Source: Terriglobales bacterium (lineage in GTDB: Bacteria > Acidobacteriota > Terriglobia > Terriglobales > Acidobacteriaceae). From it: a stretch of 64,000 bases of DNA. Below, one piece after another: positions 1 through 64,000 of this stretch (position 1 is the stretch's first letter; each line of letters opens with the position of its first letter). Where the stretch lies: positions 2,820-66,819 of the forward strand of contig DATFZT010000205.1 in NCBI GenBank assembly GCA_035314185.1, in the 5' to 3' direction. The notes beneath the pieces are model-generated. The model searched no databases and was not told the DNA's origin. It worked only from the letters and a program-made list of their open reading frames with translations. A program made the position numbers and the translations under genes.

Positions 1-1897
1 CCGGCTGGGCCGAACTGGGTCGGGCCGGGCGTTCCAGACCTTCGCCTCGGGACGCGATGCCCGGTATCGTAACCGGCAGATGACCGCTGATCGGCATCTC
101 GCCGAAGATCGCCTTGACGGCGGCTGTTTCCGAAACGGTTACATTGGAGAACGCGCACACATAATTCTCGATGGCGGGGAAATCCTGCACCACGTAAGGA
201 TTGCCCATGGCAAGTACGACCGTGCGATCGGCGGCGCGATCGAGGATTGCCGTGAGTAGAGATCCGGTGGCACTGTCCATGGCAACGGTATTCGTCAAAC
301 CTCCGCCGGAGGCGCGCAGGGCCCTGCCAGCGTTTGGAACCACATACACCGCGGCGATCACGTGCCCTGCTGCTTCCACCGCTTCCACCACCGCCGGTTT
401 CATGCCGGCGGCCGAGCGCGCATCAAGGTAGATGATGCGGGCGTCAGGCACACGAGCTAGAATTTGACGTTCGAGCATACGTCCAGAGTCGGTGCGCAGG
501 TCGTCGGAAAAAATCACCGCGACCAGGCGGTTGCTTTCCTCTGCCATCGACTGATACGGAAGCGCGTCCTCCATAGTTCCAGGAGAAGCTGCAAAAGACT
601 GCAGCGGGATCACTTTCCCATTGTCGCGCACCAGCGTAATGGCTTCATCGGCAACACGTTGGCCGATCTCCACATTCTCCGGTTTCGCTACCTCGCTGGA
701 GAGTTGACTTAGGTCCACCAGCCGCGCCTTGGTCAGGCCGAGGGAAGCCTTCAGTTCCAGAATCTTGCGCACCGACTGATCCAGGCGCGGACGAGTGATT
801 TCGCCGCTCCGCACCGCTTGCATCATCGAACGATAGCTGGCATCGAGATTGGCCGGAATAATCAGCATGTCATTGCCCGCCTTGAAAGATTCGACCGCGG
901 CCCGGCCAATGTCCTTCGCATAAATGCGCGTCAACCCCGCCATATCGAGCGCATCGGTCACCACCAGCCCCTTGAATCCCATTTCTTCTTTAAGCAGTCC
1001 GTCTACAATCGCGCTCGAGGTCGTGGCCACGCGGTTGGGCGCCGGGTCCAGCGCAGGGACGGTTACGTGCGCCACCATCACGGAATCCACGCCCGCATCG
1101 ATCGCGCGCTTGAAAGGTGGCAACTCGACCGCATCCAGCCGCGCCCGGTCGCCGGTAACTTGCGCGACCCCGAGATGGGAATCGGTAGCCGTGTCGCCGT
1201 GTCCGGGAAAGTGCTTGGCCGTGACCAGCATCCCGCCCTCGTGAGCGCCTCGGATGTACGCCGCCACAAAATCGCCCACCTCCTTCGGATCTCCTCCGAA
1301 AGAGCGCGTGTTAATGATCGGGTTTGCAGGATTCGAATTCACGTCCGCATCGGGAAAGAAATTCCAATGCACGCCGATGGCGCGCGCCTCGAGCGCGGTG
1401 ATGCGTCCAAAGGCTTCAGCATTTTCAGTTTTTCCCGCAGCTCCAAATGCCATAGCGTGCGGAAAGATCGTGGTGCCGTTCAGACGCATGGACACGCCGC
1501 GCTCGAAATCAGCCGAGACGATCAGCGGCAGCTTCGATGTTTTTTGCAGCCGGTTGAGCAGCTCAGCGGCAACCGACGGCTGGCTCTTGAGCAGGACGGG
1601 ACCATCCACCGGAACGCTCATAACCAGCGATCCGACGCGATACTTGCGGATGTTGTCGCGCAACTGAACAAAGATGGGGTCGGCGTCATTCAGGAACTGC
1701 ACTCTCACCCAGATGGCGAAGAGTTGGCCCACTTTTTCTTCAGGAGTCATCTTGCGCAAGGTCTTGTCGGCCCACTTCTGGCCGGCTCTGTCAGCATGGA
1801 TGGGACCGGGCTGCAGAAAACGGTCTTTGCTTTTGTCTTTAGCAAAGCAAAGCGCGGCCGCTAGCAGGAACGCAGTAAGAAGAAGATTTCGAAGCAT
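1..1897 (-). CDS. Glycoside hydrolase family 3 (NagZ/beta-hexosaminidase-like), secreted; C-terminus runs off the window
   Basis: Absent from ORF track because there is no stop in the window. My minus-strand translation from ATG 1897 gives the signal peptide MLRNLLLTAFLLAAALCFA, then KHFPGHGDTATDSH and GFKGLVVTDALDMAG (GH3 nucleophile region). The + strand ORFs 818-1864, 924-1244 and 1254-1667 are Arg/His-rich antisense shadows. Confidence 0.8.
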   Translation of the reverse strand, partial: MLRNLLLTAFLLAAALCFAKDKSKDRFLQPGPIHADRAGQKWADKTLRKMTPEEKVGQLFAIWVRVQFLNDADPIFVQLRDNIRKYRVGSLVMSVPVDGPVLLKSQPSVAAELLNRLQKTSKLPLIVSADFERGVSMRLNGTTIFPHAMAFGAAGKTENAEAFGRITALEARAIGVHWNFFPDADVNSNPANPIINTRSFGGDPKEVGDFVAAYIRGAHEGGMLVTAKHFPGHGDTATDSHLGVAQVTGDRARLDAVELPPFKRAIDAGVDSVMVAHVTVPALDPAPNRVATTSSAIVDGLLKEEMGFKGLVVTDALDMAGLTRIYAKDIGRAAVESFKAGNDMLIIPANLDASYRSMMQAVRSGEITRPRLDQSVRKILELKASLGLTKARLVDLSQLSSEVAKPENVEIGQRVADEAITLVRDNGKVIPLQSFAASPGTMEDALPYQSMAEESNRLVAVIFSDDLRTDSGRMLERQILARVPDARIIYLDARSAAGMKPAVVEAVEAAGHVIAAVYVVPNAGRALRASGGGLTNTVAMDSATGSLLTAILDRAADRTVVLAMGNPYVVQDFPAIENYVCAFSNVTVSETAAVKAIFGEMPISGHLPVTIPGIASRGEGLERPARPSSAQP

Positions 1898-1939
1898 GCA
1901 ATTGACGATAACAAAAAAGAGACGGGAACGTCCTGCTCG

Positions 1940-2027
1940 TTTGGTGACGGGAGCCCTCGCCGTCCAAGCCCGCGTAGGGACAGCCGCCCTCGGCTGCCCA
2001 GCCGAGCATAGCTCGGCGCCCGCCCTC
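1940..2027. repeat. REP-like GC-rich hairpin element, family A
   Basis: cgcgtagggacagccgccctcggctgcccagccgagcatagctcggc forms two hairpins (ggacagccg/cggctgyc and gccgagc/gctcggc). Near-identical copies at 19492-19540 and 22607-22655. Lies between the GH3 start and the miaA stop. Confidence 0.8.
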
Positions 2028-3056
2028 TCAAATTTGCGGTTCTACCATTGCGATGCCGTCCGCTTGAATGGCAGGGTCGTCGCCAAACCCGCCCAGCCAA
2101 TGCACATCTGGTTCCCGCCGGAACCATGTGATCTGGCGCTTGGCATAATTGCGATGCGCCTGCTGCGCCGCCACGAGCGCAGCCTCCCGATCCAATCCGC
2201 CGCGCAAGAATTGCACCGCCTGCTTATATCCCAAAGACGAGAGCGGGCGCGCTTGCTCGCCATATTTCGCGAGAAGCTTTTCCGTCTCGGCGATGAGTCC
2301 TTCATCAAACATCTTCGCGGCCCGCTGGTTGATACGCGCGTAAAGAACATCGCGCTCCGGATTGAGTCCAAGACGCAGAATGCGAAAGCCGCGCAGCGGT
2401 TCGCGCCCCTGCTGCCAGAGTTCGGTCATATTTAGGCGAGAGGCCCGGCGAGTAGGCGGCCGCGAGCTGAGACACACTTCGATCGCCCGAATCACCTTGG
2501 CAACGTCGTTGGCGTGAATGCGCTTCGCGGCCGAAGCATCCAGCCGCCGCAGGATGCGATGCAAGTAGTCGGTCCCCCGCTCCCCCACACGAGCGCGAAG
2601 TTTGTTGCGCAGCTCATCCGACCGCTGCGGGCCAGCAAAGAGTCCTTCGATGAGCGCGCGAAGATAGAGTCCGGTTCCTCCGCTGACGATGGGCACACGC
2701 CTGCGCTGCTCCTTCTTGCGTTGAGCTGTCTCGCGGAGAACGATCTCCCGCAGAATCTGCCGCGCCTGGCGAGCATATTCGCCCGCGCTGACGTCGGCGA
2801 GCGGATCTACGCAATCCACAAGATGATGCGGAATTTCCGCGCGCTCCGCCGCGCTGGGCTTGGCCGTGCCGATTTCAAATTCGCGGTACATCGCAACCGA
2901 ATCGCAGTTGACGATTTCACCCTGGAAACGCCGCGCCAGCGCCAGCGCCAAAGCCGTCTTCCCGCTCGCCGTGGGACCAAGCACAACTACGACGAGTGGC
3001 TCGCGGTGCAACTTCGGCAACCTCGCCACCTTCGGCAACGTCAGCGCGCGCTCCAA
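2028..3056 (-). CDS. miaA: tRNA dimethylallyltransferase
   Basis: 342-aa ORF with P-loop VVVLGPTASGKTALALALA, then IVNCDSVAMYREFEIGTAKP and GGTGLYLRAL, typical of MiaA. Confidence 0.9.
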   Translation of the reverse strand: MERALTLPKVARLPKLHREPLVVVVLGPTASGKTALALALARRFQGEIVNCDSVAMYREFEIGTAKPSAAERAEIPHHLVDCVDPLADVSAGEYARQARQILREIVLRETAQRKKEQRRRVPIVSGGTGLYLRALIEGLFAGPQRSDELRNKLRARVGERGTDYLHRILRRLDASAAKRIHANDVAKVIRAIEVCLSSRPPTRRASRLNMTELWQQGREPLRGFRILRLGLNPERDVLYARINQRAAKMFDEGLIAETEKLLAKYGEQARPLSSLGYKQAVQFLRGGLDREAALVAAQQAHRNYAKRQITWFRREPDVHWLGGFGDDPAIQADGIAMVEPQI

Positions 3057-3292
3057 GGAATGTACCGCCAGTAGCGGATGATGGTGAGAATGAGTAGAAG
3101 AACCGCCATGAGAAGCAATCCCGTGGCTTCGGCGGCGTAGATGGAATGGCGGTGCTGATGCCGATATTTGTTGTCCTGATCCTCGCGGTCAGCAACGGGT
3201 TTCGGCGAAACGGGAGCGTTCACGCCGCTATTGTAGCCTTTCCTTCGGTCGTGAGTCGTGAGTCGATGGTCGTTAGCAGGCATCGTTAGCAA
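3041..3292 (-). CDS. Possible small membrane protein (uncertain)
   Basis: 83-aa ORF ending in one hydrophobic segment (GLLLMAVLLLILTIIRYW). It overlaps the miaA start by 16 nt. Its N-terminal part is translated from a tandem-repeat region, so the true start, if any, is unclear. Confidence 0.25.
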   Translation of the reverse strand: MLTMPANDHRLTTHDRRKGYNSGVNAPVSPKPVADREDQDNKYRHQHRHSIYAAEATGLLLMAVLLLILTIIRYWRYIPWSAR

Positions 3293-3345
3293 GCATCGCT
3301 AGCAAGCATTGATCGCGATCGACCAACGACTAACGACCAACGACT
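3249..3345. repeat. Cluster of short tandem word repeats with an inverted repeat
   Basis: gtcgtga x2 (3249-3264), gcatcgYtagcaa x2 plus a partial copy (3280-3315), cgaccaacga x2 (3320-3345). tggtcgttag (3267-3276) is the reverse complement of ctaacgacca (3331-3340). Confidence 0.7.
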
Positions 3346-3372
3346 GCCTCGCGTTACACTACGGGCGCCGTC

Positions 3373-4257
3373 ATGCCGATGTCTCCCTCCAATCGCGAAG
3401 CCCGATTTCTGCGCTTTGGCGTTTTTGAAGTTGACCTCGCCGCCGGAGAGTTGCGCAAGAGCGGCGCTCGCATCCGCCTTCAGGAACAGCCGTTTCAAGT
3501 CCTCGCTGCCCTGCTGCAGAATGCCGGTCAAGTCGTCACCCGCGATTACCTGCGCGAAACCATCTGGCCCGCCGACACCTTCGTCGACTTTGATCACAGC
3601 CTGAATACCGCGGTGAACAAAATTCGCGAGGCGCTCAGCGATTCCGCATCCAGCCCGCGCTTCGTTGAAACCCTGGCCCGCCGCGGATACCGCTTCATCG
3701 CTCCCGTCAACACCGTAACCACGGCATCCACGCCCGAGCACGCCCCGGAACAGCAGAATGATCCGGCAACTTCGTCGCCTGCGGACAACACCGCGTTGCA
3801 TCCCGATCTGCACGTGCCGGTTCCCCGGCGCGGATTGGTGCGCGCGCTCTTCGCGCTGATTCAGTTGATGTATCTCATCTTCTACGTGAGCGGTCTTGCT
3901 CACCTGCACGACGCGGATCGCGTCGCCAGCAGCTTTCTCCCCGGCTGGAGAGCTCTCGTCATCGTGGGCACAATATTAGTGACGGGAGCGGTCGGCATCC
4001 CGCTGCGGTTCTATCTGCTTTCGGCGGTCGCTTTCGATTTTCGCCAGCTGGGCGGAACATTCAGCCGGCTATTTCCATTTGTTTTGGCCCTGGATCAGCT
4101 GTGGGCCATCGCACCGTTCTTGCTGCTGCCGCAAATCGGCGTTGGCTTGGCATTCGCTGCGACCGCCGCTTTGCTGTACGTGCCTTTCTCGGAGAGAACC
4201 TTGGTGCGGATGGCTTATTCGTTCTCCGAACCCACTCCCAATGAAATAACCAAGTAG
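3373..4257 (+). CDS. CadC/ToxR-like membrane-anchored winged-helix transcriptional regulator
   Basis: N-terminus FLRFGVFEVDLAAGELRKSGARIRLQEQPFQVLAALL...RGYRFIAPV matches the OmpR/PhoB-type trans_reg_C DNA-binding domain. The C-terminal half has several hydrophobic TM segments. Confidence 0.75.
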   Translation: MPMSPSNREARFLRFGVFEVDLAAGELRKSGARIRLQEQPFQVLAALLQNAGQVVTRDYLRETIWPADTFVDFDHSLNTAVNKIREALSDSASSPRFVETLARRGYRFIAPVNTVTTASTPEHAPEQQNDPATSSPADNTALHPDLHVPVPRRGLVRALFALIQLMYLIFYVSGLAHLHDADRVASSFLPGWRALVIVGTILVTGAVGIPLRFYLLSAVAFDFRQLGGTFSRLFPFVLALDQLWAIAPFLLLPQIGVGLAFAATAALLYVPFSERTLVRMAYSFSEPTPNEITK

Positions 4258-4633
4258 TACGGGGTAACAAGACAGCCGAGGCGGAATTTCGTTTTGGCTG
4301 TTCCGCCTCGGATGCCAGGAACGCTTTAGGCCGGTCCGCCACCGACGATGTTCGGCCCCTCGCAATTACGTATTGGCCCGAAGAAGTAGATGGCCGCCAG
4401 CAGATGTTGCTTCAGACCTCCGCCGGAGCCGCGCAAAAAGAAACGCGAAAACCCTGGAGTCATGTCCGCTCTGACCCGAGCAGGATTTTGCGGATCCCTG
4501 GCCTGACACGCGCTCGGATCATTCGGAAAATCCAAAAACAGGTTTACGTTCACGAGCTTGGTGAGATCCCGGAATGCCTCTCGCGCATGGAGGTGGCATT
4601 GATCGTTGGGATCGCGGTCGTGGGCCGGTTCGA

Positions 4634-5254
4634 TTACAAAATTATGGTTGGCGTTTCCACGCGAAGCAAGAGTGGATTGAAAACGCCGCTATCGGGAGAC
4701 CCTGCCAAGGAAAAGCCGTTCAGCGTGGTAACGCTGTAGCGCAGGGAAACTGCGGTTACGTAGTCCTTTTCTGTGGAAGCATCGGGCGGATACGCGGATC
4801 CGGCGCGGCTGCGATAGTGGGTAGCCGCCACATACGCGTCCGGCTTGGGAAGGCGAATGGCGTACCGCTCCCACTTGCTGTCGAGCGCATGCTGCACGCT
4901 AACGGGGTCAATTCTCGCCTGCAGAATGTTGGGATCGATAGTGCCACTTGCGGGTCCGCTGCGAGCGGGAAGCGCGAGATCGTAGATTCCCGACGCCAGC
5001 TTTTTGTCCCAAGTCTGTACGGTTAGATCGCGATGGCTCTTGGTTTTCGGAGCGAGGGCAATCACGCTGTTGGCGTCCATTGGATCGGGAGCGAAAGCCC
5101 ACGGACCTTCGAAAACCAGATAGACGTCGTGCACGGTTTCTTCGGAGGCAAGCGCGGTCGTTTTAGTTTCGTGACGGGTGACCAACAAGAAGGTTGCGAG
5201 TGCGCCAAAGGCCAGCGCAACCGTCAGACTCGTGAAGTAACGGGGGTTTTTCAT
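4634..5254 (-). CDS. Hypothetical secreted protein, last gene of the ECF/CHAT cluster; may continue to 4326 after a frame break
   Basis: 206-aa ORF with an N-terminal signal/anchor (MKNPRYFTSLTVALAFGALATFLLV). It starts 26 nt after the CHAT gene stop. See the finding on the frame break at 4634-4641. Confidence 0.5.
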   Translation of the reverse strand: MKNPRYFTSLTVALAFGALATFLLVTRHETKTTALASEETVHDVYLVFEGPWAFAPDPMDANSVIALAPKTKSHRDLTVQTWDKKLASGIYDLALPARSGPASGTIDPNILQARIDPVSVQHALDSKWERYAIRLPKPDAYVAATHYRSRAGSAYPPDASTEKDYVTAVSLRYSVTTLNGFSLAGSPDSGVFNPLLLRVETPTIIL

Positions 5255-5279
5255 TGGTTTTCTCCTTAATTCTTAGGGA

Positions 5280-7382
5280 TTAGCGCCGTCCGTACGCTGC
5301 AAACGCCGACCAGTAGTAAGGATGAGACGTGCGCGGGTTGGCCAGCATTCTCCGCGAGCTCAGGCGGATGGCATCAGAGACGGTCTGGCCAGAGAGCGCA
5401 TTGTGATAAAAGTCCACTATCAATCCGCGAGTCTCAACGGAGTCCACGGCCCACCGGCTCGCGACCACGTGCGGCACACCGGCACGCACAAAACCATCGG
5501 TGATGCTGTCGAATCCGCTGGAGCCGCCGCTACCGGATGCGGTGTTGCAGGCTGAAAACACCGCCAACTGCAAGCTTTCTGGGTGAAGCTGCCGAATCGC
5601 ATCTGCGTCCAGCAGCCGCGGCGCGTTTGCTTGTCCGGGTTCGCCTCCCAACATCAATCCCGTCCTTTGGGGAGTGGAGAGCGAATGTCCGGCAAAGTGG
5701 AAAACCGCTGTTCCGGGGAAGGCGCTCCGGAGAGCGCTGAGGGTGGCTTCTCCGCCTTTGAGCACCCGCGCGGAATGAAAGCCGCGGGCGACGATGTCTG
5801 TTTCCAGAGCCACATCGGGAAGAGAACTGAGACCATCCGCCAGCGAGGAAGCCGCACTGCCCACCACCAGAGCCCGCAAGTCCGCCGAAATGGTAATTTC
5901 GCTGCGCAGCCGCGTCTCCGAATCCTGACCGAGAGAATGAACAATCGATGCACGCTCGATCAGATAGTGATCGCGCGAATCAAGCAACGCCTCAAAGGGC
6001 ACGCGGGCCAGCCATCCCTCCGCCTCGATCACAAGCGTGCGTCCCGGCGCAAGATGCTGTTCCACTGGACCAATGAGCGCCTCGTACAGGCTACGAGCGT
6101 CCCGGCGCAGCGCGATCAACTCCGAGCTGGGCTCCGAGCACTGAGCGTGGAAATTGGCCGCCAAATCCTGCAGTTCCTGCAGTTCCCGAGGCGATTTCGC
6201 ACTCCAGTACGCGCTTACTCCCCGGTCGTCAAAGACCCAAATGGCGAGGCCATCGGGCAGCGCCGCATAAGCAAGCACCGTCTCGTTGAAGAGAAGAGGA
6301 AGCCGAGCCGACAGCCGCGCTCCGTCGGGCAGGGATGGTGATATCCCCGGACCGCGCGTTCCGGCACGCTGCGGCGCGCCCAGATACCACTCAAATACAT
6401 CGAGCGATTCCTGTTCGCGCCCCTGCACCAGTTCGGCTTCCGCGAGGCCCAGATATACCGAAGCCGCACTTTTGCTCCAGCTGGTTCGACTTTTCTCAGA
6501 CGTCAAAGACGCCAGGCTTTGCTCGGCCAAGCGCAGCGCGGGACGAAAGTCCTGCTCGGCCTCCGCGGCATGATGACTGCGGAGTTGCACTTCGCCCAGA
6601 GTGGAATAAAACATCTGCGCAAGAACATTATTGGGAAATTGACGGACCTCATTCTGCACGCGAGTCAAGCGGCCCAGGGCAGAGTCGAACGCGCTTTGGC
6701 CCGTCTCCGACTGAGCGGTCAGGATTTCGCTCATCAGACGGTTGGCCCGCGTGGCCTCGGTCTGCGGAGCAAGGGTATAGAGCCGAGCGGCTTCCTCGTA
6801 GTGCTGTTCGGCCAACTCGGGCTGATGGGCAGCGCTGGCGGCATCGGCTGCGCTGCTGTGGGCCTCGGCGCGTAACCGAAAATTCTCGCCGGAATCGATC
6901 ACCGCCGCGGCTTCGCGCCAGATTGCCAACTGCAGATTTGCCTGATCTGACTCGGCGGCAAGAGCTTCTTCGGTGTACAGGTTGTAGCCCCGCATGGCGG
7001 GATATTGACCCGACCAGTAACCTTGCAGCCCGGCGTGAACCAGCCTCCAGACGCCCGGCCGGTCACCGGTGTCGAGTTTGCTATCGGCAACAAATCCCAG
7101 GGCCCGCAGATACAGAGCGCCGTAGCCGGACTGCTGCGCCCGGTCCTGCGCGCGATGCACGGTCTTTTCGTAGCCGCCGAGATCGCCCATCAGTACCGAG
7201 CAGATGCCGTCCTCCAATCCCAGCTGAATCTCCACCCAGGGGTACGAATAACGCCTGGACTCCTCGCCTGCGGCGGCCGCCCGGCGCCGGCAGTCTTCGC
7301 TGCGACGCGAGATGTGGTCCGCGAACGACTGCTCGAATTCCGCGCGCAACGCGCCCGCAACGTTGTCGGAAGCGCGAAACAA
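5280..7382 (-). CDS. CHAT-domain (caspase-like) protein with helical/TPR-like N-terminal region
   Basis: The C-terminal region carries the CHAT His/Cys dyad context AVFHFAGHS ... LAVFSACNTASG and ends YYWSAFAAYG. The start is given as TTG; the upstream sequence suggests fusion with the preceding ORF (see findings). Confidence 0.85.
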   Translation of the reverse strand: MFRASDNVAGALRAEFEQSFADHISRRSEDCRRRAAAAGEESRRYSYPWVEIQLGLEDGICSVLMGDLGGYEKTVHRAQDRAQQSGYGALYLRALGFVADSKLDTGDRPGVWRLVHAGLQGYWSGQYPAMRGYNLYTEEALAAESDQANLQLAIWREAAAVIDSGENFRLRAEAHSSAADAASAAHQPELAEQHYEEAARLYTLAPQTEATRANRLMSEILTAQSETGQSAFDSALGRLTRVQNEVRQFPNNVLAQMFYSTLGEVQLRSHHAAEAEQDFRPALRLAEQSLASLTSEKSRTSWSKSAASVYLGLAEAELVQGREQESLDVFEWYLGAPQRAGTRGPGISPSLPDGARLSARLPLLFNETVLAYAALPDGLAIWVFDDRGVSAYWSAKSPRELQELQDLAANFHAQCSEPSSELIALRRDARSLYEALIGPVEQHLAPGRTLVIEAEGWLARVPFEALLDSRDHYLIERASIVHSLGQDSETRLRSEITISADLRALVVGSAASSLADGLSSLPDVALETDIVARGFHSARVLKGGEATLSALRSAFPGTAVFHFAGHSLSTPQRTGLMLGGEPGQANAPRLLDADAIRQLHPESLQLAVFSACNTASGSGGSSGFDSITDGFVRAGVPHVVASRWAVDSVETRGLIVDFYHNALSGQTVSDAIRLSSRRMLANPRTSHPYYWSAFAAYGRR

Positions 7383-7542
7383 TTGCTCGGAAATCTCTCC
7401 GCCTGTTGACGGGAGACGCTGTTCTCGCCGGCGTCATTGGCTTGGACGGCGCGGGCGAGCGCGCTTACGGCCTGCGGAAAATGTGGCGCCGAGGAACCGC
7501 GCAGAAGATCAGCCAGCCAGCGGTCGTTGTGTTGCTGGCTGG

Positions 7543-8910
7543 TCAGGTCCGCCCAAAAAAAAGCGCTCGCGAGGCGCTCCAATCCCCATTGGCCCCGGTC
7601 GCGGGAAAGGCCTGGGGCAACCAGGCGCGGACGGCTTCATGCAAATATTCTTCGATGCGCGGGTCGACTTCAGAACCAAGGCTGGCACTCGCGGCCATCG
7701 CCGCCACCTGCGCGGGAGACAGCAGTGGTGTCGCCTCGCTGCCGTGCTCTTTCAACTTTTCCCGCACCGCGTCGGCCCGGTTGTGGGCTTCGTCTGCCCA
7801 CTGCGAGCCCGGATCTACCCGCAGGTAATGCTCCCAATCGTCCAGGGCCTGCTGATAAAGGAATAGATGTTCCGAAACAATGGCTCGATTAAACAGCGCC
7901 ACCGGATCGTCCGGGTGCAGCTTCAAGGCCTGACTCAGATACTCGTACGCAGCGCCGAAGTCTTCCTCCCGGTTTTCCTGCTGGGCGCGCTGGAAGTATG
8001 CGGTGGCAAGATCCGTCAGGATCACCGGCGAATGCGGCTCTAACTCCAAGGCGCGGTGCAGAGCCTCCACGGCCGCGTCGTACTCGCCTTCCAGCACGTC
8101 CGCCTCCGCCTTCGCCTCAAGCCAGGCAGGATCGGAAGGATGGGATATCAGTTGGCTGGCAATCAGCGCTTCTGCCTTTAGCAGCGCTGCCGGACGGCTG
8201 GTAAAGGAGGCTGCCGGTCCGCGCGACACACGTAAAGGCGCATAGCCGGCACCCGCGATCCTCAGTTCAAGAGTCCGCTTCTCGGTGTAAGCGCGGGCCA
8301 GGAGCTTGTCGGCGGTGGCGGGCTGGTTCCGTTGGACTACAACCCACGATCCCAAACCGGCCACAGCCAGAAGAGATGCACCCGCCATTGCCAGACGTGG
8401 AACCGTCAGCCACCGCTGCCGCCACGCTGAGGATTCCCGATCCGGCCCCGAACGCCGTGTCCCGGTGATGCGCTGGACCAGCTTCTGCTGCCACTCTGCG
8501 CTGGCGCTCACCAGGGTCGTGATCTGCTTCCGCTCCCCTGCGGTGATTTCGCCGTTCAGATCGGCCAATTCTGTCATCGCTCCGCGCAGCAGCGGACCAC
8601 AATAATCACAGCGGCTGGCATGTTCGATGCAGGCCATCGTCTCGTCGCTGGGCGTCAGCCCGCCGACAATCGCACTCCACACCCCCGAGCCCGGACAGTC
8701 GCTCTGGGGCAGCCGAGACTCAGCCGGCCTTATGCTCTCCAGTTGGCGATCCAGCGATGCCAGCGCCTCAAATTGCTCCCGGCAAGTCGGGCAGAGGGCA
8801 AGATGAGGGTGAACATCCGCGGCGTCCAACGATTCCGCACTCCGGCGCGACTCCTCGAGTAGTTTCGCCAGTTCTGCGGTTCCGATGTGCTCGTTGGGAT
8901 TACCGATCAA
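7543..8910 (-). CDS. Anti-sigma factor (zf-HC2 type) with TM segment and TPR repeats
   Basis: N-terminus has H-x3-C-x2-C (HPHLALCPTCREQF), a second Cys pair (ASRCDYCGP) and one TM segment (LAMAGASLLAVAGLGSWVVV). TPR-like repeats follow (AEADVLEGEYDAAVEALHRALELEP...). Directly downstream of the ECF sigma gene. Confidence 0.75.
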   Translation of the reverse strand: MIGNPNEHIGTAELAKLLEESRRSAESLDAADVHPHLALCPTCREQFEALASLDRQLESIRPAESRLPQSDCPGSGVWSAIVGGLTPSDETMACIEHASRCDYCGPLLRGAMTELADLNGEITAGERKQITTLVSASAEWQQKLVQRITGTRRSGPDRESSAWRQRWLTVPRLAMAGASLLAVAGLGSWVVVQRNQPATADKLLARAYTEKRTLELRIAGAGYAPLRVSRGPAASFTSRPAALLKAEALIASQLISHPSDPAWLEAKAEADVLEGEYDAAVEALHRALELEPHSPVILTDLATAYFQRAQQENREEDFGAAYEYLSQALKLHPDDPVALFNRAIVSEHLFLYQQALDDWEHYLRVDPGSQWADEAHNRADAVREKLKEHGSEATPLLSPAQVAAMAASASLGSEVDPRIEEYLHEAVRAWLPQAFPATGANGDWSASRALFFGRT

Positions 8911-8920
8911 GACTGACCCC

Positions 8921-9601
8921 TTACTTCTTGGAACGATTTTGCCGGTTCAAAACCTTCACTTCCCGGTGAGGGCTTGAACTGATAAGGTGGGCGCGAATCA
9001 TGATCGCCAGGCGCAGTAGCACGCTTTCCACCCCCTCGGTGGTCAGTCCGATCGATGGAATGGCCGCGATCTCACTGGCGGTAAGTCCTTGCCGGTGGCG
9101 AAGCCAAAAAATCGTGCGCTTTCTCTTCTGGTCCTTACCCGCCGTAACCTGTCTGAGAACCTTGTCGACCTGCTCCAGTTGAATGCGTCGGCTCACTGCG
9201 TCAAAGCTGTCGGTGCCCGCCATCTTCGAATCGATTTGGATTGGTTCGGTGATCGCTTCCGTCTGGCTTGCGCCCCGCTTGGCGGCCAGCGCAGACTTGA
9301 AATGATCGTGGACGACATTGGCCGCAACCACCTTCAGAAACCCATAAATGGAGTCTTTCTGCCGCGGCGAGAACGACCGCAGTAAACGGCTATCATTCTC
9401 GCAGAGCTTCAGGTAGGTGTCCTGGATCAGGTCGTCCAATTGCGAATGTGACGGTTCACCCCAGCGGCGGGCGGTCCTCAGCACCGCAGCCGCAATCACC
9501 ACGTGAAATCGCCGGATGAACTCTGCCCACGCCCCCTCGTCGTTCGAACCAGCGCAGGCTCTTACCAATTCCGTCGACGAGAGCTTCGCGTAGCGCGCCA
9601 C
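8921..9601 (-). CDS. ECF-type RNA polymerase sigma-70 family factor
   Basis: 226-aa ORF. Region-2-like DDLIQDTYLKLCEND and region-4 HTH RTIFWLRHRQGLTASEIAAIPSIGLTTEGVESVLLRL. Confidence 0.85.
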   Translation of the reverse strand: MARYAKLSSTELVRACAGSNDEGAWAEFIRRFHVVIAAAVLRTARRWGEPSHSQLDDLIQDTYLKLCENDSRLLRSFSPRQKDSIYGFLKVVAANVVHDHFKSALAAKRGASQTEAITEPIQIDSKMAGTDSFDAVSRRIQLEQVDKVLRQVTAGKDQKRKRTIFWLRHRQGLTASEIAAIPSIGLTTEGVESVLLRLAIMIRAHLISSSPHREVKVLNRQNRSKK

Positions 9602-9737
9602 AGGTCCACTCCAAGTTGCGGATTCTACATCAGTCCTGCCCCTGGTGCAGTGATAAGTTTATGAAAAACAGGTGGTTTTGTCGTATGGCGTCGAGGCGAT
9701 TTTTCGAGGATTGTTCGAGGCGAGCTGCCCCTGCGGA

Positions 9738-10850
9738 CTAGGCCAGCAGCTTTGCCGCCTCTTTCGCGTAGTAAGTCAGAATGATGCTGGCCCCCGCGCG
9801 GCGGATACAAATCAGCGATTCCATCATCACCCGTTCCCGGTCGATCCATTGGTTGCGCGCCGCAGCCTCGATCATCGCGTACTCCCCCGACACCTGATAC
9901 GCCGCCAGCGGCAGGTCGAAACGGTCTCGCGCCGCGGCAATCACGTCCAGATACGGCATCGCCGGCTTCACCATGATCATGTCCGCGCCCTCTTCGATGT
10001 CCAACTCGATCTCCCGCATCGCCTCGCGAATGTTGGCCGGGTCCATCTGATAAGAACGGCGATCCCCAAACTGCGGCGCTGAATCCGCGGCCTCGCGGAA
10101 CGGCCCATAGAAGCCGGAAGAAAACTTCGCCGCATAAGAAAGGATCGGCGTATTTTCGAAGCCCGCCCGGTCGAGCTCCCCGCGAATCGCCCCGACCCGT
10201 CCATCCATCATGTCCGAGGGTGCGATGATGTCCACGCCCGCCCGCGCCAGCGAGACTGACGTCCGCGCCAGCAACTCCAGGCTGGCGTCGTTCAGGATCT
10301 CGTACTCCGCCGTAACCGGTGGCGCTGCTGCCGCCGCGGCCATCCGTTCGATAGCCTTTTCTTTTTCCTCAGGACTCTTGACCGCTATCGCCATCGCCTT
10401 GCTCACGTCCATTGCCGCCGCGCCCAGCGATTGCGGCCTGCCCGATTGAGCCACGATGCCGCAATGTCCATGCGACATATATTCGCACAGGCAAACGTCG
10501 CCCATCACCAACACGTCGCGCACTTCGCTCTTGATGGCACGTGCCGCCCTCTGCACGATGCCATCCTCCGCCCACGCGTCCGTAGCCACTTCATCTTTTT
10601 TCTCCGGGAGCCCGAACAAAATAACCGACAACACTCCCAGCGCACGCGTTGCGCGCACTTCTTTCACCGCCTCGTCCACCGAAAGGTTGAAAACTCCGGG
10701 CATGGAGCGCACTTCTTTCCGGATTCCGGTCCCGGGGCAAATGAAGAGTGGATACACGAAGGATTCCGGCGTCAGCCGGGTCTCGCGGACCAGGGCACGC
10801 AGCGTTTCAGTGCGCCGCAATCGACGCAGGCGGTTAGCGGGGAAAGCCAT
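9738..10850 (-). CDS. hemB: Porphobilinogen synthase (delta-aminolevulinate dehydratase)
   Basis: [26 protein letters not shown]..., Zn-site Cys cluster [14 protein letters not shown], active-site region [10 protein letters not shown] and [11 protein letters not shown]. About 40 extra residues after GHCG (see finding). Confidence 0.95.
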
Positions 10851-10990
10851 GACACGTAATTCTAGCAGTTGCCGACTCGATCGCCGTGACGCCCATCACA
10901 CCGCCGATGCCCTGCTGGTGGAGAGCCGGGCGCCCCGTCCGACCACCCTCAAGCTGGACGGGCGAGACGATTCATCACCAGTTCACGGCA

Positions 10991-12184
10991 CTATTTCCCA
11001 AGGTGTGGCGGCGGCTTTCTCACCGGGGGATATTTGCCGTGGTGATCCAAGTTCACCCAACCCACGGAAGAGTGGAATATCGGCGGGCCGCCCAGTCTAG
11101 CTGCGGGCATGTGAAACTGCACGTTGATGAAAGCTTCCTGCTGAAATCCCGACGGCTCAAACGCCGTGCTCCTCACCAAATCCATCGCCGCGCGGCTCAA
11201 GTCCCGATCGGACGTCTGCAGGGGCTCAGCGTCCAGCACGCTGCCGTCTTGCGCGTCCAGAATGGCGTGCACGATCACAGGCTGGAAGAAAGTTGAAGTC
11301 GGCCCATCGGAAGGATCGACGCGCATCGGAAAGCGATTGGGCGCCGCCAGCGCGAACGTTCCGCCCTCGTCCACCATTTCGGGCGTCGGCTGGAACAGAT
11401 TCGGATCAATGTCGGACACCTCTTTGAGGCTTTCCACATGCGCCTGAACCGCAAGGCGACCTTCTTCATATATGGAAACTTCTCGCGGCAGGGTGTGGCC
11501 GTGAAATTCCGCAACGCCGTTGTAGTCGTAGACCGCGAAAATTCCCGGGGCTGCGGACCACGTCTGCAAGAGCCCCGTAGCTAAATCAACGCAATATTCG
11601 GTCTCGTACCACGACCGCGGCGCGGGATTCGGCGGGATGGCACGGCTCAGCAACAGGCATGACATCTCCTTGCCGTCCCGCTCAACATTCGCGGCGCGTA
11701 TCGCAAACGCACCCGCATTCCGCCCAATCGGCCTAAGCAGAGCGGAACGGACCATCTGAACCCGCAAGGGAACCGGTTCGGAAGGATTCGTGCCGTAGAC
11801 GCGATCGTCAGCGCCGATACGAATCACTTGCGCATCACCCAAATGCGCCGTCCAGCGCCAGTGCGACCCTCCGTCCGATAACTCCTCCATCGTCCATTCG
11901 CCCTCCATCTGTGCCGCGCCGCTGGTTTCAAACGAAACCTTGAGCGCGTAAGGAGTGGAGATGTCGTGCAGATCGTAGTTATGTCGAGCGCGATCCAGAA
12001 GATCGAGTGCGGCCGAGCGGTCGGCCGGTTTGGTGAGCGTGCGCGGCTGGTGCGTCACCATCTCGTGCGCGTCGGAAGGTGGAGGATTGGTCTGAGCGGG
12101 GGCTGCCTGGATAAAGATTCCGGGAACGCACAACAGCGAGGAAACGAACAATCCGAATCCAATAAACCGGGTGGTGTTTCGCAT
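10991..12184 (-). CDS. Hypothetical secreted protein
   Basis: 397-aa ORF with a signal peptide (MRNTTRFIGFGLFVSSLLCVPGIFIQAAPAQ). Amino-acid composition looks like real protein. I recognise no family motif. Confidence 0.5.
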   Translation of the reverse strand: MRNTTRFIGFGLFVSSLLCVPGIFIQAAPAQTNPPPSDAHEMVTHQPRTLTKPADRSAALDLLDRARHNYDLHDISTPYALKVSFETSGAAQMEGEWTMEELSDGGSHWRWTAHLGDAQVIRIGADDRVYGTNPSEPVPLRVQMVRSALLRPIGRNAGAFAIRAANVERDGKEMSCLLLSRAIPPNPAPRSWYETEYCVDLATGLLQTWSAAPGIFAVYDYNGVAEFHGHTLPREVSIYEEGRLAVQAHVESLKEVSDIDPNLFQPTPEMVDEGGTFALAAPNRFPMRVDPSDGPTSTFFQPVIVHAILDAQDGSVLDAEPLQTSDRDLSRAAMDLVRSTAFEPSGFQQEAFINVQFHMPAARLGGPPIFHSSVGWVNLDHHGKYPPVRKPPPHLGK

Positions 12185-12307
12185 CGGGCCTCCTCAAATC
12201 AACTGAGTTTCAGCAGGGGACCGTCCGCTATTTTAATCAACCTGACCCCCGGACGCAATTCCCCGGACTCGTCCGATGATGAATTGCAAACAATTAATTC
12301 CAAACGA

Positions 12308-13870
12308 TTAATTCCAGTGGTGGGAGTGCCACCAGATTTTCTGGATGTCGAAAGTCACGCCGCGGCACAGATAGACCGGAGTGTTTTCCTCGCCCATGCT
12401 AAAGCGCTGATAGTGCTCGAAGGCCTGAAACGAAGTGCAGTTGTCGCGCACATCGTCAAGGCTCCACTGGATCACGATGAGGTTCTTGTAAACCTGTGGC
12501 GGCGGACCCCAATACCAATGATTCTGGTGGCGCGAGTAGGCAGTGGGAAGCCCGAGCTTGGGACCAAACAAATTAATCGCGCCGGCTTCGCCGTAGTTGC
12601 CGGCCCAAATGCCGGTCGCGGCGCGGTCGTCAGGTGGCAGCGAGTTGTAGATGCCGGAGACTTCATTCACCATCTCGGGCCATCCGAACTGGTCGGCAAC
12701 CGGTTGCTGCAGTAGCGATTCGTGTTTCACCTCGGCCTTGGCGGGTTTGAGGTGCAGAGCGTTTTGATACGCGAGGACCCGCTCCGGCGGCAGCATCCAC
12801 GTCATCAGCGGGATGGCGGGAAGCGCTGCCAGCAAGATGACGGCGACAACCGCCGCCCGTGTCCAAGCCGCGCGGTCTGCCAGCCACCGCTCGAACACCA
12901 CCGCCCCGCCGGCGAACAGCATCGGATAGATCGGAAAAACGTAGTAGTTCTTGGCATGCGCGACTTCCATCAATACGAAGTAGACTGCAAAAGTCATGCC
13001 GAGTAAGCGCCAGCGGCGGTCACGGAGAAACCAGATCAGCCCCGAGAGCCATACCGGCAATAGGATCGGGTGCATGTCGATAATCTGTTCCTTCACGAAC
13101 GCAAGCGGCCCGAGCACGACGTTTTTGCCTTCGCGGCGAACGTTGCCGAGGTCTTCAATCGTCGGGAAGTGATGCCGGATTTGCCAGATGATGTTGGGCA
13201 AAAACAATGCGAGAGCGATGGCCCCCGCGATCCAGATCCAAGGCCGTGCGAACTCGCGGCGATCATGCGTCAAAATCAAAGCGACGGTGACCGCGAATCC
13301 AAACGACAACGTGGAGTGTTTATTTTCGAGCCCCAGTCCAGCGAGCACTCCGAACCATAGCCAGAGTCGCGAGTCGCCCGTGCGCAAGATCCGTGCGACC
13401 ACCCAAATGCAGCCCATCCAGAACAGCGGCTCGAAAGCATTCATGGTAAGCAGGCTGTCCGTCATTAGAACGGCGGGGCAAAGCAGAATGGCGAATCCGG
13501 CAAGAAGCTGGGCATAGCGACCACCGCCGAGTTCACGCGCGATGAGCATGGTGAGCGCGATGAGCGCCGTCCCCGCCAGCGCCGGCAAAATCCGCAGCGC
13601 CGCCAGTGAACCGCCCATCAGCAGCGCGACCTTCGCGTATACGGCAATGAGCGGCGCGGCATCGACGTAGCCCCAATCGAGGTGGCGCGCCATGTCGAGG
13701 TAATAAAGCTCGTCGCGGAAGTAGCCATACTGCCGTACGCTGGTGAAGATATGCAGCAGTAGCTTGGCCGTGCAAAGGCCAATCAGAATGCCCACCGCGA
13801 GCGGCGGAAGAGCCGGACGCTCCTCGCCGAAGTGAGCGGTGCCGGACTGCGCACTATCAGCAACAGCCAT
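12308..13870 (-). CDS. Glycosyltransferase family 39 (ArnT/PMT-like) polytopic membrane protein
   Basis: 520 aa with about 10 hydrophobic segments. N-terminal loop motif YGYFRDELYYLDMARHLDWGYVDAAPL is typical of GT39/ArnT-like enzymes. Confidence 0.8.
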   Translation of the reverse strand: MAVADSAQSGTAHFGEERPALPPLAVGILIGLCTAKLLLHIFTSVRQYGYFRDELYYLDMARHLDWGYVDAAPLIAVYAKVALLMGGSLAALRILPALAGTALIALTMLIARELGGGRYAQLLAGFAILLCPAVLMTDSLLTMNAFEPLFWMGCIWVVARILRTGDSRLWLWFGVLAGLGLENKHSTLSFGFAVTVALILTHDRREFARPWIWIAGAIALALFLPNIIWQIRHHFPTIEDLGNVRREGKNVVLGPLAFVKEQIIDMHPILLPVWLSGLIWFLRDRRWRLLGMTFAVYFVLMEVAHAKNYYVFPIYPMLFAGGAVVFERWLADRAAWTRAAVVAVILLAALPAIPLMTWMLPPERVLAYQNALHLKPAKAEVKHESLLQQPVADQFGWPEMVNEVSGIYNSLPPDDRAATGIWAGNYGEAGAINLFGPKLGLPTAYSRHQNHWYWGPPPQVYKNLIVIQWSLDDVRDNCTSFQAFEHYQRFSMGEENTPVYLCRGVTFDIQKIWWHSHHWN

Positions 13871-13992
13871 AAGCAGAGCTCCTCAGCCGAAGCGCTCCTG
13901 GCGCGGTTTCTTACAGAATACTTTTTCAGAACGCTTTCGTCGAATCCAGCAAAGTCCAGCGGTGCGGACTTCCTCCATAAGATGTTCGCATC

Positions 13993-14721
13993 CTAATTTG
14001 CCCATCCGAAGAACAAAGCGACCACCCCAAACGTGTCAATGAACCCGTGCGCTAGAATGCACACCCACAGGTTGCGTCCGGATAGCAGATAAGCAGTTCC
14101 AAGAACTAGGCCAGCCATGCCGGAGTCCACCATCCCCGATGGACCTTTGTAGTAGTGTCCGATTCCGAAGAGCACGGACACCATCAAGACGCCGACCCAG
14201 TACGCAGTTTTGGAACGCCGGCCCACGTCCGCAGCCCGCGTGATCAGGTATCCCCGGTAGCTGATCTCTTCTCCAAATGCGGCGAAGGTCCAGACGATGA
14301 GCAGCCAGCGCAGTGCGACCGTTGCATGGCCTGTAATTTCCTCAAAGCCACCAGGCGCTTTTGCCGCCGGCCAGAAATGCGCCGTGACGGGATCGATCAC
14401 CAGTAAACCGAGCAGGAGTCTTACGGCAGCCGCTACGAGTGCAAACAACACGGTCCGCCGCCACGAGTCCGGCCAACCCAGGCCAATTACGCCCCAGCCG
14501 CCGTCTCGCACCCGCAGCGAAATCAGACCGATCACGAAGAGGATGGGCACTTCATTGGGAATGACGTGGTAGACGTTGTAGCCGATAACAATCGCGCCAC
14601 CGAGCACAAACTCCGCGAGGGAAAACCATCTCTGAGCAGGGGTCAGTCGGCTTCCTCGCAATGGGCCGGACTCAGTCGCGCTGGCCGTAAACGTCTCGCT
14701 TGCATTGGTCGATCCGTTCAT
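13993..14721 (-). CDS. CPBP family intramembrane glutamic endopeptidase (CAAX/Abi)
   Basis: Motifs FAAFGEEISYRGYL, LFGIGHYYKG and ILAHGFIDT. I moved the start to ATG 14721, which is preceded by GGAGGAG and avoids overlap with the upstream gene. The ORF track start is 14871. Confidence 0.8.
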   Translation of the reverse strand: MNGSTNASETFTASATESGPLRGSRLTPAQRWFSLAEFVLGGAIVIGYNVYHVIPNEVPILFVIGLISLRVRDGGWGVIGLGWPDSWRRTVLFALVAAAVRLLLGLLVIDPVTAHFWPAAKAPGGFEEITGHATVALRWLLIVWTFAAFGEEISYRGYLITRAADVGRRSKTAYWVGVLMVSVLFGIGHYYKGPSGMVDSGMAGLVLGTAYLLSGRNLWVCILAHGFIDTFGVVALFFGWAN

Positions 14722-14762
14722 TGGCTCCTCCTTCCGTTGTTGCTTCGCCGACTGGATCACCC

Positions 14763-15389
14763 TTAAGGGAGCGCGCGCGATTTCCGGTATTGCCGCACAA
14801 ACCAGAGCGCGACGTGCGTAGTCAACATCACCAGCCCGCAACCCACCATCCATCCGATCGGCACGGTCCACCAGCCCAAAACATCCTTGCCGCCCGATGG
14901 AACACTCCCGAAGCCCATGCGAAACGAGATTTCGGAATCGCCCGCGCTATTCGCAAAAACCCACAATCCCGCAGTGCGCGGATGAAATGGCTTCAACACC
15001 GCCACCAGAATGAAAACAGCGGCGAAGAAATATCCGAGGATGGAGCCGAGCATCACAAAAAAACCGGCGATGCTCAGGCTCGCCCAGCGGAACAAGCCCC
15101 TGAGAATCCGCACCGGTGACCGGCTCACCTCGGCCCGCGCCAGCAGCGTATCGGTCATGTACTGGCTGGCCAGCTCTTCCGGAGAACCCAGTGCGGTCAG
15201 CGCCGCGTCAACTCTAGCGGCCGTGACTTCTCCGTTCGCTTCTCCCGAAGCGGCGGCCTTGTCCATAATGTGGCTGCGCAACTCTTCCACGATCTCGCGA
15301 ACCTCGTCATCCTTTATGCCGCGCAATCGCCCGCGTAACCTGCCCAGGTACGCATCGATTCTTTGCTGCGAGTCTCCTGTCAAGGTCAT
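14763..15389 (-). CDS. PadR-associated membrane protein (DUF1700/HAAS-like)
   Basis: N-terminus IDAYLGRLRGRLRGIKDDEVREIVEELRSHI followed by TM segments. The start overlaps the PadR stop by 4 nt. Confidence 0.6.
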   Translation of the reverse strand: MTLTGDSQQRIDAYLGRLRGRLRGIKDDEVREIVEELRSHIMDKAAASGEANGEVTAARVDAALTALGSPEELASQYMTDTLLARAEVSRSPVRILRGLFRWASLSIAGFFVMLGSILGYFFAAVFILVAVLKPFHPRTAGLWVFANSAGDSEISFRMGFGSVPSGGKDVLGWWTVPIGWMVGCGLVMLTTHVALWFVRQYRKSRALP

Positions 15390-15760
15390 TCGTTCTCCTT
15401 CGTGAGGGGAGCGAGCAGCTTGCTCATGCTTGATGAGAACTGCGCCCAGATCCCGGCCATCTCAAGTGCTCGCCGCTTCCCGGCCGGCGTGAGGGCATAG
15501 TATTTCCGCGGATGTCCGGCATCCGACGCCACCCACTCGCTGCGCACCAGGCCCAGCGCCTTTAATCGGCTGAGCAATGGATAAACCGTTCCCTCGGAGA
15601 CGACAAGATCGGAGTCGCTCTCCAGCCGCCGCAGAATCTCAAGTCCGTAACCTCTGCCGTCCCACAACGCAGCCAGGATGGCCAGCTCAAGACATCCTTT
15701 GCGGAGTTGTACTTCCCATTTGTCTCCGGTCTCCAGATCGCGCGCATCGCGTTCTTTCAT
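15386..15760 (-). CDS. PadR family transcriptional regulator
   Basis: LELAILAALWDGRGYGLEILRRL...EGTVYPLLSRLKALGLVRSEW is the PadR winged-helix signature. Confidence 0.85.
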   Translation of the reverse strand: MKERDARDLETGDKWEVQLRKGCLELAILAALWDGRGYGLEILRRLESDSDLVVSEGTVYPLLSRLKALGLVRSEWVASDAGHPRKYYALTPAGKRRALEMAGIWAQFSSSMSKLLAPLTKENE

Positions 15761-15914
15761 TCTGGATACTATGTATTACAAGGTATGGTGTTGTCAACAG
15801 GTAGACAGTTGCAGCAACCACCGGTTTCAAAGCTTCGGAATCCTTACGGACTGCACCAATGGAGGACGCCGGGCGGTCCCCTGCAAACTCAAGGAGTGAA
15901 CAGAAGGTTTTCTC

Positions 15915-16376
15915 TCAGAACGCTTTCGCCGTATCCAGCAGAATCGTAACCGGCCCTTCGTTGACCAATTCCACCTGCATTGTTTCCTGAAAGCGTCCAG
16001 TTCCCGAGCGCAGGCCGGCGGCGCGGATTTTCTCCACAAAATATTCGTAGAGTTCGCGAGCCTGCTCAGGCGGAGCGGCCGCGTCGAACGATGGCCTCTT
16101 GCCGCGGCGCGCGTCTCCATAGAGAGTAAACTGGGAGACCACCAGCACCGCGCCCGCAACCTCGGCGACCGACAAATTCATTTTGCCGCCGGCATCTTCA
16201 AAAATACGCAAGCCAATCGTCTTCTCAGCAAGGTAATCCGCGTCAGCGTGCGTATCTCCCACCCCCACGCCCAGCAGCACCACCAGGCCAAGCCCGATCT
16301 CGCCCGTAGTCTCACGGTTGACCTCGTCGCCCACAGTCACTCTAGCCCGGCTCACGCGCTGTACCACGGCGCGCAT
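15915..16376 (-). CDS. dtd: D-aminoacyl-tRNA deacylase
   Basis: [15 protein letters not shown]...[18 protein letters not shown]...[10 protein letters not shown], the canonical Dtd pattern. Confidence 0.95.
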
Positions 16377-16823
16377 TTAACGGCTGGCCTCGCCCAAAAG
16401 CGACTCGTGTCCCGCCAGCGCCTGCCAGCGGCCGTCGCGGTAGATGAAGACATCGGTGAAGCGGACGCGCGCCACAACCTTGCCGGAAACGTCCACCAAG
16501 GTAGCGAGTCCGCGAGTAAATCCGGAGTTGCCCTCGACGTGCGCACGCATTTCCGAAAGGTGATTCACCCCCGCCTTCCGATTCGGGATATGCTCCAGCG
16601 TCTGGCTGCGGTTATGCAGTGAGCCATCGACATCGGCGTCTTCAAATTCGTCAGCCAGCAAGCAGGCAACGGCGCCAGCATCTTTGCGGCTGAGGGCCGC
16701 GGCCCAGTTCTGTTCCAGTTCGATGAGTGCAGCCTCGGTCTTCGGCTGATTCCTGGGACAATCGGCGGCGAATGCGGACCACGCGAGGGCCAGCAGAACC
16801 GCAAGCAGGATTAGGATTTTCAC
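16377..16823 (-). CDS. SnoaL/DUF4440-like (NTF2 fold) secreted protein
   Basis: ALIELEQNWAAALSRKDAGAVACLLADEF...FIYRDGRWQALAGHES. I set the start at GTG 16823 (VKILILLAVLLALAWSAFA signal peptide); the track start is 16892. Confidence 0.6.
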   Translation of the reverse strand: MKILILLAVLLALAWSAFAADCPRNQPKTEAALIELEQNWAAALSRKDAGAVACLLADEFEDADVDGSLHNRSQTLEHIPNRKAGVNHLSEMRAHVEGNSGFTRGLATLVDVSGKVVARVRFTDVFIYRDGRWQALAGHESLLGEASR

Positions 16824-17111
16824 GTCCAGATCGTGACATGAGTTCACTGAAATGAGCAAGAGCGCCACCAAATCCGGTTCGCGTTTGACCACTCTCCCAG
16901 ACGCCAGTTAGGATTCGGTAGTGATCTCCACCCATCTCAGCTTCAAGCGGTCCTGTTTTGTTCCGTTACTTCCTTTGCATACTTTTCCGATCCCTTTTAG
17001 ACTACTGGTTCCGACTTCATACGATCCGTCGAGCAATATGCAGTCGTAAATAAGCAAACGCCGGCCCGGAACCCGGACTCGCGATTCCCAGATTTAGAAA
17101 CGAGGAGAAAC

Positions 17112-17357
17112 ATGGCAGCCGTTGATGAAAAAGTGAAACAGATCATTGTCGAGCAATTAGGTGTGGATGAGGGCGAGGTCACGCCCAGCGCTTCATTCGT
17201 GGATGACCTGGGCGCCGATTCGCTCGATACCGTCGAGCTTGTGATGGCCTTCGAAGAGGCCTTCGATATCGAAATCCCCGACGAGGATGCGGAAAAAATT
17301 CGCACCGTAAACGATGCCGTCGACTACATTGGCAAGCACGTGAAAGCGGGCAAGTAA
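17112..17357 (+). CDS. acpP: Acyl carrier protein
   Basis: 81 aa with the phosphopantetheine site [17 protein letters not shown]. Confidence 0.95.
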
Positions 17358-17513
17358 TTTGGCTGGATCTTGCCTCACACATTGGCTTTTGCAGGGCGGC
17401 TTTCAGCCGTGCCGCGACGAACCAACAAGAGACGAGGGCTTTAGCCCCTTAGGGTAGCCGCGGCTTACTTCCTCGGCCCATGAGAATCGCCTCAGGCAAT
17501 TCGGAGATTTAAT

Positions 17514-18761
17514 CTGTCGACGAGCCAACAAAGACGGGTCGTCATTACCGGCATCGGCCTCATCTGCTCCGTGGGCAATACCACCGCCGCGGTGTGGCAG
17601 GCTTTGCTCGCCGGCAAGAGCGGCGTCGACCGAATTACCGCCTTCGACGCCTCCGCCTTTGCCTGCCAGATCGCAGCCGAGGTTCGCAACTTCGATCCCC
17701 TCAATTTCATTGAGAAAAAAGAAGTCAAGAAGATGGGCCGCTTCATCCACTTCGCCATTGCCGCCGCCGAGGAAGCTACGAAAATGTCGCAGCTCCAGGT
17801 CACGCCCGAAAATGCCGAAAACGTCGGCGTGCATATCGGCTCGGGCATCGGCGGATTCGACGTGATCGAGCGCGAACATACCGCGCTCCTGGAGGGCGGT
17901 CCGCGCAAGATCTCGCCTTTCTTTATCCCTGCCTCCATCATCAACCTCGCCGCCGGACACGTTTCCATGCGCGTCGGCGCCAAGGGCCCCAATGAAGCGA
18001 CCGCCACCGCCTGCACCACCAGTGCCCACTCCATCGGCGATTCCTTCCGCATCATCCAGCACCAGGATGCCGACGTAATGATTGCCGGAGGCGCCGAGGC
18101 CGCCATCACTCCCATGGGCGTCGGCGGTTTCGCCGCCATGCGCGCGCTTTCCACCCGCAATGACGATCCCGCTCGCGCCAGCCGTCCCTGGGACAAAGAC
18201 CGTGACGGTTTCGTCATGGGCGAAGGCGCCGGCATCATGGTTCTCGAAGAGCTCGAGCATGCCCGCCGCCGCGGCGCTCCCATCCTGGCGGAAATCGTCG
18301 GCTACGGCATGTCCGCCGACGCGTATCACATGACCCAGCCTGCTCCCGAACATGAAGGCGGTTTCCGTGTCATGCGCAACGCACTGCGCGATGCGAAACT
18401 CGACGCCAGCGTAGTGGGATACCTGAACGCTCACGGCACCTCAACGCCCATTGGCGACACCCTCGAAGCGCACGCCATTCGAAATTTATTTGGGAAAAAA
18501 GTTCCGGTCAGTTCCACCAAGTCCATGACCGGCCATCTGCTGGGTGGAGCGGGTGGATTAGAAGCGGGAGTTACGGTGCTGGCGCTGCGCGATCAGATTC
18601 TGCCCCCCACCATCAACCTCGAAAATCAGGACCCCGAGACCGATAACATGGATTTCGTACCCAACCACGCCCGGAAAGCAAGTTTCCAATACGCCATGTC
18701 AAATTCCTTCGGCTTCGGAGGCACCAACGGCGCCCTGCTCTTCCGTCGCTGGACCGAATAA
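17514..18761 (+). CDS. fabF: 3-oxoacyl-ACP synthase II
   Basis: RRVVITGIG..., active-site ATACTTSAHS, HGTSTP and NSFGFGGTN. The conserved N-terminus lies upstream of the first canonical start (GTG 17571). I propose CTG 17514, 7 nt after GGAG (17503-17506). Confidence 0.85.
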   Translation: MSTSQQRRVVITGIGLICSVGNTTAAVWQALLAGKSGVDRITAFDASAFACQIAAEVRNFDPLNFIEKKEVKKMGRFIHFAIAAAEEATKMSQLQVTPENAENVGVHIGSGIGGFDVIEREHTALLEGGPRKISPFFIPASIINLAAGHVSMRVGAKGPNEATATACTTSAHSIGDSFRIIQHQDADVMIAGGAEAAITPMGVGGFAAMRALSTRNDDPARASRPWDKDRDGFVMGEGAGIMVLEELEHARRRGAPILAEIVGYGMSADAYHMTQPAPEHEGGFRVMRNALRDAKLDASVVGYLNAHGTSTPIGDTLEAHAIRNLFGKKVPVSSTKSMTGHLLGGAGGLEAGVTVLALRDQILPPTINLENQDPETDNMDFVPNHARKASFQYAMSNSFGFGGTNGALLFRRWTE

Positions 18762-18814
18762 GCTCGTGTGGTGACGGGGCTCTGCCCCGTCCAGCGGGGC
18801 GGAGCCCCGCCACC
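18761..18814. repeat. REP-like hairpin element, family C
   Basis: agctcgtgtggtgacggggctctgccccgtccagcggggcggagccccgccaccacac. Related copies at 30671-30715 and, in reverse orientation, 63610-63643. Located 3' of fabF. Confidence 0.75.
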
Positions 18815-18827
18815 ACACAAACGGTCC

Positions 18828-19421
18828 TCACTCCTTCTTCATCGCGTCAATCATCACATAAAGCTGGTTAGTATCCGTCACTTCGACGTAAGGCTTGGCG
18901 GTACGTTTGTTACTGACTATCCAAATTGTCGGCGTGTGTTCAACGTGCAGACTCATGCCCAACTCTTTGTCCGCCCGCACCAACCCCGCCAGCTTGCCAT
19001 CCGGATCCACCACAAACGGCACCGCAATCTGGTGCTCGGCGGCAAACTTTTCCTCAAATCCCCGCAAATTCTGCGGGTTGATTTCCATCTGGTGCGCGAA
19101 CACAGCTTCGCGGAACGCGTTCCCCACCTCCTTGGAACGCGTGTCGAAGTAGCGCGCCATCACGGCTGCGTCGAACGACCAGTTGTGCAACGGCAACGGG
19201 AAGTCGTGCTGCACCAGCGGAATCTTATAAGTCCGCGATGCCTGCACCAGCAGCGGCGCGACCCGTCCGCATTGCGGACACTGCAGGTCTTCAAAAACAA
19301 CCAGTGCAACCTGCGCGCCCTTCGGCGGACGGAGAGCGTCCGGCACATCCTGCGCAAAAACCGGCAGGCATAGCAAAACCAGGGATACCAAAGCGAGAAG
19401 CGGTAGTCGTTGAATCGTCAT
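18828..19421 (-). CDS. DsbA/thioredoxin-fold thiol:disulfide oxidoreductase, secreted
   Basis: CPQC active-site motif (VVFEDLQCPQCGR). I chose ATG 19421 as start (MTIQRLPLLALVSLVLLCLPVFA signal peptide); the track start is 19478. Confidence 0.75.
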   Translation of the reverse strand: MTIQRLPLLALVSLVLLCLPVFAQDVPDALRPPKGAQVALVVFEDLQCPQCGRVAPLLVQASRTYKIPLVQHDFPLPLHNWSFDAAVMARYFDTRSKEVGNAFREAVFAHQMEINPQNLRGFEEKFAAEHQIAVPFVVDPDGKLAGLVRADKELGMSLHVEHTPTIWIVSNKRTAKPYVEVTDTNQLYVMIDAMKKE

Positions 19422-19491
19422 AGTTTTATTTGGATGCACATCGAATCGAGAATATAAATGGTAGCGAATTTGTCCCATTCACGCACCTGTT

Positions 19492-19540
19492 CGCGTAGGG
19501 ACAGCCGCCCTCGGCTGTCCAAGCCGAGCGCAGCTCGGCA
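19492..19540. repeat. REP-like hairpin element, family A
   Basis: cgcgtagggacagccgccctcggctgtccaagccgagcgcagctcggc, nearly identical to 1971-2020 and 22607-22655. Confidence 0.85.
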
Positions 19541-19609
19541 TCTGTCCGCGGTCGGCGGTCACAGCAACGCTGGATTTGCGATGGACTCTTCGCGCGGGTT
19601 CCCGCAACC

Positions 19610-20746
19610 TCATTTCAATTCGCCGCTACCCGGATCGAGGTTGTAAAAATAATAGAAGCGCAGGCCGAGGAGTTTGCCGGGAAACGCTTTCGGCAGCTCT
19701 GGGAACGGCGTGGATGCGGTGATGCTCCCCCACGCAGCCCGATCGAGGGGCACGTCGCCCGACGAGGTGCGCAGCGTCATGCCGCTCACCGTGCCATCCT
19801 TGAGGATCTCGAATTCAATCGCCAGCTTGCCCTGTTTAAAAATCGGCGGATACACCGACGGCGGCATGATGCTATACCAGTTCTGTTTCACAATTTGTAC
19901 GATCCGAGTCAGATAAGGCCCAAAATCCACGCCCATCGTGTCGGTCAGAATTTCCACCTGATCCAGCGCCTTCGCCCCGCTTCTGCCCGGACTCCCGTAA
20001 TCGCCCGCTTGTCCAGCGCCGCCGTAGTGCCCGCGGCCCTCGGCTACTCCCCGGGTCGCTTGTTCGATCGCCGAGCCCGGCGTCATGCGAGCATTAAAAT
20101 CCGGCATCGGCCGGTTCTGTGGAGGCGTTTGCAATCGCGCCGTCTGATCGCTCGGCGGCGGCTGCGGGAATCCCGAACTTTGCTGCGGATTCTCCTGCGG
20201 CGCTTGCTGGCCCGGTGCCGGTGACTGCTGCGCGCCCTCGCCCGGCCGTCCCGCACGCGCGCTCTGCAGTATCTTCTTCAACTCTTCGCGATTGATCTGC
20301 GGCGCTTTACTGGTCGCGATCCGGTCCTTATCCGATATCACCTTCGCATCAGGACGCCGCGTCAGCTTCTGTTCATCCGGCGGCAACTCCAAAAACGTCG
20401 CGTTCTTCGACTTGTCTGCATTCGAAATCGCCAGATCCACCGCCCGGTGCGGCAGCAGATCCATCAACTTCTCGCTGTTCCACAGCAGAATGACCACGAA
20501 CAAATGCAGGATGACCGACAGCCAAAGCGCTTCTCGCTTCCGCGCCCGCGAGAGATCGTCTTGCAACTGGATCAGAAGATGCGGAACGTCGTCGGGATTG
20601 AAACCGCGGTAAGCCGTCTCCCAGTGTTGCGCTTCAAATAAATCGCGCTGCTCCGGCTGCTCGGACGCCGGAGACGATGACGATGGCTCGCCAGAAGATG
20701 ATGCGCCAGACAAGGGATCGCGCGACGGAATTTGAGTAACCGGCAT
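19610..20746 (-). CDS. TonB-family energy transducer-like protein
   Basis: One N-terminal TM segment (LWLSVILHLFVVILLW) and a Pro/Gln-rich linker (PGQQAPQENPQQSSGFPQPPPSDQ). The C-terminal domain (KLAIEFEILKDGTVSGMTLRTSSGDVPLDRAAWGSI) resembles TonB_C. Confidence 0.7.
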   Translation of the reverse strand: MPVTQIPSRDPLSGASSSGEPSSSSPASEQPEQRDLFEAQHWETAYRGFNPDDVPHLLIQLQDDLSRARKREALWLSVILHLFVVILLWNSEKLMDLLPHRAVDLAISNADKSKNATFLELPPDEQKLTRRPDAKVISDKDRIATSKAPQINREELKKILQSARAGRPGEGAQQSPAPGQQAPQENPQQSSGFPQPPPSDQTARLQTPPQNRPMPDFNARMTPGSAIEQATRGVAEGRGHYGGAGQAGDYGSPGRSGAKALDQVEILTDTMGVDFGPYLTRIVQIVKQNWYSIMPPSVYPPIFKQGKLAIEFEILKDGTVSGMTLRTSSGDVPLDRAAWGSITASTPFPELPKAFPGKLLGLRFYYFYNLDPGSGELK

Positions 20747-21150
20747 CAGGCACAGGCTATACTGCTTAGAGACACGGGCAGACTCCAGGGTTGCGCAACA
20801 TGTTGCGTTATATTACGCGCAAAATTCCTACGTAAAGTTACGTAAACTATGGAGTTGCGACCGCCATTACTATTGTCGCATTTTTTCCGCCAGCCGAGTG
20901 AGTACCTGAGTAATGGCGGGCAACGCCGCGCAAAACCAACCGTCGCCAAGTTGGATCGTATCAGGGCATGCCTTCAGGCATGCCGCAAACAGTCGAGAAC
21001 GAATGCGCCTTTAGGCGCTGTTATCTTGGAATTCTACTGGACAGATAAGTCAGATCACCAATTTGAATCCATCTGCATCAGAGCTTTTTGTTGCTCCTTA
21101 TCGTCCTGCGGTCTCGTTCCAACCGTAAAATGTTCTTGGAGATCTGGCCT

Positions 21151-22596
21151 ATGTTCCACAAAGGAACTCTCGTCCCAGCTGCAATGCTGGGAATCACCCT
21201 GCTCGCCAGTCCCCGCATGATGCTCGCCCAGCGCGGCGGTGGAGGCGGAGGCATGGGCGGTGGGGGCGGCGCTGGCGCTGGCGGCGGACGCAACACCACG
21301 CCCGCCGTCTGCGTGCACAGCTGTTCCGCCCCGAACGGAGGGCTCGACCCAACCGATTATCTCAAGGACTTTCACCGCGCTATGGCCGTGCAGGCAAACG
21401 CCGAGCAGCGCGCAGCCTTCGCCAAAGTCGCGCAGTACACCCAGGCCGCCAGCGATCAACTGCAAGCCTTCCGCGAATCTCTGCAGAAAGTTCCCGCTTC
21501 TTCACCGTCCGATCGCGCAGCCGCTCTGGATCAGGCCATTGAAAAAGCTCGCTCCGGCAACCAGAATTTTCTAGCGTCGCTTTCTCCCGCTCAAAAATCC
21601 GGTTTGGAGGACACCACCAAGAAGCTGGCGAAAGCTGATGCCGAGTTCGACAAACAACTAAAGCTGCTCGATCAAATCGTCCAGACCAAGCCAGCCAGCG
21701 AACAGATTTCCAGTTCCACCGCCGTTCTCGACAAGGCTCTAGCCGGTTTCCAGAACGAGCAACTTGCACTCGGCAGAGAAATGAGCATCCTCTTTGACCC
21801 GGCCCGCCAGGACGTCACCTTCAGCCTTCCCGCGGTGACCAACTCGGTCATCGTCGACGGTCAGCTCGTCTCCATCCTGGCGTCCGGTGCCGTCTCCCGG
21901 ACTTCCGCCGCAACCCCCGCCGCAGTTCCCGCCGAACACGGCCCCAACCTTTTCAATCTCAGGCTGGTCGCTGATCTCTCCGACCTGCAGCTAAACGTTA
22001 CCGGCATTCTCCGCTCTGAACTCACCCGCTCTCCCCGCTGCGGCGAGCGCATTGAGGTTCTACAAGCCACGCTCACCCCGCTCGAGCCTGCCAGCCTGGT
22101 GGTAGTTCGCGTCCACTTCGAGCGCTGGATCTGTCCGCCGGGTCAGCAAAGTCCGATCGAAGTCGCCTCCGGCGAGGGCACCCTCGAAGTAAAGCTCACT
22201 CTATCGGTTGAACCCGCCGCCGCACCCGCAGGCACACCGACGCCGGCAACGACCGAGTCAAGCGGGACCCTGCATCTCGTCTCCGAAATTACCCGCGTCG
22301 ACGCCAGCGGTTTCGTCCGCGACTCGCTCCGCTCCGGAGACCTGGGCGCCAATCTGCGCGACCAAATCGCCGCCTCGCTTCTCTCCGCCCTGCGAATGGG
22401 TACAGATCCCAAAGCCACTCTCCCACCCGCCGCCCAGAAGTCCGCCACCCTCCAGAAAGCAAGATTCCAGGATGACGGTGCCGATCAATTGAGTTTGGTC
22501 CTCGACGGTCAGCTACAGCTCTCCGATGAGCAGACCCAACAATTCGCCGCCCAGCTAAAGCAACGCCTGTCCGCGCAAGGAACATCCCCGCAATAG
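21151..22596 (+). CDS. Hypothetical secreted protein with Gly-rich N-terminus
   Basis: I chose ATG 21151 (MFHKGTLVPAAMLGITLLASP signal peptide). A GGGGGGMGGGGGAGAGGG tract follows, then helical repeats with LSPAQK-type motifs. No family assignment. Confidence 0.5.
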   Translation: MFHKGTLVPAAMLGITLLASPRMMLAQRGGGGGGMGGGGGAGAGGGRNTTPAVCVHSCSAPNGGLDPTDYLKDFHRAMAVQANAEQRAAFAKVAQYTQAASDQLQAFRESLQKVPASSPSDRAAALDQAIEKARSGNQNFLASLSPAQKSGLEDTTKKLAKADAEFDKQLKLLDQIVQTKPASEQISSSTAVLDKALAGFQNEQLALGREMSILFDPARQDVTFSLPAVTNSVIVDGQLVSILASGAVSRTSAATPAAVPAEHGPNLFNLRLVADLSDLQLNVTGILRSELTRSPRCGERIEVLQATLTPLEPASLVVVRVHFERWICPPGQQSPIEVASGEGTLEVKLTLSVEPAAAPAGTPTPATTESSGTLHLVSEITRVDASGFVRDSLRSGDLGANLRDQIAASLLSALRMGTDPKATLPPAAQKSATLQKARFQDDGADQLSLVLDGQLQLSDEQTQQFAAQLKQRLSAQGTSPQ

Positions 22597-22606
22597 AACA
22601 CGTGTT

Positions 22607-22655
22607 CGCCTAGGGACGGCCGCCCCCGGCCGTCCAAGCCGAGCGCAGCTCGGCC
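22607..22655. repeat. REP-like hairpin element, family A
   Basis: cgcctagggacggccgcccccggccgtccaagccgagcgcagctcggc, 3' of the 21151-22596 gene. Confidence 0.8.
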
Positions 22656-22721
22656 CCTGCCTCCAGCCCCAGCATCGTCACGACTTGAGCCGGCTGCGCA
22701 AAACCCGATGTCGCATTTGAT

Positions 22722-22760
22722 CTTGGGTGGCGCAGCGCTTGAGCGCTGCGGTGACTCAGC
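22722..22760. repeat. REP-like hairpin element, family D variant
   Basis: tcttgggtggcgcagcgcttgagcgctgcggtga; compare gattttgggtggcgcagcggttcaccgctgcggtaa at 30741-30777. Confidence 0.65.
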
Positions 22761-22937
22761 CGCTGAGCTCACACTTTCTGCTCGGGAACCGGCCCTTCCC
22801 GCAGCCCGCCGCAGTCCTCAGTCCCACGCTTCGTAAAGTTATGCAAAGATTTGTCTGAGTCCTGTTCCCCGCACAACTTTCCACTCATAATTCCGTTCAT
22901 AGCTGTAGACAGCTCGTTTCAAAAAAGGAGATCCCCA

Positions 22938-23408
22938 ATGCTCAAGCAGTGTCTTCTCATTCTTCTCGCGGCTAGCCTCATCGCCATCGCCGTGCCCTTC
23001 GCCACGGCACAATCATCCGGACAATCATCGAACGACGGCCCGCCCGCCAGTCAGCAACCCGCGCAGGCCAACGGTGGCTGGCACCACGGCCCACCCGACC
23101 CCGCCGAGCGTACCCGGCAACTGACCAAACATCTCAACCTTACCTCCGATCAGCAAACCAAAGTGCAGGACATCCTTCAATCCGAGCATTCCCAGATGGA
23201 AACCCTGCACCAGGACAATTCTCTTTCCCAGCCGGATCGCCACTCCAAAATGATGGACATCCGCAAGACCAGCGACACGCAGATCCGCGCGCTTCTCGAT
23301 TCAACCCAGCAAAAGAAGTGGGACGAAATGCAGGCCAAGCGTGAGCAATGGGGACACAACGGTCACGGCGACGCCGGCGACCACCAGGGTCCACCACCCC
23401 AGCAATAA
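22938..23408 (+). CDS. Spy/CpxP-like periplasmic protein (LTXXQ motifs)
   Basis: ATG 22938 follows AAGGAG. Signal peptide MLKQCLLILLAASLIAIAVPFATA, then LTSDQQTKVQDIL and LLDSTQQKKWDEM (LTXXQ-type repeats). Confidence 0.6.
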   Translation: MLKQCLLILLAASLIAIAVPFATAQSSGQSSNDGPPASQQPAQANGGWHHGPPDPAERTRQLTKHLNLTSDQQTKVQDILQSEHSQMETLHQDNSLSQPDRHSKMMDIRKTSDTQIRALLDSTQQKKWDEMQAKREQWGHNGHGDAGDHQGPPPQQ

Positions 23409-23425
23409 ACGAGGTGTGAGGCCAG

Positions 23426-23479
23426 AGAGGTTAGATTGCAGAGGCTAAAACCGGCCAAAACCTCTGCAATCTAACCTCT
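23426..23479. terminator. Bidirectional hairpin between convergent genes
   Basis: Perfect 19-bp stem agaggttagattgcagagg (23426-23444) / cctctgcaatctaacctct (23461-23479) with a 16-nt loop. It lies between the 22938-23408 (+) and 23491-24537 (-) genes. Confidence 0.6.
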
Positions 23480-23490
23480 GACCTCTGCAA

Positions 23491-24537
23491 TTACCCCACC
23501 CCGATCCGTCCCGCGTGCCCCGCAATCTCCTCGAGAATCGCCAGCCCCAACTCCAGCGCACGCATTCCATCCTTCAGCGAAACCACCGGACGCGACCGCT
23601 CCCGCACCGCCTGCAAAAATGCGGTGATCTCCGCCAGCAGCGGCTCCTCCGCTGTGATCGCAGGCTTAGACATCGAGATCTGCGGATTCACGCTAGGCCG
23701 GGTGCCCCACTCATTCGCGTCCTTTGCGAATGAGTGGGCGTCTGGTGCGAATAAGGTGTCGCCAGCACTGCCGACCGAGAATACCAGCACATCCTGCCGT
23801 CCATAATCGATCGAAATATATTGCCCCGGCTGAAAAAAGCGCAGCTTGCGCACGCGCTCCGTCGAAACCCGGCTGGCCGTAAAGTTGGCCACGCAGCCCG
23901 ATTCGAATTCGACGCGCACATTCGCGATATCCACCTTGTCCGATAGAATCGGTAGCCCCACCGCCCGGATTTCCTTCACCCCCGACTTCACAAACGTCAG
24001 CACCACATCGAGGTCGTGGATCATCAGGTCCAGCACCACGTCCACGTCGAGCGCGCGCGGAGAGAACACACTCAGCCGGTGCACTTCAAAAAACATCGGC
24101 CGGTTGATCAACGGCAGCGTAGCCCGCACCGCCGGATTGAAGCGCTCCAGATGCCCGACCTGCGCCACCCGCTTGTTCTCCAGCGCCACGCGCAGCAGTT
24201 CGTCGGCCTCCGAAAGCGTCGCCGCCACCGGCTTTTCGATGAGCACGTCAACCCCGGCTTCCATCAGGGTGCGCGCCACCTCCACATGCAGAACCGTGGG
24301 CACCGCGACCGACGCCGCCTGCACCTCGCTGTGCGTAGTCAGCATCTGCTCGACCGAGCCAAACGCTTTGCAGTCAAACTCACGAGCAATCGCGTCCGCC
24401 CGCGCCGTATCCGGATCGACCACCCCCACCAGTCGCACGCTGCCCGCCTGCTGCAGTTGCCGATAGACACGCGCATGATTGCGCCCAAAGGCGCCCACGC
24501 CGATCACCGCAACATTAATCGGAAATTCCGTGCTCAG
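23491..24537 (-). CDS. Gfo/Idh/MocA family NAD(P)-dependent oxidoreductase (possibly GnnA-like, lipid A cluster)
   Basis: Rossmann N-terminus INVAVIGVGAFGRNHARVY and EKP motif (DVLIEKPVA). Strand beta-1 lies upstream of the first canonical start (GTG 24507). I propose CTG 24537, 7 nt after GGAG (24548-24545 on the minus strand). Confidence 0.8.
   Translation of the reverse strand: MSTEFPINVAVIGVGAFGRNHARVYRQLQQAGSVRLVGVVDPDTARADAIAREFDCKAFGSVEQMLTTHSEVQAASVAVPTVLHVEVARTLMEAGVDVLIEKPVAATLSEADELLRVALENKRVAQVGHLERFNPAVRATLPLINRPMFFEVHRLSVFSPRALDVDVVLDLMIHDLDVVLTFVKSGVKEIRAVGLPILSDKVDIANVRVEFESGCVANFTASRVSTERVRKLRFFQPGQYISIDYGRQDVLVFSVGSAGDTLFAPDAHSFAKDANEWGTRPSVNPQISMSKPAITAEEPLLAEITAFLQAVRERSRPVVSLKDGMRALELGLAILEEIAGHAGRIGVG
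23701..23742. repeat. REP-like hairpin element, family F, inside a CDS
   Basis: ggtgccccactcattcgcgtcctttgcgaatgagtgggcgtc has the stem ccactcattcgc/gcgaatgagtgg. It is the reverse complement of the copy at 53519-53558. Confidence 0.8.
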
Positions 24538-24651
24538 ATGAGTGCTCCAGAGCGAAGCAGCAACGCGCTATTGTCGCAGTTAAGTCCCCAGATAGGAAAG
24601 CGCAAAACCAAGAACCACGTAGCGACGGCCGCCCTCGGCCGTCCCGCCCCT

Positions 24652-25116
24652 TCATGCCTTCTTCAGCAGCGCGATCTGCCCCGCGTGATAAAGCTCGTGC
24701 TGAACCACGCCATGCAGCATGTAGTAGAAAGTGTAGTGTGCTCCCTCTTTGCCCGGGACCATCTCATCAAGCCGCGAATCGGGAAGACCAGCAACCGCCG
24801 CAACCAGTTCCTCATGCACGCGCCGCACCCGATCCAGCGCCGAGCGCCATGCCGCCTCGCCAGCATCCTTAATCGGAGGAAAATTTTCAGCATCGGAGAG
24901 CTCCACCGCGACCCCGCCCAACCGCCGCAGCACCGCGCCATCCCAAGCCGCAATATGCAGCACCAATTCCCAGATCGAGTGCGTCCCTGCGATCGGACGA
25001 GCCGCCGCCCGCGCTGCCGTGACCCCTTTCACAATCTCAAACAGAGAGTCGCCATGCCAGGCGTCCCCATCAAACGCGCGGCGAAGCTGGTCGGAAATAC
25101 GAGATGCTTCAGACAT
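24652..25116 (-). CDS. DinB/YfiT-like metal-dependent hydrolase family protein
   Basis: DGDAWHGDSLFEIV...HSIWELVLHIAAWD...YHAGQIALLKK, the DinB_2-type four-helix pattern with conserved His residues. Confidence 0.8.
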   Translation of the reverse strand: MSEASRISDQLRRAFDGDAWHGDSLFEIVKGVTAARAAARPIAGTHSIWELVLHIAAWDGAVLRRLGGVAVELSDAENFPPIKDAGEAAWRSALDRVRRVHEELVAAVAGLPDSRLDEMVPGKEGAHYTFYYMLHGVVQHELYHAGQIALLKKA

Positions 25117-25187
25117 ACATGTAGGTATCCTCGTGATCCTTCGAGCGATTTGCTGTTACGCTTTGCCAGCCGAACGCCTGCTCCCAA

Positions 25188-26048
25188 TCACTCCGCCCAA
25201 ACCGCAATCCCCGCCGCATCCGCCGCGCGGATAATCGCCTCGCCATCCAGCAACAAACATCGCCCCGCGTCCACCGCCACACAACTCGCCCCCGCGCGCG
25301 CCATCGTCTCGATCGTCTTCACCCCAATCACCGGGACGTCAAAACGCATATCCTGCCCCGGCTTCGCAACCTTCACCACCGTCAATGCGCGGCTCAGGGT
25401 CGAAGCCTCACCCGCTGACTTCGAATCTAGATCCAAAGACCGCATCAGCGCTCCCGCCCGCTCAATCGTCGCATCCGTACCTTCCATCGCTTCGACCGCC
25501 ACGCAAGCCGCTTCCGCAATCACCACCGTTTGTCCAATGTCGTACTCCGCCAGCCGCCGCCCGACCGCGCGCCCGTATTCGATATTCTTGCGTTCCTCCG
25601 CGCTAGGAGCCCGCTTCGTGAGCACACCCGTTTTCGCCAGCAAAGGTTCGAGCAGCGCCGTCGAGTTCTCCAGCATGATGCCCTCATCCGCCAGAACCTT
25701 AGCCACCGCGCCCAGCAGCGAATCCGTATTCCGAGTGCCCAGTGCGAGCAGCAGCTTAGCCAGCCGCCAGTCCGGCTTGATGGCGGAAAAAATCTGCTTG
25801 TGCTTCACCTGCCCCGCCATAACGGCGCGAGTCACGCCCGCAGCTTTAAAAGTGTCGATAAGCTTTGAGAGGTCGCCCAGAGAAAGCCAGTGAACGGAAG
25901 TCCCGCCTTTCGCCTCAAGCTCGGGGAAAGCTTCTTCCTTGATGGCGGCGACAACAACGTCGTAACCCAGCGCCCGCGCCGCGTCCAGCACAAGAAAAGG
26001 AAACTTCCCATTGCCCGCAATCAGGCCGAGTTTCTCTCCACTGCCCAC
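25188..26048 (-). CDS. lpxI: UDP-2,3-diacylglucosamine pyrophosphatase LpxI (DUF1009)
   Basis: KLGLIAGNGKFPFLVLDAARALGYDVVVAAI ... FDVPVIGVKTIETMARAGASCVAVDAG. GTG start overlaps the lpxA stop by 1 nt. Confidence 0.75.
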   Translation of the reverse strand: MGSGEKLGLIAGNGKFPFLVLDAARALGYDVVVAAIKEEAFPELEAKGGTSVHWLSLGDLSKLIDTFKAAGVTRAVMAGQVKHKQIFSAIKPDWRLAKLLLALGTRNTDSLLGAVAKVLADEGIMLENSTALLEPLLAKTGVLTKRAPSAEERKNIEYGRAVGRRLAEYDIGQTVVIAEAACVAVEAMEGTDATIERAGALMRSLDLDSKSAGEASTLSRALTVVKVAKPGQDMRFDVPVIGVKTIETMARAGASCVAVDAGRCLLLDGEAIIRAADAAGIAVWAE

Positions 26049-26845
26049 TACTTAATCACTCCGCGTTCCGACGCCTCAATGAATCCGATAAGCATCGCAA
26101 CATCTTCCCCAACATCGGCCTCGGATTTCAGCTTCTCGATCGCCTGCGAAGTGTTCAGCTTCGAAGCCAGCAGCACCTTATACGCGTGATGAATTTTCCG
26201 AATCCGTTCTTTCGTGAATCCCCTCCGCTCCAGCCCCACGGCATTTAATCCATAAGCCCGAGTCCCGCGCTCAGCGGAAGTCTTCGAAAACGGCAGCACA
26301 TCCCGCGTGACGGTCGTTCCCCCACCAATAAATGCATGCGTCCCGATCCGCACAAAATGATGCACCGGACACAGCGCTCCCACCGTCGCCCAGTCTCCCA
26401 CCGTAACGTGCCCGCCCAGCGTAGCCGCGTTCGCCATGATGATGTGACTCCCAACCTGGCAATCATGGGCAATATGCGTATACGCCATGATCAGGTTGTG
26501 GTCGCCGACTCGCGTGCATCCCCCACCCTTCACCGTGCCGCGATTGATGGTGACATACTCGCGGATCAGGTTATGGTCGCCGATCTCCAGCCGCGTTGGT
26601 TCGCCCGCATAACTGATATCCTGCGGCGCCATGCCAACTGAAGTAAAAGGGAAGAAGCGGTTGTCGGCCCCAATTTTCGTTGGCCCATCGATCGTGACAT
26701 GCGAAGCCAGATGGCACCCCTCGCCCAGTTCCACCTCCGCCCCGATCACGCAATAAGGCCCAATCTTGCACGACGCATGTATCTTGCTTTTCGGATCAAT
26801 GATCGCCGTAGGATGGATCGCCGTGGGATGAACGGACTTCGTCAA
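26048..26845 (-). CDS. lpxA: Acyl-ACP--UDP-N-acetylglucosamine O-acyltransferase
   Basis: Left-handed beta-helix hexapeptide repeats (IHPTAIIDPKSKIHASCKIGPYCVIG...) and a C-terminal helical domain (RRGFTKERIRKIHHAYKVL). Confidence 0.9.
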   Translation of the reverse strand: MTKSVHPTAIHPTAIIDPKSKIHASCKIGPYCVIGAEVELGEGCHLASHVTIDGPTKIGADNRFFPFTSVGMAPQDISYAGEPTRLEIGDHNLIREYVTINRGTVKGGGCTRVGDHNLIMAYTHIAHDCQVGSHIIMANAATLGGHVTVGDWATVGALCPVHHFVRIGTHAFIGGGTTVTRDVLPFSKTSAERGTRAYGLNAVGLERRGFTKERIRKIHHAYKVLLASKLNTSQAIEKLKSEADVGEDVAMLIGFIEASERGVIK

Positions 26846-26858
26846 ATGGCCCTTCCCG

Positions 26859-26934
26859 TGTCATCCTGAGCGCAGCCGGGCCAAGCGCGATGCGATTGGC
26901 TCGGCGGAGTCGAAGGACTCCTATTCATTCCTAA
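26859..26934. repeat. REP-like element, family E
   Basis: gtcatcctgagcgcagccgggccaagcgcgatgcgattggctcggcggagtcgaaggactcctat is about 90% identical to 32229-32295. Sits in the fabZ-lpxA spacer. Confidence 0.85.
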
Positions 26935-26991
26935 TCTTTCGCGCTGCCGCAGGGAGTTCTTACGATGGACCATGACTTTGGGGATGCAAAC

Positions 26992-27510
26992 CTACCCTTC
27001 CTCGCCTCCAACCTCCGCCGTCCCCACACTCCGCGGCACCAGCCGGCAAGTCACCGTAGCCTCGGCCGCCACCTTGCCGTCCACATACGCCTTGCCTTCC
27101 AACCGAGCCGCCGTCATCCGCCAAGCCTTCACCACCACTTCAATCCGCAGCTGATCTCCCGGCACCACCGGACGCCGGAATCGCGCCTTCTCGATCCCCG
27201 TAAACACCATCAGCATCTCGTCCCGGTTCGGAATCTCCGTCAGCAGCAGCAGCCCGCCCGCCTGCGCAATCGCCTCCACAATCAGTACCCCCGGCATGAT
27301 CGGCTTCTCCGGAAAGTGACCCTGAAAAAAAGGCTCGGTGATGGTCACATTTTTCAACGCGACTATGCTTTTCATCCGCACCAGTTCAATCACCCGGTCG
27401 ATCAACAGAAATGGATAGCGATGCGGCAGGATCTTAAGAATGTCGCCGATATCCATCCCCGTCTTTACCGGCTCTGGTTCCTGAGTCGTAGTGTGTGTGG
27501 TCTCAGTCAT
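26992..27510 (-). CDS. fabZ: 3-hydroxyacyl-ACP dehydratase
   Basis: ILPHRYPFLLIDRV...HFPEKPIMPGVLIVEAIAQAGG, the canonical FabZ hot-dog motifs. Confidence 0.95.
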   Translation of the reverse strand: MTETTHTTTQEPEPVKTGMDIGDILKILPHRYPFLLIDRVIELVRMKSIVALKNVTITEPFFQGHFPEKPIMPGVLIVEAIAQAGGLLLLTEIPNRDEMLMVFTGIEKARFRRPVVPGDQLRIEVVVKAWRMTAARLEGKAYVDGKVAAEATVTCRLVPRSVGTAEVGGEEG

Positions 27511-27724
27511 GCTGTTTCGTTCAAGGCGAAGATTATACTGTAGCGCACGTCGCGATGAGATTGGTCCCGAAACAAAAAGGATCCTCTGGACGGCAGTCCC
27601 GCCGAGAACATTAGCGACAAAAGAAACACTGTTTTAGTTGTAAGGGTTGGAGTCATCTCCAACCCCGCCGAACTCTATACCGAACTAGCCGCAGTCCCCG
27701 AGCAAATGGAGCGACCGTGCACGT

Positions 27725-27830
27725 ACGTACGAATCACCGTGTACGAATCACCGTGGAAGAGCGGCCCTTCAGGGCCGCGTTCGCCCAGTAAAATCAGCGC
27801 GGGCTTTAGCCCCTGTGGTCGCTCCGCCGC
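27725..27830. repeat. Composite REP-like elements, families G and H
   Basis: gtacgaatcaccgt x2, then ccgtggaagagcggcccttcagggccgcgt (stem gcggccc/gggccgc with loop ttca; reverse copy at 35646-35690), then gcgggctttagcccctg (also at 17438-17455 and 30250-30270). Confidence 0.8.
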
Positions 27831-27946
27831 CAGGGATACTCCCTACCGTGCCCGTCCTCCGATGCCCCCCGACTATCCTCACCCCGCCGAACCGCCGATG
27901 ATCACTCCAGGAGCACTGCAATCAATCATCCCCGGAGCCGATATCC

Positions 27947-28300
27947 ATGAACTCGCCCGACATCAATCCCTCGACCAGTCCTCCCATCGAACCCGATCGC
28001 CGCCTCCATCCCCGCTACACGCTTCAGGTCCAGATCGAAATCCGCCAGGAAGGCAGCGACGTCCCCATGCGCTTGGAAACCACCGACCTCAGCCGCGGCG
28101 GTTGTTACATTGAGCTGATCATGCCCCTGCCAGTCGACGTCCGTGTTCAAGCCACTCTCTGGCTCGATGGCTACCCCATTGTCATCCGCGGCCGCGTGGC
28201 CACCCGCCATCCCCAATTCGGCAACGGCATCAAGTTTGTGGATTTCGAAGGTCAGGCAGAACACCTCCTGATCCGATACCTGGACGCCATCGCCACATAG
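27947..28300 (+). CDS. PilZ domain protein (putative c-di-GMP receptor)
   Basis: RRLHPRY (RxxxR) and DLSRGG (D/NxSxxG) motifs at the expected spacing in a 117-aa ORF. Confidence 0.75.
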   Translation: MNSPDINPSTSPPIEPDRRLHPRYTLQVQIEIRQEGSDVPMRLETTDLSRGGCYIELIMPLPVDVRVQATLWLDGYPIVIRGRVATRHPQFGNGIKFVDFEGQAEHLLIRYLDAIAT

Positions 28301-28462
28301 CATTAAGAACAGCCAAGCAGCACTCCCAGCCTGTTTTTCGATCAAGAAATCAAGCGGTGACAGCGCATCAAAGGTTCAAAGTATCACCCATGTCCCACTT
28401 ATTACTTTCCAGGTTCCCCAAGATAAGCAGGGCTTTGAACCCATGAAACTTTGAAACCTGTG

Positions 28463-29017
28463 TTATTTTCCCTTCCCCATCCGCACGATCGGCAAAGTCA
28501 ACCCATCCCCCATCGGCGCCTCCACGGCCTCCAACTCCTCATACCCCTTCGCTCGATAAAAAGGAACCCCCGTCAAAGTCGCCCCCATCTCCAGTCGCCG
28601 AAACCCAGCCGCCCCAGCCGCAGCTTCGCACGCCTCCAGAATCATCCCGCCAATCCCCCGCCGCGCCCACGCCGGATGAACAAAAAATGCGCGAATCTTA
28701 GCCGCGTCCTTCGCCGGATCCAGCAATGAGTCCTCGCGCCCCGCGAACTGATCGCCGCCATAAAGAGTCTTCCGCTTGCTCCATCCCCCGCACCCCACCA
28801 GCAACGCCGTCCCCGAAGCCGCAATCTCCTCTGCCGCAAAATAAGTTCCGTCCGAAATCAGTTGCGTGTCCACCCCATATACCGTCCGCAGCGCGTTCTC
28901 CAATTGCGCTGCGGAATAATCCCCCGCCTGCAACCCCCGCACCGAAGCTTCAATCAATTCCCGAAGCGAGGGAATATCGCAAGCCTCAGCCAAACGAATG
29001 CGTATCTTCATAACCAA
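28463..29017 (-). CDS. GNAT family N-acetyltransferase
   Basis: Acetyl-CoA binding motif A region FFVHPAWARRGIGGMILEACE in a 184-aa ORF. Confidence 0.8.
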   Translation of the reverse strand: MVMKIRIRLAEACDIPSLRELIEASVRGLQAGDYSAAQLENALRTVYGVDTQLISDGTYFAAEEIAASGTALLVGCGGWSKRKTLYGGDQFAGREDSLLDPAKDAAKIRAFFVHPAWARRGIGGMILEACEAAAGAAGFRRLEMGATLTGVPFYRAKGYEELEAVEAPMGDGLTLPIVRMGKGK

Positions 29018-29315
29018 TCTCTATAACCCCTTTATAACGCCCTTTGCCGCACTGCGGAAAAATGCCGTGTAGAGACGGGGCTTGCCCGTCTTGGGCCACC
29101 TCGGAACCAACCTTCGAGTAGTAACGGGAAGGGCACGAGTTTACTCGTGCCTTTAAGTCATTAACAATGTGTCCGCGCTTTAGCGCCTGAGGAGTGCTCT
29201 TTGCCCCTGGACTAGTCTTCACAAAGCTGTTCAGCGATGCCGAAAGTTCTTCGAAAGTCAAATGCCTCTTCAGGGGCCGCAGAACTAGAAAGTTGAATTC
29301 TCCACCGACACCGCC

Positions 29316-30071
29316 CTAGCCGACTTTCTTCCCCAAGCGCTCCACCATGGCATGCAGAGCACGTTGCGTCTGAGGTCTCCACCAGGCTTCAGTGACAGCT
29401 TCAAGTTCCGTTTCAAGATTGTCGAAGAGACCGACCAAATCGGCGCGGGCATTTGCGCGCGTCACTGCCATCGCTTCAGCCGGAAGCGCCAGCACCGCTT
29501 GGCACCACTCCAAGGCACGGCTCACGACGCGCTCGACGGGAAACAATTCGTCCACCAGGCCGACGTTCAAAGCCTCTTGCGGGGAGATCAGCACACCCGT
29601 AACCGCCAACCGTTCTGCCTGACGCGGGCCAACCTGCCGCCGCAGGGCGCGCAGAATTATCGGAGGCAAAACAATCCCCACCTGCACTTCGCTCAGCCCG
29701 AGTTTGAAGTCTCCTTGTGCCCCCACTCGCCAATCGCAGAACAAAGGCAGGACCGTCCCGCCTGCCGGGGCATGACCTGTGATCGCGGCAGCAATCGGAA
29801 TCGGCGAACCGGCCAGCGCCTTGAGCAGAGCATAAAATTCACGCCACAGCGCGGCCAAAGCTGCGCGATCCAAGCCAAGCAGCAGCGGCACATCCAGACC
29901 AGCGGAAAACCTGCCCGGCGACCCCGAAAGAACTAAAGCCCGCGCGCCGTTGTGTGGGGCCGCTTCGACCGCCTGTCGCAGTGCCGCTATCAATTCCAGG
30001 GTGAGGGCATTTACCGGCGGACGATTCAGCCGCAACTCCCGGACCGCTCCGTGGTCGGTCACCAGAATCAT
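29316..30071 (-). CDS. Enoyl-CoA hydratase/isomerase (crotonase) family protein
   Basis: LNRPPVNAL...VLSGSPGRFSAGLDV...AAITGHAPAGG, the crotonase oxyanion-hole pattern. Confidence 0.85.
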   Translation of the reverse strand: MILVTDHGAVRELRLNRPPVNALTLELIAALRQAVEAAPHNGARALVLSGSPGRFSAGLDVPLLLGLDRAALAALWREFYALLKALAGSPIPIAAAITGHAPAGGTVLPLFCDWRVGAQGDFKLGLSEVQVGIVLPPIILRALRRQVGPRQAERLAVTGVLISPQEALNVGLVDELFPVERVVSRALEWCQAVLALPAEAMAVTRANARADLVGLFDNLETELEAVTEAWWRPQTQRALHAMVERLGKKVG

Positions 30072-30123
30072 GCCGGTAGCTTACAACTTTCTTGATTGGA
30101 GAGCGAAGGCTGGCGAGGCAATT

Positions 30124-30270
30124 GATTTTGAGTGGCGCAGCGGTTCACCGCCTTGCGTTCCTGATTTTGAGTGGCGCACGGTTCACCGGGGTTGTACTTG
30201 CCTTTGGGTGGCGCAGCGGTTCACCGCTGCGATAACACATCCTTGATGACTGCGGGCTTTAGCCCCTGAT
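30124..30270. repeat. Array of three family-D REP hairpins plus one family-H hairpin
   Basis: gattttgagtggcgcagcggttcaccgcc (30124-30152), gattttgagtggcgcacggttcaccgg (30163-30189), cctttgggtggcgcagcggttcaccgctgcgataa (30201-30235), gcgggctttagcccctg (30250-30270). Confidence 0.85.
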
Positions 30271-30648
30271 GCGCGCCGCCGCGCACTCCGAGCAAGGACA
30301 AACTTCCCGCAAATAAAACCACGAATAAATCCCCAGATCGTGTCGATCGTTCCACGAAAACTTCAGCGCATATTTGCCCACTGCCTCCGCCGACAGCGCT
30401 TTCACCAACGGCTTGAACATCGGCAAAGTCCCCGGCGCCAGCTTTTCAGGCTCGCCCGGCTTTCGTTTCGCCTTGGTTCGCTCATCCTCGCAAAGCGCGC
30501 AAGGGCAAGCATCCCGCAAAAACGTAAACGTATAGACGGACCGGTGCCCATCCTTCCACTCAATCTCCATCCCCGTCCCCGTCGTCAAATGAATCACCAC
30601 CGACTTGGGATCGTTCCCCACCCGAGGAGTAAAATCCGGCAGCGCCAT
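30259..30648 (-). CDS. DUF971 (gamma-butyrobetaine hydroxylase N-terminal-like) protein
   Basis: Two repeats with Cys pairs: IEWKDGHRSVYTFTFLRDACPCALC and LKFSWNDRHDLGIYSWFYLREVCPCSEC. Confidence 0.7.
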   Translation of the reverse strand: MALPDFTPRVGNDPKSVVIHLTTGTGMEIEWKDGHRSVYTFTFLRDACPCALCEDERTKAKRKPGEPEKLAPGTLPMFKPLVKALSAEAVGKYALKFSWNDRHDLGIYSWFYLREVCPCSECAAARIRG

Positions 30649-30670
30649 AAATTAAAGTATCGCACGCGCC

Positions 30671-30812
30671 AAGCTCGTGTGGTGACGGGGCTCTGTCCCG
30701 TTCCGGCCGGGTGCCCCCCGCGTGCTCTAGATGTTGAACTGATTTTGGGTGGCGCAGCGGTTCACCGCTGCGGTAAGGGTGTTTTCCCAGAGCCGGCTTT
30801 AGGCGCTGCGGT
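30671..30812. repeat. Composite REP array (families C, D and an H variant)
   Basis: aagctcgtgtggtgacggggctctgtcccgt (C), gattttgggtggcgcagcggttcaccgctgcggtaag (D, 30741-30777), gccggctttaggcgctgcggtgag (H variant). Confidence 0.8.
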
Positions 30813-30931
30813 GAGACTGCGCGAAGTGGAAGATACCTTTTTCGCACCGACCACTAAAGCCCCGTGATAACCAACTTCTTCCCAGCCGCGTCTAACAGGT
30901 TTATAAAGTAAAAAGAAAGCAGGAGGGCCCC

Positions 30932-31831
30932 ATGGATCGCAGAAAGTTTCTGCTGGCAGGCTCCGCGGGAGTAGCAGGTGCCTGGGTCGCCCAAAAGTTT
31001 CTCGGCACCAGCGCGCTCAGTAATCGTCTATTCGGCCCACAGTTCGCAGCTCTGCCACCGTTGACGCAGAAGATAGCCGCCTTCGACACCGTAACCTTGG
31101 GCAAGACTGGAATCCGCACCAGCCGTCTGGCCATGGGCACCGGCACCATCGGCACCGGTCATCATTCCAATCAGACCGCGCTCGGCATGAAGGGGCTGTC
31201 GGATCTACTGCTCAACGGCTACGATCACGGCCTGCGTTTTTTTGACTCGGCCGACGCCTACGGAAGCCATCCCCACGTCGCCGAAGCGCTGAAGCATGTC
31301 CCGCGCGACCAGGTCGCGGTCCTCACCAAAACGTTCTCGCGGGATCCGAAGTCTGCCCGCGCCGATCTCGACCGCTTTCGTCGCGAACTCGGCGTCGACT
31401 ACATCGACATCTGCCTGATGCACTGCCTGACCGAAGGCGATTGGACGGAACGCTTCCAGGGCGTGATGGACGTGCTCTCCGAAGCGAAAGAGAAGGGGAT
31501 CATCCGCGCCCACGGCTGCTCCTGTCACTCCATCGAGGCCCTGCGCGCCGCCGCCAAATCGCCTTGGGTCGAAGTGGATTTGGCCCGCATCAATCCGATC
31601 GGCTCGCACATGGACGCCTCGCCCCAGGAAGTCGCCAGCGTTCTGCGTGAAATGAAAGCCGCCGGCAAAGGCATCATCGGCATGAAGATCCTCGGACAAG
31701 GCGATCTCCGCGGCCGCGTCGACGACGCGATCCGCTACGCCCTGTCGCTCGGCGTGCTCGACGCCTTCACCATCGGCGCCGAAAGCAAAGGAGAGCAGGA
31801 AGACTTAATGCGCCGCATCGCTGCCGCATAA
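30932..31831 (+). CDS. Aldo/keto reductase with a twin-arginine signal peptide
   Basis: MDRRKFLLAGSAGVAGAWVA (Tat-like RRKFL), then FFDSADAYGSHP and IDICLMHC, typical of the AKR family. Confidence 0.85.
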   Translation: MDRRKFLLAGSAGVAGAWVAQKFLGTSALSNRLFGPQFAALPPLTQKIAAFDTVTLGKTGIRTSRLAMGTGTIGTGHHSNQTALGMKGLSDLLLNGYDHGLRFFDSADAYGSHPHVAEALKHVPRDQVAVLTKTFSRDPKSARADLDRFRRELGVDYIDICLMHCLTEGDWTERFQGVMDVLSEAKEKGIIRAHGCSCHSIEALRAAAKSPWVEVDLARINPIGSHMDASPQEVASVLREMKAAGKGIIGMKILGQGDLRGRVDDAIRYALSLGVLDAFTIGAESKGEQEDLMRRIAAA

Positions 31832-31943
31832 GCACGCATAAGGAACTGGCAGATGCACAACCGGCAACGCGCAACCGGAAAAACCTTGGCTGAGAAGACC
31901 ACACTTCCGCGATCACTCCCGCTAGAATCTCTCCAGGTTCTCC

Positions 31944-32780
31944 ATGAACACCGTCCGCATCGCCGCCCTCCTCGAACCATTCCTCGAGCAATCGCTCGTG
32001 CTATCTCAACTCGATCAAATATCGACGTACATCGATTTATTACTCCGCTGGAACGCCCGCATCAACCTGACCGCCATCCGCAAAGAAGAAGAAATAGTAA
32101 CCCGCCACTTCGGCGAGTCCTTCTTCCTGGCAAGCCATCTCTTCCCCAAAGAATGTGTGGCGCGGACACTCTTATCCGCGAACGCCGACAGCGCCCAACC
32201 GCTGGAAGATTCACAACTATTAAGCCCTTGTCATCCTGAGCGCAGCCGAGCCGAGAGCGAAGCGATTGGCTCGGCGGAGTCGAAGGACCCCTACCCTTAC
32301 TCCGTGCCCGCGCCGCCGCAGGGAATTCTCCCCGCACCCTCGAATTTTCTGAGCGTCCTCGACATCGGCTCCGGTGCCGGATTCCCCGCCCTGCCCCTGA
32401 AGATCTGGGCACCGCACCTCCATCTCACGCTGATCGAATCGAATCACAAGAAGGCTGCCTTCCTCCGCGAAGTGACCCGTGCACTTACATTGACCGACGT
32501 CAATGTAATCACCGACCGAGCCGAAATTCTAGCCGCCCGCCCGGAGCGTCCCCAAGCCGACGTAGTAACCCTCCGAGCCGTTGAGCACTTCGACGCCATC
32601 CTCCCCCAAGCCGTCACCTTCCTGGCCCCCAAGGCAAGCCTAGCCCTGCTGATAAGCACCACCCAGCTCCCACAAGTGACTACCCTGACCGATGTAAGTT
32701 GGCACGCCCCATTGACTATCCCGCAGTCACGTTCAAGGGTATTACTGGTTGGATACAGGACCGCTGTAGGAACTACATAG
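31944..32780 (+). CDS. rsmG: 16S rRNA (guanine527-N7)-methyltransferase
   Basis: LLLRWNARINLTAIRKEEEIVTRHFGES and SAM motif DIGSGAGFPALPL. It carries a roughly 60-aa insertion containing a REP element (see finding). Confidence 0.8.
   Translation: MNTVRIAALLEPFLEQSLVLSQLDQISTYIDLLLRWNARINLTAIRKEEEIVTRHFGESFFLASHLFPKECVARTLLSANADSAQPLEDSQLLSPCHPERSRAESEAIGSAESKDPYPYSVPAPPQGILPAPSNFLSVLDIGSGAGFPALPLKIWAPHLHLTLIESNHKKAAFLREVTRALTLTDVNVITDRAEILAARPERPQADVVTLRAVEHFDAILPQAVTFLAPKASLALLISTTQLPQVTTLTDVSWHAPLTIPQSRSRVLLVGYRTAVGTT
32229..32295. repeat. REP-like element, family E, inside rsmG
   Basis: gtcatcctgagcgcagccgagccgagagcgaagcgattggctcggcggagtcgaaggacccctac with stem gccgagcc/ggctcggc. The intergenic twin is at 26859-26934. 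Confidence 0.85.
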
Positions 32781-32888
32781 CAGATTTTACCGCAAATAGT
32801 GGTGGACTGCGCCACTTTTGCAGCCATAATATGGTCAGAAGTGGTACATTTATTCATTAATCTCACTATGAGATAGGATCGGGATTTG

Positions 32889-32906
32889 GTGTTCCACGTG
32901 GAACAC
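32889..32906. promoter_or_regulatory. parS-like site 1 (perfect 18-bp palindrome)
   Basis: gTGTTCCACGTGGAACAc; compare the Firmicute/general parS consensus TGTTNCACGTGAAACA. Confidence 0.75.
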
Positions 32907-32961
32907 TTCTCAGTTTTCACAAGGCAACTGGAATGCGAATCCGCCACGGGACGGCCCGATA

Positions 32962-32977
32962 TGTTCCACCCGAAACA
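32962..32977. promoter_or_regulatory. parS-like site 2 (degenerate)
   Basis: TGTTCCACCCGAAACA shares both outer half-site arms with the parS consensus. Confidence 0.55.
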
Positions 32978-33019
32978 TATTCTCCCCTGAAACGCCGAAG
33001 TAGTTGCCGGCGAGCCAAG

Positions 33020-33035
33020 TGTTCCATGTGAAACA
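33020..33035. promoter_or_regulatory. parS-like site 3
   Basis: TGTTCCATGTGAAACA, with 14 of the 15 specified positions of TGTTNCACGTGAAACA, about 85 nt upstream of the parA start. Confidence 0.75.
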
Positions 33036-33120
33036 CTGGATCGTGTTTTGCACAGCAATCGGCATTGATTTCGTGGATGCGTTCGCATATTCTGACCCGC
33101 AACACCAAGAAAACAAAATC

Positions 33121-33915
33121 ATGGGACGTGTCATCGCAGTTGCTAACCAGAAGGGTGGCGTCGGCAAGACTACGACCGCCATCAACCTCGCCGCCTCACT
33201 TGCCGCCGCCGAAGTCAACACGCTGCTGGTGGACTGCGATCCACAGTCGAACTCCACCAGCGGCTTGGGCCTAGTGAAGAGTCCGGAGCGCATCAGCATC
33301 TACGACGTGATCATGGGCGTGGCTTCGGCTGAAGAGGCATTGCAGCTCACCGAACTCGAACAGCTGTGGCTGATTCCATCGCACAAGAACTTGATTGGCG
33401 CGAACCTTGAGCTGGTGGCGGCGGAGCGACGCGAGTATCGTCTGCGCGATGCGCTGGCCAGTTTGCTTGATCGCTTTCAGTTCATCGTGCTGGACTGTCC
33501 TCCAGCGCTTGATCTGCTGACGCTGAACGCGCTGGTCGCCGCGGATGGAGTCTTGATTCCGATGCAGGCGGAGTACTTTGCGCTGGAGGGTGTGTCGGAG
33601 TTGCTCGACACCATCGAGAGAATACGCGGCGAGCTCAATCCTCGGCTGGTGGTTGAGGGCGTGGTGATCACGATGTTCGATGAGCGGACGAACCTGGCGC
33701 AACAGGTGGCCGAGGAGTTGAAGAAGTATTTTGGAGACAAGCTGTGTACGACTACGATCCCGCGGAACATACGGCTGGCGGAGGCTCCGAGCCATGGGCA
33801 GCCGGCGCTGGTGTATGACGTGCGCTCGCGCGGAGCGGAGAGCTACATACGGCTGGCGAAGGAGATCCTGGACCGGCAGGCGGGGATGGCGAGCGGGTCC
33901 GGGGAGGCAGCTTAG
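33121..33915 (+). CDS. parA: Chromosome partitioning ATPase ParA/Soj
   Basis: [24 protein letters not shown] (deviant Walker A). I chose ATG 33121; the upstream part of the track ORF (from 33004) crosses the parS sites. Confidence 0.95.
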
Positions 33916-34037
33916 ATTGATGGACATAAATATTTATGTTAATCGATATAAGTTTGCTCCCGAGAACAACGTCTTAACCACAGGGGGCACAGGGGAACAC
34001 AGGGGCGAACATTTCTTTTGGAGAGGGGAACTGGTTG

Positions 34038-35177
34038 ATGACTACATCGAATGCGGCGATGGTGGATAAGACGATCGCGAAGGCCAGCGAGAAACTGGCG
34101 GAGAAGCGGCGGGCTTTGGGGCGCGGGCTGGAGTCTCTTTTGCCGGGGCCGCGGGTGGTGAATATTCCAGTGGCTCCCGCGGTTCCGCAAGGTACGCGGA
34201 CGGATGGGGCGGCCGATTCTTCGTTGTTTTCATCTCCTTCTTCCTCGACTTCTTCTCTTTCTGCCTCTTCTGCCGAATTCGCTGGTGGACGGCCGGGGGC
34301 GGCCGTCGCTACGCGAGAGCCTGTGGTTCCGGGGACTTTGGATGTTTTGCAGGCGGTGGCTTCGGGGCAGACTGCGGATGGGGAGACGGTGTTTCATCTG
34401 GCGATGGATCAGATTGACCACAATCCGCACCAGACTCGGAGGGAATTCGATCAGGGCGCTCTTCAGGAACTGGCAGACTCGATCGCGGCGCAGGGGGTGG
34501 TGCAGCCGATTGTGGTGCGTCCGGGGAAAGAGGGCCGGTTCACACTGATTCTGGGCGAGCGGCGGATGCGCGCCTCGGAGAGGTTGGGGAACGCGACGAT
34601 CCCGGCAATAGTGAAGCGGGTCTCGGAGCAGCAGGCGGCGGAGATGACGCTGGTCGAGAACCTGCAGCGTGAGGACCTGAATTGCATGGAGCAGGCGGAG
34701 GCGTTCTCGAACCTGAGCACGGAGTTCAAGCTTACGCAGGAGCAAATTGGTGCGCGGGCGGGCGTGTCGCGGGAAAAGGTGTCGAATTTCATGCGGCTAC
34801 TATCGTTGCCGGAAGGCGTGATCGGAGCGCTGCAGAAGGGCAGGTTGACGTACAGCCACGCGCGGGTGCTGTTGACGCTGAAGGATAACGTCCGGATATG
34901 GAAGTACGCGCAAAAAGCGATGGAAGAAAAGATGTCGGTGGCGAAGCTGGAGGATCTGGTGTTGAGACTGAGCGCACCGGTCGGGCTGGGCGACCCAAAT
35001 AAGGGGGGCGGGGCGCGGTGGGTGGATCCAAATGTGAAGGCGGCGCAGCGGTCGCTGGAGGAAGTGTTGGGGATGCGGGTGCGGATCCGGGATCGGAAGG
35101 GACGAGGCAAGATTGTGATTGAGTATGGGACGATCGACGATTTTGAGCGGGTGGTCAGGATGTTGAAGGGGAGGTAG
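34038..35177 (+). CDS. parB: Chromosome partitioning protein ParB/Spo0J
   Basis: RRALGRGLESLLP, IDHNPHQTRREFDQGALQELADSIAAQGVVQPIVVR and LILGERRMRAS (ParB boxes), followed by an HTH. It has a long Ser-rich linker that contains a REP hairpin. Confidence 0.9.
   Translation: MTTSNAAMVDKTIAKASEKLAEKRRALGRGLESLLPGPRVVNIPVAPAVPQGTRTDGAADSSLFSSPSSSTSSLSASSAEFAGGRPGAAVATREPVVPGTLDVLQAVASGQTADGETVFHLAMDQIDHNPHQTRREFDQGALQELADSIAAQGVVQPIVVRPGKEGRFTLILGERRMRASERLGNATIPAIVKRVSEQQAAEMTLVENLQREDLNCMEQAEAFSNLSTEFKLTQEQIGARAGVSREKVSNFMRLLSLPEGVIGALQKGRLTYSHARVLLTLKDNVRIWKYAQKAMEEKMSVAKLEDLVLRLSAPVGLGDPNKGGGARWVDPNVKAAQRSLEEVLGMRVRIRDRKGRGKIVIEYGTIDDFERVVRMLKGR
34287..34316. repeat. REP family-A hairpin (reverse orientation) inside parB
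   Basis: ggacggccgggggcggccgtcgctacgcga is the reverse complement of tagggacggccgcccccggccgtcc (22610-22634) with 2 mismatches. Confidence 0.75.
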
Positions 35178-35221
35178 CGCAGGTTTCAGAGGTTCAGAGT
35201 TTTTGTTTCAGAGGAATCTGA

Positions 35222-35645
35222 TTGTGCCACGCGGGACTTGTGCCTGATCCCATTTCCAGGCCGACTGCTAAGCAAACCCTGCTGCTGATATTGCTGCCGA
35301 TGCTGGGGGCGGTTTTTTGTCTTCGGCTTTATCTGCACCTGGTGCGGGTTCAGCATGTTTATCCGGGCGGATATCTGGTTCATCATTTGTTTGTTGGGGT
35401 GTTGATCGAACTGCCTGCAGCATTCATTTTGGCTTTTGGTGCGCGCAACCGAGTGCGGGCATTTTTGGCGTTTGGGGGCTTTGGGGGTTGGTGCGGGGAT
35501 GGTTCTGGATGAGGTGACTTATCTGGTGGCTACTCAGGCCAGCGATCGCGATTATGTTTCTCCGGTTTCGCTGGGTGGTTCGGTTGGGTTGGTTTCGTTG
35601 GCGACGATCTTGTTGGTGGGGATTTATTGGGCGCGGCGGGATTGA
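35222..35645 (+). pseudogene. Small polytopic membrane protein split by a +1 frame break
   Basis: ORFs 35222-35512 and 35436-35645 overlap in different frames and both are hydrophobic. The break maps to the duplicated tttgggggc/tttgggggt at 35471-35488. Confidence 0.35.
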
Positions 35646-35690
35646 GGCTTACGCGGCCCTGAAGGGCCGCTCTTCCACGGGGACCCATAC
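35646..35690. repeat. REP-like element, family G (reverse orientation)
   Basis: gaggcttacgcggccctgaagggccgctcttccacgggg is the reverse complement of ccgtggaagagcggcccttcagggccgcgt at 27751-27780. Confidence 0.85.
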
Positions 35691-36069
35691 ATCCTTGCGC
35701 GGGAGCAACTGGTGCCGTCCCTTGCGGGACTCGGGCTTTGCCACTTTCGCTTACCCGGCACTTGCGTGCCGGAAGCGGCGGAACAGGAAAGCCCCGCCCG
35801 TTCGCGGCTGGGGCGCACGCTGGCGACGGGGAGGAATCTTGCGAGTAATCATTGGAATGAGCCTCCCTTTGGAGTTGCGAATTGGAGTACGGTCTTCAGT
35901 CGTTTCATGGAAGACCTCCTCGGCAGATGCTCTTCTCCCACTTTTTACTGTGCTGATTCTCCCTTTGGTTTTGGCGCACTCATTGGGAACTTGCAGAGGG
36001 AATCATTAGAGTAACAAGTGGAACGGTTCGCGCAATTTGGCGGGGATTTCTGCTGCAATCTGCTTCTCT

Positions 36070-39000
36070 TTACTGCAATTTCTGGTACTCCGCTTTCGCT
36101 TGCTTCAGAATTGGGATGTCTGGGTCGGCGTCTTTCCAGGCGGCAAAGAAATCCTGGTAGGCGGACTTGGCGGCGGTGGTGTTGCCCTGGAGGGCTTGGG
36201 CGCGCCCCAATCCCAGATGGGAGAGATTGTAGGTAACGTCATTGGGGCTGACACCGCGGTGGTCAAGAATCTTCTGATACTCGGCCGCCGCCTTGGCGCC
36301 GTCTTTCGAGCCCAAGAAGGCCTCGGCGTGAATGTAGTTGACCCAGTAATGCGCGGTGCCGGGTTCGGTGCCGAGTTCGTAGGGGGTGGCGATTTCGAGG
36401 TGCGCGACGGCCTGTGCCGGTTGGTTGTGTTGCAGGTCGCTGCGAGCATGGACGAGAGGGACAAGGACCTTGTTGAGGATGGTGTCGGTGGGATACTCGC
36501 GGACAAGATCTTCGGCAATTTTCTGGCTGCCCGCAAGGTCTCCGGTCTGGGCTAGCACCCACATGACAGCTGCACGAGTGTCGCGGTCTTGGGAGAGAGC
36601 GAGAGCCTGCGAGATTTTCCGGCGAGCTTCCGGGAGGTTGCCCAGTTCGGCCTCGCACTCAGACTGGATAGCGAGAATGATGCCGCTGAATTCCTTGTAA
36701 CCGAGGCGTTGGGAAACACTTTCACTTTGGGCAAAAGCGGCGCGGGCGGGCTGCAACCTGCCCAACGCGCACTCGCTCCGGGCGTAAATAAAGAGGAGGA
36801 TGGGTTCGTCCGGTTTTCCGGCAGCCAGTTCCAGTTCGTGGCGCTCGGCGGCTTCATCGCCACGAATGAAGGCGAGATCGATGAGCGTGAAATGCACCGA
36901 CCGCACCTCCGCGCCCACCTTCTCCGCCACCGCCCGGGCTTCGTCGAAGCGACCGAGGCGTTCGTAGGCGTCGGCGGTGTTTTGATAGGCATAAACGTCT
37001 TTTGGGTCGATGCGCATGGCCTCGCTGGAACTAGCAAGAGCCTTTTCCTGCTGCCCGATGGCCTGGTAGCGCAAGGCGAGATTGTCGCGAGGCGTAGTGT
37101 CGCGCGGGTAGGTTTGCACCCATTGTTCGTAGATCTCGATGGCCTTCTCCAGGTCGCCGGTGACAATGTCGTAGTAATGCGACGAGATATACAGCCTTTC
37201 GCGTTCGCTGGCTCTCTCCTTCAAGTCAAAGGCCTTGGCGATAAAAGTGTCGGCCATCCCTTGCTGCGTCAGATTGTTATAGGCCACGCCCAGCGTGGCA
37301 TTGGCCATGGCGAAGTTGGGATCGAGTTCGACGGCGCGCTTGAGATGGGGAAGGGCCTTGTCATCGTCAAGTCTCTGATGGTCGGCCTGGCCGAGGCTGA
37401 AGGCCTGCAAGGCTTCGAGTGACGAGGTGGTGGCCTGTTCGAGGGGGGTGGCGAACTTCTGCACCGAGCCGATCGATTCGCCGAGCTTGCCGCGCAAGCT
37501 GGAGGCAGCCTGGTCGAGCGACTTGAGGATCTGCTCCTTGCTGTCGGCCTCGATTTCTTCGCGTGCCAACACGTCACCGGTTTGGGCATTCAGCGCGGAG
37601 AGGGTGATGACGTAGTGCGTGCCCAGGCTGGCGATGGAGCCAGTGAGCATGGCCTTGGCGTTTTCGCGCATGCAGATCTCGCGGGCGACGTCATTGGTGA
37701 TGCGGTCGTCGGGCTTACGGCCCATGAAGCGCAGCGCTTCGCGGATGCGGGATTCAGGCATCAGGTTCAGGTAGGGAGATTGCTCGAGTTGGACGGCGAG
37801 CGCCTGCTTCAGCGTTCCATCGAACACGGAATCGCCAGTGGTGTTGACGAAGTCGGCAAGGACGACGGTGTCTTTCTCGGTGAGGGCGGTGGTGCGGCGG
37901 GCGCGGAGGAACACGCCTCCGGCGATGAGGGCCGCGATCACCACCGCGCCGACGAGGGCGGGAATCTTCCAGGATGCCTTCGGGCTCTGTCGCGAACTCT
38001 GTCCTGAACCCTGTCCTGAACTTTGTCCTGAAACCGGCGGCGTTGCGCTCGTACTCGCCGGCGTCACCGTGCCCGACGAACCTGCGGCAAGCGCCGGGAT
38101 AGAGCCGGACGAGATTGCTTGTGCCGCGGGCTTTGATCCTGAGTCGTGCGCTGCCGCGACTGATCCCGAACTTGCGGCAACGGCGCGTCCGGTGTCGGTA
38201 TCGCGCTTCAAGCGCTGCAGGTCGGCGCGGATGTCGGCGGCGTGCTGGTAGCGGAGATTGCGATCTTTTTCGAGCGCCTTGTTGATGACGTCTTCGAGCT
38301 TCTGGGGCAAGTCGGGATTGAGGCGAATCGGGGAAACGGGAGCGCGATCGAGGATGGCCTGAAAAATCAGCGCTGAGGTGTCTCCGCGAAACGGCACCAT
38401 GCCGGTGGCCATTTCATAGAGCACGGCTCCGAAGGAAAACAGGTCGGTGCGGGGATCGAGTTCTTTTCCCTTCGCCTGCTCGGGCGACATGTAGGCGACC
38501 GTGCCAATCGCGGAACCGGGGCTGGTCAGGTGCTCTTCAACCAGCGAGGATTCGACCGTCACACCGGCCGGCTCCGATGGGCGCGTGGCGGGCTGAGTGA
38601 CTTTGGCCAGTCCGAAGTCGAGGATTTTGGCGTGGCCGCGCTTGGTCACAAAAATGTTCGCGGGCTTAATGTCGCGATGAACAATGCCCTGCGTGTGCGC
38701 GGCGTCTAGCGCATCAGCGATTTCGATGCCCAACGAAAACAATGCATCCAGCTCCATGGGACGATTGCCGATGATGTGTTTCAGGGTCGCGCCGTCAAGG
38801 TACTCCATGACGATGAAGGCCTTGCCGTCCTGCTCGCCAATGTCATGAATGGTGCAGATATTTGGATGGTTGAGCGCGGAGGCAGCGCGCGCCTCGCGGC
38901 GGAAGCGTTCGAGGGACTGGCGGTCTCCGGCTACATTTTCGGGAAGGAATTTGAGGGCGACGAAGCGATCGAGGCGAGTGTCTTCGGCTTTGTAGACGAC

Positions 39001-39078
39001 GCCCATGCCGCCGCCGCCTAGCTTTTCGACGATGCGGTAGTGCGAGATAACTTCGCCAACCATTCCGTCTCCCGGCAT
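36070..39078 (-). CDS. Ser/Thr protein kinase with TM segment, periplasmic domain and TPR repeats
   Basis: [26 protein letters not shown] and MSPEQ (Hanks kinase motifs). One TM segment ([18 protein letters not shown]) and a long C-terminal TPR-like region. Confidence 0.9.
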
Positions 39079-39193
39079 AGGGCTGAAATCTTACGTTTGG
39101 GGATCGGGCAAGTCAACCGAATGGTGGTGCGCGGACACTACTCGACGATGCAATGGTGCGACCTTGTTCATGCTGTCCAACTTCACACTCTGT

Positions 39194-39628
39194 TCATACT
39201 CTCCAATAGTCGGGACGCCATTGCTGGACTGCTTTTTTGATGTCGGCGGCGGAGAGCTGCTGGTTCAGTGCGCGGGCGGCCAGGGCGGGAAGTTCGGCGT
39301 CGGAGGCGAAGCGCAGAGCGATGAGTTGCGATTCGGTAAATTCCGGGATGCGGGGACGAAGAGCGGGATCGAGCAAGGACGCGAGGCGCAATCTTTCTTC
39401 CAGGCGGATGACGCGGTCCTGTACTTTGAGGGCGTTGAGGCGAATCTTGAAAATGGCGGCTAAGGCCGCGAGCATGACGACGACAAACCATGCGGAATGC
39501 AGTCCTGGGCGTCTGACCAGATGGACAACGGAGGCAATCAGGGTGATGGCAAATACGGGCAGGACAAAAAAATGGAAGGGCGGATCATAACGGGTGTGAT
39601 TGGAGAAATTCTGCGGAGATGCGGCCAT
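39194..39628 (-). CDS. Hypothetical membrane protein
   Basis: 144-aa ORF with two hydrophobic segments (FHFFVLPVFAITLIASVV, AWFVVVMLAALAAIF) and a soluble tail. No family assigned. Confidence 0.5.
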   Translation of the reverse strand: MAASPQNFSNHTRYDPPFHFFVLPVFAITLIASVVHLVRRPGLHSAWFVVVMLAALAAIFKIRLNALKVQDRVIRLEERLRLASLLDPALRPRIPEFTESQLIALRFASDAELPALAARALNQQLSAADIKKAVQQWRPDYWRV

Positions 39629-39738
39629 GGGGAGAGGCTCCTTTTTGATTGAAGATCGAAATGATCATCGCACGTTTGGGGATTGGGGGATGAAGTGTTC
39701 GCGGGACTCGATGCCATGAAGGGTAGCGGCAGTGGAGC

Positions 39739-39802
39739 GGAGGCCGAGCTACGCTCGGCTTGGACGGGCGAGGCGCCCGTCCCCACACTAGCCGTCACCA
39801 CA
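39739..39802. repeat. REP-like hairpin element, family B
   Basis: ggaggccgagctacgctcggcttggacgggcgaggcgcccgtccccacac with stems gccgagc/gctcggc and ggacgggcg/cgcccgtcc. Copies listed below. Confidence 0.85.
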
Positions 39803-39807
39803 CTTGG

Positions 39808-41928
39808 TTATTCGTCTAGGAGGATGCGGATCTTGCGGGTCAGGGCATCGAGCGAGAAGGGCTTTTGCAGGACGGCGGCGGTGTCATCGACGGGGGCGCC
39901 GTCCCAGGTGGAGTGGTCGGGATAGCCCGACATAAAGAGGACCTTCATTTGCGGGCGCGATTGGGCTAGACGATGGGCCAATTCCTGACCACCTAGATTG
40001 GGCATTACGACGTCGGTCAGTAGGAGGTGAATTGGGAGTTCGTACTCGTCCGCAATCTGGAGAGCCTGGTTGCCGTCCTCCGCCCAGAGGACTTTGTAGC
40101 CGCCTTGCTGCAGGAACTCGCAAACTAGATCGCGGATTCCATCCTGGTCTTCCACCAATAGAACAGTCTCGGTTCCGCGGGCGGGAGCGGTCTCTGTTCT
40201 CGAGGCAGGCTCTTTCGACTCGGCCTCATCCGGCTGCGCCTCGGGGAAATATATGTCGAAGGTGGTGCCTTGTTCCAACTTGCTCGACGTTGTGATCCAA
40301 CCGCCGGTTTGCTTCACTACGCCGTAGACGATGGCCAGGCCTAGGCCGGTTCCTTTGCCGGGTTTTTTGGTGGTGAAGAAGGGTTCAAAAATGTGGGCCT
40401 GGGTGTCGCTGTGCATTCCGGTGCCGTTGTCATTCACGGTGAGGACTACATACTTGCCGGGCGGAATGGGGGCATGGCTTCCGGCATGAGGTTCGTGAAG
40501 TTCGACGTTACTGGTCTGGATGGTGAGGCGTCCGCCCTGGGGCATGGCATCACGGGCATTGACGGCGAGGTTCAGGATCACTTGCTCCATTTGACCGGGA
40601 TCGGCCTTGATGCGATGGGGCGAGGTGGCGGGCAGGATATTCAACTCGATGTTGGCGGGAATGAGACGATCCAGCATCTTCGCGACCTCGGTCACGACTG
40701 CACTTAAATCGAGCGTCTTAAGCTGGAGCACCTGCCTGCGACTGAAGGCCAGGAGTTGCTGGGTGAGGGCCGCGGCGCGAGTGACAGCGCGTTCGATTTC
40801 AGCGGCATCCTTGTGCGCGGGATCGTCCGCAGCGAGGCGGCCGCGAAGGCGTTCATTGTGAGCCTGGATCACCATCAGAAGATTGTTGAAGTCGTGGGCT
40901 ACACCGCCCGCCAGGTGGCCCATAGCTTCCAGCTTCTGGGAGTGGCGGAGTTGTTCCTCCAAACGCTTGTGCTCGGTGATGTCGTAGAGCACGCCGTGCA
41001 TCAGGAGTTCGAGGTCGCCGGCCGCCGCCGGCAACATGACGGCCTCGTCCCGGAACCAGATGACACGGCCGTCGCGAGCAAACATGCGGTACTCGGCCTG
41101 GAATAGGTTGTGAGTCTCCTGAATGCGTTTCTCCGCCGCCAGGGCGATTTCACGATCTTCGGGGTGGATGTGGTTCAGCCAATTCATCCGGTTGGAGCGC
41201 CATTCCTCGGGTGAAAAACCAAGGATGGACTTGATTTGAGGGCTTACGTAACGCCAGTGTCCTGCCGCGCCGAGTTCGGCGATGTAGGTGATCGCCGGCA
41301 AGCATTCTACCAACGTGCGATACCGATCTTCCGCCGCCCGAAGCTGGGTCTTGTCTCGATCTCGTTCAATGGCGAGAGCGACGAGATGCGTGGCGTGGGC
41401 AATAATTTGTAGATGTTGAGCGTCCGGGGTACGCGGCTCGCGGTAGTAGATGGCAAAGGTCCCAAGCATGGTGCCATCCTGCGACGGGATGGGGGTTGAC
41501 CAGCAGGCCCGCAAGCCGTGAGCGAGTGCCACCTGGCGATAGTCCGCCCACAAAGGGTCGGTCGCTATATCGGAGACGATGACTGGCTGTTTACGATAAA
41601 CGGCGGTGCCGCACGACCCCGCGCCCGGCCCGATCTGCAACGGGTCGACGGCCTGGCAGTATTCCTGCGGAAGACTGGGAGCAGCCCCACCTCGCAAAGT
41701 CACGCCGTCGGAGTCCAGAAGAAGGACGGAGCACAGCATTCCGGAATTAAGGTGCTCAAGGTCGGCGCACAAAGCGTCCAGTATCTTGGGGAGCGGAGTC
41801 TGGCCCATGATCATGGCCAGTACCCGATCATCGAGCAGTGACAGCGACAGAGCCTGGGCGGCCGCCGCCGGCGTAATGGGCGCTTTCTTAACTCCTTCAG
41901 ACATTGCGGTTCGTTTCCGTCCTTTCAA
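39808..41928 (-). CDS. Hybrid sensor histidine kinase/response regulator (GAF-PAS-HisKA-HATPase-REC)
   Basis: H-box [12 protein letters not shown]-box [11 protein letters not shown]-boxes [14 protein letters not shown], and a C-terminal receiver ([12 protein letters not shown]...[13 protein letters not shown]...MSGY). Confidence 0.9.
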
Positions 41929-42112
41929 AGCTTGGCGGGTTTATCAACGGAGGTGGACTTCAGACTTGGACTTCCGACTCAACACACCTTTGTAGAAGTA
42001 TAAAGGGCAAATTGGAGGGATTCCATGCCCCGAGCGGGAAATGGAGCGCAACTTTAGTGTCGAAAGTAACGTAGCCGGTTATGGTCGATGACGCTCACCG
42101 GGCTCGGGCAAT

Positions 42113-42451
42113 TCAAGCATATGATTCGACCGCGGCGTCGTCGTTATCGAAGACTTCGAACAAGTTGAGAACGCCCACCAAGCGCAGGGTTTGGATGGCG
42201 AACTTCGAAGGCTGAACGAGCTTGAGATTCCCCCCACGCTGTTTGGTGGATGCCAGAATGCGCATGACCAGACCGATGGCGCTGGAATCGATCATCGGTA
42301 CCTCGGCGAGATTCAGCACCAGGCGCGTGTCTCCGTTGCGCAGCGCTTCTTCCATGGTTTGGCGCAAACCGTCCACCGCCGGGCCCATGCGCAGGGGCCC
42401 ACGAAGCTGGATCAGTTGTACGGGCCCGCGTTTACGGACATTGATGTCCAC
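42113..42451 (-). CDS. STAS-domain anti-sigma-factor antagonist (SpoIIAA-like)
   Basis: LVLNLAEVPMIDSSAIGLVMRIL with the conserved phosphorylatable Ser context. I chose GTG 42451, preceded by AGGAG; the track start is 42541. Confidence 0.8.
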   Translation of the reverse strand: MDINVRKRGPVQLIQLRGPLRMGPAVDGLRQTMEEALRNGDTRLVLNLAEVPMIDSSAIGLVMRILASTKQRGGNLKLVQPSKFAIQTLRLVGVLNLFEVFDNDDAAVESYA

Positions 42452-42674
42452 ACTTTTCTCCTCGCGTCGCCTGGCAGGGCAATCTGTGGGGGATGTTTCC
42501 AGGACGCGGGTTAGGTTACGGAAAGGAAGCGCATTTTGCAAGCGCGGAGCCCGCCACGGGACGCGCGTCCGACCCCCGCCTTCCTGCTGGGGAAATGCGG
42601 GGACGGTCGGGGGGGGGCACGCAAGTTGAAAAATTCATCCCCAAAGATCGAAAAATTTGCCATAATCATTCACC

Positions 42675-44099
42675 GTGGGAGGGCCCATGCGCAGCGCCGC
42701 CGTCCGAAGTCAGCCTTTGCGATACAGCGTTTTTATCGTCACCACCGATGAACGGGTCAGTCCGGAGGCGGAAACCTTTTTGGCATCCGACTACGACTTA
42801 CGACTCTTCCAGACCTGGGAAGAGCTCATCGGGGCGCTCAAGAAGCAGCCTCCGCAAGCCATACTGCTGGACATCGACACGATCGCGGAGAACACCCATG
42901 ATGGTATTGCCGCGCTGGCCGAGCTGCGCTCGATAGAACCCGACCTGGTGCTGGTGGCTCTGACGCGTTCGAATAGCCGCAGCATTCGCCATAAGGCAAT
43001 CAACGCCACGGTGGACGAGTACTTTGTCGCGCCCATCGACTTCCAGGAAGTACACGTCGTCCTGACCCGGGCGCTGGAGAAGCGGACGGCAGAGATCGAG
43101 TACCGGGCGGAACAGGATAAGGAGGCGGAGCGGCAGTCGTTCCACGAACTGGTCGGCGCCAGTGAGGCCATACGCCTGGTGTATGAGGCAATTACGAAGG
43201 TTGCGCACAGCAACAGCACGGTGCTGCTCCGCGGGGAGAGCGGCACCGGCAAGGAACTTGTGGCCCGGGCGATTGTTGCGGTGGGGCCACGCTCGGAGAA
43301 GCCTTTTATCAGTATCAATTGCGCCGCCCTGCCCGAAAACCTCATCGAGACCGAACTATTCGGGCATGAAAAGGGAGCTTTCACCGATGCTCAAACGGCT
43401 CGGGCGGGGCACATCGAGCTGGCACACACGGGCACGCTTTTTCTGGACGAGATCGGCACCCTCGGTCTGGCGCTGCAGGCCAAGCTGTTGCGGGTGCTGG
43501 AAGACCGGGCAGTGACACGGATTGGGGGCAAGACTCCGAAAAAGATCGACTTTCGGCTTATCACCGCCACCAATGACAATCTGGAAGAATTGGTGCATGC
43601 GGGCCGGTTCCGGGAGGATCTCTATTACCGCATCAACGTGATCCCGATTGCGTTGCCTCCGTTACGCGAGAGGGCGGGAGACATTCCGCTCCTTATCAAT
43701 CACTTCCTGCGACTTTATTCCGAGATTAACCACGTGCCCGCGAAGCAGATGGAGCCCGAGGTGGTCGAGATCCTGGAGGAGTATGCCTGGCCCGGCAATA
43801 TCCGGGAACTGGAGAACCTCGTGCAGCGACTGGTGCTGATGGTGGACGGCCCGGTCATAAGGGCGCAGCACCTGCCGCAGCACATCCTGATGACCACAGC
43901 CACCAGCCAGGAAGCGCTGCTCATTCCTGAAGAGGGCGTAAATTTCGAGGAAGAGATGGCGCGCATCGAGGCGGCGTATGTGCGTGCGGCGCTGCGGCGT
44001 TCGGACGGCAGCAAGGTAGGAGCCGCGCGGCTGCTGCACATCGACAAGCAGAAGATGCACTACCTGTGCCGGAAATACCAGATCGGCAGAGAGGAGTAG
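42675..44099 (+). CDS. Sigma54-dependent transcriptional activator (NtrC/Fis family; REC-AAA+-HTH)
   Basis: Walker A GESGTGKE, sigma54-contact loop GAFTDA, Walker B TLFLDEIG, RFREDLYYRIN, and a C-terminal HTH AARLLHIDKQKMHYLCRKY. Confidence 0.9.
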   Translation: MGGPMRSAAVRSQPLRYSVFIVTTDERVSPEAETFLASDYDLRLFQTWEELIGALKKQPPQAILLDIDTIAENTHDGIAALAELRSIEPDLVLVALTRSNSRSIRHKAINATVDEYFVAPIDFQEVHVVLTRALEKRTAEIEYRAEQDKEAERQSFHELVGASEAIRLVYEAITKVAHSNSTVLLRGESGTGKELVARAIVAVGPRSEKPFISINCAALPENLIETELFGHEKGAFTDAQTARAGHIELAHTGTLFLDEIGTLGLALQAKLLRVLEDRAVTRIGGKTPKKIDFRLITATNDNLEELVHAGRFREDLYYRINVIPIALPPLRERAGDIPLLINHFLRLYSEINHVPAKQMEPEVVEILEEYAWPGNIRELENLVQRLVLMVDGPVIRAQHLPQHILMTTATSQEALLIPEEGVNFEEEMARIEAAYVRAALRRSDGSKVGAARLLHIDKQKMHYLCRKYQIGREE

Positions 44100-44267
44100 A
44101 CCGACGCCAAGATCAAGAGAAAGATTAAGAATTCATGTGTGAGCGGATGAGTTTTTAATCTCTTTGTCGGCGAGTGCTTTCCCAACCGCGAGTAATTCGC
44201 TCGAACCAGAGCCGCAACACTATGAAAAGCCAGCATTTTTGCCTCGTCGCGGAGCGGGCGGCGAGTT

Positions 44268-44283
44268 TGGCACAGGCCGTGCT
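44268..44283 (+). promoter_or_regulatory. Putative sigma54 (-24/-12) promoter
   Basis: TGGCACaggccgTGCT has GG (44269-70) and GC (44281-82) at the exact consensus spacing (TGGCAC-N5-TTGCW). It is 169 nt after the activator stop and 86 nt before ATG 44369. Confidence 0.6.
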
Positions 44284-44368
44284 CTTAGTGATGGCACGTG
44301 GGGCCGAACCCAGGGGAAGTAAAAATTCAGGAGTATCCGCCGCTAAGGCGAGAAAAGGGATCACTACC

Positions 44369-44533
44369 ATGTCAATCCAGAAAAAGTCGTTGATCGGCAG
44401 CCGACCGGCGGAAGCGAAGGCCACAGCGCAACCAGTAAAGGGGACCCTCGGCGAGGCGAAGGCTATCACCGCCACATCGCTGCGCAGGAAGTCTGCGAGA
44501 GGTTTGTCCTTCAGGGCCGCAAAGAAGAAATAG
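44369..44533 (+). CDS. Small cationic peptide, paralogue 1 (54 aa)
   Basis: MSIQKKSLIGSRPAEAKATAQPVKGTLGEAKAITATSLRRKSARGLSFRAAKKK. ATG chosen because the paralogue at 44634 shares the MSIQKKSLI N-terminus. AAGGG lies 9 nt upstream. Confidence 0.5.
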   Translation: MSIQKKSLIGSRPAEAKATAQPVKGTLGEAKAITATSLRRKSARGLSFRAAKKK

Positions 44534-44633
44534 GTGTCAGTGAGGCTACGAGCTTGTCGTAGCTTCTGCAATTATCAAGATCATTCAGAGCGTTCAAATT
44601 TCCAACACGGAACACCAAGAAAGGGTGGCAAGC

Positions 44634-44831
44634 ATGTCGATCCAGAAGAAGTCGTTGATCAGCAACCGAGTTGCGGTAAGAAAGGCCTTGATCGCGAGCC
44701 AGCCAGCCGAAGAAGGCGGCGAGCTGAAAGCAAACTCGCTCACGGCACAGTCCATGAAGAGCAAGAGGGTACTTGCCCACAAGGCGTTCAGAGTCGCTGC
44801 GTTTAAAGTTTCGGCTATGAAGAGAAAGTAA
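44634..44831 (+). CDS. Small cationic peptide, paralogue 2 (65 aa)
   Basis: MSIQKKSLISNRVAVRKALIASQPAEEGGELKANSLTAQSMKSKRVLAHKAFRVAAFKVSAMKRK. AAGGG lies 8 nt upstream. Preceded by the hairpin gctacga/tcgtagc (44545-44563). Confidence 0.5.
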   Translation: MSIQKKSLISNRVAVRKALIASQPAEEGGELKANSLTAQSMKSKRVLAHKAFRVAAFKVSAMKRK

Positions 44832-44906
44832 GACCAAGCAAAATTCGGGCAAGGTGGACGAGGCTGCGACGAACCGCAGCCTCGTCTCATTTCGACCCAG
44901 TCTCGT

Positions 44907-47048
44907 TCACCAGATCTTGCGATCGACAAAATCGCGTATCTGCTTTCCGGCCAGGCCGGCCAGAGTTCGGTGCGCGATCAGGATCTTGGCAGTTCCTGAC
45001 GTTCCGGCCCGAAGCTGGCCGTCGGCGTTCGGCACCAGCGCCGTGACGCCGTAGAAATCCATGCCCGTCAGTCCCTTGTAGCCTTCGACAGGAGCCAGCC
45101 CAGGTTCCATTCCCGACGCTGAAGGCGCAACTTCAAGTACGCGCGAGTGCAGCCGCTCGAATGAGGAATCCATCTTCAGGGAGACACGGTCTCCGGCGCG
45201 TACATCCCGCAAATCGAATTCCGGAAGGTAAATCCGCGCGCGCAGAACGCTCACGTCCGCCACTTCGAGCAACAGGGCGCCGGCCTCGACATAAGAGCCG
45301 GCCAGATCGGGGAGGCGGGGAGTGAGCACAACTCCAGAGATGGGGCTGGTGGGTTGCAAAGCAGACAACTGCGACGCCAACTCGGCGGATTGGCGGCGAA
45401 GCGACTCGCGCTGCTGCTCCGCGCGACTGTAATCGGCATAGTGCAACCGCGCCTCCGCCGCCCGCAGGGAAGCGACCTGCAATTCGGAGTTGACCAGTGC
45501 CGCTCGTCCTTCTAAATCGAGGTTGCGCAGGCGAACCAGGGGCGCTCCGGCTGCGACGAACTGCGCCTCGGTGGGGAACACCGATACGACTTCTCCGGGC
45601 ACAGTGGCGTGAACGGCGGCTGTGCGCATGGGTTCAAGGTTGAATCGCCCCGTGCGAGTTTCCGGCCAGATGGGAGTGAACAGGAGCAACGCCACCAGTG
45701 CTCCCACGAATGCGGCGCGGGGTGTGAGCAGCCAGCGTCGGGCGCGCTCTTTTTTGTCGAGGTAAAAGGTTTTCATGAATCTCACCAATGTGCGGATCCG
45801 CGACTTGAAAATCAGCAGGGCCAGCAGCCCGGCCGGAACGAACGCCCATTCGGGCGAATATTTCCGGAACACGTTGTAGGAGAAGGTGACCACCACGTAG
45901 AGCAGGGTATAGCTGTAGATGCCCGAAATAATGGCATAGACGGAGAACAGCCAGCGGCGCCGGCGCGGCACGAATTCCACTTCGACGGGAAGACCGAAGA
46001 CATGCCTCTTGATCCAGGTGGAGACGAAGGCGGTAGAGTCCTCCTTTAGCCCGATTATGCCGACGAGTTCACAGAGGATGTAATAGCCGTCCAGTTTGAT
46101 GAGCGGGTTGAGATTGATGATGGCGACGCCTACTCCGGTGATGAGAATGATTTTGTAGGCGAGATCATGCACGGGAGTGCCGGCGGGCGTTCCCCACCAA
46201 ATGATCGAGGCGGCGGAGCAGAACATCAATTCCACCCAGATCCCGGCGATGGAAGTGGCGATGCGCGCCCACTTCCCGGCGTAAATGTAGACCTCCGTCA
46301 CGTCCACGAAAAAACATGGTTCGAGATAGTAGAGGAGGAAGCCCATCTTGTGGACGGCTCCGCCGAAGTGCTTGCAAGTAAGGCCATGCGCGGATTCGTG
46401 GAAGAAGCCGAGAAAGCAGAACAGGAGCCAGAACTCGGCGATGTCGCCCAGTCCCTTTTGAGTAAAGTTGTAATACTTCCAGGTGTCGGCGCCGATCTCG
46501 CTCCAGCGGTCGATGAAGATCCAGGCCATGAAGGCGAAGAAAGCCAGCGTCAGCAGGATGAACCAGCCGTCGTAAACGAACTTGGCCTTTTCGTGCAGGC
46601 GGGTCAGGTAGGTGTCTGGATCCCAGTGGCCCACGGTTATGGTGGTGATGTCCTCCCATTTCTTGGTGGCGCGTTTATGGCGCTCCTCGGCGCCTTTCTG
46701 GGCGGCCATGACGTTGGGTTCCTGCGGCGCGGTGTACCAGATTTCATCGAGCTCGCTGACGTATTCCTGAATACTCTCGGGGGAGTAATAGACTCCGGCG
46801 CGCGCCCTGAAGGTATTCGACACTTCTTCGTAGGAGCGCTCTCCGTTGAAGAGCTGCAGCAACTCCCATTGTTGGGGGGTAAAGCGGTACAACTGGTTTG
46901 CGCCCGAAACGATGGCGTAGATCACTGGTTCGCCGCTCTCCATTTGTGTTCGGGCCAACACATGAGGATGGAGCCGGGGACAGCGTTTACGGACCGAGCG
47001 GGGCGGCAGGTCCGGCAGGGCAACGTGAAGGGCTTCGGTGAGATTCAT
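44907..47048 (-). CDS. Site-2-protease-type (M50) zinc metalloprotease fused to a HlyD-like membrane-fusion domain
   Basis: FFHESAHG (HExxH) and NLNPLIKLDGYY (NxxPxxxxDG) within a polytopic region. C-terminal barrel-sandwich/coiled-coil (PGEVVSVFPTEAQFVAAGAPLVRLRN...). I chose ATG 47048, which forms an ATGA overlap with the upstream stop; the track start is 47120. Confidence 0.8.
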   Translation of the reverse strand: MNLTEALHVALPDLPPRSVRKRCPRLHPHVLARTQMESGEPVIYAIVSGANQLYRFTPQQWELLQLFNGERSYEEVSNTFRARAGVYYSPESIQEYVSELDEIWYTAPQEPNVMAAQKGAEERHKRATKKWEDITTITVGHWDPDTYLTRLHEKAKFVYDGWFILLTLAFFAFMAWIFIDRWSEIGADTWKYYNFTQKGLGDIAEFWLLFCFLGFFHESAHGLTCKHFGGAVHKMGFLLYYLEPCFFVDVTEVYIYAGKWARIATSIAGIWVELMFCSAASIIWWGTPAGTPVHDLAYKIILITGVGVAIINLNPLIKLDGYYILCELVGIIGLKEDSTAFVSTWIKRHVFGLPVEVEFVPRRRRWLFSVYAIISGIYSYTLLYVVVTFSYNVFRKYSPEWAFVPAGLLALLIFKSRIRTLVRFMKTFYLDKKERARRWLLTPRAAFVGALVALLLFTPIWPETRTGRFNLEPMRTAAVHATVPGEVVSVFPTEAQFVAAGAPLVRLRNLDLEGRAALVNSELQVASLRAAEARLHYADYSRAEQQRESLRRQSAELASQLSALQPTSPISGVVLTPRLPDLAGSYVEAGALLLEVADVSVLRARIYLPEFDLRDVRAGDRVSLKMDSSFERLHSRVLEVAPSASGMEPGLAPVEGYKGLTGMDFYGVTALVPNADGQLRAGTSGTAKILIAHRTLAGLAGKQIRDFVDRKIW

Positions 47049-47944
47049 CGCGGATTGGGGATGCGCACACTGGCGCTCATGCCGGGCCGCAGTCCAGTGG
47101 TCGGCCCTACGAGCTGGCACAACACTTCGATGGTGCCGCTTGAGGGATCAACGACCGGGCTGATTTCTATTACGCTGGCTCCCCAGCGCTGGCCATCGAC
47201 ATCGGGAGAAGTCAACTCGAAGCGCTGACCTCGGGCGATATGGCCCAGGAAACTCTCGGGCAAGGTGAACCGAATGCGGAGGGGCGACTCGGCAGTGACC
47301 CAGAAGAGGCGATCTCCGAGGCTGACTTTCTGGCCGGCTCGCACGTAGCGGCGAGCCACGACCCCGTCGAAAGGCGCAGCCACCCGGGTCTTCTCCAACT
47401 CCAGTTCGAGCGAATGTTCGCTGGCTTGCGCGTCCACCAGAATCTCCCTTACACGCTCTACATCCCAGTGATCCGATTCGGCTTTGTAGCGCGCATGCTC
47501 AATCTGTTCCTTGGGGATGACGTGTGCCTCCCACATCTTTTCGGCCCGTCGCAAGTCGGCGTCAAGCATCTTGGTTTCCGCTTCCCAGTTGTGCAGGTCC
47601 GCGGCGGTGCTGCGGGTGCGGGCGCGGGCAGCTTCGAGGTTCGCCGAAACCTGGCGGTCATCGAGTTGCGCCAGAAGCTGACCCTTCTTCACCTTGGTGC
47701 CGGGCTCGGCGAAGATGGTGGCGATCATGCCCTCCCTTTGTGCGCCCACGTCGACCTGGTCTTCGACGACGAGGGGACCGGAAGCGAGGAACACCTTTTC
47801 GGCGGGCGCGGGCGCGGGCGTCGGGGACGGATTCGGAGAAGCGTTGGCGGCGGCAACCACGGGACGGGAATCTCCGCAGCCGAGCCCCAGGCCCATCATT
47901 ATCGTTATTGCTACGATGACAAGTGTCGGCATTATCGACTTCAT
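47045..47944 (-). CDS. HlyD/RND-adaptor family periplasmic lipoprotein
   Basis: Lipobox MMGLGLGCG, then GMIATIFAEPGTKVKKGQLLAQLDD, a coiled-coil hairpin and a beta-barrel (RVAAPFDGVVARRYVRAGQKV). Confidence 0.8.
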   Translation of the reverse strand: MKSIMPTLVIVAITIMMGLGLGCGDSRPVVAAANASPNPSPTPAPAPAEKVFLASGPLVVEDQVDVGAQREGMIATIFAEPGTKVKKGQLLAQLDDRQVSANLEAARARTRSTAADLHNWEAETKMLDADLRRAEKMWEAHVIPKEQIEHARYKAESDHWDVERVREILVDAQASEHSLELELEKTRVAAPFDGVVARRYVRAGQKVSLGDRLFWVTAESPLRIRFTLPESFLGHIARGQRFELTSPDVDGQRWGASVIEISPVVDPSSGTIEVLCQLVGPTTGLRPGMSASVRIPNPR

Positions 47945-47988
47945 GGCTGACCTCCGAACGCTACCAACCGATCTTTACCAACCGACCT

Positions 47989-50400
47989 TTACCAACCAAA
48001 CCATGACCACAATTTGGAATAGATCCACATGGCGGGACGGCGGAACATAACGTAGCCCACCGGGCGCCAGCCCGCCATGACTTTAGCGCGGCCGTGCATC
48101 CCGGAACGAATCAGGGAATCGGGATTCGACACCAGGACGCGGGCGTAGAAAACCTTCTGATCATTTTGGAGGCTGCTGATCGGGCTTACGATCCGCACCT
48201 CTCCGGGAAAACTTCTTGTCGGGAAGGCGTCCAGTTTGACCGTGGCCGGACGTCCGGGCTGCAACAGAACCGCATCCAATTCGTCGATGGCGAGGTCGAC
48301 ACTGGACTGGGTGGAATCGATCACTTCGAGAAAGCTGTCGGACGGCGACAGATGCCGGCCCACAAAGTTCTCGACGTGAGGAGTGGCGACGACGCCCTCG
48401 AGGGGCGAACGCAAGTGCGTCCGCTCGAGGCGTTCCTGGGCCCTTTTCAACTCGGCGGCCCAGTATTCTGTTTGTACGCGCTGGATTCCTGCTTCCGTGC
48501 CATCGTTGGCGGCCAGTGCGCGGTTCATCTCCGAGACGGCAGTCTGATATTTGGCATTGGCGGCGGCCAGTGCCGAGCGAAGGTCCCAGTCCTCGAGATC
48601 GGCCAGAAGCGTGCCGGGGTGGACGCGATCCCCCTCGCGCACGAAGACGGATTTCACGACGCCATCCATCGAGGACATGACCTGAGCTTTGCGAACGGGC
48701 CCAACCGTGGCGTCTCCGTCCAACCGCATTGGGATCGGGAAAAAAGCTAGAAACAGGGCGGCTGCTAGCGCGCCCGCCAAGATGAGCGCGCGCCGGCTCT
48801 TTTCGAGCGCGAGAAAGCGGCGCTTCCTTTCGAGTACGGGCTCGAGCAGGCTGATGAACGGTACGTCGCGATAGAGCGAGGCGTTGCGCAAAGCGACCGT
48901 GGCCTGTGCGGCCAGCACGCGGACAATTTCGAAGTGCGCCCGAGTCATGAAGTCCGGGTCATGGCTCTCAAACGAGAGGATGCCGAGCGCGCCCTGATCG
49001 TCATCGAGTGGGAGCGCATAGAAGGCGCGGGCCCCGGTGGCGGCGAAGTATTCGCTGAACTTGGTGCGGCTGGCCTCGCGTGACACATCTATGGTTTCGC
49101 CATGCTGGGTAACATGAATCTCTTCTTTCGAAAGGGAGGCCCACTCCAGCATTTCCTTCAGCAGCTTGATGGTGGGATCACTGGGATTGATCTGAGGCAA
49201 GCCGGACACGGCCTTCAGATGAACGCTGCCCCGCTCTTCGAGCGCAATGGCGGCGCGGTCATAGGAAAGGACACCTTGCGTATCGTTGACAATTACCTGG
49301 AGGACGCGATCGATGTCCAGGGTCGAGGTAATCTCCCGGCTAACTTTTACCAGGGTTTCAAGAATTTCGACTTTGCGCTCCGCTTGCAGCAGGCTGGCGT
49401 TGTGCAGAGCGTTGCTGGCGGTTTCGCAGATATTGCTCAGCAAAAACTGATCGTCCTCGTCGAAAGGTAGACCGTCCAGGCGATTGGTGGCTTCGACGAC
49501 ACCGACCAGCGATTCCCGGTCCATGAGGGGCGCTCCTAGAAGCGAAAAGATCGCTCCCTCTTTGGCCTGAACTCTAACACCAGCGTTCCGCTTCTGAAGA
49601 CGCGGATCTTCGGGATCATTGATCAGGACGGGTTCGCCGTTGTCCGAGACGTCGCCTGGAACTCCATCGCCTGGGCTCTCGAGCGATTCCAACTCCACCG
49701 TCGGATCATTTCCGGCGCGGCGCACCAGCCTGACCGCGTCCCCATCCACCATCCACACATTTACCGCTTGAGTGCGCAGGACTTCGTGGAACTTGGCCGC
49801 AATCGTGTCGAGCAGGGGATCGAGATCCAGGTTCGAGTTGAAGACCTTTTCCAGGTCATACATCTGGGTGACGCGGCTGATCGATTGGAGACTGGTATTG
49901 CGCTCGCTCTCATATGAGAGAGCGACAGCGATGGCCGGCGCAGCCAGTTCAGCGACGTCGCTCAGTTGCTGCAACACTGAGTCGGGAAATGTCTGCTCGA
50001 AGTTGACCAGCTCTATGGCGCCGACCAGAGTCTGCGTCACCAGGAGTGGAGCATACGCGAGAGAAACCACGGTGCGGCGGATATCCAGATGAGCATAGTC
50101 TTCACGCTTCAGGTTGGCGCCCTCGAAGACCTGGGGCGTCTTGTTCTCCGCCACCGCTCCCAGCGGGCCTTCGTGAAATTCCATCGCGTCGGTGACCGCG
50201 ATCTCGCCCGCCGTCGCCTTGGCTGTCCAGACGGGATTTCCCTGATCGTGGATGACATAGACCACAACTGCCGTGCCGGGAAAGAGTTCGGCTACCCGGT
50301 CAGCCGTGGCTTCCGCACGGGGGATCACCTCTTGCTGGGCCAGCAAGGCTGCGGCAAATTCAGCCACCGGAATCGCCAGTTCGGATCTTCGAATCGTCAT
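47989..50400 (-). CDS. 3xGAF - TM - HlyD-like membrane-fusion protein
   Basis: Three repeats of about 170 aa, each ending in a GAF-type helix (AIAVALSYESE, ASNALHNASLL, ATVALRNASLY). TM segment ALILAGALAAALFLAFFPIP, then DGVVKSVFVREGDRVHPGTLLADLED and LRSPLEGVVA. Confidence 0.8.
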   Translation of the reverse strand: MTIRRSELAIPVAEFAAALLAQQEVIPRAEATADRVAELFPGTAVVVYVIHDQGNPVWTAKATAGEIAVTDAMEFHEGPLGAVAENKTPQVFEGANLKREDYAHLDIRRTVVSLAYAPLLVTQTLVGAIELVNFEQTFPDSVLQQLSDVAELAAPAIAVALSYESERNTSLQSISRVTQMYDLEKVFNSNLDLDPLLDTIAAKFHEVLRTQAVNVWMVDGDAVRLVRRAGNDPTVELESLESPGDGVPGDVSDNGEPVLINDPEDPRLQKRNAGVRVQAKEGAIFSLLGAPLMDRESLVGVVEATNRLDGLPFDEDDQFLLSNICETASNALHNASLLQAERKVEILETLVKVSREITSTLDIDRVLQVIVNDTQGVLSYDRAAIALEERGSVHLKAVSGLPQINPSDPTIKLLKEMLEWASLSKEEIHVTQHGETIDVSREASRTKFSEYFAATGARAFYALPLDDDQGALGILSFESHDPDFMTRAHFEIVRVLAAQATVALRNASLYRDVPFISLLEPVLERKRRFLALEKSRRALILAGALAAALFLAFFPIPMRLDGDATVGPVRKAQVMSSMDGVVKSVFVREGDRVHPGTLLADLEDWDLRSALAAANAKYQTAVSEMNRALAANDGTEAGIQRVQTEYWAAELKRAQERLERTHLRSPLEGVVATPHVENFVGRHLSPSDSFLEVIDSTQSSVDLAIDELDAVLLQPGRPATVKLDAFPTRSFPGEVRIVSPISSLQNDQKVFYARVLVSNPDSLIRSGMHGRAKVMAGWRPVGYVMFRRPAMWIYSKLWSWFGW

Positions 50401-50597
50401 AAGTGGGCGTTCCTGGTTCTAGAGACCGCGTTCTGCAAACCTCGTCCTGCAGATCTGTTCTGGAAACTCAGGGAGCGCTATTGGGGGAGATCGCAGCCTG
50501 TCGGAGGCACAGCGCCCCTCCTGAGGGCTGCCATCTTATGCTCGTCTGCCCTGCGGGGTCAACATGCTTGCGGTGGTCGCATTGCTTGTCGCACTAC

Positions 50598-52058
50598 TTA
50601 CTTTCCGATGCAGAATGTGCCGAAGATGAGGTTGAGGATGTCGTCGGTGGTGGTGGCGCCGGTAATTTCGTCGAGGGGGCGCAGGGCGGCGTAGAGATCG
50701 AGCAGGAGCATCTCGTGGGGGACTCGGGCAGCTACGGCACTGGTGGCGGCGGCGAGCGCGGTTAGCGCGTCGCTGACTAGTTTCTGGTGGCGAACGCTGG
50801 TCAGGAAGCCGGATTCCTGCTGGGCGGTGGAGTCTCCGGCCGCGTGGTGGAGAATGGCGGCACGGAGGGCGGGGATGCCTTCGCCGGTGAGGGCGGAGGT
50901 GGGGATTACGGGCGTCGTCGGCGTTGCCGAGCTGCTCCACCCCGTCAACCCAACACCGGGCTTGTCGGGGACCCCGGTGCGCTCGGCTGGACGGGCGAGG
51001 CGCCCGTCCCCACACGTGCCGTCTCCACGCTCGGCCAGCAGGTCGCATTTGTTTTCTACTACTATCGCTGGGCGGGCTTCGATCTGGCGCAGTACTTCTT
51101 GGTCTTCTTCGTTCAGGGGCTGAGTTTTATCGATTACCACGAGGACTAGGTCGGCATCGGCCAAGGCTTCCATTGATTTCTTGATGCCGATACTTTCGGC
51201 TTCGGCGTCGTTTGGGGCGCGACGGATGCCGGCGGTGTCCACCAGTTCCACAGGAATTCCACCGATGGAGACGGTTTCGCTTACCAGGTCGCGCGTGGTG
51301 CCGGGCTCGGCGGTGACGATGGCGCGCTCACGCTCGACGAGGCGATTGAAGAGGCTCGATTTGCCTACGTTCGGACGACCTACGATGGCCAGGGTCAGTC
51401 CCTGGTGAACGAGCTTGCCGTAGGTGAAAGAGGCGGCTAGTTGTTGCAGTGGCGCTTCGATCTTCGCTATGCGATCAAGGATGGTGGCGTCTTGCGCTAT
51501 GGAAACGTCGTCTTCGGCGAAGTCGATGCCGGCTTCGAGCAGGGCGATCAGGTCCACTAAATCTTTCTTGATGGGCTTCAGGCGATTGGACAGCGCTCCT
51601 TCTAATTGCTGGGCGGCCACTTTCGCCTGGAATAGAGTTTGCGCGTCGATGAGGTCGCGGACGGCTTCGGCCTGGGTCAGGTCGAGGCGTCCGTTGAGGA
51701 AGGCGCGCATGGTGAATTCTCCGGGCTCGGCTAGACGGGCCCCGCGGGCTAGGGCTAGCTCGACAATGTGGCGCAGGACTACGGGGGAGCCGTGGGCGGA
51801 GATTTCTATGATGTCGTCGGTGGTGTAGGAGTGGGGCTTGGCGAAGTAGGTGACTATGACTTCGTCGATGCGGGTGGGAGGTGTGGTGGAGGGGTCGATC
51901 AGGTCGCAGTGGAGTGCTCGGTTGGGTTCGAGGTCGCGACTTAGGCGCAGCATGGGCTGGGCTATTGCTCGCGCTCCAGGACCGGCCAGGCGGACTACGC
52001 CTATGCCACCGCGTCCGGGCGGGGTGGCGATGGCGACTATGGTGTCATCGAGATTCAC
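50598..52058 (-). CDS. mnmE: tRNA modification GTPase MnmE
   Basis: [23 protein letters not shown]1 [10 protein letters not shown]3 DTAG, G4 NKCD, and C-terminal FCIGK. 486 aa, with an extra loop encoded by a REP element. Confidence 0.95.
50976..51036. repeat. REP family-B element inside mnmE
   Basis: ggtgcgctcggctggacgggcgaggcgcccgtccccacacgtgccgtctccacgctcggcc, the same element as 39739-39802, 56197-56248, 61315-61346 and 62464-62515. Confidence 0.85.
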
Positions 52059-52067
52059 ACGAACATT

Positions 52068-52523
52068 CTAGCTGTGTGACACTGTGTTCACGCTAGACGT
52101 CTGTTCGGCGCTGCGCGTCCACTTCCGATAAACAACGAAGTGGTAGAGGGCGAGAGGAAGGGGAATAAGAAAGAAAAGAAACGGGAACCAGAGGGCACGC
52201 TTCAGCCATGACGATTGGTCGAAGCCGAACCAAAAGTACAGCATCGCCACCCATAGCAACGCGCTCCCAATAACCTCCGGAATAAGGACCAACCGCAAGA
52301 TGGCGGCGGTTGACGGCGGCAAGGTGTGGGATCCAATGGCGGATTGAGCGGCACGCGTTCCGGCCAAGGTTCCACTTAACGCCAGAGCCAGCACGGAGCA
52401 AATGAGATACACACGTCGCGCGACGCGGGAAACCATCCACGTCCGTGAGATGGGCAGGATCATCATCGGGACGGAGCAGCTTATCACGTGATAAACCGGT
52501 TTGCTGCATCTGGTCCGGGTCAT
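52068..52523 (-). CDS. Hypothetical membrane protein upstream of mnmE
   Basis: 151-aa ORF with 3-4 hydrophobic segments (e.g. [40 protein letters not shown]). It ends 9 nt before the mnmE start. Confidence 0.45.
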
Positions 52524-52579
52524 TTATACTTACGGTTTGCCTTAAGCCATCTGATTCAATCAGGGAGCAAGGATTTTCG

Positions 52580-52735
52580 ATGCCGAAACGTACATTTCAA
52601 CCCAACAAGCGCAAGCGCTCGAAGAAGCACGGGTTCCGGACTCGCATGAAGACCAAGAGCGGGGCCGCAGTGCTGTCGCGCCGCCGGGCCAAGGGGCGCA
52701 AGCGTGTTTCCGTGGCGCCGGGTTTCCGCGATTAG
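52580..52735 (+). CDS. rpmH: 50S ribosomal protein L34
   Basis: [47 protein letters not shown] 52580 follows GGGAGCAAGGA; the track ORF starts earlier (52445). Confidence 0.95.
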
Positions 52736-52809
52736 TTTTCCCCACAACGGACGGCAAAGGCCGTCTTAATTACTATTACTATTACTAACTGTCGTTACTA
52801 CCAACTATT

Positions 52810-53310
52810 GTGCAGGATTGTGAGCTGGTGAGCGCCGACGCTCCGGAACGGAGTCGAGAGCACACCGCGGCCAACGCGGGCGGGAGCTTTCCGCGTGGCT
52901 CTTCGCGTTTGGGGCGGCTGCTGAAGCACTCCGATTTCAATCGCGTGTACAAGGAGGGGCGGCGGCACTTTTCCTCGCACATGACCGTGTTTTTTCTGCG
53001 GCGGGCGGATGCAGACTTGCCGCAGACTGCTTTGCCGGAAAGCGCCTTACCGGAGAAGCTTGCGCGCGTCGGGTTCACCGTGGGACGCGTGCTCGGCAGC
53101 GCAGTCGAGCGGAACCGGATCAAGCGGCGCTTGCGCGAAGCGGTGCGGCAGCGGCGTCTGGTGCTGAAGGACGCGGGGGCGGTGGATGTGGTGATCAATC
53201 CGAAGAAATCGGTGCTGACTCTGGAATTTTCGGAGGTGCTCGAAGAAGTGGGCCGGGCGCTGGACGTGATCGCGAAAAAGCTGTTGGGGAATGGAGAAAC
53301 GAAGAAATGA
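52810..53310 (+). CDS. rnpA: Ribonuclease P protein component
   Basis: [17 protein letters not shown]...[27 protein letters not shown] (RNR motif). The start is uncertain because the N-terminal 30 aa are not conserved-looking. Confidence 0.8.
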
Positions 53311-53570
53311 AGTCTCTGACGCTGGCGCTGCTGCTAGTTTACAAGCGGTGGATTTCGCCTTTGTTTCCACCGTCGTGCCGCTACGTGCCGACTTGCTCGG
53401 AATACGCCTTGGAGGCGGTCGAGCGATATGGTGCGATGCGCGGCGGGGCTTTGGCGGCTTGGCGGGTGTTGCGGTGCCATCCGTTGGCTGCGGGCGGGCT
53501 GGATCCGGTGGTGGCGAATCCCACTCATTCGCACAAAACGCGAATGAGTGGGGCACCCACGATGTTGTGA
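53307..53570 (+). CDS. yidD: Membrane protein insertion efficiency factor YidD
   Basis: [52 protein letters not shown] overlap with the rnpA stop. The last ~18 aa are translated from a REP hairpin. Confidence 0.9.
53519..53558. repeat. REP-like hairpin, family F, forming the yidD 3' end
   Basis: cccactcattcgcacaaaacgcgaatgagtggggcaccc with stem ccactcattcgc/gcgaatgagtgg. Twin at 23701-23742. Confidence 0.8.
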
Positions 53571-53649
53571 TGCACTGCCGAGCTTCGCTCGGGGCGGACG
53601 AATGCGCGCTACGTGGACTGTGGTGCTGACGAAGAGATGAGTTACTGAT

Positions 53650-55476
53650 TTGGCTGAATTTAATAATCCTCAACAAGAACCCGGGATGGAGCGCAGGCTG
53701 CTGGTGGTGTTTGCGCTTACGTTTCTGGTCATCATGCTGTTCCAGCCACTTTTGAAGAAGTATGGGCCGCAGCCTCCGGCGAAGACGGAGAGTGAGAACG
53801 CTGCCGGGCTTCGCCCGGCCGTACAGCCGGGGGCGGCTGTCGCTACGCAGAATCCGGCGCAGATCTTGGCGCAACGTAAGCAGGCCGATCTCCCTCCGGG
53901 CATAAAGGTGATACGCGATTCGAGCCCGGTGCAGGCGACGAGCGAGCGCGAGACAGTGGTTGAAAATGACGTGTATCGAATCGTTTTCACCAATCGCGGC
54001 GCACGGGTGAAGTCGTGGGTGCTGAAGAAGTACACCGACGATAAAGGCGGACAGCTTGAATTGGTAAATGCAACGGCGGCGGAGAAGTATGGATATCCGC
54101 TGACGTTGTGGACGTATGACGAGGCGCTGCGAGACAAGGTGAACTCGGCGCTGTACGTGGGGTCGCACTTCGCAACCAGGACCGATACCGCCGGCGCCTC
54201 TCCCCTCGGTGCCAGCTACACCGCTCCCACGGAAGTCGTCTTCGGATATTCCGACGCCGATCTCTCGGTGCGGAAGACCTACACGTTCGACGCCAGCACC
54301 TATGTGGTTGGGGTGAAGACGGCAGTCACTCAGAAGGGTGCGCAGGTCGCGGCGTTTCCGATGTGGCCTGCGGGGTTCGGCGCGGACATGACCGGGCCGC
54401 AATACGCGTCTGGGCAGATCGTTTATCAGTACGACGACAAGGTTGAGCGGCTGGCGATCAAGAAGATCAGCGGCGGCGGGACGCTGCAGGGACCGTTCCA
54501 CTGGGCAGGATTGTCGGACCAGTATTTCGCGGCAGTGTTCTTGCCGGCGGATCCAAAGAACGCGGCGATGGTGACGCTGCGGAATGCGATTGAAATTCCG
54601 CATGGCGGGTCCGATACGAAGCAGATGGACAAGGTGGACGTGCTGGGCGCGGCGGTGGGGAACGAGAGGGGCGCGAGCGATGTCCGAGTGTATGTGGGTC
54701 CTAAGGCGCTGGCGGATTTGGAATCGGTTTCGGTGCCGGGGATTACGGGCGCGGAACCGGACTTGCGGGCGATCATCGACTTTGGCTGGCTGGGAATCAT
54801 CGCGCGGCCGCTTTTTTTGTGGTTGAAGTGGATGTACAGCCACATCGTCCGTAATTGGGGCTGGGCGATTCTGCTGCAGACGCTGGTCATCAACCTGGCG
54901 CTGCTGCCGCTGCGGCTTTCGCAGATGAAGTCGATGCTGAAGATGCAGCGGGTGGCGCCGCAGATCAAGGCGATCCAGGAAAAGTACAAGAAATACAGTT
55001 TGCGTGATCCGCGCAAAGCGGAAATGAACACGGAAATTTCGGCGCTGTACAAAAAGGAAGGCGTGAATCCGGCGGGTGGATGTCTGCCGCTGGTGATCCA
55101 GATGCCGTTTCTGTTTGCGTACTACCGGATGCTGAACGTGGCGATGGATCTGCGGCACGCGCCGTGGCTATGGATTCATGATCTCTCGGCGCCCGATCCG
55201 TGGCACATTCTGCCGGTTGCGATCATCATCACCATGCTTGTGATGCAGCGGATGACGCCGCAGGCGGGCATGGATCCGGCGCAACAGAAGATGATGAACG
55301 TCATGATGCCGGGGATGCTGGGCATCATGAGCTGGAACTTGCCGGCGGGGTTGGGCTTGTACTGGTCCGCGGGTCAGCTGATCGGGATCGTACAGCAGTC
55401 GGTGATGAATCGCACGTCGCTGGGGCGCGAGATGCGCGAGATGATGGAGAAGCGGGCGCGGAAGAAAGAGAGATAG
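53650..55476 (+). CDS. yidC: Membrane protein insertase YidC
   Basis: 608 aa with an N-terminal TM segment and a large periplasmic domain. Conserved core GWAILLQTLVINLALLPL, MQRVAPQIKAIQEKYK, NPAGGCLPLVIQMPFLFAYY and WNLPAGLGLYW. Confidence 0.95.
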   Translation: MAEFNNPQQEPGMERRLLVVFALTFLVIMLFQPLLKKYGPQPPAKTESENAAGLRPAVQPGAAVATQNPAQILAQRKQADLPPGIKVIRDSSPVQATSERETVVENDVYRIVFTNRGARVKSWVLKKYTDDKGGQLELVNATAAEKYGYPLTLWTYDEALRDKVNSALYVGSHFATRTDTAGASPLGASYTAPTEVVFGYSDADLSVRKTYTFDASTYVVGVKTAVTQKGAQVAAFPMWPAGFGADMTGPQYASGQIVYQYDDKVERLAIKKISGGGTLQGPFHWAGLSDQYFAAVFLPADPKNAAMVTLRNAIEIPHGGSDTKQMDKVDVLGAAVGNERGASDVRVYVGPKALADLESVSVPGITGAEPDLRAIIDFGWLGIIARPLFLWLKWMYSHIVRNWGWAILLQTLVINLALLPLRLSQMKSMLKMQRVAPQIKAIQEKYKKYSLRDPRKAEMNTEISALYKKEGVNPAGGCLPLVIQMPFLFAYYRMLNVAMDLRHAPWLWIHDLSAPDPWHILPVAIIITMLVMQRMTPQAGMDPAQQKMMNVMMPGMLGIMSWNLPAGLGLYWSAGQLIGIVQQSVMNRTSLGREMREMMEKRARKKER

Positions 55477-55487
55477 CTGTCGGCTAT

Positions 55488-55630
55488 CAGCTATCAGCTG
55501 TCAGTTTAATCCAGTCCCTAAAGGGGCGTTTGATTTTCGAGGAATTTACGGTATCGCTAAAGCGATACCCTGATACGAACCTTTCGTCGTTTGCGACGCT
55601 CTTAGCATTTACTGAGAGCTGATAGCTGAG
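55488..55630. repeat. Structured spacer bounded by 17-nt inverted repeats (MITE- or ncRNA-like)
   Basis: cagctatcagctgtcag (55488-55504) versus ctgagagctgatagctg (55612-55628), with 1 mismatch. Internal hairpins include ggtatcgct-aa-agcgatacc (55550-55569) and cgtcg-tttg-cgacg. Confidence 0.6.
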
Positions 55631-55640
55631 AACTTTACTT

Positions 55641-56183
55641 ATGCCGATCACTGACAAGGTTGTTGCCGCTAAACAGATTGGGGAATTTTTGCAGGCCGTC
55701 ATTTCCAATGGCGGCTTCAAGCTGAAGTATCGGATCACGGTGGATCCTCCGATCGCGCAGAATCGCGAGTGGGAGCATCCGGAAATTCTGGTGGAGTTTG
55801 CGGGGCCGGATTCGGCGCTGTTGCTGGAACGCAGTGGAGAGTTGCTGCGTTCGTTCGAGCTGCTGGCGTCGGAGATTCTGCACCTGCAAGGCAACGAGCA
55901 CGAGAAGATCTGGTTCGACTGCAAGAACTTCCGGGCGATGCGGATCGACGAGTTGCAACTGGCGGCGCGGGTGGCGGCGGAGCAGGTGCGGCGGACGAGC
56001 GAGCCTTACCGGTTCGGGCCGATGTCGTCGCGGGAGCGGCGGATTGTGCATCTGGCGTTGCGCGAGGAAAAAGATTTGCGCACGGAGAGTGACGGCGAGG
56101 GCGGACGACGGTCGGTGGTGGTGTATCCGGCGAGTTATAAGTCGGCGGCTCCGGCGCGGCGGGAACGGCGGACGATTTCGTAG
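55641..56183 (+). CDS. jag: KH/R3H RNA-binding protein Jag (KhpB-like)
   Basis: KH-like VEFAGPDSALLLERSGELLRSFELLA and R3H MSSRERRIVHLALREEKDLRTESDGEGGRRSVVVYP. Typical position after yidC. Confidence 0.8.
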   Translation: MPITDKVVAAKQIGEFLQAVISNGGFKLKYRITVDPPIAQNREWEHPEILVEFAGPDSALLLERSGELLRSFELLASEILHLQGNEHEKIWFDCKNFRAMRIDELQLAARVAAEQVRRTSEPYRFGPMSSRERRIVHLALREEKDLRTESDGEGGRRSVVVYPASYKSAAPARRERRTIS

Positions 56184-56196
56184 TGGCCGAATTTCG

Positions 56197-56248
56197 CAGG
56201 CCGAGCTGCGCTCGGCTGGACGGGCGAGGTCGCCCGTCGCCACACGAC
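56197..56248. repeat. REP-like hairpin element, family B
   Basis: gcaggccgagctgcgctcggctggacgggcgaggtcgcccgtcgccacacgac, 3' of jag and upstream of dnaA. Confidence 0.85.
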
Positions 56249-56527
56249 TTTTCTTCCATTGCACAGTTTGCGCGGCAGTTAGTTTCTCGACACTTGACAG
56301 CGGAAACAAATCGCGGTTGGATAAAGCGCTCGCGCGGAATTTTTTTGTTGCAACCCACCGACGCGGCGATTTTTTTGTGCTAGTATGCGGTTCGTCTCGT
56401 AATAAATTTCACAGGCAACCCGTACTGCAAAACAGACTCTGCTCTGCAGGAAACGACGAACTCACAATTTCAAGATTGGTCTTTCCCGGACGTTTTTGCG
56501 CCGGCGCTTTCGATATTCTGATAAACA

Positions 56528-57955
56528 ATGTCTCTCACCAGTTCCGCCATTATTCCGAATCCGTGGGTGCGCATCCTTGACGCGCTGGAAAAGAAAGTCA
56601 ACCGACACTCCTACGACACCTGGTTGAAGCCGACACGGTACAGCCACGCCAGCAATGGAATTTTGTACGTGCGCATTCCGACCGCTGAGTTCCGCCACGT
56701 AAGCGACAAGTACGCAGACCTGATTCAGGAAGCGGTGGACAACCTTGGGCTGGGATACGAGGATGTCAAATTCGTTACCGCCGAGGACGATCCTTCGAAC
56801 ACGCCGATCCGGCATAACGGCGGGCTGTCGGCTCATAGTTCGAACATTGGCTCGAGCGGCGGTCCCAATGCTGGTCCGGGTCAACAGACAACGCAGGGGT
56901 TGCATCCGGCGCAGGGACGGTTCGACTGGGACAGTGCGGCGCAACTGAATCCTCGCTACACGTTTGACGCGTTCGTGATCGGCAGCGGCAACCAGTTCGC
57001 GCACGCGGCTTGCCAGGCGGTGGCGGAGCGTCCCTCGAAGGCCTACAACCCGCTGTTCCTGTACGGGGGCGTGGGCATGGGCAAGACGCATCTGATGCAG
57101 GCGATCGGACATGAGATCAAGCGGCGGACGCCGCAGGCGGCAATCTGTTACGTGTCGAGCGAGAAGTTCACCAACGAGATGATCAACTCGTTGCGCTACG
57201 ACAAGATGATCAGCTTCCGGGATAAATTCCGGACCATGGATGTGCTGCTGATTGACGACATTCAGTTCCTGGCGCAGAAAGAGCGGACACAGGAAGAATT
57301 CTTCCACACGTTTAATGCGCTGCACGAATCGATGAAGCAGATCGTAATCGCGAGCGATCGACCGCCGAAAGAGTTGGCGGAATTCGAGGATCGCTTGCGC
57401 AGCCGGTTTGAGTGGGGACTGATTGCCGACATTCAGCCGCCGGACCTGGAGACGAAAGTCGCCATCCTGCAAAAAAAGGCGGAGCAGGAACGGGTCACGT
57501 TGCCGACGGATGTGGCGTTATTTATCGCAACGAATATTCGTTCGAACGTTCGGGAGTTGGAAGGTGCGCTGATCCGGCTGGTGGCGCATTCTTCGCTGAT
57601 CGGGGCTGAGATCACGCTGCCCTACACCCAGCAGGTGCTGAAGAATTTTATCGATTCGCAAGCACGCAAAGTGACTATTGAATCCATTCAGAAAGCGGTA
57701 GCTGAGCAATTCGGGCTGCGCCTGGTGGAGATCAAGGCGAAAAATAATTCGCGATCGATTGTGTATCCGCGGCAGATTGCCATGTACCTAGCCAAGCATC
57801 TCACGGAAGCTTCCCTGCCTGAAATTGGACGCCAGTTCGGGGGTAAGCACCACACTACGGTCTTGCATTCCGTGGACAAGATTGAAGAGGTTCGCAAGAA
57901 CGACAAGGATTTGAACAGATTGCTCAATAAACTGACCGAGCAATTAGGCTCGTAA
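56528..57955 (+). CDS. dnaA: Chromosomal replication initiator protein DnaA
   Basis: YTFDAFVIGSGNQFAHAA, Walker A LYGGVGMGKTHL, DVLLIDDIQFL, and domain IV RSIVYPRQIAMYLAKHLT...GGKHHTTVLHS. Confidence 0.97.
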   Translation: MSLTSSAIIPNPWVRILDALEKKVNRHSYDTWLKPTRYSHASNGILYVRIPTAEFRHVSDKYADLIQEAVDNLGLGYEDVKFVTAEDDPSNTPIRHNGGLSAHSSNIGSSGGPNAGPGQQTTQGLHPAQGRFDWDSAAQLNPRYTFDAFVIGSGNQFAHAACQAVAERPSKAYNPLFLYGGVGMGKTHLMQAIGHEIKRRTPQAAICYVSSEKFTNEMINSLRYDKMISFRDKFRTMDVLLIDDIQFLAQKERTQEEFFHTFNALHESMKQIVIASDRPPKELAEFEDRLRSRFEWGLIADIQPPDLETKVAILQKKAEQERVTLPTDVALFIATNIRSNVRELEGALIRLVAHSSLIGAEITLPYTQQVLKNFIDSQARKVTIESIQKAVAEQFGLRLVEIKAKNNSRSIVYPRQIAMYLAKHLTEASLPEIGRQFGGKHHTTVLHSVDKIEEVRKNDKDLNRLLNKLTEQLGS

Positions 57956-58251
57956 CTGGTAGTTTCCACCGGCTTTTCCACTCTTCAGGCCATTCTTCCT
58001 GCCGTCTGGCTGTGAACTGTTTGTGGAAGCTGTGCGAGACGGGACGGAAACTTGAGAATGAGCCGAGGGTTACGATGGCCTCCGCCGGAGCCGGGAGCGA
58101 TTGTTCACATGAAGGGTTGATGTGGAAGCAATTGAGCCGCAGGGGCCTGGACCGGTTTTCCACTTCTCCGAGCCACCTACGGTTACTACTGGTTTTCTTG
58201 TATTTGCATTTGATATAAGAAGAGAACAGAAGTAGAGTCGGGAGACCCAAT
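57956..58251. other. Candidate oriC segment (DnaA-box-like cluster plus AT-rich element)
   Basis: gTTTCCACc 57962-70, TTTTCCACt 57974-82, TGTGGAAgc 58022-30, TTGTTCACA 58101-09, TGTGGAAgc 58121-29, TTTTCCACt 58156-64. AT-rich stretch 58193-58224. Confidence 0.55.
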
Positions 58252-59421
58252 ATGCCGGTGGAAGTCGCCCCTGCTATAGCCGCAACCACAACGACCATGG
58301 AAATTACGGTCAGCAAGTTTGAGCTTCTTCGGGAACTGACAGCCACTCAGGGCGTGGTGGAGCGCAAGACCACGATCCCCATTCTCTCCAATTATCTTTT
58401 TGAGGCTGCGGGGGACAAGTTGTCGCTGACGGCGACAGACCTTGACCTGAGCCTGCGCACGTCGTGTGCCGCCAAGGTGAAAAAAGATGGCGCGTGCACA
58501 ATTCCAGCACGGAAACTTTATGACTACGTGAAGTTGCTGCCCGACGCCGATATCACCATCCGGTTGCTGGAGAACCACTGGGTCAGTATTCGGTGCGGAC
58601 GGTCCAACACGAAGATGGTGGGCATGGCGCGGTCGAATTTCCCGAGCTTGCCAGTGTTTCCATCGGCAGGAGTGATCAAGATCCCGGCGGCGGTGCTACG
58701 TTCGATGATTGCCAAGACCGGCTTTGCCATCGCCAGCGAGGAGTCGCGTTACACGCTGAATGGGGCGTTGATGGTGCTGAAGCCAGAGTCGATCACCATG
58801 GTGGCGACCGATGGCCACCGCCTGGCGCACATTGAGCGCGCGGGGGAAAAGTTTGAAGGCGTTTCGGGCGAGATGAAAACGCTGATTCCGAAGAAGGCCA
58901 TGGACGAACTGAAATCGCTGCTCGATTCCGGGATTGAGAAGGACGTAGAGACGATTGACTTCGCCAAGGACGAATCGACGTTGTTCTTCCGCGTGGGGCC
59001 GCGGTTGCTGACTTCGCGCCAGTTGACGGGGCAGTTCCCGAACTATGAGGCGGTGCTGCCGAAAGACATCTCCAAGTCGATCGCGTTGCATGGCGAGGAA
59101 CTGGGAGCCGCGATTGCCCGCGTGGCGCAGTTCGCCGATGAGCGGTCGCGCGCCGTGCGTCTGCGTCTGGAGAAAGGCGAGTTGAAAATTTCCGCGTCGT
59201 CGACCGAGACGGGGGAATCGGAGGATTCCATTGAAGTCGCTTATGACGGTGAGCCGATGGCGATCGGATTCAACGCGCAATATCTAATCGACTTCATCAA
59301 GGCGACTGGGTCGTGCGAAGTGAAACTGGAGCTGAAGGATGCGCAGTCGGCCGGGCAGCTTCGTCCGGCGGAGGGCGAGGATTACAAGTACCGGTATATT
59401 GTGATGCCGATGCGGATCTGA
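58252..59421 (+). CDS. dnaN: DNA polymerase III beta subunit (sliding clamp)
   Basis: MEITVSKFELLRELTATQGVVERKTTIPILSNYLFEA..., LNGALMV and VMPMRI. ATG 58252 follows GGAGA; an alternative start is ATG 58297 (MEITV...). Confidence 0.95.
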   Translation: MPVEVAPAIAATTTTMEITVSKFELLRELTATQGVVERKTTIPILSNYLFEAAGDKLSLTATDLDLSLRTSCAAKVKKDGACTIPARKLYDYVKLLPDADITIRLLENHWVSIRCGRSNTKMVGMARSNFPSLPVFPSAGVIKIPAAVLRSMIAKTGFAIASEESRYTLNGALMVLKPESITMVATDGHRLAHIERAGEKFEGVSGEMKTLIPKKAMDELKSLLDSGIEKDVETIDFAKDESTLFFRVGPRLLTSRQLTGQFPNYEAVLPKDISKSIALHGEELGAAIARVAQFADERSRAVRLRLEKGELKISASSTETGESEDSIEVAYDGEPMAIGFNAQYLIDFIKATGSCEVKLELKDAQSAGQLRPAEGEDYKYRYIVMPMRI

Positions 59422-59447
59422 GGCTTTTGGTAGGCGGAGGAAATGTA

Positions 59448-59864
59448 ATGTTATCCGGTTTTAAACAATTCATCTTGCGCGGCAATGTGGTGGATATGGC
59501 AGTGGGCGTGGTGATCGGCGCGGCCTTTGGCGGCGTGGTCACGGCGCTGACCGCAGACTTGTTGACTCCGTTCATCGCGGCGGTCGTGGGCAAACCGGAT
59601 TTCTCTGCCATTCATTACACGATTAACGGGACATTGTTTCCGGTGGGCCATTTCATCAACGCCGTGGTGTCGTTTCTACTGATTGCCGCCGCCGTTTATT
59701 TCTTTGTGGTGACGCCGGTGAATGCGCTGGTTGCGAGGATGCACAAGGATCCGGCGCCGGCGGATCCGACTACCAAGAAGTGCCCGGAATGTTTGAGCGA
59801 GATTCCGATCGATGCGCGGCGCTGCAGCCATTGCTCGGAGCCGGTGATGGGCAAGGCGGCGTAG
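59448..59864 (+). CDS. mscL: Large-conductance mechanosensitive channel with a C-terminal CxxC...CxxC tail
   Basis: MLSGFKQFILRGNVVDMAVGVVIGAAFGGVVTALTADLLTPFI (MscL TM1 signature). ATG 59448 follows GGCGGAGG. Tail is KKCPECLSEIPIDARRCSHC. Confidence 0.9.
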   Translation: MLSGFKQFILRGNVVDMAVGVVIGAAFGGVVTALTADLLTPFIAAVVGKPDFSAIHYTINGTLFPVGHFINAVVSFLLIAAAVYFFVVTPVNALVARMHKDPAPADPTTKKCPECLSEIPIDARRCSHCSEPVMGKAA

Positions 59865-59873
59865 ACCGCGCTG

Positions 59874-59940
59874 AGGTGCGCTCGGCTGGACCCTTCGACT
59901 TCGCTCAGGGCAGGCTCCGAGGGCGGCCGTCCCTACGTAA
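59874..59940. repeat. Composite REP element (B left arm, FDFAQGRL-type core, reverse family A)
   Basis: gaggtgcgctcggctggacccttcgacttcgctcagggcaggctccgagggcggccgtccctacgtaa, 3' of mscL. Confidence 0.75.
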
Positions 59941-60034
59941 ACCCTCTTCCGCCTTGGCGAAAATCGCTGGATTCCTGTAAAATTTAAGCTTCTGCAAACG
60001 GTTTCGGCTACAGGCCTGGAAGGACTCCTAAGTT

Positions 60035-60223
60035 ATGGCACGAGTTTGTGATATCTGCGGCAAGGGGCCGCAGTTCGGAAATACCATCAGCCACGCCCAC
60101 AATGTGAGTAAACGGCGCTGGAACGTCAATCTGCGGCCGGTTCACGCCAAGGTGGGAGCCGCTACCAAGCACATACGCGTCTGCACTTCCTGTCTGCGCA
60201 GCGGCAAAGTGGTTAAGGCGTAG
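60035..60223 (+). CDS. rpmB: 50S ribosomal protein L28 (Cys-containing form)
   Basis: MARVCDICGKGPQFGNTISHAHNVSKRRWNVNL...VCTSCLRSGKV. Confidence 0.95.
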   Translation: MARVCDICGKGPQFGNTISHAHNVSKRRWNVNLRPVHAKVGAATKHIRVCTSCLRSGKVVKA

Positions 60224-60231
60224 CTTTCTAG

Positions 60232-60268
60232 AAGCCCGCGGACCGTTCGAGATCCCGCGGGCTTTTGT
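60232..60268 (+). terminator. Rho-independent terminator after rpmB
   Basis: Stem aagcccgcgg (60232-60241) / ccgcgggctt (60255-60264) followed by ttgtgtgtttg. Confidence 0.65.
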
Positions 60269-60313
60269 GTGTTTGTCGGCTTTTCGCGGACAGGAGTGTC
60301 CGCGCCACACGGA

Positions 60314-60757
60314 CTACTTTACGTCTACTAATTGCACATCGAAGATCAGGGTTGCGTTGGCGGGGATGACGCCGGGATAGCCCTTTTCTCCGTAGGCCAG
60401 GTCGGAGGGGATGCGCAGTTGGCGCTTGCCTCCCACCTTCATGCCAGCGACGCCTTCGTCCCAACCCTTGATGACCTGGCTGGCGCCCAGTTTGAAGGCG
60501 AACGGGCGGCCGGTGCCGATCGAGCTGTCGAACTTCTTGCCGTTGGTGAGCCATCCGGTGTAATCGACTTTCACCTGCTGTCCGGTTTGCGCCACCGCGC
60601 CGGTGCCGACTTTGATATCCCAATATTCGAGACCGCTGGCCGTTTTGACGGGATCGCCGGTGACTTTGGTGGGCCCGCTGGCGGCGGGCTTCGCGGTCTG
60701 GGCGGCGATCAGTCCGGCCAGTGCGAGCAGTGTGATGACTAGGATGACAATTTTCAT
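60314..60757 (-). CDS. FKBP-type peptidyl-prolyl cis-trans isomerase, secreted
   Basis: [16 protein letters not shown]...[37 protein letters not shown] chose ATG 60757 after AAGGAG (signal peptide [19 protein letters not shown]); the track start is 60808. Confidence 0.9.
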
Positions 60758-60800
60758 AGTGCTCCTTTTTCTTGTTTTCATAAATTCTGCTACACCACAT

Positions 60801-61178
60801 TCAGGCAAGCGCTATCACATCAATTTCAACCAGGACGTCTTTTGGAAGCCGCGCCACCTCCACGGTAGAGCGGGCTGGCGGTGCTTGCTTGAAGTAACGG
60901 CCGTAGACTTCGTTCATGGCGCCGAAGTCTCCCATGTTCTTGAGAAAGACGGTGCAGCGCAGAACTTTCTCCAGAGTGCTGCCCGAGGCCTGCAAAATGG
61001 CGGCGAGGTTCTTGAGGACGCGGTCGGTTTGCGCGCTTATGTCGCCGGGGATTACCTGCTGGGTGGCGGGATCGATGGCTACCTGTCCGGAGGTGAAGAT
61101 CAGGCCTTGGGCTCGAATGGCCTGGGAGTAGGGGCCGATGGCCTGCGGAGCCTGAGCGGTGGCGATTACGTCGCGCAT
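60801..61178 (-). CDS. ridA: RidA (YjgF/UK114) family reactive-intermediate deaminase
   Basis: [12 protein letters not shown]...[11 protein letters not shown]...[22 protein letters not shown]. Confidence 0.9.
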
Positions 61179-61261
61179 GATTCCTCCTGCGGCTACTGCG
61201 CTTTCTGTGGGGATGATGACGAAGAGTGATTAACGCAGATTGCGGCGGTGGAAGTCAAACC

Positions 61262-61346
61262 GCCGGGCTTTGCCCGGCTGGACGGCCGAGGCGGCCGTTC
61301 CTACGTGAGCATCTTGGACGGGCGAGTCGCCCGTCCCCACACAAGC
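61262..61346. repeat. Composite REP (reverse family A plus family B)
   Basis: gccgggctttgcccggctggacggccgaggcggccgttcctacgtgagcatcttggacgggcgagtcgcccgtccccacacaagc, between the ridA start and the ruvB stop. Confidence 0.8.
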
Positions 61347-62407
61347 TAGAACAACGAGCTTTGGCGGCGGTTGGGCGTGATTCCGAAATGTTCGTACGCG
61401 AGCTGCGTTGCCACTCGGCCTCGGGGCGTGCGATTTAGAAAGCCAATTTGAATCAGGAAGGGCTCGTAGATTTCTTCGATGGCGTCGGGCTCTTCAGCTA
61501 GCGCCGCGCCCAGGGTGTTCAGGCCCACCGGTCCACCCTGATATTTCTCGATGATCGTGAGCAGGAGCTTGCGGTCGACTTCGTCGAAGCCGTAGCGATC
61601 AACTTCGAGCATGCTGAGCGCGGACTGGGCGGTCGGCAGATCAATGGAGCCGTTGGCTCGCACCTGGGCGTAGTCGCGCACGCGGCGCAGCAGGCGGTTG
61701 GCGATGCGCGGTGTTCCACGGGAGCGGCTGGCGATTTCAATGGCTCCGGGACGATCGATGCTGACGCCTAGAATTTCGGCGGAACGCTCTACGATTACGC
61801 GCAGGTCGTCGTGGGTGTAGAACTCGAGGCGCAGGAGCAAGCCGAAACGCGAGCGCAGTGGTGCGGAGAGCAGTCCGGCGCGCGTAGTGGCGCCGATGAA
61901 GGTGAAGGGCTTCACGTCCATGGTGTGGGTGCGCGCGGACGGACCTTGGCCGATCATAATGTCGAGCTTGTAGTCCTCGAGCGCGGAGTAAAGGATCTCT
62001 TCGAGCGCGGGCTGCAGGCGGTGCACTTCGTCTATGAAAAGCACCTGGCGGTCGCGGAGATTGGTGAGGATTGCGGTGAGGTCCCCTTTGATTTGCAGCG
62101 TGGGGCCGGAGGTCTGCTGGAAGGCGGCGCCGAGTTCGTTGGCGATGATGTTGGCGAGCGTCGTTTTGCCCAGGCCGGGCGGTCCGTAGAGCAGGACGTG
62201 GTCGAGCGCTTCGCCTCGGGATTTCGCGGCTTGGATGGCTACGTCCAGATTCTCTTTTACTTTAGCTTGGCCGATGAATTCCTGCAGACGCTGCGGGCGA
62301 AGCTTTAGCTCGAAAGAGGAATCGTCCTCGACCGGGGCGGCGGAGACGAGACGGTCTTTTGTGTGGGCCGGGAGATGGAGCGCGGGATTGTCTTTGGCGG
62401 CGGACAC
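61346..62407 (-). CDS. ruvB: Holliday junction branch migration ATPase RuvB
   Basis: [19 protein letters not shown], Walker [21 protein letters not shown] and [16 protein letters not shown] chose GTG 62407 because the longer track ORF (to 62506) begins inside a REP element. Start uncertain. Confidence 0.9.
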
Positions 62408-62463
62408 TGAAGGCGATGGTAAAGCGAAAAGCGGAATCAAGCAATTGTTCCCGCCGAAACCGT

Positions 62464-62515
62464 GCGGAGCTTCGCTCCACTGGACGGGCGAGTCGCCCGT
62501 CCCCACACAAGCGAC
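62464..62515. repeat. REP-like hairpin element, family B
   Basis: gcggagcttcgctccactggacgggcgagtcgcccgtccccacacaagcgac; the core is identical to 61315-61346. Confidence 0.85.
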
Positions 62516-63480
62516 TACTGCCCAATCACGCCGAGCCGCACGCCCTTCAGCCTGTTGGGGTCAAACCAGGCTACCTTTTGACCGAACCAGGGTTTGCTGC
62601 CCAGGAGTCTGTACTTCTTGACTGCGCCTGCGAAGTCGCGTGTGCCGAGCAGGTAGGCGACCGGGGTCTCGCCATACTTGGCGAGGCGCTCGGAGAGCCA
62701 GCCTCCGCCCGAAGGAGCTGCCAGTATCACCGGCTCGCCGGGGAAGTAGGCTAGTTTGCCGATGTCTTTCTGCGTCTCGGTTAGAGGAGCGGCCCAGCCG
62801 TAGGCCTTGCGGAACAGGGCAATCGCGGCATCGAGGTTGTTGACCCCGAGGACCACATTCTCGACGCCGTAAACCGGGGCTCCTTTTATGCTGTCTGAGG
62901 TCTGGACGCGCCAGGCGCGTGGCGTCTGGTCTTCGATGATGAAGGGCAGCGTGGAGCCCGGAGTTCCCGAACCGACGTCGGCCGTCTTCCACTCGACCGA
63001 CATGCCGTCGGGGCGCTTGCGGCTGCCCGACTCGGGAGTCTTGACGGGAATTCCGGCGTTCTTCAGGCGATCTGCTTCCTGCAGCAAAACGTTCGTGCCC
63101 ACCGCCCAGGCGCAGGTGACGGCATCCTCGGACATGTACTTCGCCCAAGCGGAGCCGGCGGCGGCTCCCGGTTTTACGGGCGCAATCAGTTCAATGTAAG
63201 TGGTGTCATCGAAGCCAAGGATGGCCATCTGGGTAATGCCGTTGCTGTGGGGACCACCGAGGTCCGGAGTCAAGCCGACATCGGTGAAGACCTGGCGAAG
63301 CGGATCAAGATTCGCTCCACAGATCGACACGTGATCCAGCTCCAGAGTCACGCTCTTGCTTTCCTGCGTAGTATCAGTTTGGGTCATCCCATTTTCAGCC
63401 ATTGCAGCTTGGGAGATGAATAAGAGAACAAGGGTTGCGAAGGACAAACGGCAGCAGATCGGGGAAGTCCGCTTGAACAT
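62515..63480 (-). CDS. Secreted VOC/glyoxalase-like domain protein
   Basis: Signal peptide ([20 protein letters not shown]). Two repeats of the type [18 protein letters not shown] and [18 protein letters not shown] resemble paired glyoxalase-fold modules. Family call is tentative. Confidence 0.55.
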
Positions 63481-63573
63481 CCGTGCCTCCTTGGGTGATA
63501 AGAAGAAGACGAAAGACGAATGGTACGCTACAAAGCGCTTGCGGTGAATCTGTTTTTAGGCCTGCGGTTCGAG

Positions 63574-63643
63574 GTGGACGGGCGAGGACGGTCTTCTCGC
63601 CACCGAACTGCTGGGGCAGGGCAGAGCCCCGTCACCACACGAG
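63574..63643. repeat. REP-like composite (B variant plus reverse family C)
   Basis: gtggacgggcgaggacggtcttctcgccaccgaactgctggggcagggcagagccccgtcaccacacgag, 3' of the EF-G gene. Confidence 0.7.
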
Positions 63644-63644
63644 T

Positions 63645-64000
63645 TTATTCCTCTTCTTCTTTTACCTCGCCGCGCTCGGCTTTTGCTTTCTCGATAATCT
63701 TGTCCTGCAATTGTTGCGGGACGACGTCGTAATGATGCATTTCCATGGAGAAGCTGCCGCGGCCCTGGGTCATGGAAGTGAGATCGGCGCCGTAGGTTAG
63801 CATTTCCGCCATGGGCACTTCGGCTTTCACGATGGTGTTGCCGGCTTTGTTGTCCATGCCCTGAATGCGTCCACGGCGGCTGTTGAGGTCTCCCATGATG
63901 GTGCCGGCGAACTCGTCGGGAATGGTGATCTCGACGGTCATGATGGGTTCGAGCAGCGTCGGCTTGGCGGCTTCCATCGCTTTGCGGAAGGCGATGCGGC
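63645..64000 (-). CDS. fusA: Elongation factor G, C-terminal part (N-terminus beyond the window)
   Basis: IAFRKAMEAAKPTLLEPIMTVEITIPDEFAGTIMGDLNSRRGRIQGM...MEMHHYDVVP matches EF-G domains IV/V. The frame stays open to the window edge. Confidence 0.85.
   Translation of the reverse strand, partial: RIAFRKAMEAAKPTLLEPIMTVEITIPDEFAGTIMGDLNSRRGRIQGMDNKAGNTIVKAEVPMAEMLTYGADLTSMTQGRGSFSMEMHHYDVVPQQLQDKIIEKAKAERGEVKEEEE

What the first reader, a model, noticed from the sequence alone, without database searches (positions are those of the whole stretch)
44268..44831. Two paralogous small cationic ORFs (MSIQKKSLI...) behind a near-consensus sigma54 promoter
Downstream of the NtrC-type activator lies TGGCACaggccgTGCT (44268-44283) with the exact GG-N10-GC spacing of -24/-12 promoters. 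ATG 44369 opens a 54-aa ORF. After a 7-bp-stem hairpin (44545-44563), ATG 44634 opens a 65-aa ORF. Both ORFs start MSIQKKSLI and share a mid-block QP..G..GE.KA (QPVKGTLGEAKA / QPAEEGGELKA). Both end in Ala/Lys/Arg-rich tails (SLRRKSARGLSFRAAKKK; KSKRVLAHKAFRVAAFKVSAMKRK), and both have AAGGG 8-9 nt before the ATG. They converge on the 3' end of the M50-HlyD operon. A conserved leader, a possible G-E processing junction, a divergent cationic core and neighbouring protease/adaptor genes together resemble an exported peptide precursor locus (bacteriocin, RiPP or signal). Sigma54 control of such peptides would be unusual. The link to the operon is inference.
Basis: partly seen in the sequence, partly recalled or inferred. 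Interest (0 to 1): 0.75.

Follow-up and report, generated by a model that had tools for sequence, protein, structure and literature searches.

The report
Sigma-54 leader peptides with dedicated export machine
The two small genes are real, sigma-54-controlled members of a large, undescribed family of highly positively charged peptides from soil Acidobacteria, which share a 22-residue leader and sit beside a conserved protease/adaptor machine that most likely cleaves and exports them.

Summary
Both ORFs (44369-44533 and 44634-44831) are under purifying selection (dN/dS 0.26-0.34). They belong to a family of at least 194 clusters at 50% identity, all small proteins and, wherever a source gives a name, from Terriglobia metagenome bins.

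Family members share the leader MSIQKKSLISNRxAxKKALIA. After residue 22 they are hypervariable and polycationic, and often consist of tandem short repeats.

The TGGCAC-N5-GTGCT element keeps its GG-N10-GC spacing in all 15 loci with upstream sequence. An upstream palindrome, probably the activator's binding site, is conserved too.

In 14 of 17 distinct loci the peptide genes converge on the same three genes:
- a protease with a PqqD/RRE-like domain, an M50 site-2 protease domain and a HlyD domain;
- a short HlyD protein;
- a GAF-HlyD protein.

The other three loci are orphan peptide pairs that keep the same promoter.

The protease resembles the daptide leader peptidase. Homologous three-gene sets in Proteobacteria flank giant LEPR-XLL proteins, together with SecA-like and TolC genes.

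Best reading: these are leader-bearing substrates of a dedicated processing and export machine. Cleavage, export and biological role are inferred, not shown. The window cluster has no modification enzyme and no ABC transporter. No published description was found.

The parts
39808..41928 (-). Hybrid histidine kinase (GAF-PAS-HisKA-HATPase-receiver), 706 aa. It is a probable sensory input and an accessory part of the module.
   Evidence: Pfam domains. An equivalent 703-aa kinase sits next to the module in L024 and L025. It is absent next to the module in L001, L004 and L009.
42113..42541 (-). STAS-domain protein (anti-sigma-antagonist type), divergent from the activator gene.
   Evidence: Pfam STAS E 3e-14. 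It is conserved next to the activator in L001, L004, L009, L012, L013, L024, L025 and L026.
42675..44099 (+). Sigma-54-dependent enhancer-binding protein: receiver-like domain, AAA+ sigma-54 interaction domain and Fis-type HTH.
   Evidence: Sigma54_activat E 5e-68, AAA_lid_14 and HTH_8. It lies directly upstream of the peptide genes in every complete module.
44122..44161 (.). Palindrome AGATTAAGAATTCAT-N10-ATGAGTTTTTAATCT, the probable activator binding site (UAS), about 145 nt upstream of the -24 element.
   Evidence: Inverted repeat with 15-nt arms, 87% complementary. It is conserved in linked and orphan loci. Distant modules carry the related GGTTAAAAATTAACC palindrome.
44268..44283 (+). 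Sigma-54 -24/-12 promoter element TGGCACaggccgTGCT. The predicted transcript start is near 44294.
   Evidence: GG-N10-GC is kept in all 15 loci with upstream sequence, while the spacer varies.
44294..44368 (+). Conserved 5' untranslated region with the ribosome-binding site AAGGGA.
   Evidence: Alignment A3. It has no significant structure (z -0.33) and no Rfam match.
44369..44533 (+). pepA: 54-aa leader-bearing polycationic peptide, net charge +12.
   Evidence: Homologues; dN/dS 0.34; the pepA subfamily is always the first gene.
44540..44569 (+). Hairpin between the two peptide genes with no U tract. It is probably an attenuator, processing site or RNA stabiliser.
   Evidence: -15.9 kcal/mol, z -3.7. 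The stem is conserved while the loop varies, and L013 carries a compensatory variant.
44634..44831 (+). pepB: 65-aa leader-bearing polycationic peptide, net charge +12.
   Evidence: Homologues; dN/dS 0.26. AlphaFold2 predicts a helix only at residues 5-22 and coil elsewhere.
44856..44895 (.). GC-rich hairpin plus a U-rich tract. It is an intrinsic terminator placed between the convergent peptide genes and the protease gene.
   Evidence: -26.4 kcal/mol, z -6.4. It is conserved after pepB in L004, L014, L017 and L021.
44907..47048 (-). Fusion protein of 713 aa: RRE/PqqD-like domain (about residues 25-100), M50 site-2 protease (HExxH at 217, NxxPxxxLDG at 312) and a periplasmic HlyD domain (about 464-713). 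The true start is MNLTEAL, with an ATGA overlap onto the upstream gene.
   Evidence: NF041824 daptide_HExxH E 6e-45, profile positions 1-356 of 379. Catalytic motifs are invariant. The AlphaFold2 model has a beta3-alpha3 topology, and the top Foldseek hits by probability are RRE proteins, though not significant. Proteobacterial homologues are annotated PqqD, and one passes the Pfam PqqD threshold.
47045..47944 (-). Short HlyD/membrane-fusion adaptor of 299 aa with an N-terminal anchor or signal.
   Evidence: RND_mfp E 7.5e-45; hydrophobic residues 1-26.
47989..50400 (-). GAF x3 - transmembrane helix - HlyD adaptor, 803 aa.
   Evidence: Pfam GAF E 2e-33 and HlyD_D23 E 1e-19. TM at 535-560. It is homologous to the GAF-HlyD proteins of the proteobacterial LEPR-XLL loci (E 3e-24).

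Best explanation
pepA and pepB are translated, leader-bearing substrates of the convergent three-gene machine: RRE-M50-HlyD, HlyD and GAF-HlyD.

Proposed sequence of events:
1. A signal acts on the adjacent enhancer-binding protein, possibly through the STAS protein and the hybrid kinase. (Inferred.)
2. The activator binds the palindrome at 44122-44161 and activates sigma-54 RNA polymerase at 44268-44283. (Sequence features shown; activity inferred.)
3. One transcript carries pepA, an internal hairpin and pepB, and ends at the terminator at 44856-44895. (Inferred from sequence.)
4. The 22-residue leader MSIQKKSLISNRxAxKKALIA is bound by the cytoplasmic RRE-like domain of the M50 fusion protein. 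(Inferred by analogy with the daptide peptidase MpaP.)
5. The site-2 protease removes the leader, probably near residues 22-26. (Inferred.)
6. The disordered polycationic remainder passes into or across the envelope through the assembly of three HlyD proteins. (Inferred from the HlyD domains and from the proteobacterial homologues that sit next to TolC and giant surface proteins.)

The hypervariable, often repeat-built cores and the extra orphan gene pairs suggest a competitive (antimicrobial) or surface/matrix polyanion-binding role. The evidence cannot decide between these.
For: Coding status:
- dN/dS is 0.26-0.34, and pN is 0.15-0.30 against pS about 0.62 in the conserved part.
- There are 70, 194 and 732 homologous clusters in three searches. 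All are 34-138 aa, and the match always starts at the N-terminus.

Leader and core:
- Information content is high through position 22 and about 1 bit beyond position 27.
- Cores include tandem repeats such as KLAKAGGV x5.
- Median net charge is +12, and 40 of 226 members have three or more repeat units.

Regulation:
- The -24/-12 element and the UAS are conserved in linked, orphan and distant loci.
- The activator has a sigma-54 interaction domain.
- rpoN is present on a related contig.

Linkage:
- The same module occurs in 14 of 17 distinct loci with unrelated flanks.
- Two of the three orphan pairs lie in a bin or contig that also holds a full module.

Protease:
- It matches the daptide leader-peptidase profile over its full length. 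The authors of that work describe the enzyme as an RRE fused to a site-2 protease.
- The catalytic motifs are intact.
- The N-terminal domain is predicted as beta3-alpha3, and the best Foldseek hits by probability are TbiB1, CteB and SkfB.

Export:
- Homologous trios in Proteobacteria sit next to giant LEPR-XLL proteins, TolC and a SecA-like ATPase.
Against: - The module and its variable flanks contain no ABC, RND, MFS or SecA-type energy source and no TolC.
- Strongly cationic cargo would have to move against the membrane potential.
- The RRE assignment in this subfamily is indirect. Pfam PqqD hits only 2 of 42 members weakly, and the best Foldseek E-value is 0.27.
- The peptides do not match the LEPR-XLL model.
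- The tails are not clearly amphipathic; the maximum hydrophobic moment is 0.31.
- There is no immunity gene.
- No transcript, cleavage or secretion data exist, and all relatives come from metagenome bins.
Confidence: 0.6

Rival explanations
1. The peptides are cytoplasmic, sigma-54-induced polycationic proteins that bind nucleic acid, ribosomes or polyphosphate as part of a stress response. The neighbouring M50/HlyD genes would then be a co-regulated but separate envelope system, or would merely degrade the peptides.
For: - The composition is Lys/Ala-rich and disordered, like histone-H1-type tails.
- The module has no transporter or ATPase.
- Orphan pairs exist without the machine next to them.
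Against: - Linkage to the machine persists across members that share nothing but the 22-residue leader.
- The strictly N-terminal conserved leader followed by a free-running core is the pattern of a recognition tag, not of a folded binding protein.
- The protease family is a leader-peptidase family.
Confidence: 0.15
2. The peptides are true RiPP precursors. Their Lys-rich cores are modified, for example by methylation, by enzymes encoded elsewhere in this genome, and are then cleaved and exported.
For: Two related loci carry a methyltransferase between the peptide genes and the protease gene:
- a SET-domain protein in L020;
- a PrmA/MTS-like protein in L013.

An RRE-type protease is present.
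Against: - The window module and most related modules have no tailoring enzyme.
- Cys is nearly absent (9 of 226 members), and no Ser/Thr/Cys pattern typical of known RiPP classes is seen.
Confidence: 0.1
3. The peptides are signalling or regulatory ligands of the machine itself. They could be autoinducer-like peptides sensed by the hybrid kinase or GAF domains, or plugs or assembly factors for the HlyD complex. On this reading they are not effectors.
For: The module is rich in sensory parts: three GAF domains fused to a HlyD domain, a STAS protein, a hybrid kinase, and an activator with an atypical receiver domain.
Against: - Signals normally co-evolve with a receptor and stay conserved within a lineage. 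Here the cores are hypervariable and repeat-expanded, while the machine is 50-98% conserved.
- Several paralogues occur per genome.
Confidence: 0.1
4. The ORFs are spurious, and the conserved element is a non-coding RNA or only a regulatory region.
For: The ORFs are short. Part of the untranslated and intergenic RNA is conserved.
Against: - The substitution pattern is that of coding sequence.
- Ribosome-binding sites are present.
- Hundreds of protein-level homologues keep the start codon and reading frame.
- There is no Rfam match.
Confidence: 0.02

Closest known systems
Daptide maturation: precursors MpaA1-3 and the RRE-fused intramembrane site-2 protease MpaP
   Same: - Small precursor genes occur in tandem with a conserved N-terminal leader.
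- The protease has an RRE domain fused N-terminally to an M50 site-2 protease. The window protein matches the NCBIfam daptide protease profile over positions 1-356 of 379 (E 6e-45). The architecture is as the authors describe it.
   Different: - The score of 154 bits is below the family cut-off of 300.
- There is no C-terminal Thr.
- There are no MpaB, MpaC, MpaD or MpaM homologues.
- The cores are polycationic and disordered rather than hydrophobic helices.
- The protease carries an extra HlyD domain.
- The cluster has sigma-54 control.
Uncharacterised proteobacterial clusters next to giant LEPR-XLL (NF012209) repeat proteins
   Same: The three-protein core is shared: PqqD/RRE-M50-HlyD, short HlyD and GAF-HlyD. 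The fusion proteins are about 25% identical over their full length. GAF-HlyD against GAF-HlyD gives E 3e-24.
   Different: - The cargo there is a protein from a 6-38 kb gene with an N-terminal LEPR-XLL motif. The window peptides do not match that model.
- Those clusters add a SecA-like ATPase, DUF3467 and TolC, none of which is in the Terriglobia module.
- No sigma-54 activator is annotated next to them in the stretches examined.
- No functional literature was found.
Class II bacteriocins and microcins exported by a peptidase-containing ABC transporter with a HlyD accessory protein
   Same: - Unmodified, ribosomally made peptides in tandem.
- An N-terminal leader removed on export.
- A HlyD-family adaptor.
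- Hypervariable cores and extra precursor copies.
   Different: - No double-glycine leader.
- No C39 peptidase or ABC transporter.
- No immunity gene.
- The protease is a metalloprotease of the M50 family.
Epipeptide system YydF/YydH (LiaK-type M50 protease)
   Same: An M50 membrane metalloprotease is associated with a small peptide. There is a weak match to NF058609 (E 1.8e-10), and JGI names the homologues 'putative peptide zinc metalloprotease protein'.
   Different: - No radical-SAM epimerase.
- No YydIJ-type ABC transporter.
- The score of 40.9 bits is far below the cut-off of 225.

Membership tests
Sigma-54-dependent promoter with enhancer-binding activator | -24 GG and -12 GC elements with N10 spacing, close to TGGCAC-N5-TTGCW | tested here: met
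   TGGCACaggccGTGCT at 44268-44283. GG-N10-GC is retained in 15 of 15 related loci with upstream sequence.
Sigma-54-dependent promoter with enhancer-binding activator | Cognate AAA+ activator with a sigma-54 interaction domain, plus an upstream activator site | tested here: met
   - Sigma54_activat E 5e-68.
- A GAFTDA loop variant is seen in the sequence.
- The palindrome at 44122-44161 is conserved, including at orphan loci.
Sigma-54-dependent promoter with enhancer-binding activator | Transcription start 11-13 nt after the -12 element, and dependence on rpoN | not testable with these tools
   This needs 5' RACE or RNA-seq and an rpoN mutant. rpoN is present on related contig L011 but not in the window.
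RiPP (ribosomally synthesised and post-translationally modified peptide) | Precursor with a conserved leader and a variable core | tested here: met
   The leader spans residues 1-22, and conservation is lost after that. pN in the tail is 0.51-0.59 against 0.15-0.30 in the N-terminal part.
RiPP (ribosomally synthesised and post-translationally modified peptide) | RRE (PqqD-like) leader-binding domain in a cluster protein | tested here: inconclusive
   For:
- full-length homology to RRE-peptidases;
- a beta3-alpha3 model with pLDDT 78-88;
- top Foldseek probabilities are RRE proteins.

Against:
- the best Foldseek E-value is 0.27;
- Pfam PqqD hits 2 of 42 members weakly.
RiPP (ribosomally synthesised and post-translationally modified peptide) | A tailoring enzyme that modifies the core | tested here: not met
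   None is found among the module genes in the window. Methyltransferase genes occur only in L013 and L020.
Daptide | Invariant C-terminal Thr, plus MpaB (DUF-RRE), MpaC, MpaD and MpaM enzymes | tested here: not met
   The peptides end in K, R, S and other residues. None of these enzymes is in the module. NF041824 scores 154 against a cut-off of 300.
Double-glycine-leader bacteriocin with PCAT exporter | GG/GA/GS cleavage motif and a C39-peptidase ABC transporter | tested here: not met
   No such leader motif is conserved. No ABC transporter or C39 domain is in the module.
M50 site-2 protease | HExxH and NxxPxxxLDG motifs within a multi-pass membrane core | tested here: met
   - HESAH at 217 and NLNPLIKLDG at 312.
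- Five to six hydrophobic segments.
- Both motifs are invariant or nearly invariant in 42 homologues.
- The Pfam M50 match in the window protein is below the gathering score (20.3 against 27.2).
LEPR-XLL giant-protein / PqqD-M50-HlyD clusters | Three-protein core: RRE-M50-HlyD, short HlyD and GAF-HlyD | tested here: met
LEPR-XLL giant-protein / PqqD-M50-HlyD clusters | Cargo with an N-terminal LEPR-XLL domain (NF012209) | tested here: not met
   The giant proteins match at E 1e-7 to 2e-8. pepA, pepB and the L012 peptide give no match even at E<=10.
LEPR-XLL giant-protein / PqqD-M50-HlyD clusters | SecA-like ATPase and TolC encoded in the cluster | tested here: not met
   Both are absent from the window module and from all Terriglobia loci examined.

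The most novel reading that the evidence does not exclude
The trio of GAF-HlyD, HlyD and RRE-M50-HlyD may be a previously unrecognised envelope-spanning secretion and processing system that needs no ABC transporter. It would select cargo through an N-terminal leader bound by an RRE domain and remove that leader with a site-2 protease. Terriglobia would use it, under sigma-54 control, for a fast-evolving repertoire of polycationic, repeat-built peptides. Proteobacteria would use a SecA-assisted version for giant LEPR-XLL surface proteins.
Probability: 0.35. Interest if true: 0.9.

Novelty: new variant of a known kind. Interest (0 to 1): 0.78.

Why it matters
- **A new peptide family.** It would define a leader-marked peptide family of hundreds of clusters in Acidobacteria, one of the most abundant and least tractable soil phyla. 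Pfam, NCBIfam, PADLOC and the PDB sequence set give no match to the peptides.
- **A role for RRE-fused proteases outside classical RiPP chemistry.** It gives a concrete cargo and recognition tag for RRE-fused site-2 proteases in a cluster without tailoring enzymes.
- **A link between small peptides and giant proteins.** It connects small-peptide maturation to the unexplained LEPR-XLL giant-protein clusters through a shared three-protein core. This makes the function of that core testable with a 22-residue peptide instead of a 10,000-residue protein.
- **An unusually clear regulatory unit.** Sigma-54/enhancer control of a peptide repertoire, including orphan copies that carry the same UAS, forms a small regulon that can be followed by sequence alone.
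- **Possible applications.** The repeat-built polycationic cores are candidate antimicrobial or polyanion-binding molecules.

Tried and rejected
- **Family libraries for the peptides.** Pfam, NCBIfam and PADLOC gave nothing. PDB sequences gave nothing.
- **Rfam.** A scan of 44050-44950 returned only chance miRNA-like hits on palindromes. The 5' UTR is not significantly structured.
- **Promoter scans.** The sigma-70 scan of the region found none. By eye, no sigma-54 element is visible upstream of GAF-HlyD, so the machine operon is probably not in the same regulon.
- **Literature.** Searches for M50+HlyD+GAF, 'putative peptide zinc metalloprotease', RiPP+HlyD+site-2 protease, QKKSLI, LEPR-XLL and PqqD+SecA+HlyD+TolC found nothing relevant. 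Two efflux reviews matched 'M50' only by accident.
- **UAS pattern.** The search used the wrong spacer (11 instead of 10) and missed the real site; the repeat finder located it.
- **A script error.** My first tblastn map used the protease in a shifted frame. This lowered the identities but did not affect where the genes were located.
- **Amphipathic-helix antimicrobial peptide.** This model of the tails is not supported (hydrophobic moment <=0.31).
- **G-E processing junction.** Rejected as a family feature.
- **Leader resemblance to LEPR-XLL.** SLISNR against ALESR / LEPR was considered, but it is too short to test and hmmscan gives no match.
Full report
**1. The observation**

- TGGCACaggccgTGCT lies at 44268-44283.
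- A 54-aa ORF starts at ATG 44369 and a 65-aa ORF at ATG 44634.
- The two products are 48% identical (E 5e-8). They share MSIQKKSLI and a QP...GE.KA block.
- Each has net charge +12, no Cys and no hydrophobic segment.
- The hairpin between the ORFs is 12 pairs long (44540-44569, -15.9 kcal/mol, z -3.7).
- A stronger hairpin with a U-rich tail at 44856-44895 (-26.4 kcal/mol) terminates the pair.

The promoter motif alone is not significant. It occurs once in the window, against 0.73 expected by chance.

**2. The ORFs are genes**

A profile of the two peptides finds 70 small proteins at E<=0.01. Wherever a source gives a name, they are 'hypothetical' proteins from Terriglobales or Ca. Sulfotelmatobacter bins.

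pepA-type and pepB-type proteins form two distinct subfamilies that always occur in the order A then B. Nei-Gojobori estimates over 11 pepA and 15 pepB orthologues give dN/dS of 0.34 and 0.26. In the first 45 codons pN is 0.15-0.30 against pS 0.61-0.63. In the tails pN is 0.51-0.59 against pS 0.68.

**3. A much larger, leader-defined family**

- An exhaustive HMMER search of 1.84 billion cluster representatives finds 194 clusters at E<=0.001. All are 34-138 aa and match from their N-terminus.
- A broader profile finds 732 clusters at 90% identity.
- Across 226 fetched members, positions 10-22, which my selection did not constrain, carry about 1.3-4.1 bits, above 2 bits at all but positions 13 and 19. 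From position 27 onwards the value is about 1 bit.
- The consensus leader is M-S-I-Q-K-K-S-L-I-S-N-R-x-A-[VT]-K-K-A-[LI]-[IV]-A-[SK].
- After the leader the sequences are unrelated but uniformly basic (median net charge +12).
- In 40 of 226 members the rest consists of three or more tandem units. Examples are KLAKAGGV x5, MDLAKRRT x5, GAKASHI x5, PTLSR x5, KPAFAPA x4 and [KR][VI]ADSR[VM] x7.
- AlphaFold2 predicts a helix for residues 5-22 of pepB and coil elsewhere.

**4. Regulation**

Alignment of the upstream regions shows three conserved elements while the surrounding sequence drifts.
- A palindrome lies just after the activator gene (window 44122-44161, AGATTAAGAATTCAT-N10-ATGAGTTTTTAATCT). 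In more distant modules it is replaced by GGTTAAAAATTAACC-N8-GGTTAATTTTTAACC.
- The -24/-12 element keeps GG-N10-GC in all 15 loci for which upstream sequence is available.
- A 5' UTR of about 75 nt carries the ribosome-binding site.

The adjacent gene encodes a sigma-54 activator (Sigma54_activat E 5e-68). Orphan peptide pairs carry the same palindrome and promoter, so they belong to the same regulon. rpoN is present on a related contig. Sigma-54 dependence is thus well supported by sequence, though no transcript has been observed.

**5. Linkage to the protease and adaptor genes**

Distinct loci were recovered by exact-protein look-ups and by a pattern scan of GTDB species genomes.
- Fourteen loci have the same arrangement: STAS | activator | peptide gene(s) | RRE-M50-HlyD, HlyD and GAF-HlyD on the opposite strand. 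These are the window, L001, L004, L009, L012, L013, L014, L015, L018, L020, L021, L024, L025 and L026. Their flanking genes are unrelated.
- Three loci are orphan pairs. L007/L023 lies 44 kb from a full module on the same contig. L017 is in the same bin as L015. L011 is flanked by IS110 copies.
- The linkage also holds for members that share only the leader and whose protease is only about 52% identical to the window's. These are L012 (52% identity), L024, L025 and L026.

This is the strongest argument that the leader and the machine work together.

**6. What the machine is**

The 713-aa protein has its true start at MNLTEAL (44907-47048). This is the length of almost all homologues. Its parts are:
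- a cytoplasmic N-terminal domain;
- five to six membrane segments carrying HESAH (217) and NLNPLIKLDG (312);
- a periplasmic HlyD domain.

It matches the NCBIfam profile of the daptide leader peptidase over profile positions 1-356 of 379 (E 6e-45, below the equivalog cut-off). The daptide authors describe that enzyme as an RRE domain fused N-terminally to an intramembrane site-2 protease, and as an 'RRE-dependent intramembrane peptidase' (bioRxiv 10.1101/2023.03.08.531785).

An AlphaFold2 model of residues 1-170 gives three strands followed by three helices at residues 30-99 (pLDDT 78-88). Foldseek finds no significant PDB match. Its hits with the highest probability are nevertheless the RRE proteins TbiB1 (with its leader peptide), CteB and SkfB. 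Pfam PqqD is barely detectable in this subfamily (2 of 42 members). I rate the RRE assignment as likely but not proven.

The other two genes encode a short HlyD adaptor and a protein with three GAF domains, a transmembrane helix and a HlyD domain.

**7. An unexpected relative**

tblastn against plasmids finds full-length homologues of the fusion protein (about 25% identity) in Alphaproteobacteria and on E. coli and Citrobacter plasmids. Several are annotated 'PqqD family peptide modification chaperone'. One passes the Pfam PqqD threshold at residues 37-101.

In all five examined cases the gene follows a giant repeat-protein gene of 6-38 kb. It is accompanied by a GAF-HlyD protein in two of the three loci tested with Pfam; that protein is homologous to the window's (E 3e-24). 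TolC is annotated at two loci, and a SecA-like ATPase (three loci) and DUF3467 (two loci) occur at the alphaproteobacterial ones.

The giant proteins begin with the LEPR-XLL motif (NF012209, E 1e-7 to 2e-8). The window peptides do not match that model. I found no functional study of these clusters.

The shared three-protein core next to TolC and surface-type cargo is the main reason to think the Terriglobia machine exports its peptides.

**8. Mechanism, with shown and inferred steps**

Shown by sequence:
- coding status;
- the leader/core architecture;
- the conserved promoter, UAS, hairpin and terminator;
- conserved synteny;
- intact protease motifs.

Inferred:
- activation by the adjacent activator, with input from STAS and the hybrid kinase;
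- binding of the leader by the RRE-like domain;
- cleavage near residues 22-26;
- passage through a three-HlyD assembly;
- an extracellular or envelope role.

Hypervariable, repeat-expanding cores and multiple paralogues point to an arms-race molecule such as an antimicrobial, or to a polyanion-binding surface or matrix component. The tails are not clearly amphipathic, so a classical pore-forming helix is not favoured.

Two loci carry a SET-domain or PrmA-like methyltransferase between the peptide genes and the protease gene. This hints at lysine methylation in some variants. The window has no such gene.

**9. Weak points**

- The module contains no energy source and no outer-membrane channel.
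- Cationic cargo would have to move against the membrane potential.
- There is no immunity gene.
- All evidence comes from metagenome-assembled sequence.
- The cytoplasmic-protein and signal/regulator readings therefore remain open, at about 0.15 and 0.10.

**10. Verdict**

The finding is real and more interesting than a pair of paralogous ORFs. It is one locus of a large, apparently undescribed peptide family marked by a shared leader. The family is under sigma-54 control and is tied to an RRE-M50-HlyD / HlyD / GAF-HlyD machine that also occurs, with different cargo, in Proteobacteria.

It works like a leader-dependent peptide maturation and export system. It is not a member of the daptide, double-glycine bacteriocin, epipeptide or LEPR-XLL families by their defining features.

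I classify it as a new variant of a known kind. There is a substantial chance, about 0.35, that the machine is a secretion system of a kind not yet described.

Noticed in passing
L027 (E. coli plasmid NZ_CP081687), L028 (Pseudosulfitobacter), L031 (Methylosinus), L032, L033: Proteobacterial homologues of the RRE-M50-HlyD protein always follow a giant repeat-protein gene of 6-38 kb. Three of these giant proteins were scanned with NCBIfam, and two match NF012209 (LEPR-XLL). GAF-HlyD was found in two of three loci tested with Pfam, TolC is annotated at two loci, a SecA-like ATPase at three alphaproteobacterial loci and DUF3467 at two. No ABC transporter is listed, and no literature was found.
   Followed up: partly
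L020 8859-9359; L013 11146-12636: A SET-domain protein (NHSCDPN and ELTIDYG motifs) and a PrmA/MTS-like methyltransferase each sit between the peptide genes and the protease gene in one related locus. This suggests lysine methylation of the Lys-rich peptides in some variants.
   Followed up: partly
L020 8001-8774; L015 1-681: Some modules carry three leader peptide genes in tandem instead of two. L015 starts inside an additional pepA-like ORF.
   Followed up: partly
L011 5949-11445: An orphan peptide pair is flanked by two IS110 transposase genes. After pepB there is a stretch resembling the 3' end of the protease gene, then a CPBP/Rce1-like membrane protease gene. This family is often linked to bacteriocin immunity.
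   Followed up: no
window 42675-44099: By eye, the activator's receiver domain is atypical. It reads VFIVTTDE instead of an acidic pocket and YFVAPI where the conserved Lys should be. Its sigma-54 contact loop reads GAFTDA rather than GAFTGA. It may not be controlled by ordinary phosphorylation.
   Followed up: no
window 42113-42541 and 39808-41928; L024 6195-7000; L025 382-1186: The STAS protein has the phosphorylatable-serine motif IDSSAIG. In the window it is co-directional with a hybrid GAF-PAS histidine kinase. In distant modules it is paired with an RsbW-like kinase gene, and the hybrid kinase sits after GAF-HlyD. This points to a partner-switching input into the module.
   Followed up: partly
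window 42626-42639: TTGAAAAATTCAT, which resembles one half of the UAS palindrome, lies in the divergent region between STAS and the activator gene. The activator may regulate its own gene.
   Followed up: no
window 31944-35177 and 50598-62506: The module is embedded in the origin-proximal housekeeping region: rsmG, parA and parB on one side; mnmE, dnaA, dnaN and ruvB on the other.
   Followed up: partly
window 47045-47120: The longest ORF for the protease (737 aa, GTG at 47120) overlaps the upstream HlyD gene by 76 nt. Homologues are almost all 713 aa, which places the start at ATG 47048 with a 4-nt ATGA overlap typical of translational coupling.
   Followed up: yes
window 53047-55158 (-): A 703-aa ORF has no Pfam match at E<=1e-5. 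It overlaps a 608-aa ORF on the other strand, and it is not resolved which of the two is real.
   Followed up: no

Follow-up and report, generated by a model that had tools for sequence, protein, structure and literature searches.

A trio of membrane fusion proteins conserved in Terriglobia points to a possible leader-dependent secretion route without the usual pump

What might three adjacent membrane fusion proteins (MFPs) do at a locus that encodes no pump for them to serve? The question is raised by a 64,000-nucleotide stretch of a Terriglobales bacterium genome (contig DATFZT010000205.1, positions 2,820 to 66,819; here called the window), in which three minus-strand genes, g1, g2, and g3, encode a 3xGAF-TM-MFP protein, a lipoprotein MFP, and a fusion of a site-2-type metalloprotease with an MFP, respectively. 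The family is at present annotated as “HlyD family efflux transporter adaptor.” The original prediction instead read the trio as a regulated peptide or protein processing-and-release device, and HMM, neighborhood, and literature checks support that reading. No functional description of the trio system was found in the searchable literature, and its more than 5,000 homologs bear generic names only. New here are the homology of g3 to leader peptidases, two small precursor-peptide genes (pepA1 and pepA2), their sigma-54 control, the conservation of the locus in Terriglobia, and the proteobacterial trios. The original prediction had overlooked the peptide genes (44369 to 44831), the sigma-54 control, and the proteobacterial trios with TolC and giant adhesins.

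Domain architecture of g1, g2, and g3

The trio occupies positions 47989 to 50400 (g1, 803 aa), 47045 to 47944 (g2, 299 aa), and 44907 to 47048 (g3, 713 aa) of the minus strand. These coordinates of three co-directional MFP genes held, all three lipoyl-type peptides that had been quoted from them were found, and g2 and g3 do overlap in an ATGA stop/start at 47045 to 47048. HlyD_D23 and HlyD_3 were found in all three proteins, each of which has the lipoyl, beta-barrel, and alpha-hairpin parts of an MFP. The membrane-proximal domain is missing from all three, with matches to the RND_mfp profile stopping at positions 245 to 248 of 322.

In g1, as had been proposed, three GAF domains (residues ~30 to 512; Pfam GAF in three stretches, E value of 2e-33) precede one TM segment (residues 538 to 556, the single strong segment in a TM scan) and an MFP domain like those of HlyD, EmrA, and MacA (residues ~558 to 803; HlyD_D23 at 1e-19 and HlyD_3). 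The GAF domains are cytoplasmic and the MFP domain is periplasmic; the former may act as a ligand sensor. Among PDB sequences, g1 matched EmrA, MacA, and GAF domains. The assignment of g2 as a short lipoprotein MFP with a GLGLGC lipobox also stood: in alignment, its Cys23 pairs with the Cys at the N terminus of mature MexJ, and a lipobox is present in 54 of 75 g2 orthologues. The NCBIfam profile RND_mfp (TIGR01730) matched g2 at 153 bits, over the cutoff, across profile positions 16 to 245 of 322. A segment of g2 with the pattern R-x3-M-x6-P aligned with the hairpin tip of MacA, which we take to be the RLS motif. The top PDB sequence match of g2 was the TriA-TriB fusion (6vej; E value of 9e-20). 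TriABC-OpmH of Pseudomonas aeruginosa provides a precedent for heteromeric MFP assembly; however, TriAB serve the RND pump TriC, whereas the trio consists of three MFPs that lack the membrane-proximal domain and has no RND pump.

The third protein, g3, comprises an RRE-like domain (residues ~24 to 100), a site-2-type protease domain (residues ~140 to 440), a TM segment (residues 445 to 461), and a periplasmic MFP domain (residues 460 to 713). A longer, GTG-started ORF reaching 47120 was rejected, as 120 homologs begin at MNLTEAL (the ATG at 47048) and are ~713 aa long. Pfam recovered HlyD_3 and HlyD_D23, and RND_mfp matched at 1.7e-14; Peptidase_M50 scored 20.5 bits, under the Pfam cutoff of 27.2. 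HlyD, GAF, and M50-type domains were thus all recovered from the trio, and the scans tied the protease to YydH/LiaK and the daptide leader peptidase in particular. Residues 24 to 404 matched NF041824 (daptide intramembrane metalloprotease) with an E value of 5.6e-45 in an alignment starting at profile position 1, and the YydH/LiaK profile (NF058609) matched at 1.7e-10, in keeping with the earlier choice of YydH as the closest analogy. Both scores are under the NCBIfam equivalog cutoffs (154 versus 300 bits for NF041824 and 41 versus 225 for YydH/LiaK); thus, g3 is a homolog and belongs to neither equivalog. By profile comparison, then, g3 is in its N-terminal half a homolog of the RRE-dependent RiPP leader peptidases daptide MpaP and YydH/LiaK, with which it shares an N-terminal RRE and the HExxH and NxxPxxxLDG motifs of a site-2-type protease. 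In the daptide paper, the enzyme that removes the leader is described as combining an RRE with an intramembrane site-2 protease in one fusion protein.

The catalytic motifs of the HlyD and site-2-protease-type fusion, HESAH (residues 217 to 221) and NLNPLIKLDG (residues 312 to 321), are intact as had been claimed, and H217, E218, H221, N312, P315, and L319-D320-G321 are invariant across 46 homologs. In an AF2 model of g3 (pLDDT of 78.7), residues 30 to 98 adopt a strand-strand-strand-helix-helix-helix pattern, and the C terminus folds as an MFP (Foldseek, ~1e-13 to MacA, MexA, and AcrA; EmrA was likewise matched). For the N-terminal half, the top Foldseek matches were MjS2P (3b4r) and the leader-bound RRE protein TbiB1 (5v1v), both weak (E values of 0.1 to 0.4); the TbiB1 match to the N terminus had a probability of 0.91 but an E value of 0.43. 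Alphaproteobacterial orthologues of g3 carry the annotation “PqqD family.” Taken together, the start of the NF041824 alignment, the pattern in the model, and the weak TbiB1 match lead us to regard the N-terminal domain as a putative RRE (PqqD-like) domain, which is predicted to be cytoplasmic and may bind leaders.

Candidate substrates and their control

Two small plus-strand genes converge on g3. pepA1 (44369 to 44533) encodes a paralogous precursor peptide of 54 aa that begins MSIQKKSLIGSRPAEAK... and has a core with a net charge of +9. pepA2 (44634 to 44831), an ORF with a Shine-Dalgarno sequence, encodes a 65-aa precursor peptide that begins MSIQKKSLISNRVAVRKALIAS... and has a C-terminal core rich in K, R, and F (net +7 over residues 23 to 65). 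In both, the cationic core follows a leader of 22 aa, which is conserved in the pepA family as MSIQKKSLI..KKAIIA. Codon-position entropy over the pepA2 leader (0.76/0.61/1.33) indicates selection on the reading frame and thus a protein-coding gene, and all 62 pepA2 homologs are annotated “hypothetical protein.” The minus-strand ORFs at 44155 to 44571, 44511 to 44852, and 44594 to 44929 are shadows of these genes. A 12-bp GC-rich hairpin at 44857 to 44886 (assigned to neither strand; RNA fold of −34.9 kcal/mol; z of −5.5 on the plus strand and −3.9 on the minus strand) separates the convergent pepA2 and g3 genes and is likely a bidirectional terminator for them. A weak hairpin between pepA1 and pepA2 (z of −1.7) was dismissed.

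Small ORFs bearing this leader sit between g3 and the activator gene described below in 74 of 81 sources, in one to three copies per locus; first-copy, pepA1-type orthologues occur at loci L002, L004, L017, and L036. The encoded cores carry net charges of +5 to +24 throughout, 54 of 81 cores are tandem repeats, and the K/R-rich repeats and C termini are hypervariable, the conserved element being N-terminal. The repeat unit is swapped wholesale even between near-identical strains. When searched against 1.84 billion proteins, the leader profile matched only at the N terminus of proteins of 41 to 138 aa. No GG, GA, or GS motif was conserved in the leader columns, and no uncleaved C-terminal secretion signal of the type I kind was found on the linked peptides. 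The signal associated with the trio, unlike the RTX-type signal, is N-terminal.

As in daptide and epipeptide clusters, then, a precursor gene with a conserved N-terminal leader adjoins the peptidase gene. However, the daptide and epipeptide peptidases are stand-alone proteins accompanied by modification enzymes and ABC exporters, whereas g3 is fused to an MFP and is linked to neither. No RiPP modification enzyme (daptide decarboxylase, aminotransferase, or methyltransferase or radical-SAM epimerase) is conserved within ±10 kb, and the locus is thus not a classical RiPP cluster. It likewise differs from double-glycine (C39/PCAT) bacteriocin systems in having no C39-ABC exporter and no GG-type leader end; no C39 peptidase or C39-ABC exporter was found in the window, and ABC motifs are rare and nonadjacent in the 81 loci. 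In this Terriglobales bacterium, the pepA1 and pepA2 products are most likely the substrates of the trio, which would cleave and export them.

A sigma-54 (−24/−12) promoter (TGGCAC-N5-GTGCT) lies at 44268 to 44283 on the plus strand, 101 nt upstream of pepA1. This single site is not significant alone; among 68 related loci, 45 have such an element 61 to 106 nt ahead of their first peptide gene, versus 0.48 expected (~94-fold; Poisson P of ~2e-71). A sigma-54 promoter before g1 was present in only 1 of 75 loci. The plus-strand gene at 42675 to 44099 encodes an NtrC-type sigma-54 enhancer-binding protein (Pfam Sigma54_activat at 5e-68, AAA_lid_14, HTH_8, and a weak Response_reg); promoter and activator together mark a sigma-54-dependent gene with a probable cognate activator. 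In 72 of 80 loci, the activator gene converges on g3. Its product has a GAFTGA or GAFTDA loop in 56 of 65 cases, with single-residue variants in the remainder, and an atypical receiver in which D54 is retained (60/65) and K104 is changed to Ala (50/65); it likely drives pepA1 and pepA2. Divergent from it, at 42113 to 42541 on the minus strand, is the gene for an anti-sigma-antagonist-like STAS-domain protein (Pfam STAS at 3.4e-14). The STAS gene often accompanies the trio as an accessory, being present in 65 of 80 loci (and in 50 of the 56 that are full length) either beside the activator gene or upstream of g1.

Conservation in Terriglobia and orthologous trios in Proteobacteria

The g1-g2-g3 synteny, with g1 included, is retained in 79 to 80 of 80 related Terriglobia loci, and the arrangement is therefore not due to chance. 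Within ±10 kb of these 80 loci, only g1, g2, g3, the activator gene, and the STAS gene are conserved, plus the peptide genes, which fall under the 90-aa ORF limit used in the neighborhood clustering. The adjacency of mnmE, a GAF-PAS hybrid kinase gene (39808 to 41928), and a Ser/Thr kinase gene (36070 to 39078) to the trio is not conserved, and these were set aside as system parts. A role in anti-phage defense was also set aside, PADLOC having returned no match for g1 to g3.

The absence of a pump or TolC-like gene, a central point of the original prediction, was borne out. Pfam scans of ~40 window ORFs detected no pump or outer-membrane factor (OMF), and tblastn with TolC and SecA-like queries gave no match in the window. 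Among the 80 acidobacterial loci, none has TolC within 10 kb, and no hidden pump, SecA paralog, or DUF3467 protein was found in them or in the window. ORFs with the Walker A and LSGGQ motifs of an ABC ATPase occur in 4 of 81 loci, never adjacent to the trio, and an RND-like ORF occurs in ~3 of 81, ~5 kb or more away. The orthologous clusters, too, are thus without a linked pump.

Homologs number more than 2,200 in acidobacteria and more than 3,000 in Proteobacteria, and 552 loci were found among genomes of 185,579 species. For each of the three window proteins, the best match in the proteobacterial trios is the protein of corresponding architecture (the long MFP for g1, the short MFP for g2, and the M50-MFP for g3). 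The best counterparts of g1 are GAF-TM-MFP proteins (E values of 5e-27 to 5e-21), and the alphaproteobacterial long MFPs contain GAF. Judged by best-hit relationship and architecture, the proteobacterial trios are orthologous to g1-g2-g3. In Escherichia coli, Variovorax, and Luteibacter, the trio is encoded together with TolC and a giant DUF4347 adhesin in cassettes that are self-contained; the E. coli cassettes are IS flanked and located on IncF plasmids. No pump or ABC gene is linked in any of these cassettes, whether IS flanked or otherwise isolated. EHEC O-island 28, considered as a possible known counterpart to the E. coli cassette, is a canonical ABC-type type I secretion system. In Alphaproteobacteria, the trio is accompanied by a LEPR-XLL giant protein, DUF3467, and a SecA paralog (SecA_DEAD at 1e-99; PPXD) whose gene adjoins that of the M50-MFP; among the clusters examined, one (Methylosinus) has a linked TolC. 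Accessory SecA2 systems likewise encode a dedicated SecA paralog; however, neither MFP/TolC nor S2P components form part of known SecA2 systems, and the paralog is absent from the window and the 80 acidobacterial loci.

The giant proteins range from ~3,000 to ~12,700 residues, and several have a LEPR-XLL/DUF4347 N terminus. In contrast to these cassettes, with giant substrates and linked TolC, the Terriglobia loci have a cationic peptide of 50 to 160 aa with an unrelated leader, unlinked TolC, and sigma-54/STAS control; in the window, the trio has no giant ORF as a neighbor, and the proteobacterial cassettes have no sigma-54 activator or STAS regulators. The equivalence of the acidobacterial peptides and the giant substrates rests on position, as their leaders are not detectably related. 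A resemblance by eye of the leader (IQKKSLIS) to the LEPR-XLL motif (LEPRVLLS) was rejected: the LEPR-XLL profile NF012209 misses the peptides, and the leader HMM was negative on the N termini of the giant proteins.

A proposed export machine and its alternatives

On balance, we judge it probable that g1-g2-g3 encode the core, in the inner membrane and periplasm, of an envelope-spanning, leader-dependent machine that processes and exports the pepA peptides and has no ABC, RND, or MFS pump. In this model, the NtrC-type activator would fire the sigma-54 promoter, and the pepA precursors would be made; the leader would dock on the RRE domain of g3 and be cut off at the membrane by the protease domain; and the core would exit through a heteromeric tube of the three MFPs, in a stoichiometry left free by the model, docked on a TolC-like channel encoded elsewhere. 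Energy might come from housekeeping SecA, of which the alphaproteobacterial clusters encode a dedicated paralog, or from an unlinked transporter. The machine would work like a peptidase-containing type I system minus the ABC transporter. In type I secretion, HlyD engages the substrate through an extension of its N terminus into the cytoplasm, and PCAT systems couple leader cleavage to export. The trio shares the one-step MFP-OMF conduit logic of these systems (HlyBD-TolC and CvaAB-TolC), and its orthologous cassettes carry TolC and giant adhesins. Unlike type I secretion systems, the trio locus has no dedicated ABC transporter and has three different MFPs instead of one; unlike in PCAT systems, where a C39 domain sits on the ABC protein, the protease is a metalloprotease sitting on an MFP. 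Tripartite RND, MFS, and MacB pumps differ in turn, the trio operon having no inner-membrane pump gene and its proteins no membrane-proximal domain. Several observations count against the model: no energy-coupling component is linked in Terriglobia or in the gamma- and betaproteobacterial cassettes, outward movement of a polycation opposes the membrane potential, none of the 80 acidobacterial loci has TolC nearby, the protease matches are below cutoff (NF041824, YydH/LiaK, and Pfam M50), the fold matches are weak, the acidobacterial and LEPR-XLL leaders show no detectable relationship, and modification enzymes are lacking.

Could the three MFPs simply serve one or more conventional ABC, RND, or MFS pumps encoded elsewhere, the small ORFs being unrelated? 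Their MFP domains are canonical, with alpha-hairpins, OMF genes are frequently unlinked, and heteromeric MFP pairs exist, with TriAB the closest PDB sequence to g2. We nevertheless consider an ordinary adaptor set quite unlikely. No pump is linked to the trio in 81 acidobacterial sources or in the TolC-bearing E. coli, Variovorax, and Luteibacter cassettes; an RRE-S2P leader peptidase fusion has no role in small-molecule efflux; the gene for a leader peptide (74/81 acidobacterial sources) or a giant protein adjoins the trio; and the missing domain is the one that contacts RND or MacB pumps. Signaling by regulated intramembrane proteolysis, which we regard as unlikely, would dispense with export: the MFPs would sense the envelope, and the protease would cut the peptide or another factor and tune the sigma-54 activator and STAS protein. 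Signaling is the classical role of site-2 proteases, GAF, STAS, and the activator with the atypical receiver (K104 to Ala in 50/65) are co-conserved, and the sigma-54 promoter stands at the peptide gene only and not at g1 to g3. However, the protease falls in the RRE-dependent leader-peptidase clade and not with the RseP or SpoIVFB type, the proteobacterial cassettes do without the regulators yet have TolC and giant surface proteins, and hypervariable multicopy leader-plus-core peptides are typical of exported products.

The small proteins might instead be cytoplasmic histone-H1-like or polyanion-binding proteins with K/R/A/P repeats, linked to the trio by shared regulation and not as substrates. 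The cores do resemble KPAA-type repeats, and there are compositional matches to the Hc2 and H1-like families; however, these, like pentapeptide-repeat matches, were low complexity and below cutoff and were rejected. Moreover, the invariant part of the peptides is the 22-aa leader and not the basic repeats, their gene abuts that of an RRE-leader-peptidase homolog in 74 of 81 sources, and wholesale change of the repeat unit between near-identical strains better fits a secreted, diversifying product than a nucleoid protein. We consider this explanation very unlikely.

Returning to the export model, we put forward a broader version as a more tentative possibility: the trio plus TolC may constitute an unrecognized one-step secretion system that crosses phyla, has no ABC, RND, or MFS transporter, recognizes and removes an N-terminal leader, and is powered by SecA, a SecA paralog, or other means. 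Its substrates would span a wide size range, the smallest being the polycationic repeat peptides of Terriglobia (50 aa) and the largest the proteobacterial adhesins (more than 12,000 residues), including those of mobile E. coli cassettes. That the trio occurs with TolC and giant adhesins in other phyla suggests a secretion route, as yet undescribed, that dispenses with the usual pump. If the model is correct, Gram-negative bacteria would have an export route across the envelope in which an adaptor-fused, leader-cutting intramembrane protease replaces an energized pump, and the definition of a minimal tripartite machine would change. The giant LEPR-XLL/DUF4347 surface proteins, which are widespread and include those of the E. 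coli IncF plasmid cassettes, would also be assigned a secretion route. Terriglobia abound in soil, and almost nothing is known of what they secrete; a new peptide family, polycationic, hypervariable in its repeats, and under sigma-54 control, would be defined in them. Its members might serve as antimicrobials, as signals, or as binders of matrix or minerals.

The adaptor trio and its neighborhood in the window

The original prediction had described a HlyD-type operon without a pump gene, and the three minus-strand open reading frames (ORFs) that we called lie exactly at the positions it gave. g1 (47989-50400, minus strand, 803 aa) contains GAF in three stretches (Pfam E 2e-33), a single strong transmembrane segment at aa 538-556, and a C-terminal region assigned by Pfam to HlyD_D23/HlyD_3. 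g2 (47045-47944, minus strand, 299 aa) scored 153 bits, above cutoff, against the membrane-fusion protein (MFP) model TIGR01730 RND_mfp, and its lipobox Cys23 aligned with the N-terminal Cys of mature MexJ. Its best PDB sequence match was TriAB, and its hairpin tip aligned to a segment of MacA as R-x3-M-x6-P; we take that segment to be the site of the R-x3-L-x6-S TolC-contact (RLS) motif. g3 begins on the minus strand at 47048, with an ATG within the ATGA overlap, and encodes about 713 aa. An upstream GTG start was ruled out, as 120/120 listed homologs start MNLTEAL and are about 713 aa long.

Pfam assigns the last 250 residues of g3 to MFP, and the predicted fold of this region (model pLDDT 78.7) matched MacA/MexA/AcrA/EmrA in Foldseek at about 1e-13. 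The HESAH and NLNPLIKLDG protease motifs were present as predicted, with core residues invariant in 46 homologs. The Pfam Peptidase_M50 score was sub-threshold (20.5 bits); residues 24-404 aligned, from profile position 1 onward, to the NCBIfam model of the daptide intramembrane metalloprotease (E 5.6e-45), and YydH/LiaK was matched at E 1.7e-10 (NCBIfam). The N terminus has RRE-like secondary structure in the predicted model and weakly matches the folds of MjS2P and of the leader-bound TbiB1 RRE.

The claim that the pump is missing held up: Pfam analysis of about 40 window ORFs found neither a pump nor an outer-membrane factor (OMF), and tblastn of the window with TolC and SecA-like queries gave no match. 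Among 81 loci, ABC-ATPase motifs occurred in 4 and RND-like ORFs in about 3, in no case adjacent to the trio. The MFP profile matches of g1, g2, and g3 all end short of the membrane-proximal domain.

The original prediction overlooked two plus-strand genes in the 800-bp gap between g3 and a convergent sigma-54 activator gene (42675-44099, plus strand). pepA1 (44369-44533, 54 aa) and pepA2 (44634-44831, 65 aa) each have a Shine-Dalgarno sequence, an MSIQKKSLI start, and a very basic tail, and they are likely the substrates of the trio. pepA1 is preceded, at a distance of 101 nt, by a -24/-12 element (TGGCAC-N5-GTGCT), and between pepA2 and g3 there is a 12-bp GC hairpin (44857-44886; z -5.5). 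Pfam and NCBIfam scans of the peptides returned no family match, and public sources label them hypothetical.

The window lies in a chromosomal origin region: gidB, parA, parB, mnmE, dnaA, and dnaN occupy 31944-35177 and 50598-59421, and the cumulative GC-skew minimum falls near 32-34 kb. Its closest relatives are Candidatus Sulfotelmatobacter/Terriglobales metagenome-assembled genomes. Adjoining the locus on the minus strand (36070-41928) are a 1002-aa Ser/Thr kinase with TPR repeats and a GAF-PAS-HisKA-HATPase-REC hybrid kinase; neither mnmE nor these kinases are conserved near the trio in related loci. Elsewhere, a minus-strand row of genes at 5280-9601 (a 700-aa CHAT-domain protein, a TPR protein, and an ECF-type sigma factor fragment) is possibly a CHAT-protease signaling module, and a HAAS-domain protein adjoins a CAAX/Rce1-like intramembrane protease at 13993-15389 (minus strand). 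A 703-aa ORF at 53047-55158 (minus strand) matched nothing in Pfam or NCBIfam, and the ORFs at 21088-22596, 24016-25893, and 10991-12184 had no Pfam match.

Gene linkage and the leader peptide family in Terriglobia

A genome scan yielded 552 relatives of g3, and 80 loci with 10-kb flanks were analyzed. Cultured carriers among them are Granulicella sp. S190 and Tunturibacter empetritectus M8US30 (L041 and L056). The order g1-g2-g3 was kept in 79 to 80 of the 80, followed by the convergent activator gene in 72. When ORFs of at least 90 aa were clustered, the only conserved neighbors were the trio, the activator, and a STAS protein (42113-42541 in the window), the last present in 65/80 loci, or in 50/56 when only full-length loci are counted. 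ORF clustering placed a SpoIIAB-like HATPase_c_2 kinase with STAS in 16 loci, and tblastn did so in 21 (e.g., L029, 14900-15340), a pairing that suggests a partner-switching module. A small leader-bearing ORF, in one to three copies per locus, lay between g3 and the activator in 74/81 sources; among the seven exceptions, contigs L005, L034, and L068 stop within about 150 nt past g3, and L013 has only about 740 nt of downstream sequence. At L016 and L040 (12100-13400), the trio is found without a downstream activator or leader peptide, and an XRE-type HTH protein stands in their place.

The leader follows the consensus M-S-I-Q-K-K-S-L-I-[SG]-N-[LR]-x-A-x-K-K-A-I-[IV]-A-[TS], and its entropy by codon position (0.76/0.61/1.33) indicates selection on that reading frame. 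After an S/T/A/P linker comes a hypervariable core that is nearly devoid of Cys, Trp, Asp, and Glu and carries a net charge of +5 to +24 (median, +12). Tandem repeats with a period of 3 to 24 make up the core in 54 of the 81 peptides, examples being LAKGT x12, KTA x11, NPTKL x15, and GLSGGK x19; in the subfamily found in the window, the conserved part is longer (to about residue 46) and the variable tail is short and K/R/F-rich. The peptide repeats evolve in concert. One pair of loci shares 92.7% identity in the g3 protein and 100% in the leader, and all repeat units differ (NLGGK versus SLGAK); a second pair has LAKGT versus LAKNA repeats. Across the pairs compared (L015 with L019 and L020 with L027; peptide genes at about 12470-12580), the machinery is about 90 to 93% identical and the leaders are 90 to 100% identical, and the whole repeat array has switched to one same new sequence. 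Searched against 1.84 billion representative proteins, the leader profile matched only N termini, in proteins of 41 to 138 aa with the same kind of core.

In 45/68 loci, versus 0.48 expected (P about 2e-71), the sigma-54 element precedes the first peptide gene by 61 to 106 nt; upstream of g1, it occurs in only 1/75. The activator retains the GAFTGA loop and D54, and the receiver Lys is replaced by Ala in 50/65 sequences.

Counterparts in Proteobacteria

Searching plasmids with g3 (tblastn), followed by inspection of annotated regions, revealed that Proteobacteria carry full-length RRE-M50-MFP fusions. For each member of the trio in the window, the best match among these proteobacterial proteins was its architectural counterpart (g3, 4e-42; g1, 5e-27; g2, 2e-15). 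In Escherichia coli, the fusion is part of an insertion sequence-flanked cassette on IncF plasmids (L081) and one chromosome (H5; L083, 4611-24362), present in 24/5,426 complete genomes, mostly on plasmids. The cassette encodes, in order, a giant Ig-like protein of 4,459 aa whose N terminus carries DUF4347, TolC, a 293-aa MFP, a 449-aa MFP, and a 710-aa M50-MFP, and it holds no gene beyond those five. Variovorax and Luteibacter have the same five genes amid unrelated flanking genes. The E. coli protein has >3,000 homologs, with generic names throughout.

The Rhodobacterales/Methylosinus clusters (L084, 6702-13075; L085, 6693-15369; L082, 6100-12048) run from a giant-protein gene of 24 to 38 kb through DUF3467, a long MFP, and the RRE-M50-MFP (annotated “PqqD family”) to a SecA paralog. 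DUF3467 is present in Pseudosulfitobacter and Methylosinus (L084 and L085) and missing from the Alisedimentitalea annotation. The long MFPs are 617 to 629 aa, with Pfam GAF confirmed in the 621- and 629-aa proteins, and the SecA paralog, adjoining the M50-MFP gene, is truncated (638 to 660 aa); in one case it is wrongly annotated “prepilin peptidase.” A short MFP was found in two of the alphaproteobacterial clusters examined and TolC in one. An NCBIfam LEPR-XLL domain opens the Pseudosulfitobacter and Methylosinus giants (E 1e-8 and 1.7e-7).

A proposed model for leader-dependent export and its alternatives

A study of daptides described MpaP as a leader-removing intramembrane site-2 protease that carries an N-terminally fused RRE. 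Since g3 has the architecture of MpaP, we propose a four-step export route in which sigma-54-driven synthesis would supply the precursor, the RRE domain would capture its leader, the protease domain would cut the leader off, and the core would leave by way of a tube of heteromeric MFPs that leads to an unlinked TolC. Two points speak for this tube: TriAB is a precedent for heteromeric MFPs, and the hairpin tip of g2 aligns with the MacA segment described above. HlyD engages its substrate by a cytoplasmic N-terminal extension; in g1, the GAF domains may act in a comparable way as a gate of the assembly. A motor gene, that of the SecA paralog, occurs only in the alphaproteobacterial clusters.

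Part of these data would also be explained if the trio were an ordinary adaptor set serving an unlinked pump, if it were a signaling device built around the protease, or if the small basic products were unrelated H1-like proteins. Three findings weigh against each of these explanations: the cassettes that are linked to TolC and lack a pump, the placement of the protease in a leader-peptidase clade, and the strict adjacency of the leader-bearing genes.

We propose that this leader-dependent export works like a peptidase-containing type I/bacteriocin exporter. The trio nonetheless falls outside the definition of T1SS and tripartite pumps because it has no inner-membrane transporter, and g3 scores under the cutoffs set for the daptide and epipeptide peptidase equivalogs. 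Full-text searches of the openly accessible literature turned up no description of the system; nearest to it were papers on daptides, on TMcins, and on EHEC O-island 28, the last of which differs in being a canonical T1SS. We rate the trio system as MFP/OMF-based, leader-dependent export, with a substantial chance of its being a distinct secretion type.

Follow-up and report, generated by a model that had tools for sequence, protein, structure and literature searches.

A composite REP probably inserted in frame in the G4-G5 loop of MnmE, at a site occupied by repeats across a Terriglobales clade

The locus described here raises the question of how a GC-rich palindromic repeat that recurs between genes comes to be read in frame within the G domain of a core tRNA-modification GTPase. 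The host gene, mnmE (50598..52058, minus strand), lies in the window, i.e. the whole 64-kb stretch of DNA that was analyzed, and is an open reading frame with a GTG start whose 486-aa product is matched by the NCBIfam MnmE models, contains the Pfam domains TrmE_N, MMR_HSR1 and MnmE_helical, and aligns end to end with the T. maritima TrmE structure 1xzp (E=6e-96). The features by which MnmE/TrmE proteins are recognized, namely TrmE_N, a G domain with G1-G5 placed within the helical domain and a C-terminal C(I/V/L)GK, are all found in this protein; its translation displays an intact set of GTPase motifs, including G1 (GRPNVGKS, residues 227-234), G3 (DTAG, 274-277), G4 (NKCD, 336-339) and G5 (SAL, 388-390), as well as CIGK at the C-terminus, in agreement with the first-pass annotation of this DNA. 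That annotation had also estimated a spacer of about 48 residues between G4 and G5, and the measured loop is indeed 48 aa long (L340-T387, encoded at 50898..51041, minus strand), requiring 25 gap columns in the HMMER alignment with the T. maritima protein; the peptide that it had read from the minus strand of the repeat is present in the MnmE translation.

The repeat itself had been delimited as a 61-nt element at 50976-51036. Its existence is borne out but its boundaries are not, since the element is a 90-nt composite REP (50926-51015, encoding residues 349-378) accompanied on its 5' side by a 17-nt partial repeat (51016-51032), and the earlier limit was too short because the 5' arm of hairpin-2 sits at 50926-50935, beyond an inner module. 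On the coding strand the segments of the loop DNA follow one another as CTGCTGGCC - GAGCGTGGAGACGGCAC - GTGTGGGGACGGGCGCCTCGCCCGTCCA - GCCGAGCGCA [CCGGGGTCCCCGACAAGCCCGGTGTTGGGTTGACGGGGTGGA] GCAGCTCGGC - AACGCCGACGACGCCCGTAATCCCCACC. Hairpin-1 with its GTGG foot (50988..51015, minus strand; coding strand GTGTGGGGACGGGCGCCTCGCCCGTCCA) was found by a hairpin scan, matches the core of the repeat family exactly and encodes CGDGRLARP. Hairpin-2, in its long form, spans 50926..50987 on the same strand, its outer arms GCCGAGCGCA (50978-50987) and GCAGCTCGGC (50926-50935) being separated by a 42-nt inner hairpin module, CCGGGGTCCCCGACAAGCCCGGTGTTGGGTTGACGGGGTGGA (50936..50977, minus strand), which encodes 14 residues and is flanked by a duplicated GCA; a 3-nt duplication, such as the target-site duplication of a MITE, and a part of the extended stem both fit this GCA. 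The partial 5' repeat of the REP foot, GAGCGTGGAGACGGCAC on the coding strand (51016..51032, minus strand), encodes ERGDGT and recurs as an extension at 39789-39807. Hairpin-1 folds into a 9-bp stem with a 3-nt loop (-12.2 kcal/mol, z=-4.4), hairpin-2 with its inner module into a single extended hairpin (-21 kcal/mol, z=-3.9), and the 90-mer, taken as single-stranded DNA, into two hairpins (-34 kcal/mol, z=-5.1). The individual modules alone are significant, the complete 163-nt mRNA region being no more stable than shuffled sequences (z=-1.06), and a gathering-threshold Rfam search of the entire window returned no match. The 90-nt insert is a multiple of three, and the downstream G5 and CIGK motifs are kept in frame.

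The element has the hairpin character of a REP, i.e. that of a short GC-rich imperfect palindrome of 20-40 bp forming a stem-loop, and it belongs to a dispersed family. Its 28-nt core, TGGACGGGCGAGNCGCCCGTCCCCACAC, occurs exactly at 39761, 50988 (the mnmE copy), 61315 and 62481, with 0 occurrences expected from shuffles, and as variants at 56217 and 61272; the mnmE copy and the copy at 39761 share 89% identity over 47 nt (family D2). The short unit typical of this genome consists of hairpin-1, with a GTGG or GTAG foot and a 9-bp stem, followed by a hairpin-2 of the form GCCGAGC GCA GCTCGGC, and is exemplified by two intergenic copies: that at 39739..39807 (minus strand), a short form with both hairpins and the nearest kin of the mnmE element, and that between jag and dnaA (56197..56248, minus strand), recognized by repeat and hairpin matches. 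Repeat matches likewise identify two tandem intergenic hairpins downstream of ruvB (61272..61346, minus strand), and an exact core match identifies a further intergenic copy upstream of the same gene (62464..62515, minus strand). The four intergenic copies with which the first-pass annotation had compared the mnmE repeat were correctly placed; altogether 11 REP copies were counted in the window, 8 of them intergenic. The foot reads GTAG in D9-type copies and GTGG in the mnmE family, the latter being counted as a variant foot.

Bertels and Rainey reportedly described REPINs as RAYT-mobilized REP populations in which the unit is an inverted doublet. The REPs of the window resemble these in forming populations of near-identical hairpins with a master sequence, but their units are direct or single: neither the mnmE element nor the tandem copies (those of L002 and those at 61272/61308 in the window) form an inverted pair. 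Their polarity is that expected for mobilization from single-stranded DNA, given that the GTAG/GTGG strand of 11/11 copies follows the direction of replication, on the plus strand to the left of a GC-skew flip at about 32-34 kb, beside parAB, and on the minus strand to its right, irrespective of how the host or flanking gene is oriented; this pattern fits a replication-coupled single-strand mechanism. A stricter proposition, that replication direction alone sets REP orientation, was discarded, as it is contradicted by opposite orientations within one and the same mnmE (L010, L012). RAYT-like ORFs (at least 150 aa, matching the regular expression HuH ... Y..NP) were not found in the window and 80 related loci (1.6 Mb), nor were other transposases, and mobilization by a HUH Y1 transposase is therefore proposed here on the basis of the REP literature (PMC3733652, PMC6006769).

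The inner module could at first sight be taken for a sequence specific to mnmE, for BLAST searches of the window and the 80 related loci (1.6 Mb) found it nowhere but in three mnmE loops, those of the window, L001 and L003. That candidate interpretation was dropped once a metagenome scan for CCGGGGYCCCCGWYAAGCCCGGT showed the module to be common in intergenic long-form REPs: at least 119 contigs carry it, and in at least 68 of 103 distinct metagenomic contexts it stands at the identical place inside hairpin-2, usually after hairpin-1. The surroundings of these long-form contexts are unrelated to one another and mostly intergenic, only 2 among the matches listed lying in mnmE (L098, L151); 6 further matches are nested in another host hairpin and 3 stand alone inside an M28-peptidase-like coding sequence. 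Since the module recurs inside hairpin-2 in contexts that are mostly intergenic, the mnmE element is an ordinary member of a multicopy long-form REP family.

The loop was then compared among relatives. The comparison set comprised the 120 closest MnmE proteins (73-94% identity, from Terriglobales MAGs), together with 80 loci for which DNA was available from GTDB species representatives, and average-linkage clustering served as a rough ordering only. The 120 proteins are between 428 and 556 aa long. Among the more distant relatives (73-82% identity when the loop is disregarded) a G4-G5 loop of 14-24 aa predominates, and orthologues devoid of the insert align across the site with a gap, as seen both with these outgroup loops and with the T. 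maritima and E. coli proteins. REP-free orthologues do not share a loop of the same length and similar sequence, as coincidental resemblance would have implied: theirs, of about 14-24 aa, stay near the E. coli and T. maritima loops in length. In the outgroup, even the short loops are in many cases made up of heptamer microsatellites, (CAGTTCT)n or (CAGTGGY)n, arrays of which also occur between genes. Within the clade of at least 85% loop-masked identity, the loop spans 26-102 aa and consists almost always of translated repeats that are also present in the window, yielding peptides such as CGDGRLARP(AERSSA / SRAEPGRVSP), AHVGTAALGCPAERSSA, CGDGALPRP, CGADTPVREAP, CGADTPVREAPQGQ and AQRFSAG...; the loop DNA of many loci has extra copies outside mnmE, at the same or at related loci. 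Far from being specific to this genome, the insertion in the window represents one of the states of a loop that repeats occupy across a Terriglobales clade.

Dating the insertion by comparison with close relatives, as had been suggested, places it in a small lineage in which it was inherited, namely the window, P0001, the P0016-like L098 and, in a short form, P0004. The orthologous insertion with the same 3' junction is found in L200 (P0001; NCBI), L098 (JGI; P0016-like) and L202 (P0004), the allele of L202/P0004 being orthologous save that it lacks the inner module. Yet at this very position the two loci closest to the window by flanking DNA, L201/P0003 and L203/P0006 (6.3-6.4% divergence), have other REPs. 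As loop content does not track relatedness, either turnover at the site outpaces the divergence of the gene or there is recombination between loop alleles; on the sequence comparison, recombination between lineages and repeated insertion may each account for a loop type that departs from the protein tree. Elsewhere in the clade, a single REP type is read in two frames (L002 versus L005), the REP stands in reverse orientation in L011 and P0112, tandem and nested copies occur, and remnants, truncations or deletions are seen in L006, L007, L010 and P0031. Such a range of frames, orientations, arrangements and decayed states requires independent events.

In an AlphaFold2 model of the window protein, built from 58 sequences and of low overall confidence (mean pLDDT 65, pTM 0.41), beta5 (331-336) is followed by a short helix (339-344), a low-confidence coil (345-380, pLDDT<50) and beta6 (384-386) just before G5. 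The best structural matches of the model are MnmE entries, its G domain reaching a target TM-score of 0.70 against 2gj8. Mapping the loop on a structure, which had likewise been proposed, thereby places the insert in a predicted disordered surface coil between beta5/G4 and beta6/G5, with the low confidence of the model in mind. In Ras-like G domains the segment after G4 faces away from the switch regions that mediate G-domain dimerization; by analogy, the repeat-encoded segment would lie opposite the dimerization face. The interfaces described in the MnmE-MnmG cryo-EM structure (the helical-domain loop E171-G187, M1-D5, R107-N119, the hinge helix and the swivel helix; PMC12397908) do not include the G4-G5 loop.

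Taken together, these observations argue with good probability that the mnmE loop holds a complete GTAG/GTGG composite REP, inserted in frame into a surface loop of ancestrally about 18 aa and translated as a tolerated, predicted-disordered extension of 30 residues. The proposal of the first-pass annotation that a core tRNA-modification GTPase carries a surface loop derived from selfish DNA is upheld in so far as the dispersed hairpin family, the short REP-free loops and the predicted surface coil all speak for it. Mechanistically, a RAYT-type HUH transposase would mobilize REPs as single-stranded hairpins at replication forks; units of 45 or 90 nt, being nearly without stop codons, would make most insertions translatable; purifying selection would leave copies only in structurally permissive loops; and the content of an occupied site would afterwards be renewed through new insertions, nesting, deletion or gene conversion involving genomic copies, a process that would also account for the embedded copy remaining near the master sequence of its family. 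It is very improbable indeed that the resemblance is a coincidence among GC-rich low-complexity sequences, that the locus is an assembly or binning chimera or that mnmE is a pseudogene: although the genome is GC-rich and the relatives are of metagenomic origin, the exact 28-nt matches and the 47-nt similarity speak against coincidence, the same insertion with the same 3' junction recurs in independent assemblies from three sources (NCBI, JGI and ENA), so that an artefact is not what was found, and the ORF is intact, with all its motifs and with a best identity to a relative of 94%. An unlikely alternative of a different kind is that of a single ancient REP insertion in the ancestor of the clade, with later diversity arising from mutation in situ and homologous exchange of loop alleles. 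It would explain why the REP stands in one orientation at one place in 13/14 ingroup loci with DNA and why two 3' tail haplotypes (..AERSSATP..VIPT and ..SPAEPNSPPRIPT) recur in lineages throughout the tree; against it, one REP type is found in two frames and in reverse orientation, copies are tandem or nested, and unrelated repeats (of the REKWGT type, of the AQRFSAG type, and heptamer microsatellites) fill the loop in other lineages, and loop states of this kind are not interconvertible by point mutation.

A further alternative, which we regard as having only a small chance of being correct, is that the embedded REP is maintained by selection, either for a structure formed by the DNA or RNA (which might pause translation between beta5 and beta6, affect mRNA stability or bind a host factor or RAYT) or for a functional peptide loop. 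What speaks for it is the conservation of the copy. Between the window and L200 or L098, the flanking mnmE DNA, as computed from aligned sequences, has diverged by 8-10% over all sites and by 17-20% at third-codon positions, whereas the 90-nt REP shows changes at 1/90 and 2/90 positions; under a binomial model, this small a number of changes has a probability of about 1e-6 if the third-position rate is applied, and of 0.004-0.006 if the all-site rate is used. In the adjacent 5' part of the loop outside the REP, which includes the 17-nt partial repeat, a comparison by hand finds 7/27 positions to differ. Hairpin-1 is moreover identical in L003, L004 and L009 and has one difference in L001, while the flanks of L003 and L001, the two for which they were measured, have diverged by about 15%; the hairpins are also thermodynamically strong. 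Against a maintained function stand the unrelated REP families, frames and orientations found at this one site across lineages and the truncated or decayed copies of L006, L007, L010 and P0031, because of which the loop peptide sequence is not conserved clade-wide, as well as the unremarkable stability of the 163-nt mRNA region relative to shuffles and the lack of a match in Rfam; concerted evolution with genomic copies would, besides, account for the conservation equally well. As 1-2/90 differences fall short of the decay expected of a passive insert, the embedded copy would have to be subject to concerted evolution with its genomic counterparts, to re-insertion or to selection for the hairpin, and the conservation of the REP points to homogenization or selection acting at the DNA level. 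Insertion of a composite REP into a permissive loop, followed by turnover of the site, remains in our judgement the reading that best agrees with the whole of the data.

The G4-G5 loop is one of several coding sites at which such repeats are found. In the window, a GTAG-type REP with both hairpins (53803..53848, minus strand) is read in frame within yidC (53650-55476, plus strand), where it encodes AAGLRPAVQPGAAVAT, and L005, L006 and L008 also have their YidC occupied at this site; a REP hairpin (34286..34314, minus strand) lies in frame within parB (34035-35177, plus strand), between the N-terminal RRALGRGLESLL motif and the ParB_N domain, and is lacking in parB orthologues. Among relatives, in-frame REPs are found in YidC, in MnmG (two sites) and in Tgt (two REPs), and across the yidC, parB, mnmG and tgt sites orthologues show gaps or unrelated sequence; Pfam confirmed the identity of one representative per gene (ParB of the window, YidC of L005, MnmG and Tgt of L074). 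A census of hairpins also revealed a second repeat-filled site in MnmE itself, in the N-terminal domain between CDLI(D/E)P and RIDEVVV, which in many relatives grows by up to about 60 aa and contains REPs in both orientations; in the window it is of baseline length and unoccupied. With mnmE left out, roughly a third of the strict hairpin matches in the sampled loci fall inside real genes, a proportion that would be unusually high if it extended to whole genomes. A 645-aa ORF running across the REP at 24619 was rejected as a gene, being an arginine-rich antisense artefact. The short REP is open in 6/6 frames and the long form of the window in 5/6, and lengths of 45 and 90 nt preserve the frame, so that many insertions would be translatable. 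One may go further and propose that the two MnmE loops and those of MnmG, Tgt, YidC and ParB are clade-wide landing pads, in which REPs would stay active members of the population and, instead of decaying, would retain the master sequence through re-insertion, gene conversion or selection for the hairpin; we hold this to be rather doubtful, if somewhat less so than the two alternatives of ancient insertion and maintained function.

Selfish palindromes lying in frame in conserved housekeeping genes, where they are tolerated as surface peptides, are said to have been reported as Rickettsia palindromic elements by Ogata et al. in 2000. RPE-1 is about 100-150 nt long, and its hosts are reduced intracellular genomes. 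The mnmE REP is alike in being in-frame palindromic DNA within a housekeeping gene and in being missing from orthologues elsewhere, but the elements of the window differ in that they are REPs of 45-90 nt, unrelated in sequence, located in large free-living soil or peat genomes and subject to rapid turnover at one site. Phylum and length set the window repeat apart, and membership in a Rickettsia RPE family is unlikely. The comparison with these elements drawn in the first-pass annotation accordingly holds as a functional analogy, the closer class being the GTAG-type REPs, whose intragenic copies are catalogued in PMC3733652, a study that also mentions the Rickettsia elements beside them. GTAG REPs are mostly intergenic, a minority lying within known genes, read in frame and encoding 15-30 aa (PMC3733652); in-frame intragenic GTAG and CGTC REPs are documented in Opitutus terrae, Thauera, Xanthomonas recB and others, and in two Xanthomonas species they occupy about the same site of recB (PMC3733652; Di Nocera, De Gregorio and Rocco 2013). 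The mnmE element shares with GTAG REPs the short GC-rich imperfect palindromes with a GTAG/GTGG foot at one end and the multicopy, mostly intergenic distribution. It departs from them in its unit, which consists of two hairpins, the loop of hairpin-2 optionally enclosing a further, inner one, and the Terriglobales depart from other hosts in that the same two loops of one protein are occupied clade-wide by several families. Neither mnmE nor the Acidobacteria appear in the catalogue of intragenic REPs of PMC3733652, so that both the host phylum (Acidobacteria, Terriglobales) and the host gene of the window are new to it. The Class 3 TnpA(Y1) reported for Acidobacteria is associated with atypical flanking structures and a CnGA foot, not GTAG (PMC6006769). 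In-frame intragenic REPs being already known from other bacteria, the recurrent, clade-wide colonization of MnmE and of other core-protein loops is the more interesting result.

These findings do not only extend the occurrence of selfish DNA in coding genes, of the type known from Rickettsia, to Acidobacteria living free in peat and soil and to MnmE, a GTPase of universal conservation, but also illustrate that one permissive loop can be colonized time and again, and in different ways, even where relatives share more than 92% identity. In practical terms, the lengths and alignments of MnmE, MnmG, Tgt, YidC and ParB in Terriglobales MAGs are inflated by repeat segments, which should therefore be masked in phylogenetic markers and domain models, and REP peptides (CGDGRLARP..., HVGTAALGCPAERSSA...) can be used as flags for segments of this origin. 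The strong DNA-level conservation of embedded copies offers a tractable case in which to set concerted evolution against selection on REPs. If the loops of these proteins were indeed landing pads, selfish hairpin DNA would be continuously rewriting the surface loops of core tRNA-modification and cell-cycle proteins, and the embedded REP may itself have gained a role, for instance as a co-translational pause or as a docking site at the DNA level.

Reading of REPs in frame extends to two further genes of the window, yidC and parB. Within the N-terminal region of YidC (gene at 53650-55476, plus strand) a complete GTAG-type element with two hairpins, at 53803-53848, is translated as AAGLRPAVQPGAAVAT, and this same site is occupied by a REP in the YidC of three related loci, L005, L006 and L008. 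A REP hairpin at 34286-34314, in antisense orientation, is likewise read in frame in parB (34035-35177, plus strand), where it is placed after the N-terminal RRALGRGLESLL motif and before the ParB_N domain; its ParB orthologues do not have this hairpin. In relatives, in-frame REPs are found at two sites of MnmG, the partner of MnmE (loci L074, L034, L043, L050 and L069), and Tgt carries one or two of them ahead of its LFGIVQGG motif (L074, L055, L069 and L043), with gaps in the orthologue alignments at the sites of both proteins.

A second repeat hot spot lies within MnmE's N-terminal domain, flanked by CDLI(D/E)P and RIDEVVV. REP-derived peptide lies there in both orientations and adds up to about 60 residues in relatives (L004, L005, L007, L009-L012, L027, L035, L038, L040, L044, L045, L051, L056 and L072; at about 10170-10250 of the locus, and at 6868-6892 in L009); in the window the site is empty (residues 52-62, about 51873-51905).

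The 42-nt inner hairpin module of the long-form REP occurs on its own, in frame, in a conserved M28-peptidase-like CDS of three metagenomic contigs (L152, L155 and L159), within the peptide ..FANQLRGDPNKPKPGLSGTPGKKRDGYSVW.., and short G4-G5 loops of outgroup MnmE proteins, such as SSQFSVLSSQ and SGQWSVTSGQ, are built from microsatellites of the heptamers (CAGTTCT)n and (CAGTGGY)n. Loops of this make belong to L021, L038, L066, L041, L042 and L023, and these loci also have the heptamers as tandem arrays between genes. The window additionally holds other, unrelated repeat families, namely GGGTGGCGCAGCGGTTCACCGCTGCG hairpins in four copies (22705-22761, 30120-30242 and 30727-30783) and a 69-nt GTCATCCTGAGCG...GAAGGAC element in two (26855-26923 and 32225-32293).

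Within 30000-36000 of the window a negative GC skew turns positive at about 32-34 kb, beside parA/parB, a flip that marks this region as a probable origin of replication; the dnaA gene lies at 56528-57955. The GTAG/GTGG strand of the REP hairpins is the plus strand left of this flip and the minus strand right of it in all 11 window copies, a polarity unrelated to gene direction. Directly upstream of mnmE in the contig of the closest relative (L200, 1-6484) are genes for a family-B DNA polymerase (1027 aa), Cas1 (491 aa) and HTH proteins, a casposon-like arrangement that is absent from the window.

The conserved N-terminus of MnmE shows the GTG at 52058 to be the genuine start codon, and the deposited call for the window's own MnmE (P0002, 451 aa), which begins at Met36 and lacks residues 1-35 (51954-52058), is hence truncated. 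The longest ruvB ORF reaches 386 aa through an upstream extension (62380-62506) that runs across the REP at 62464-62515; this extension is probably spurious, and exemplifies how stop-free REPs inflate ORF calls.
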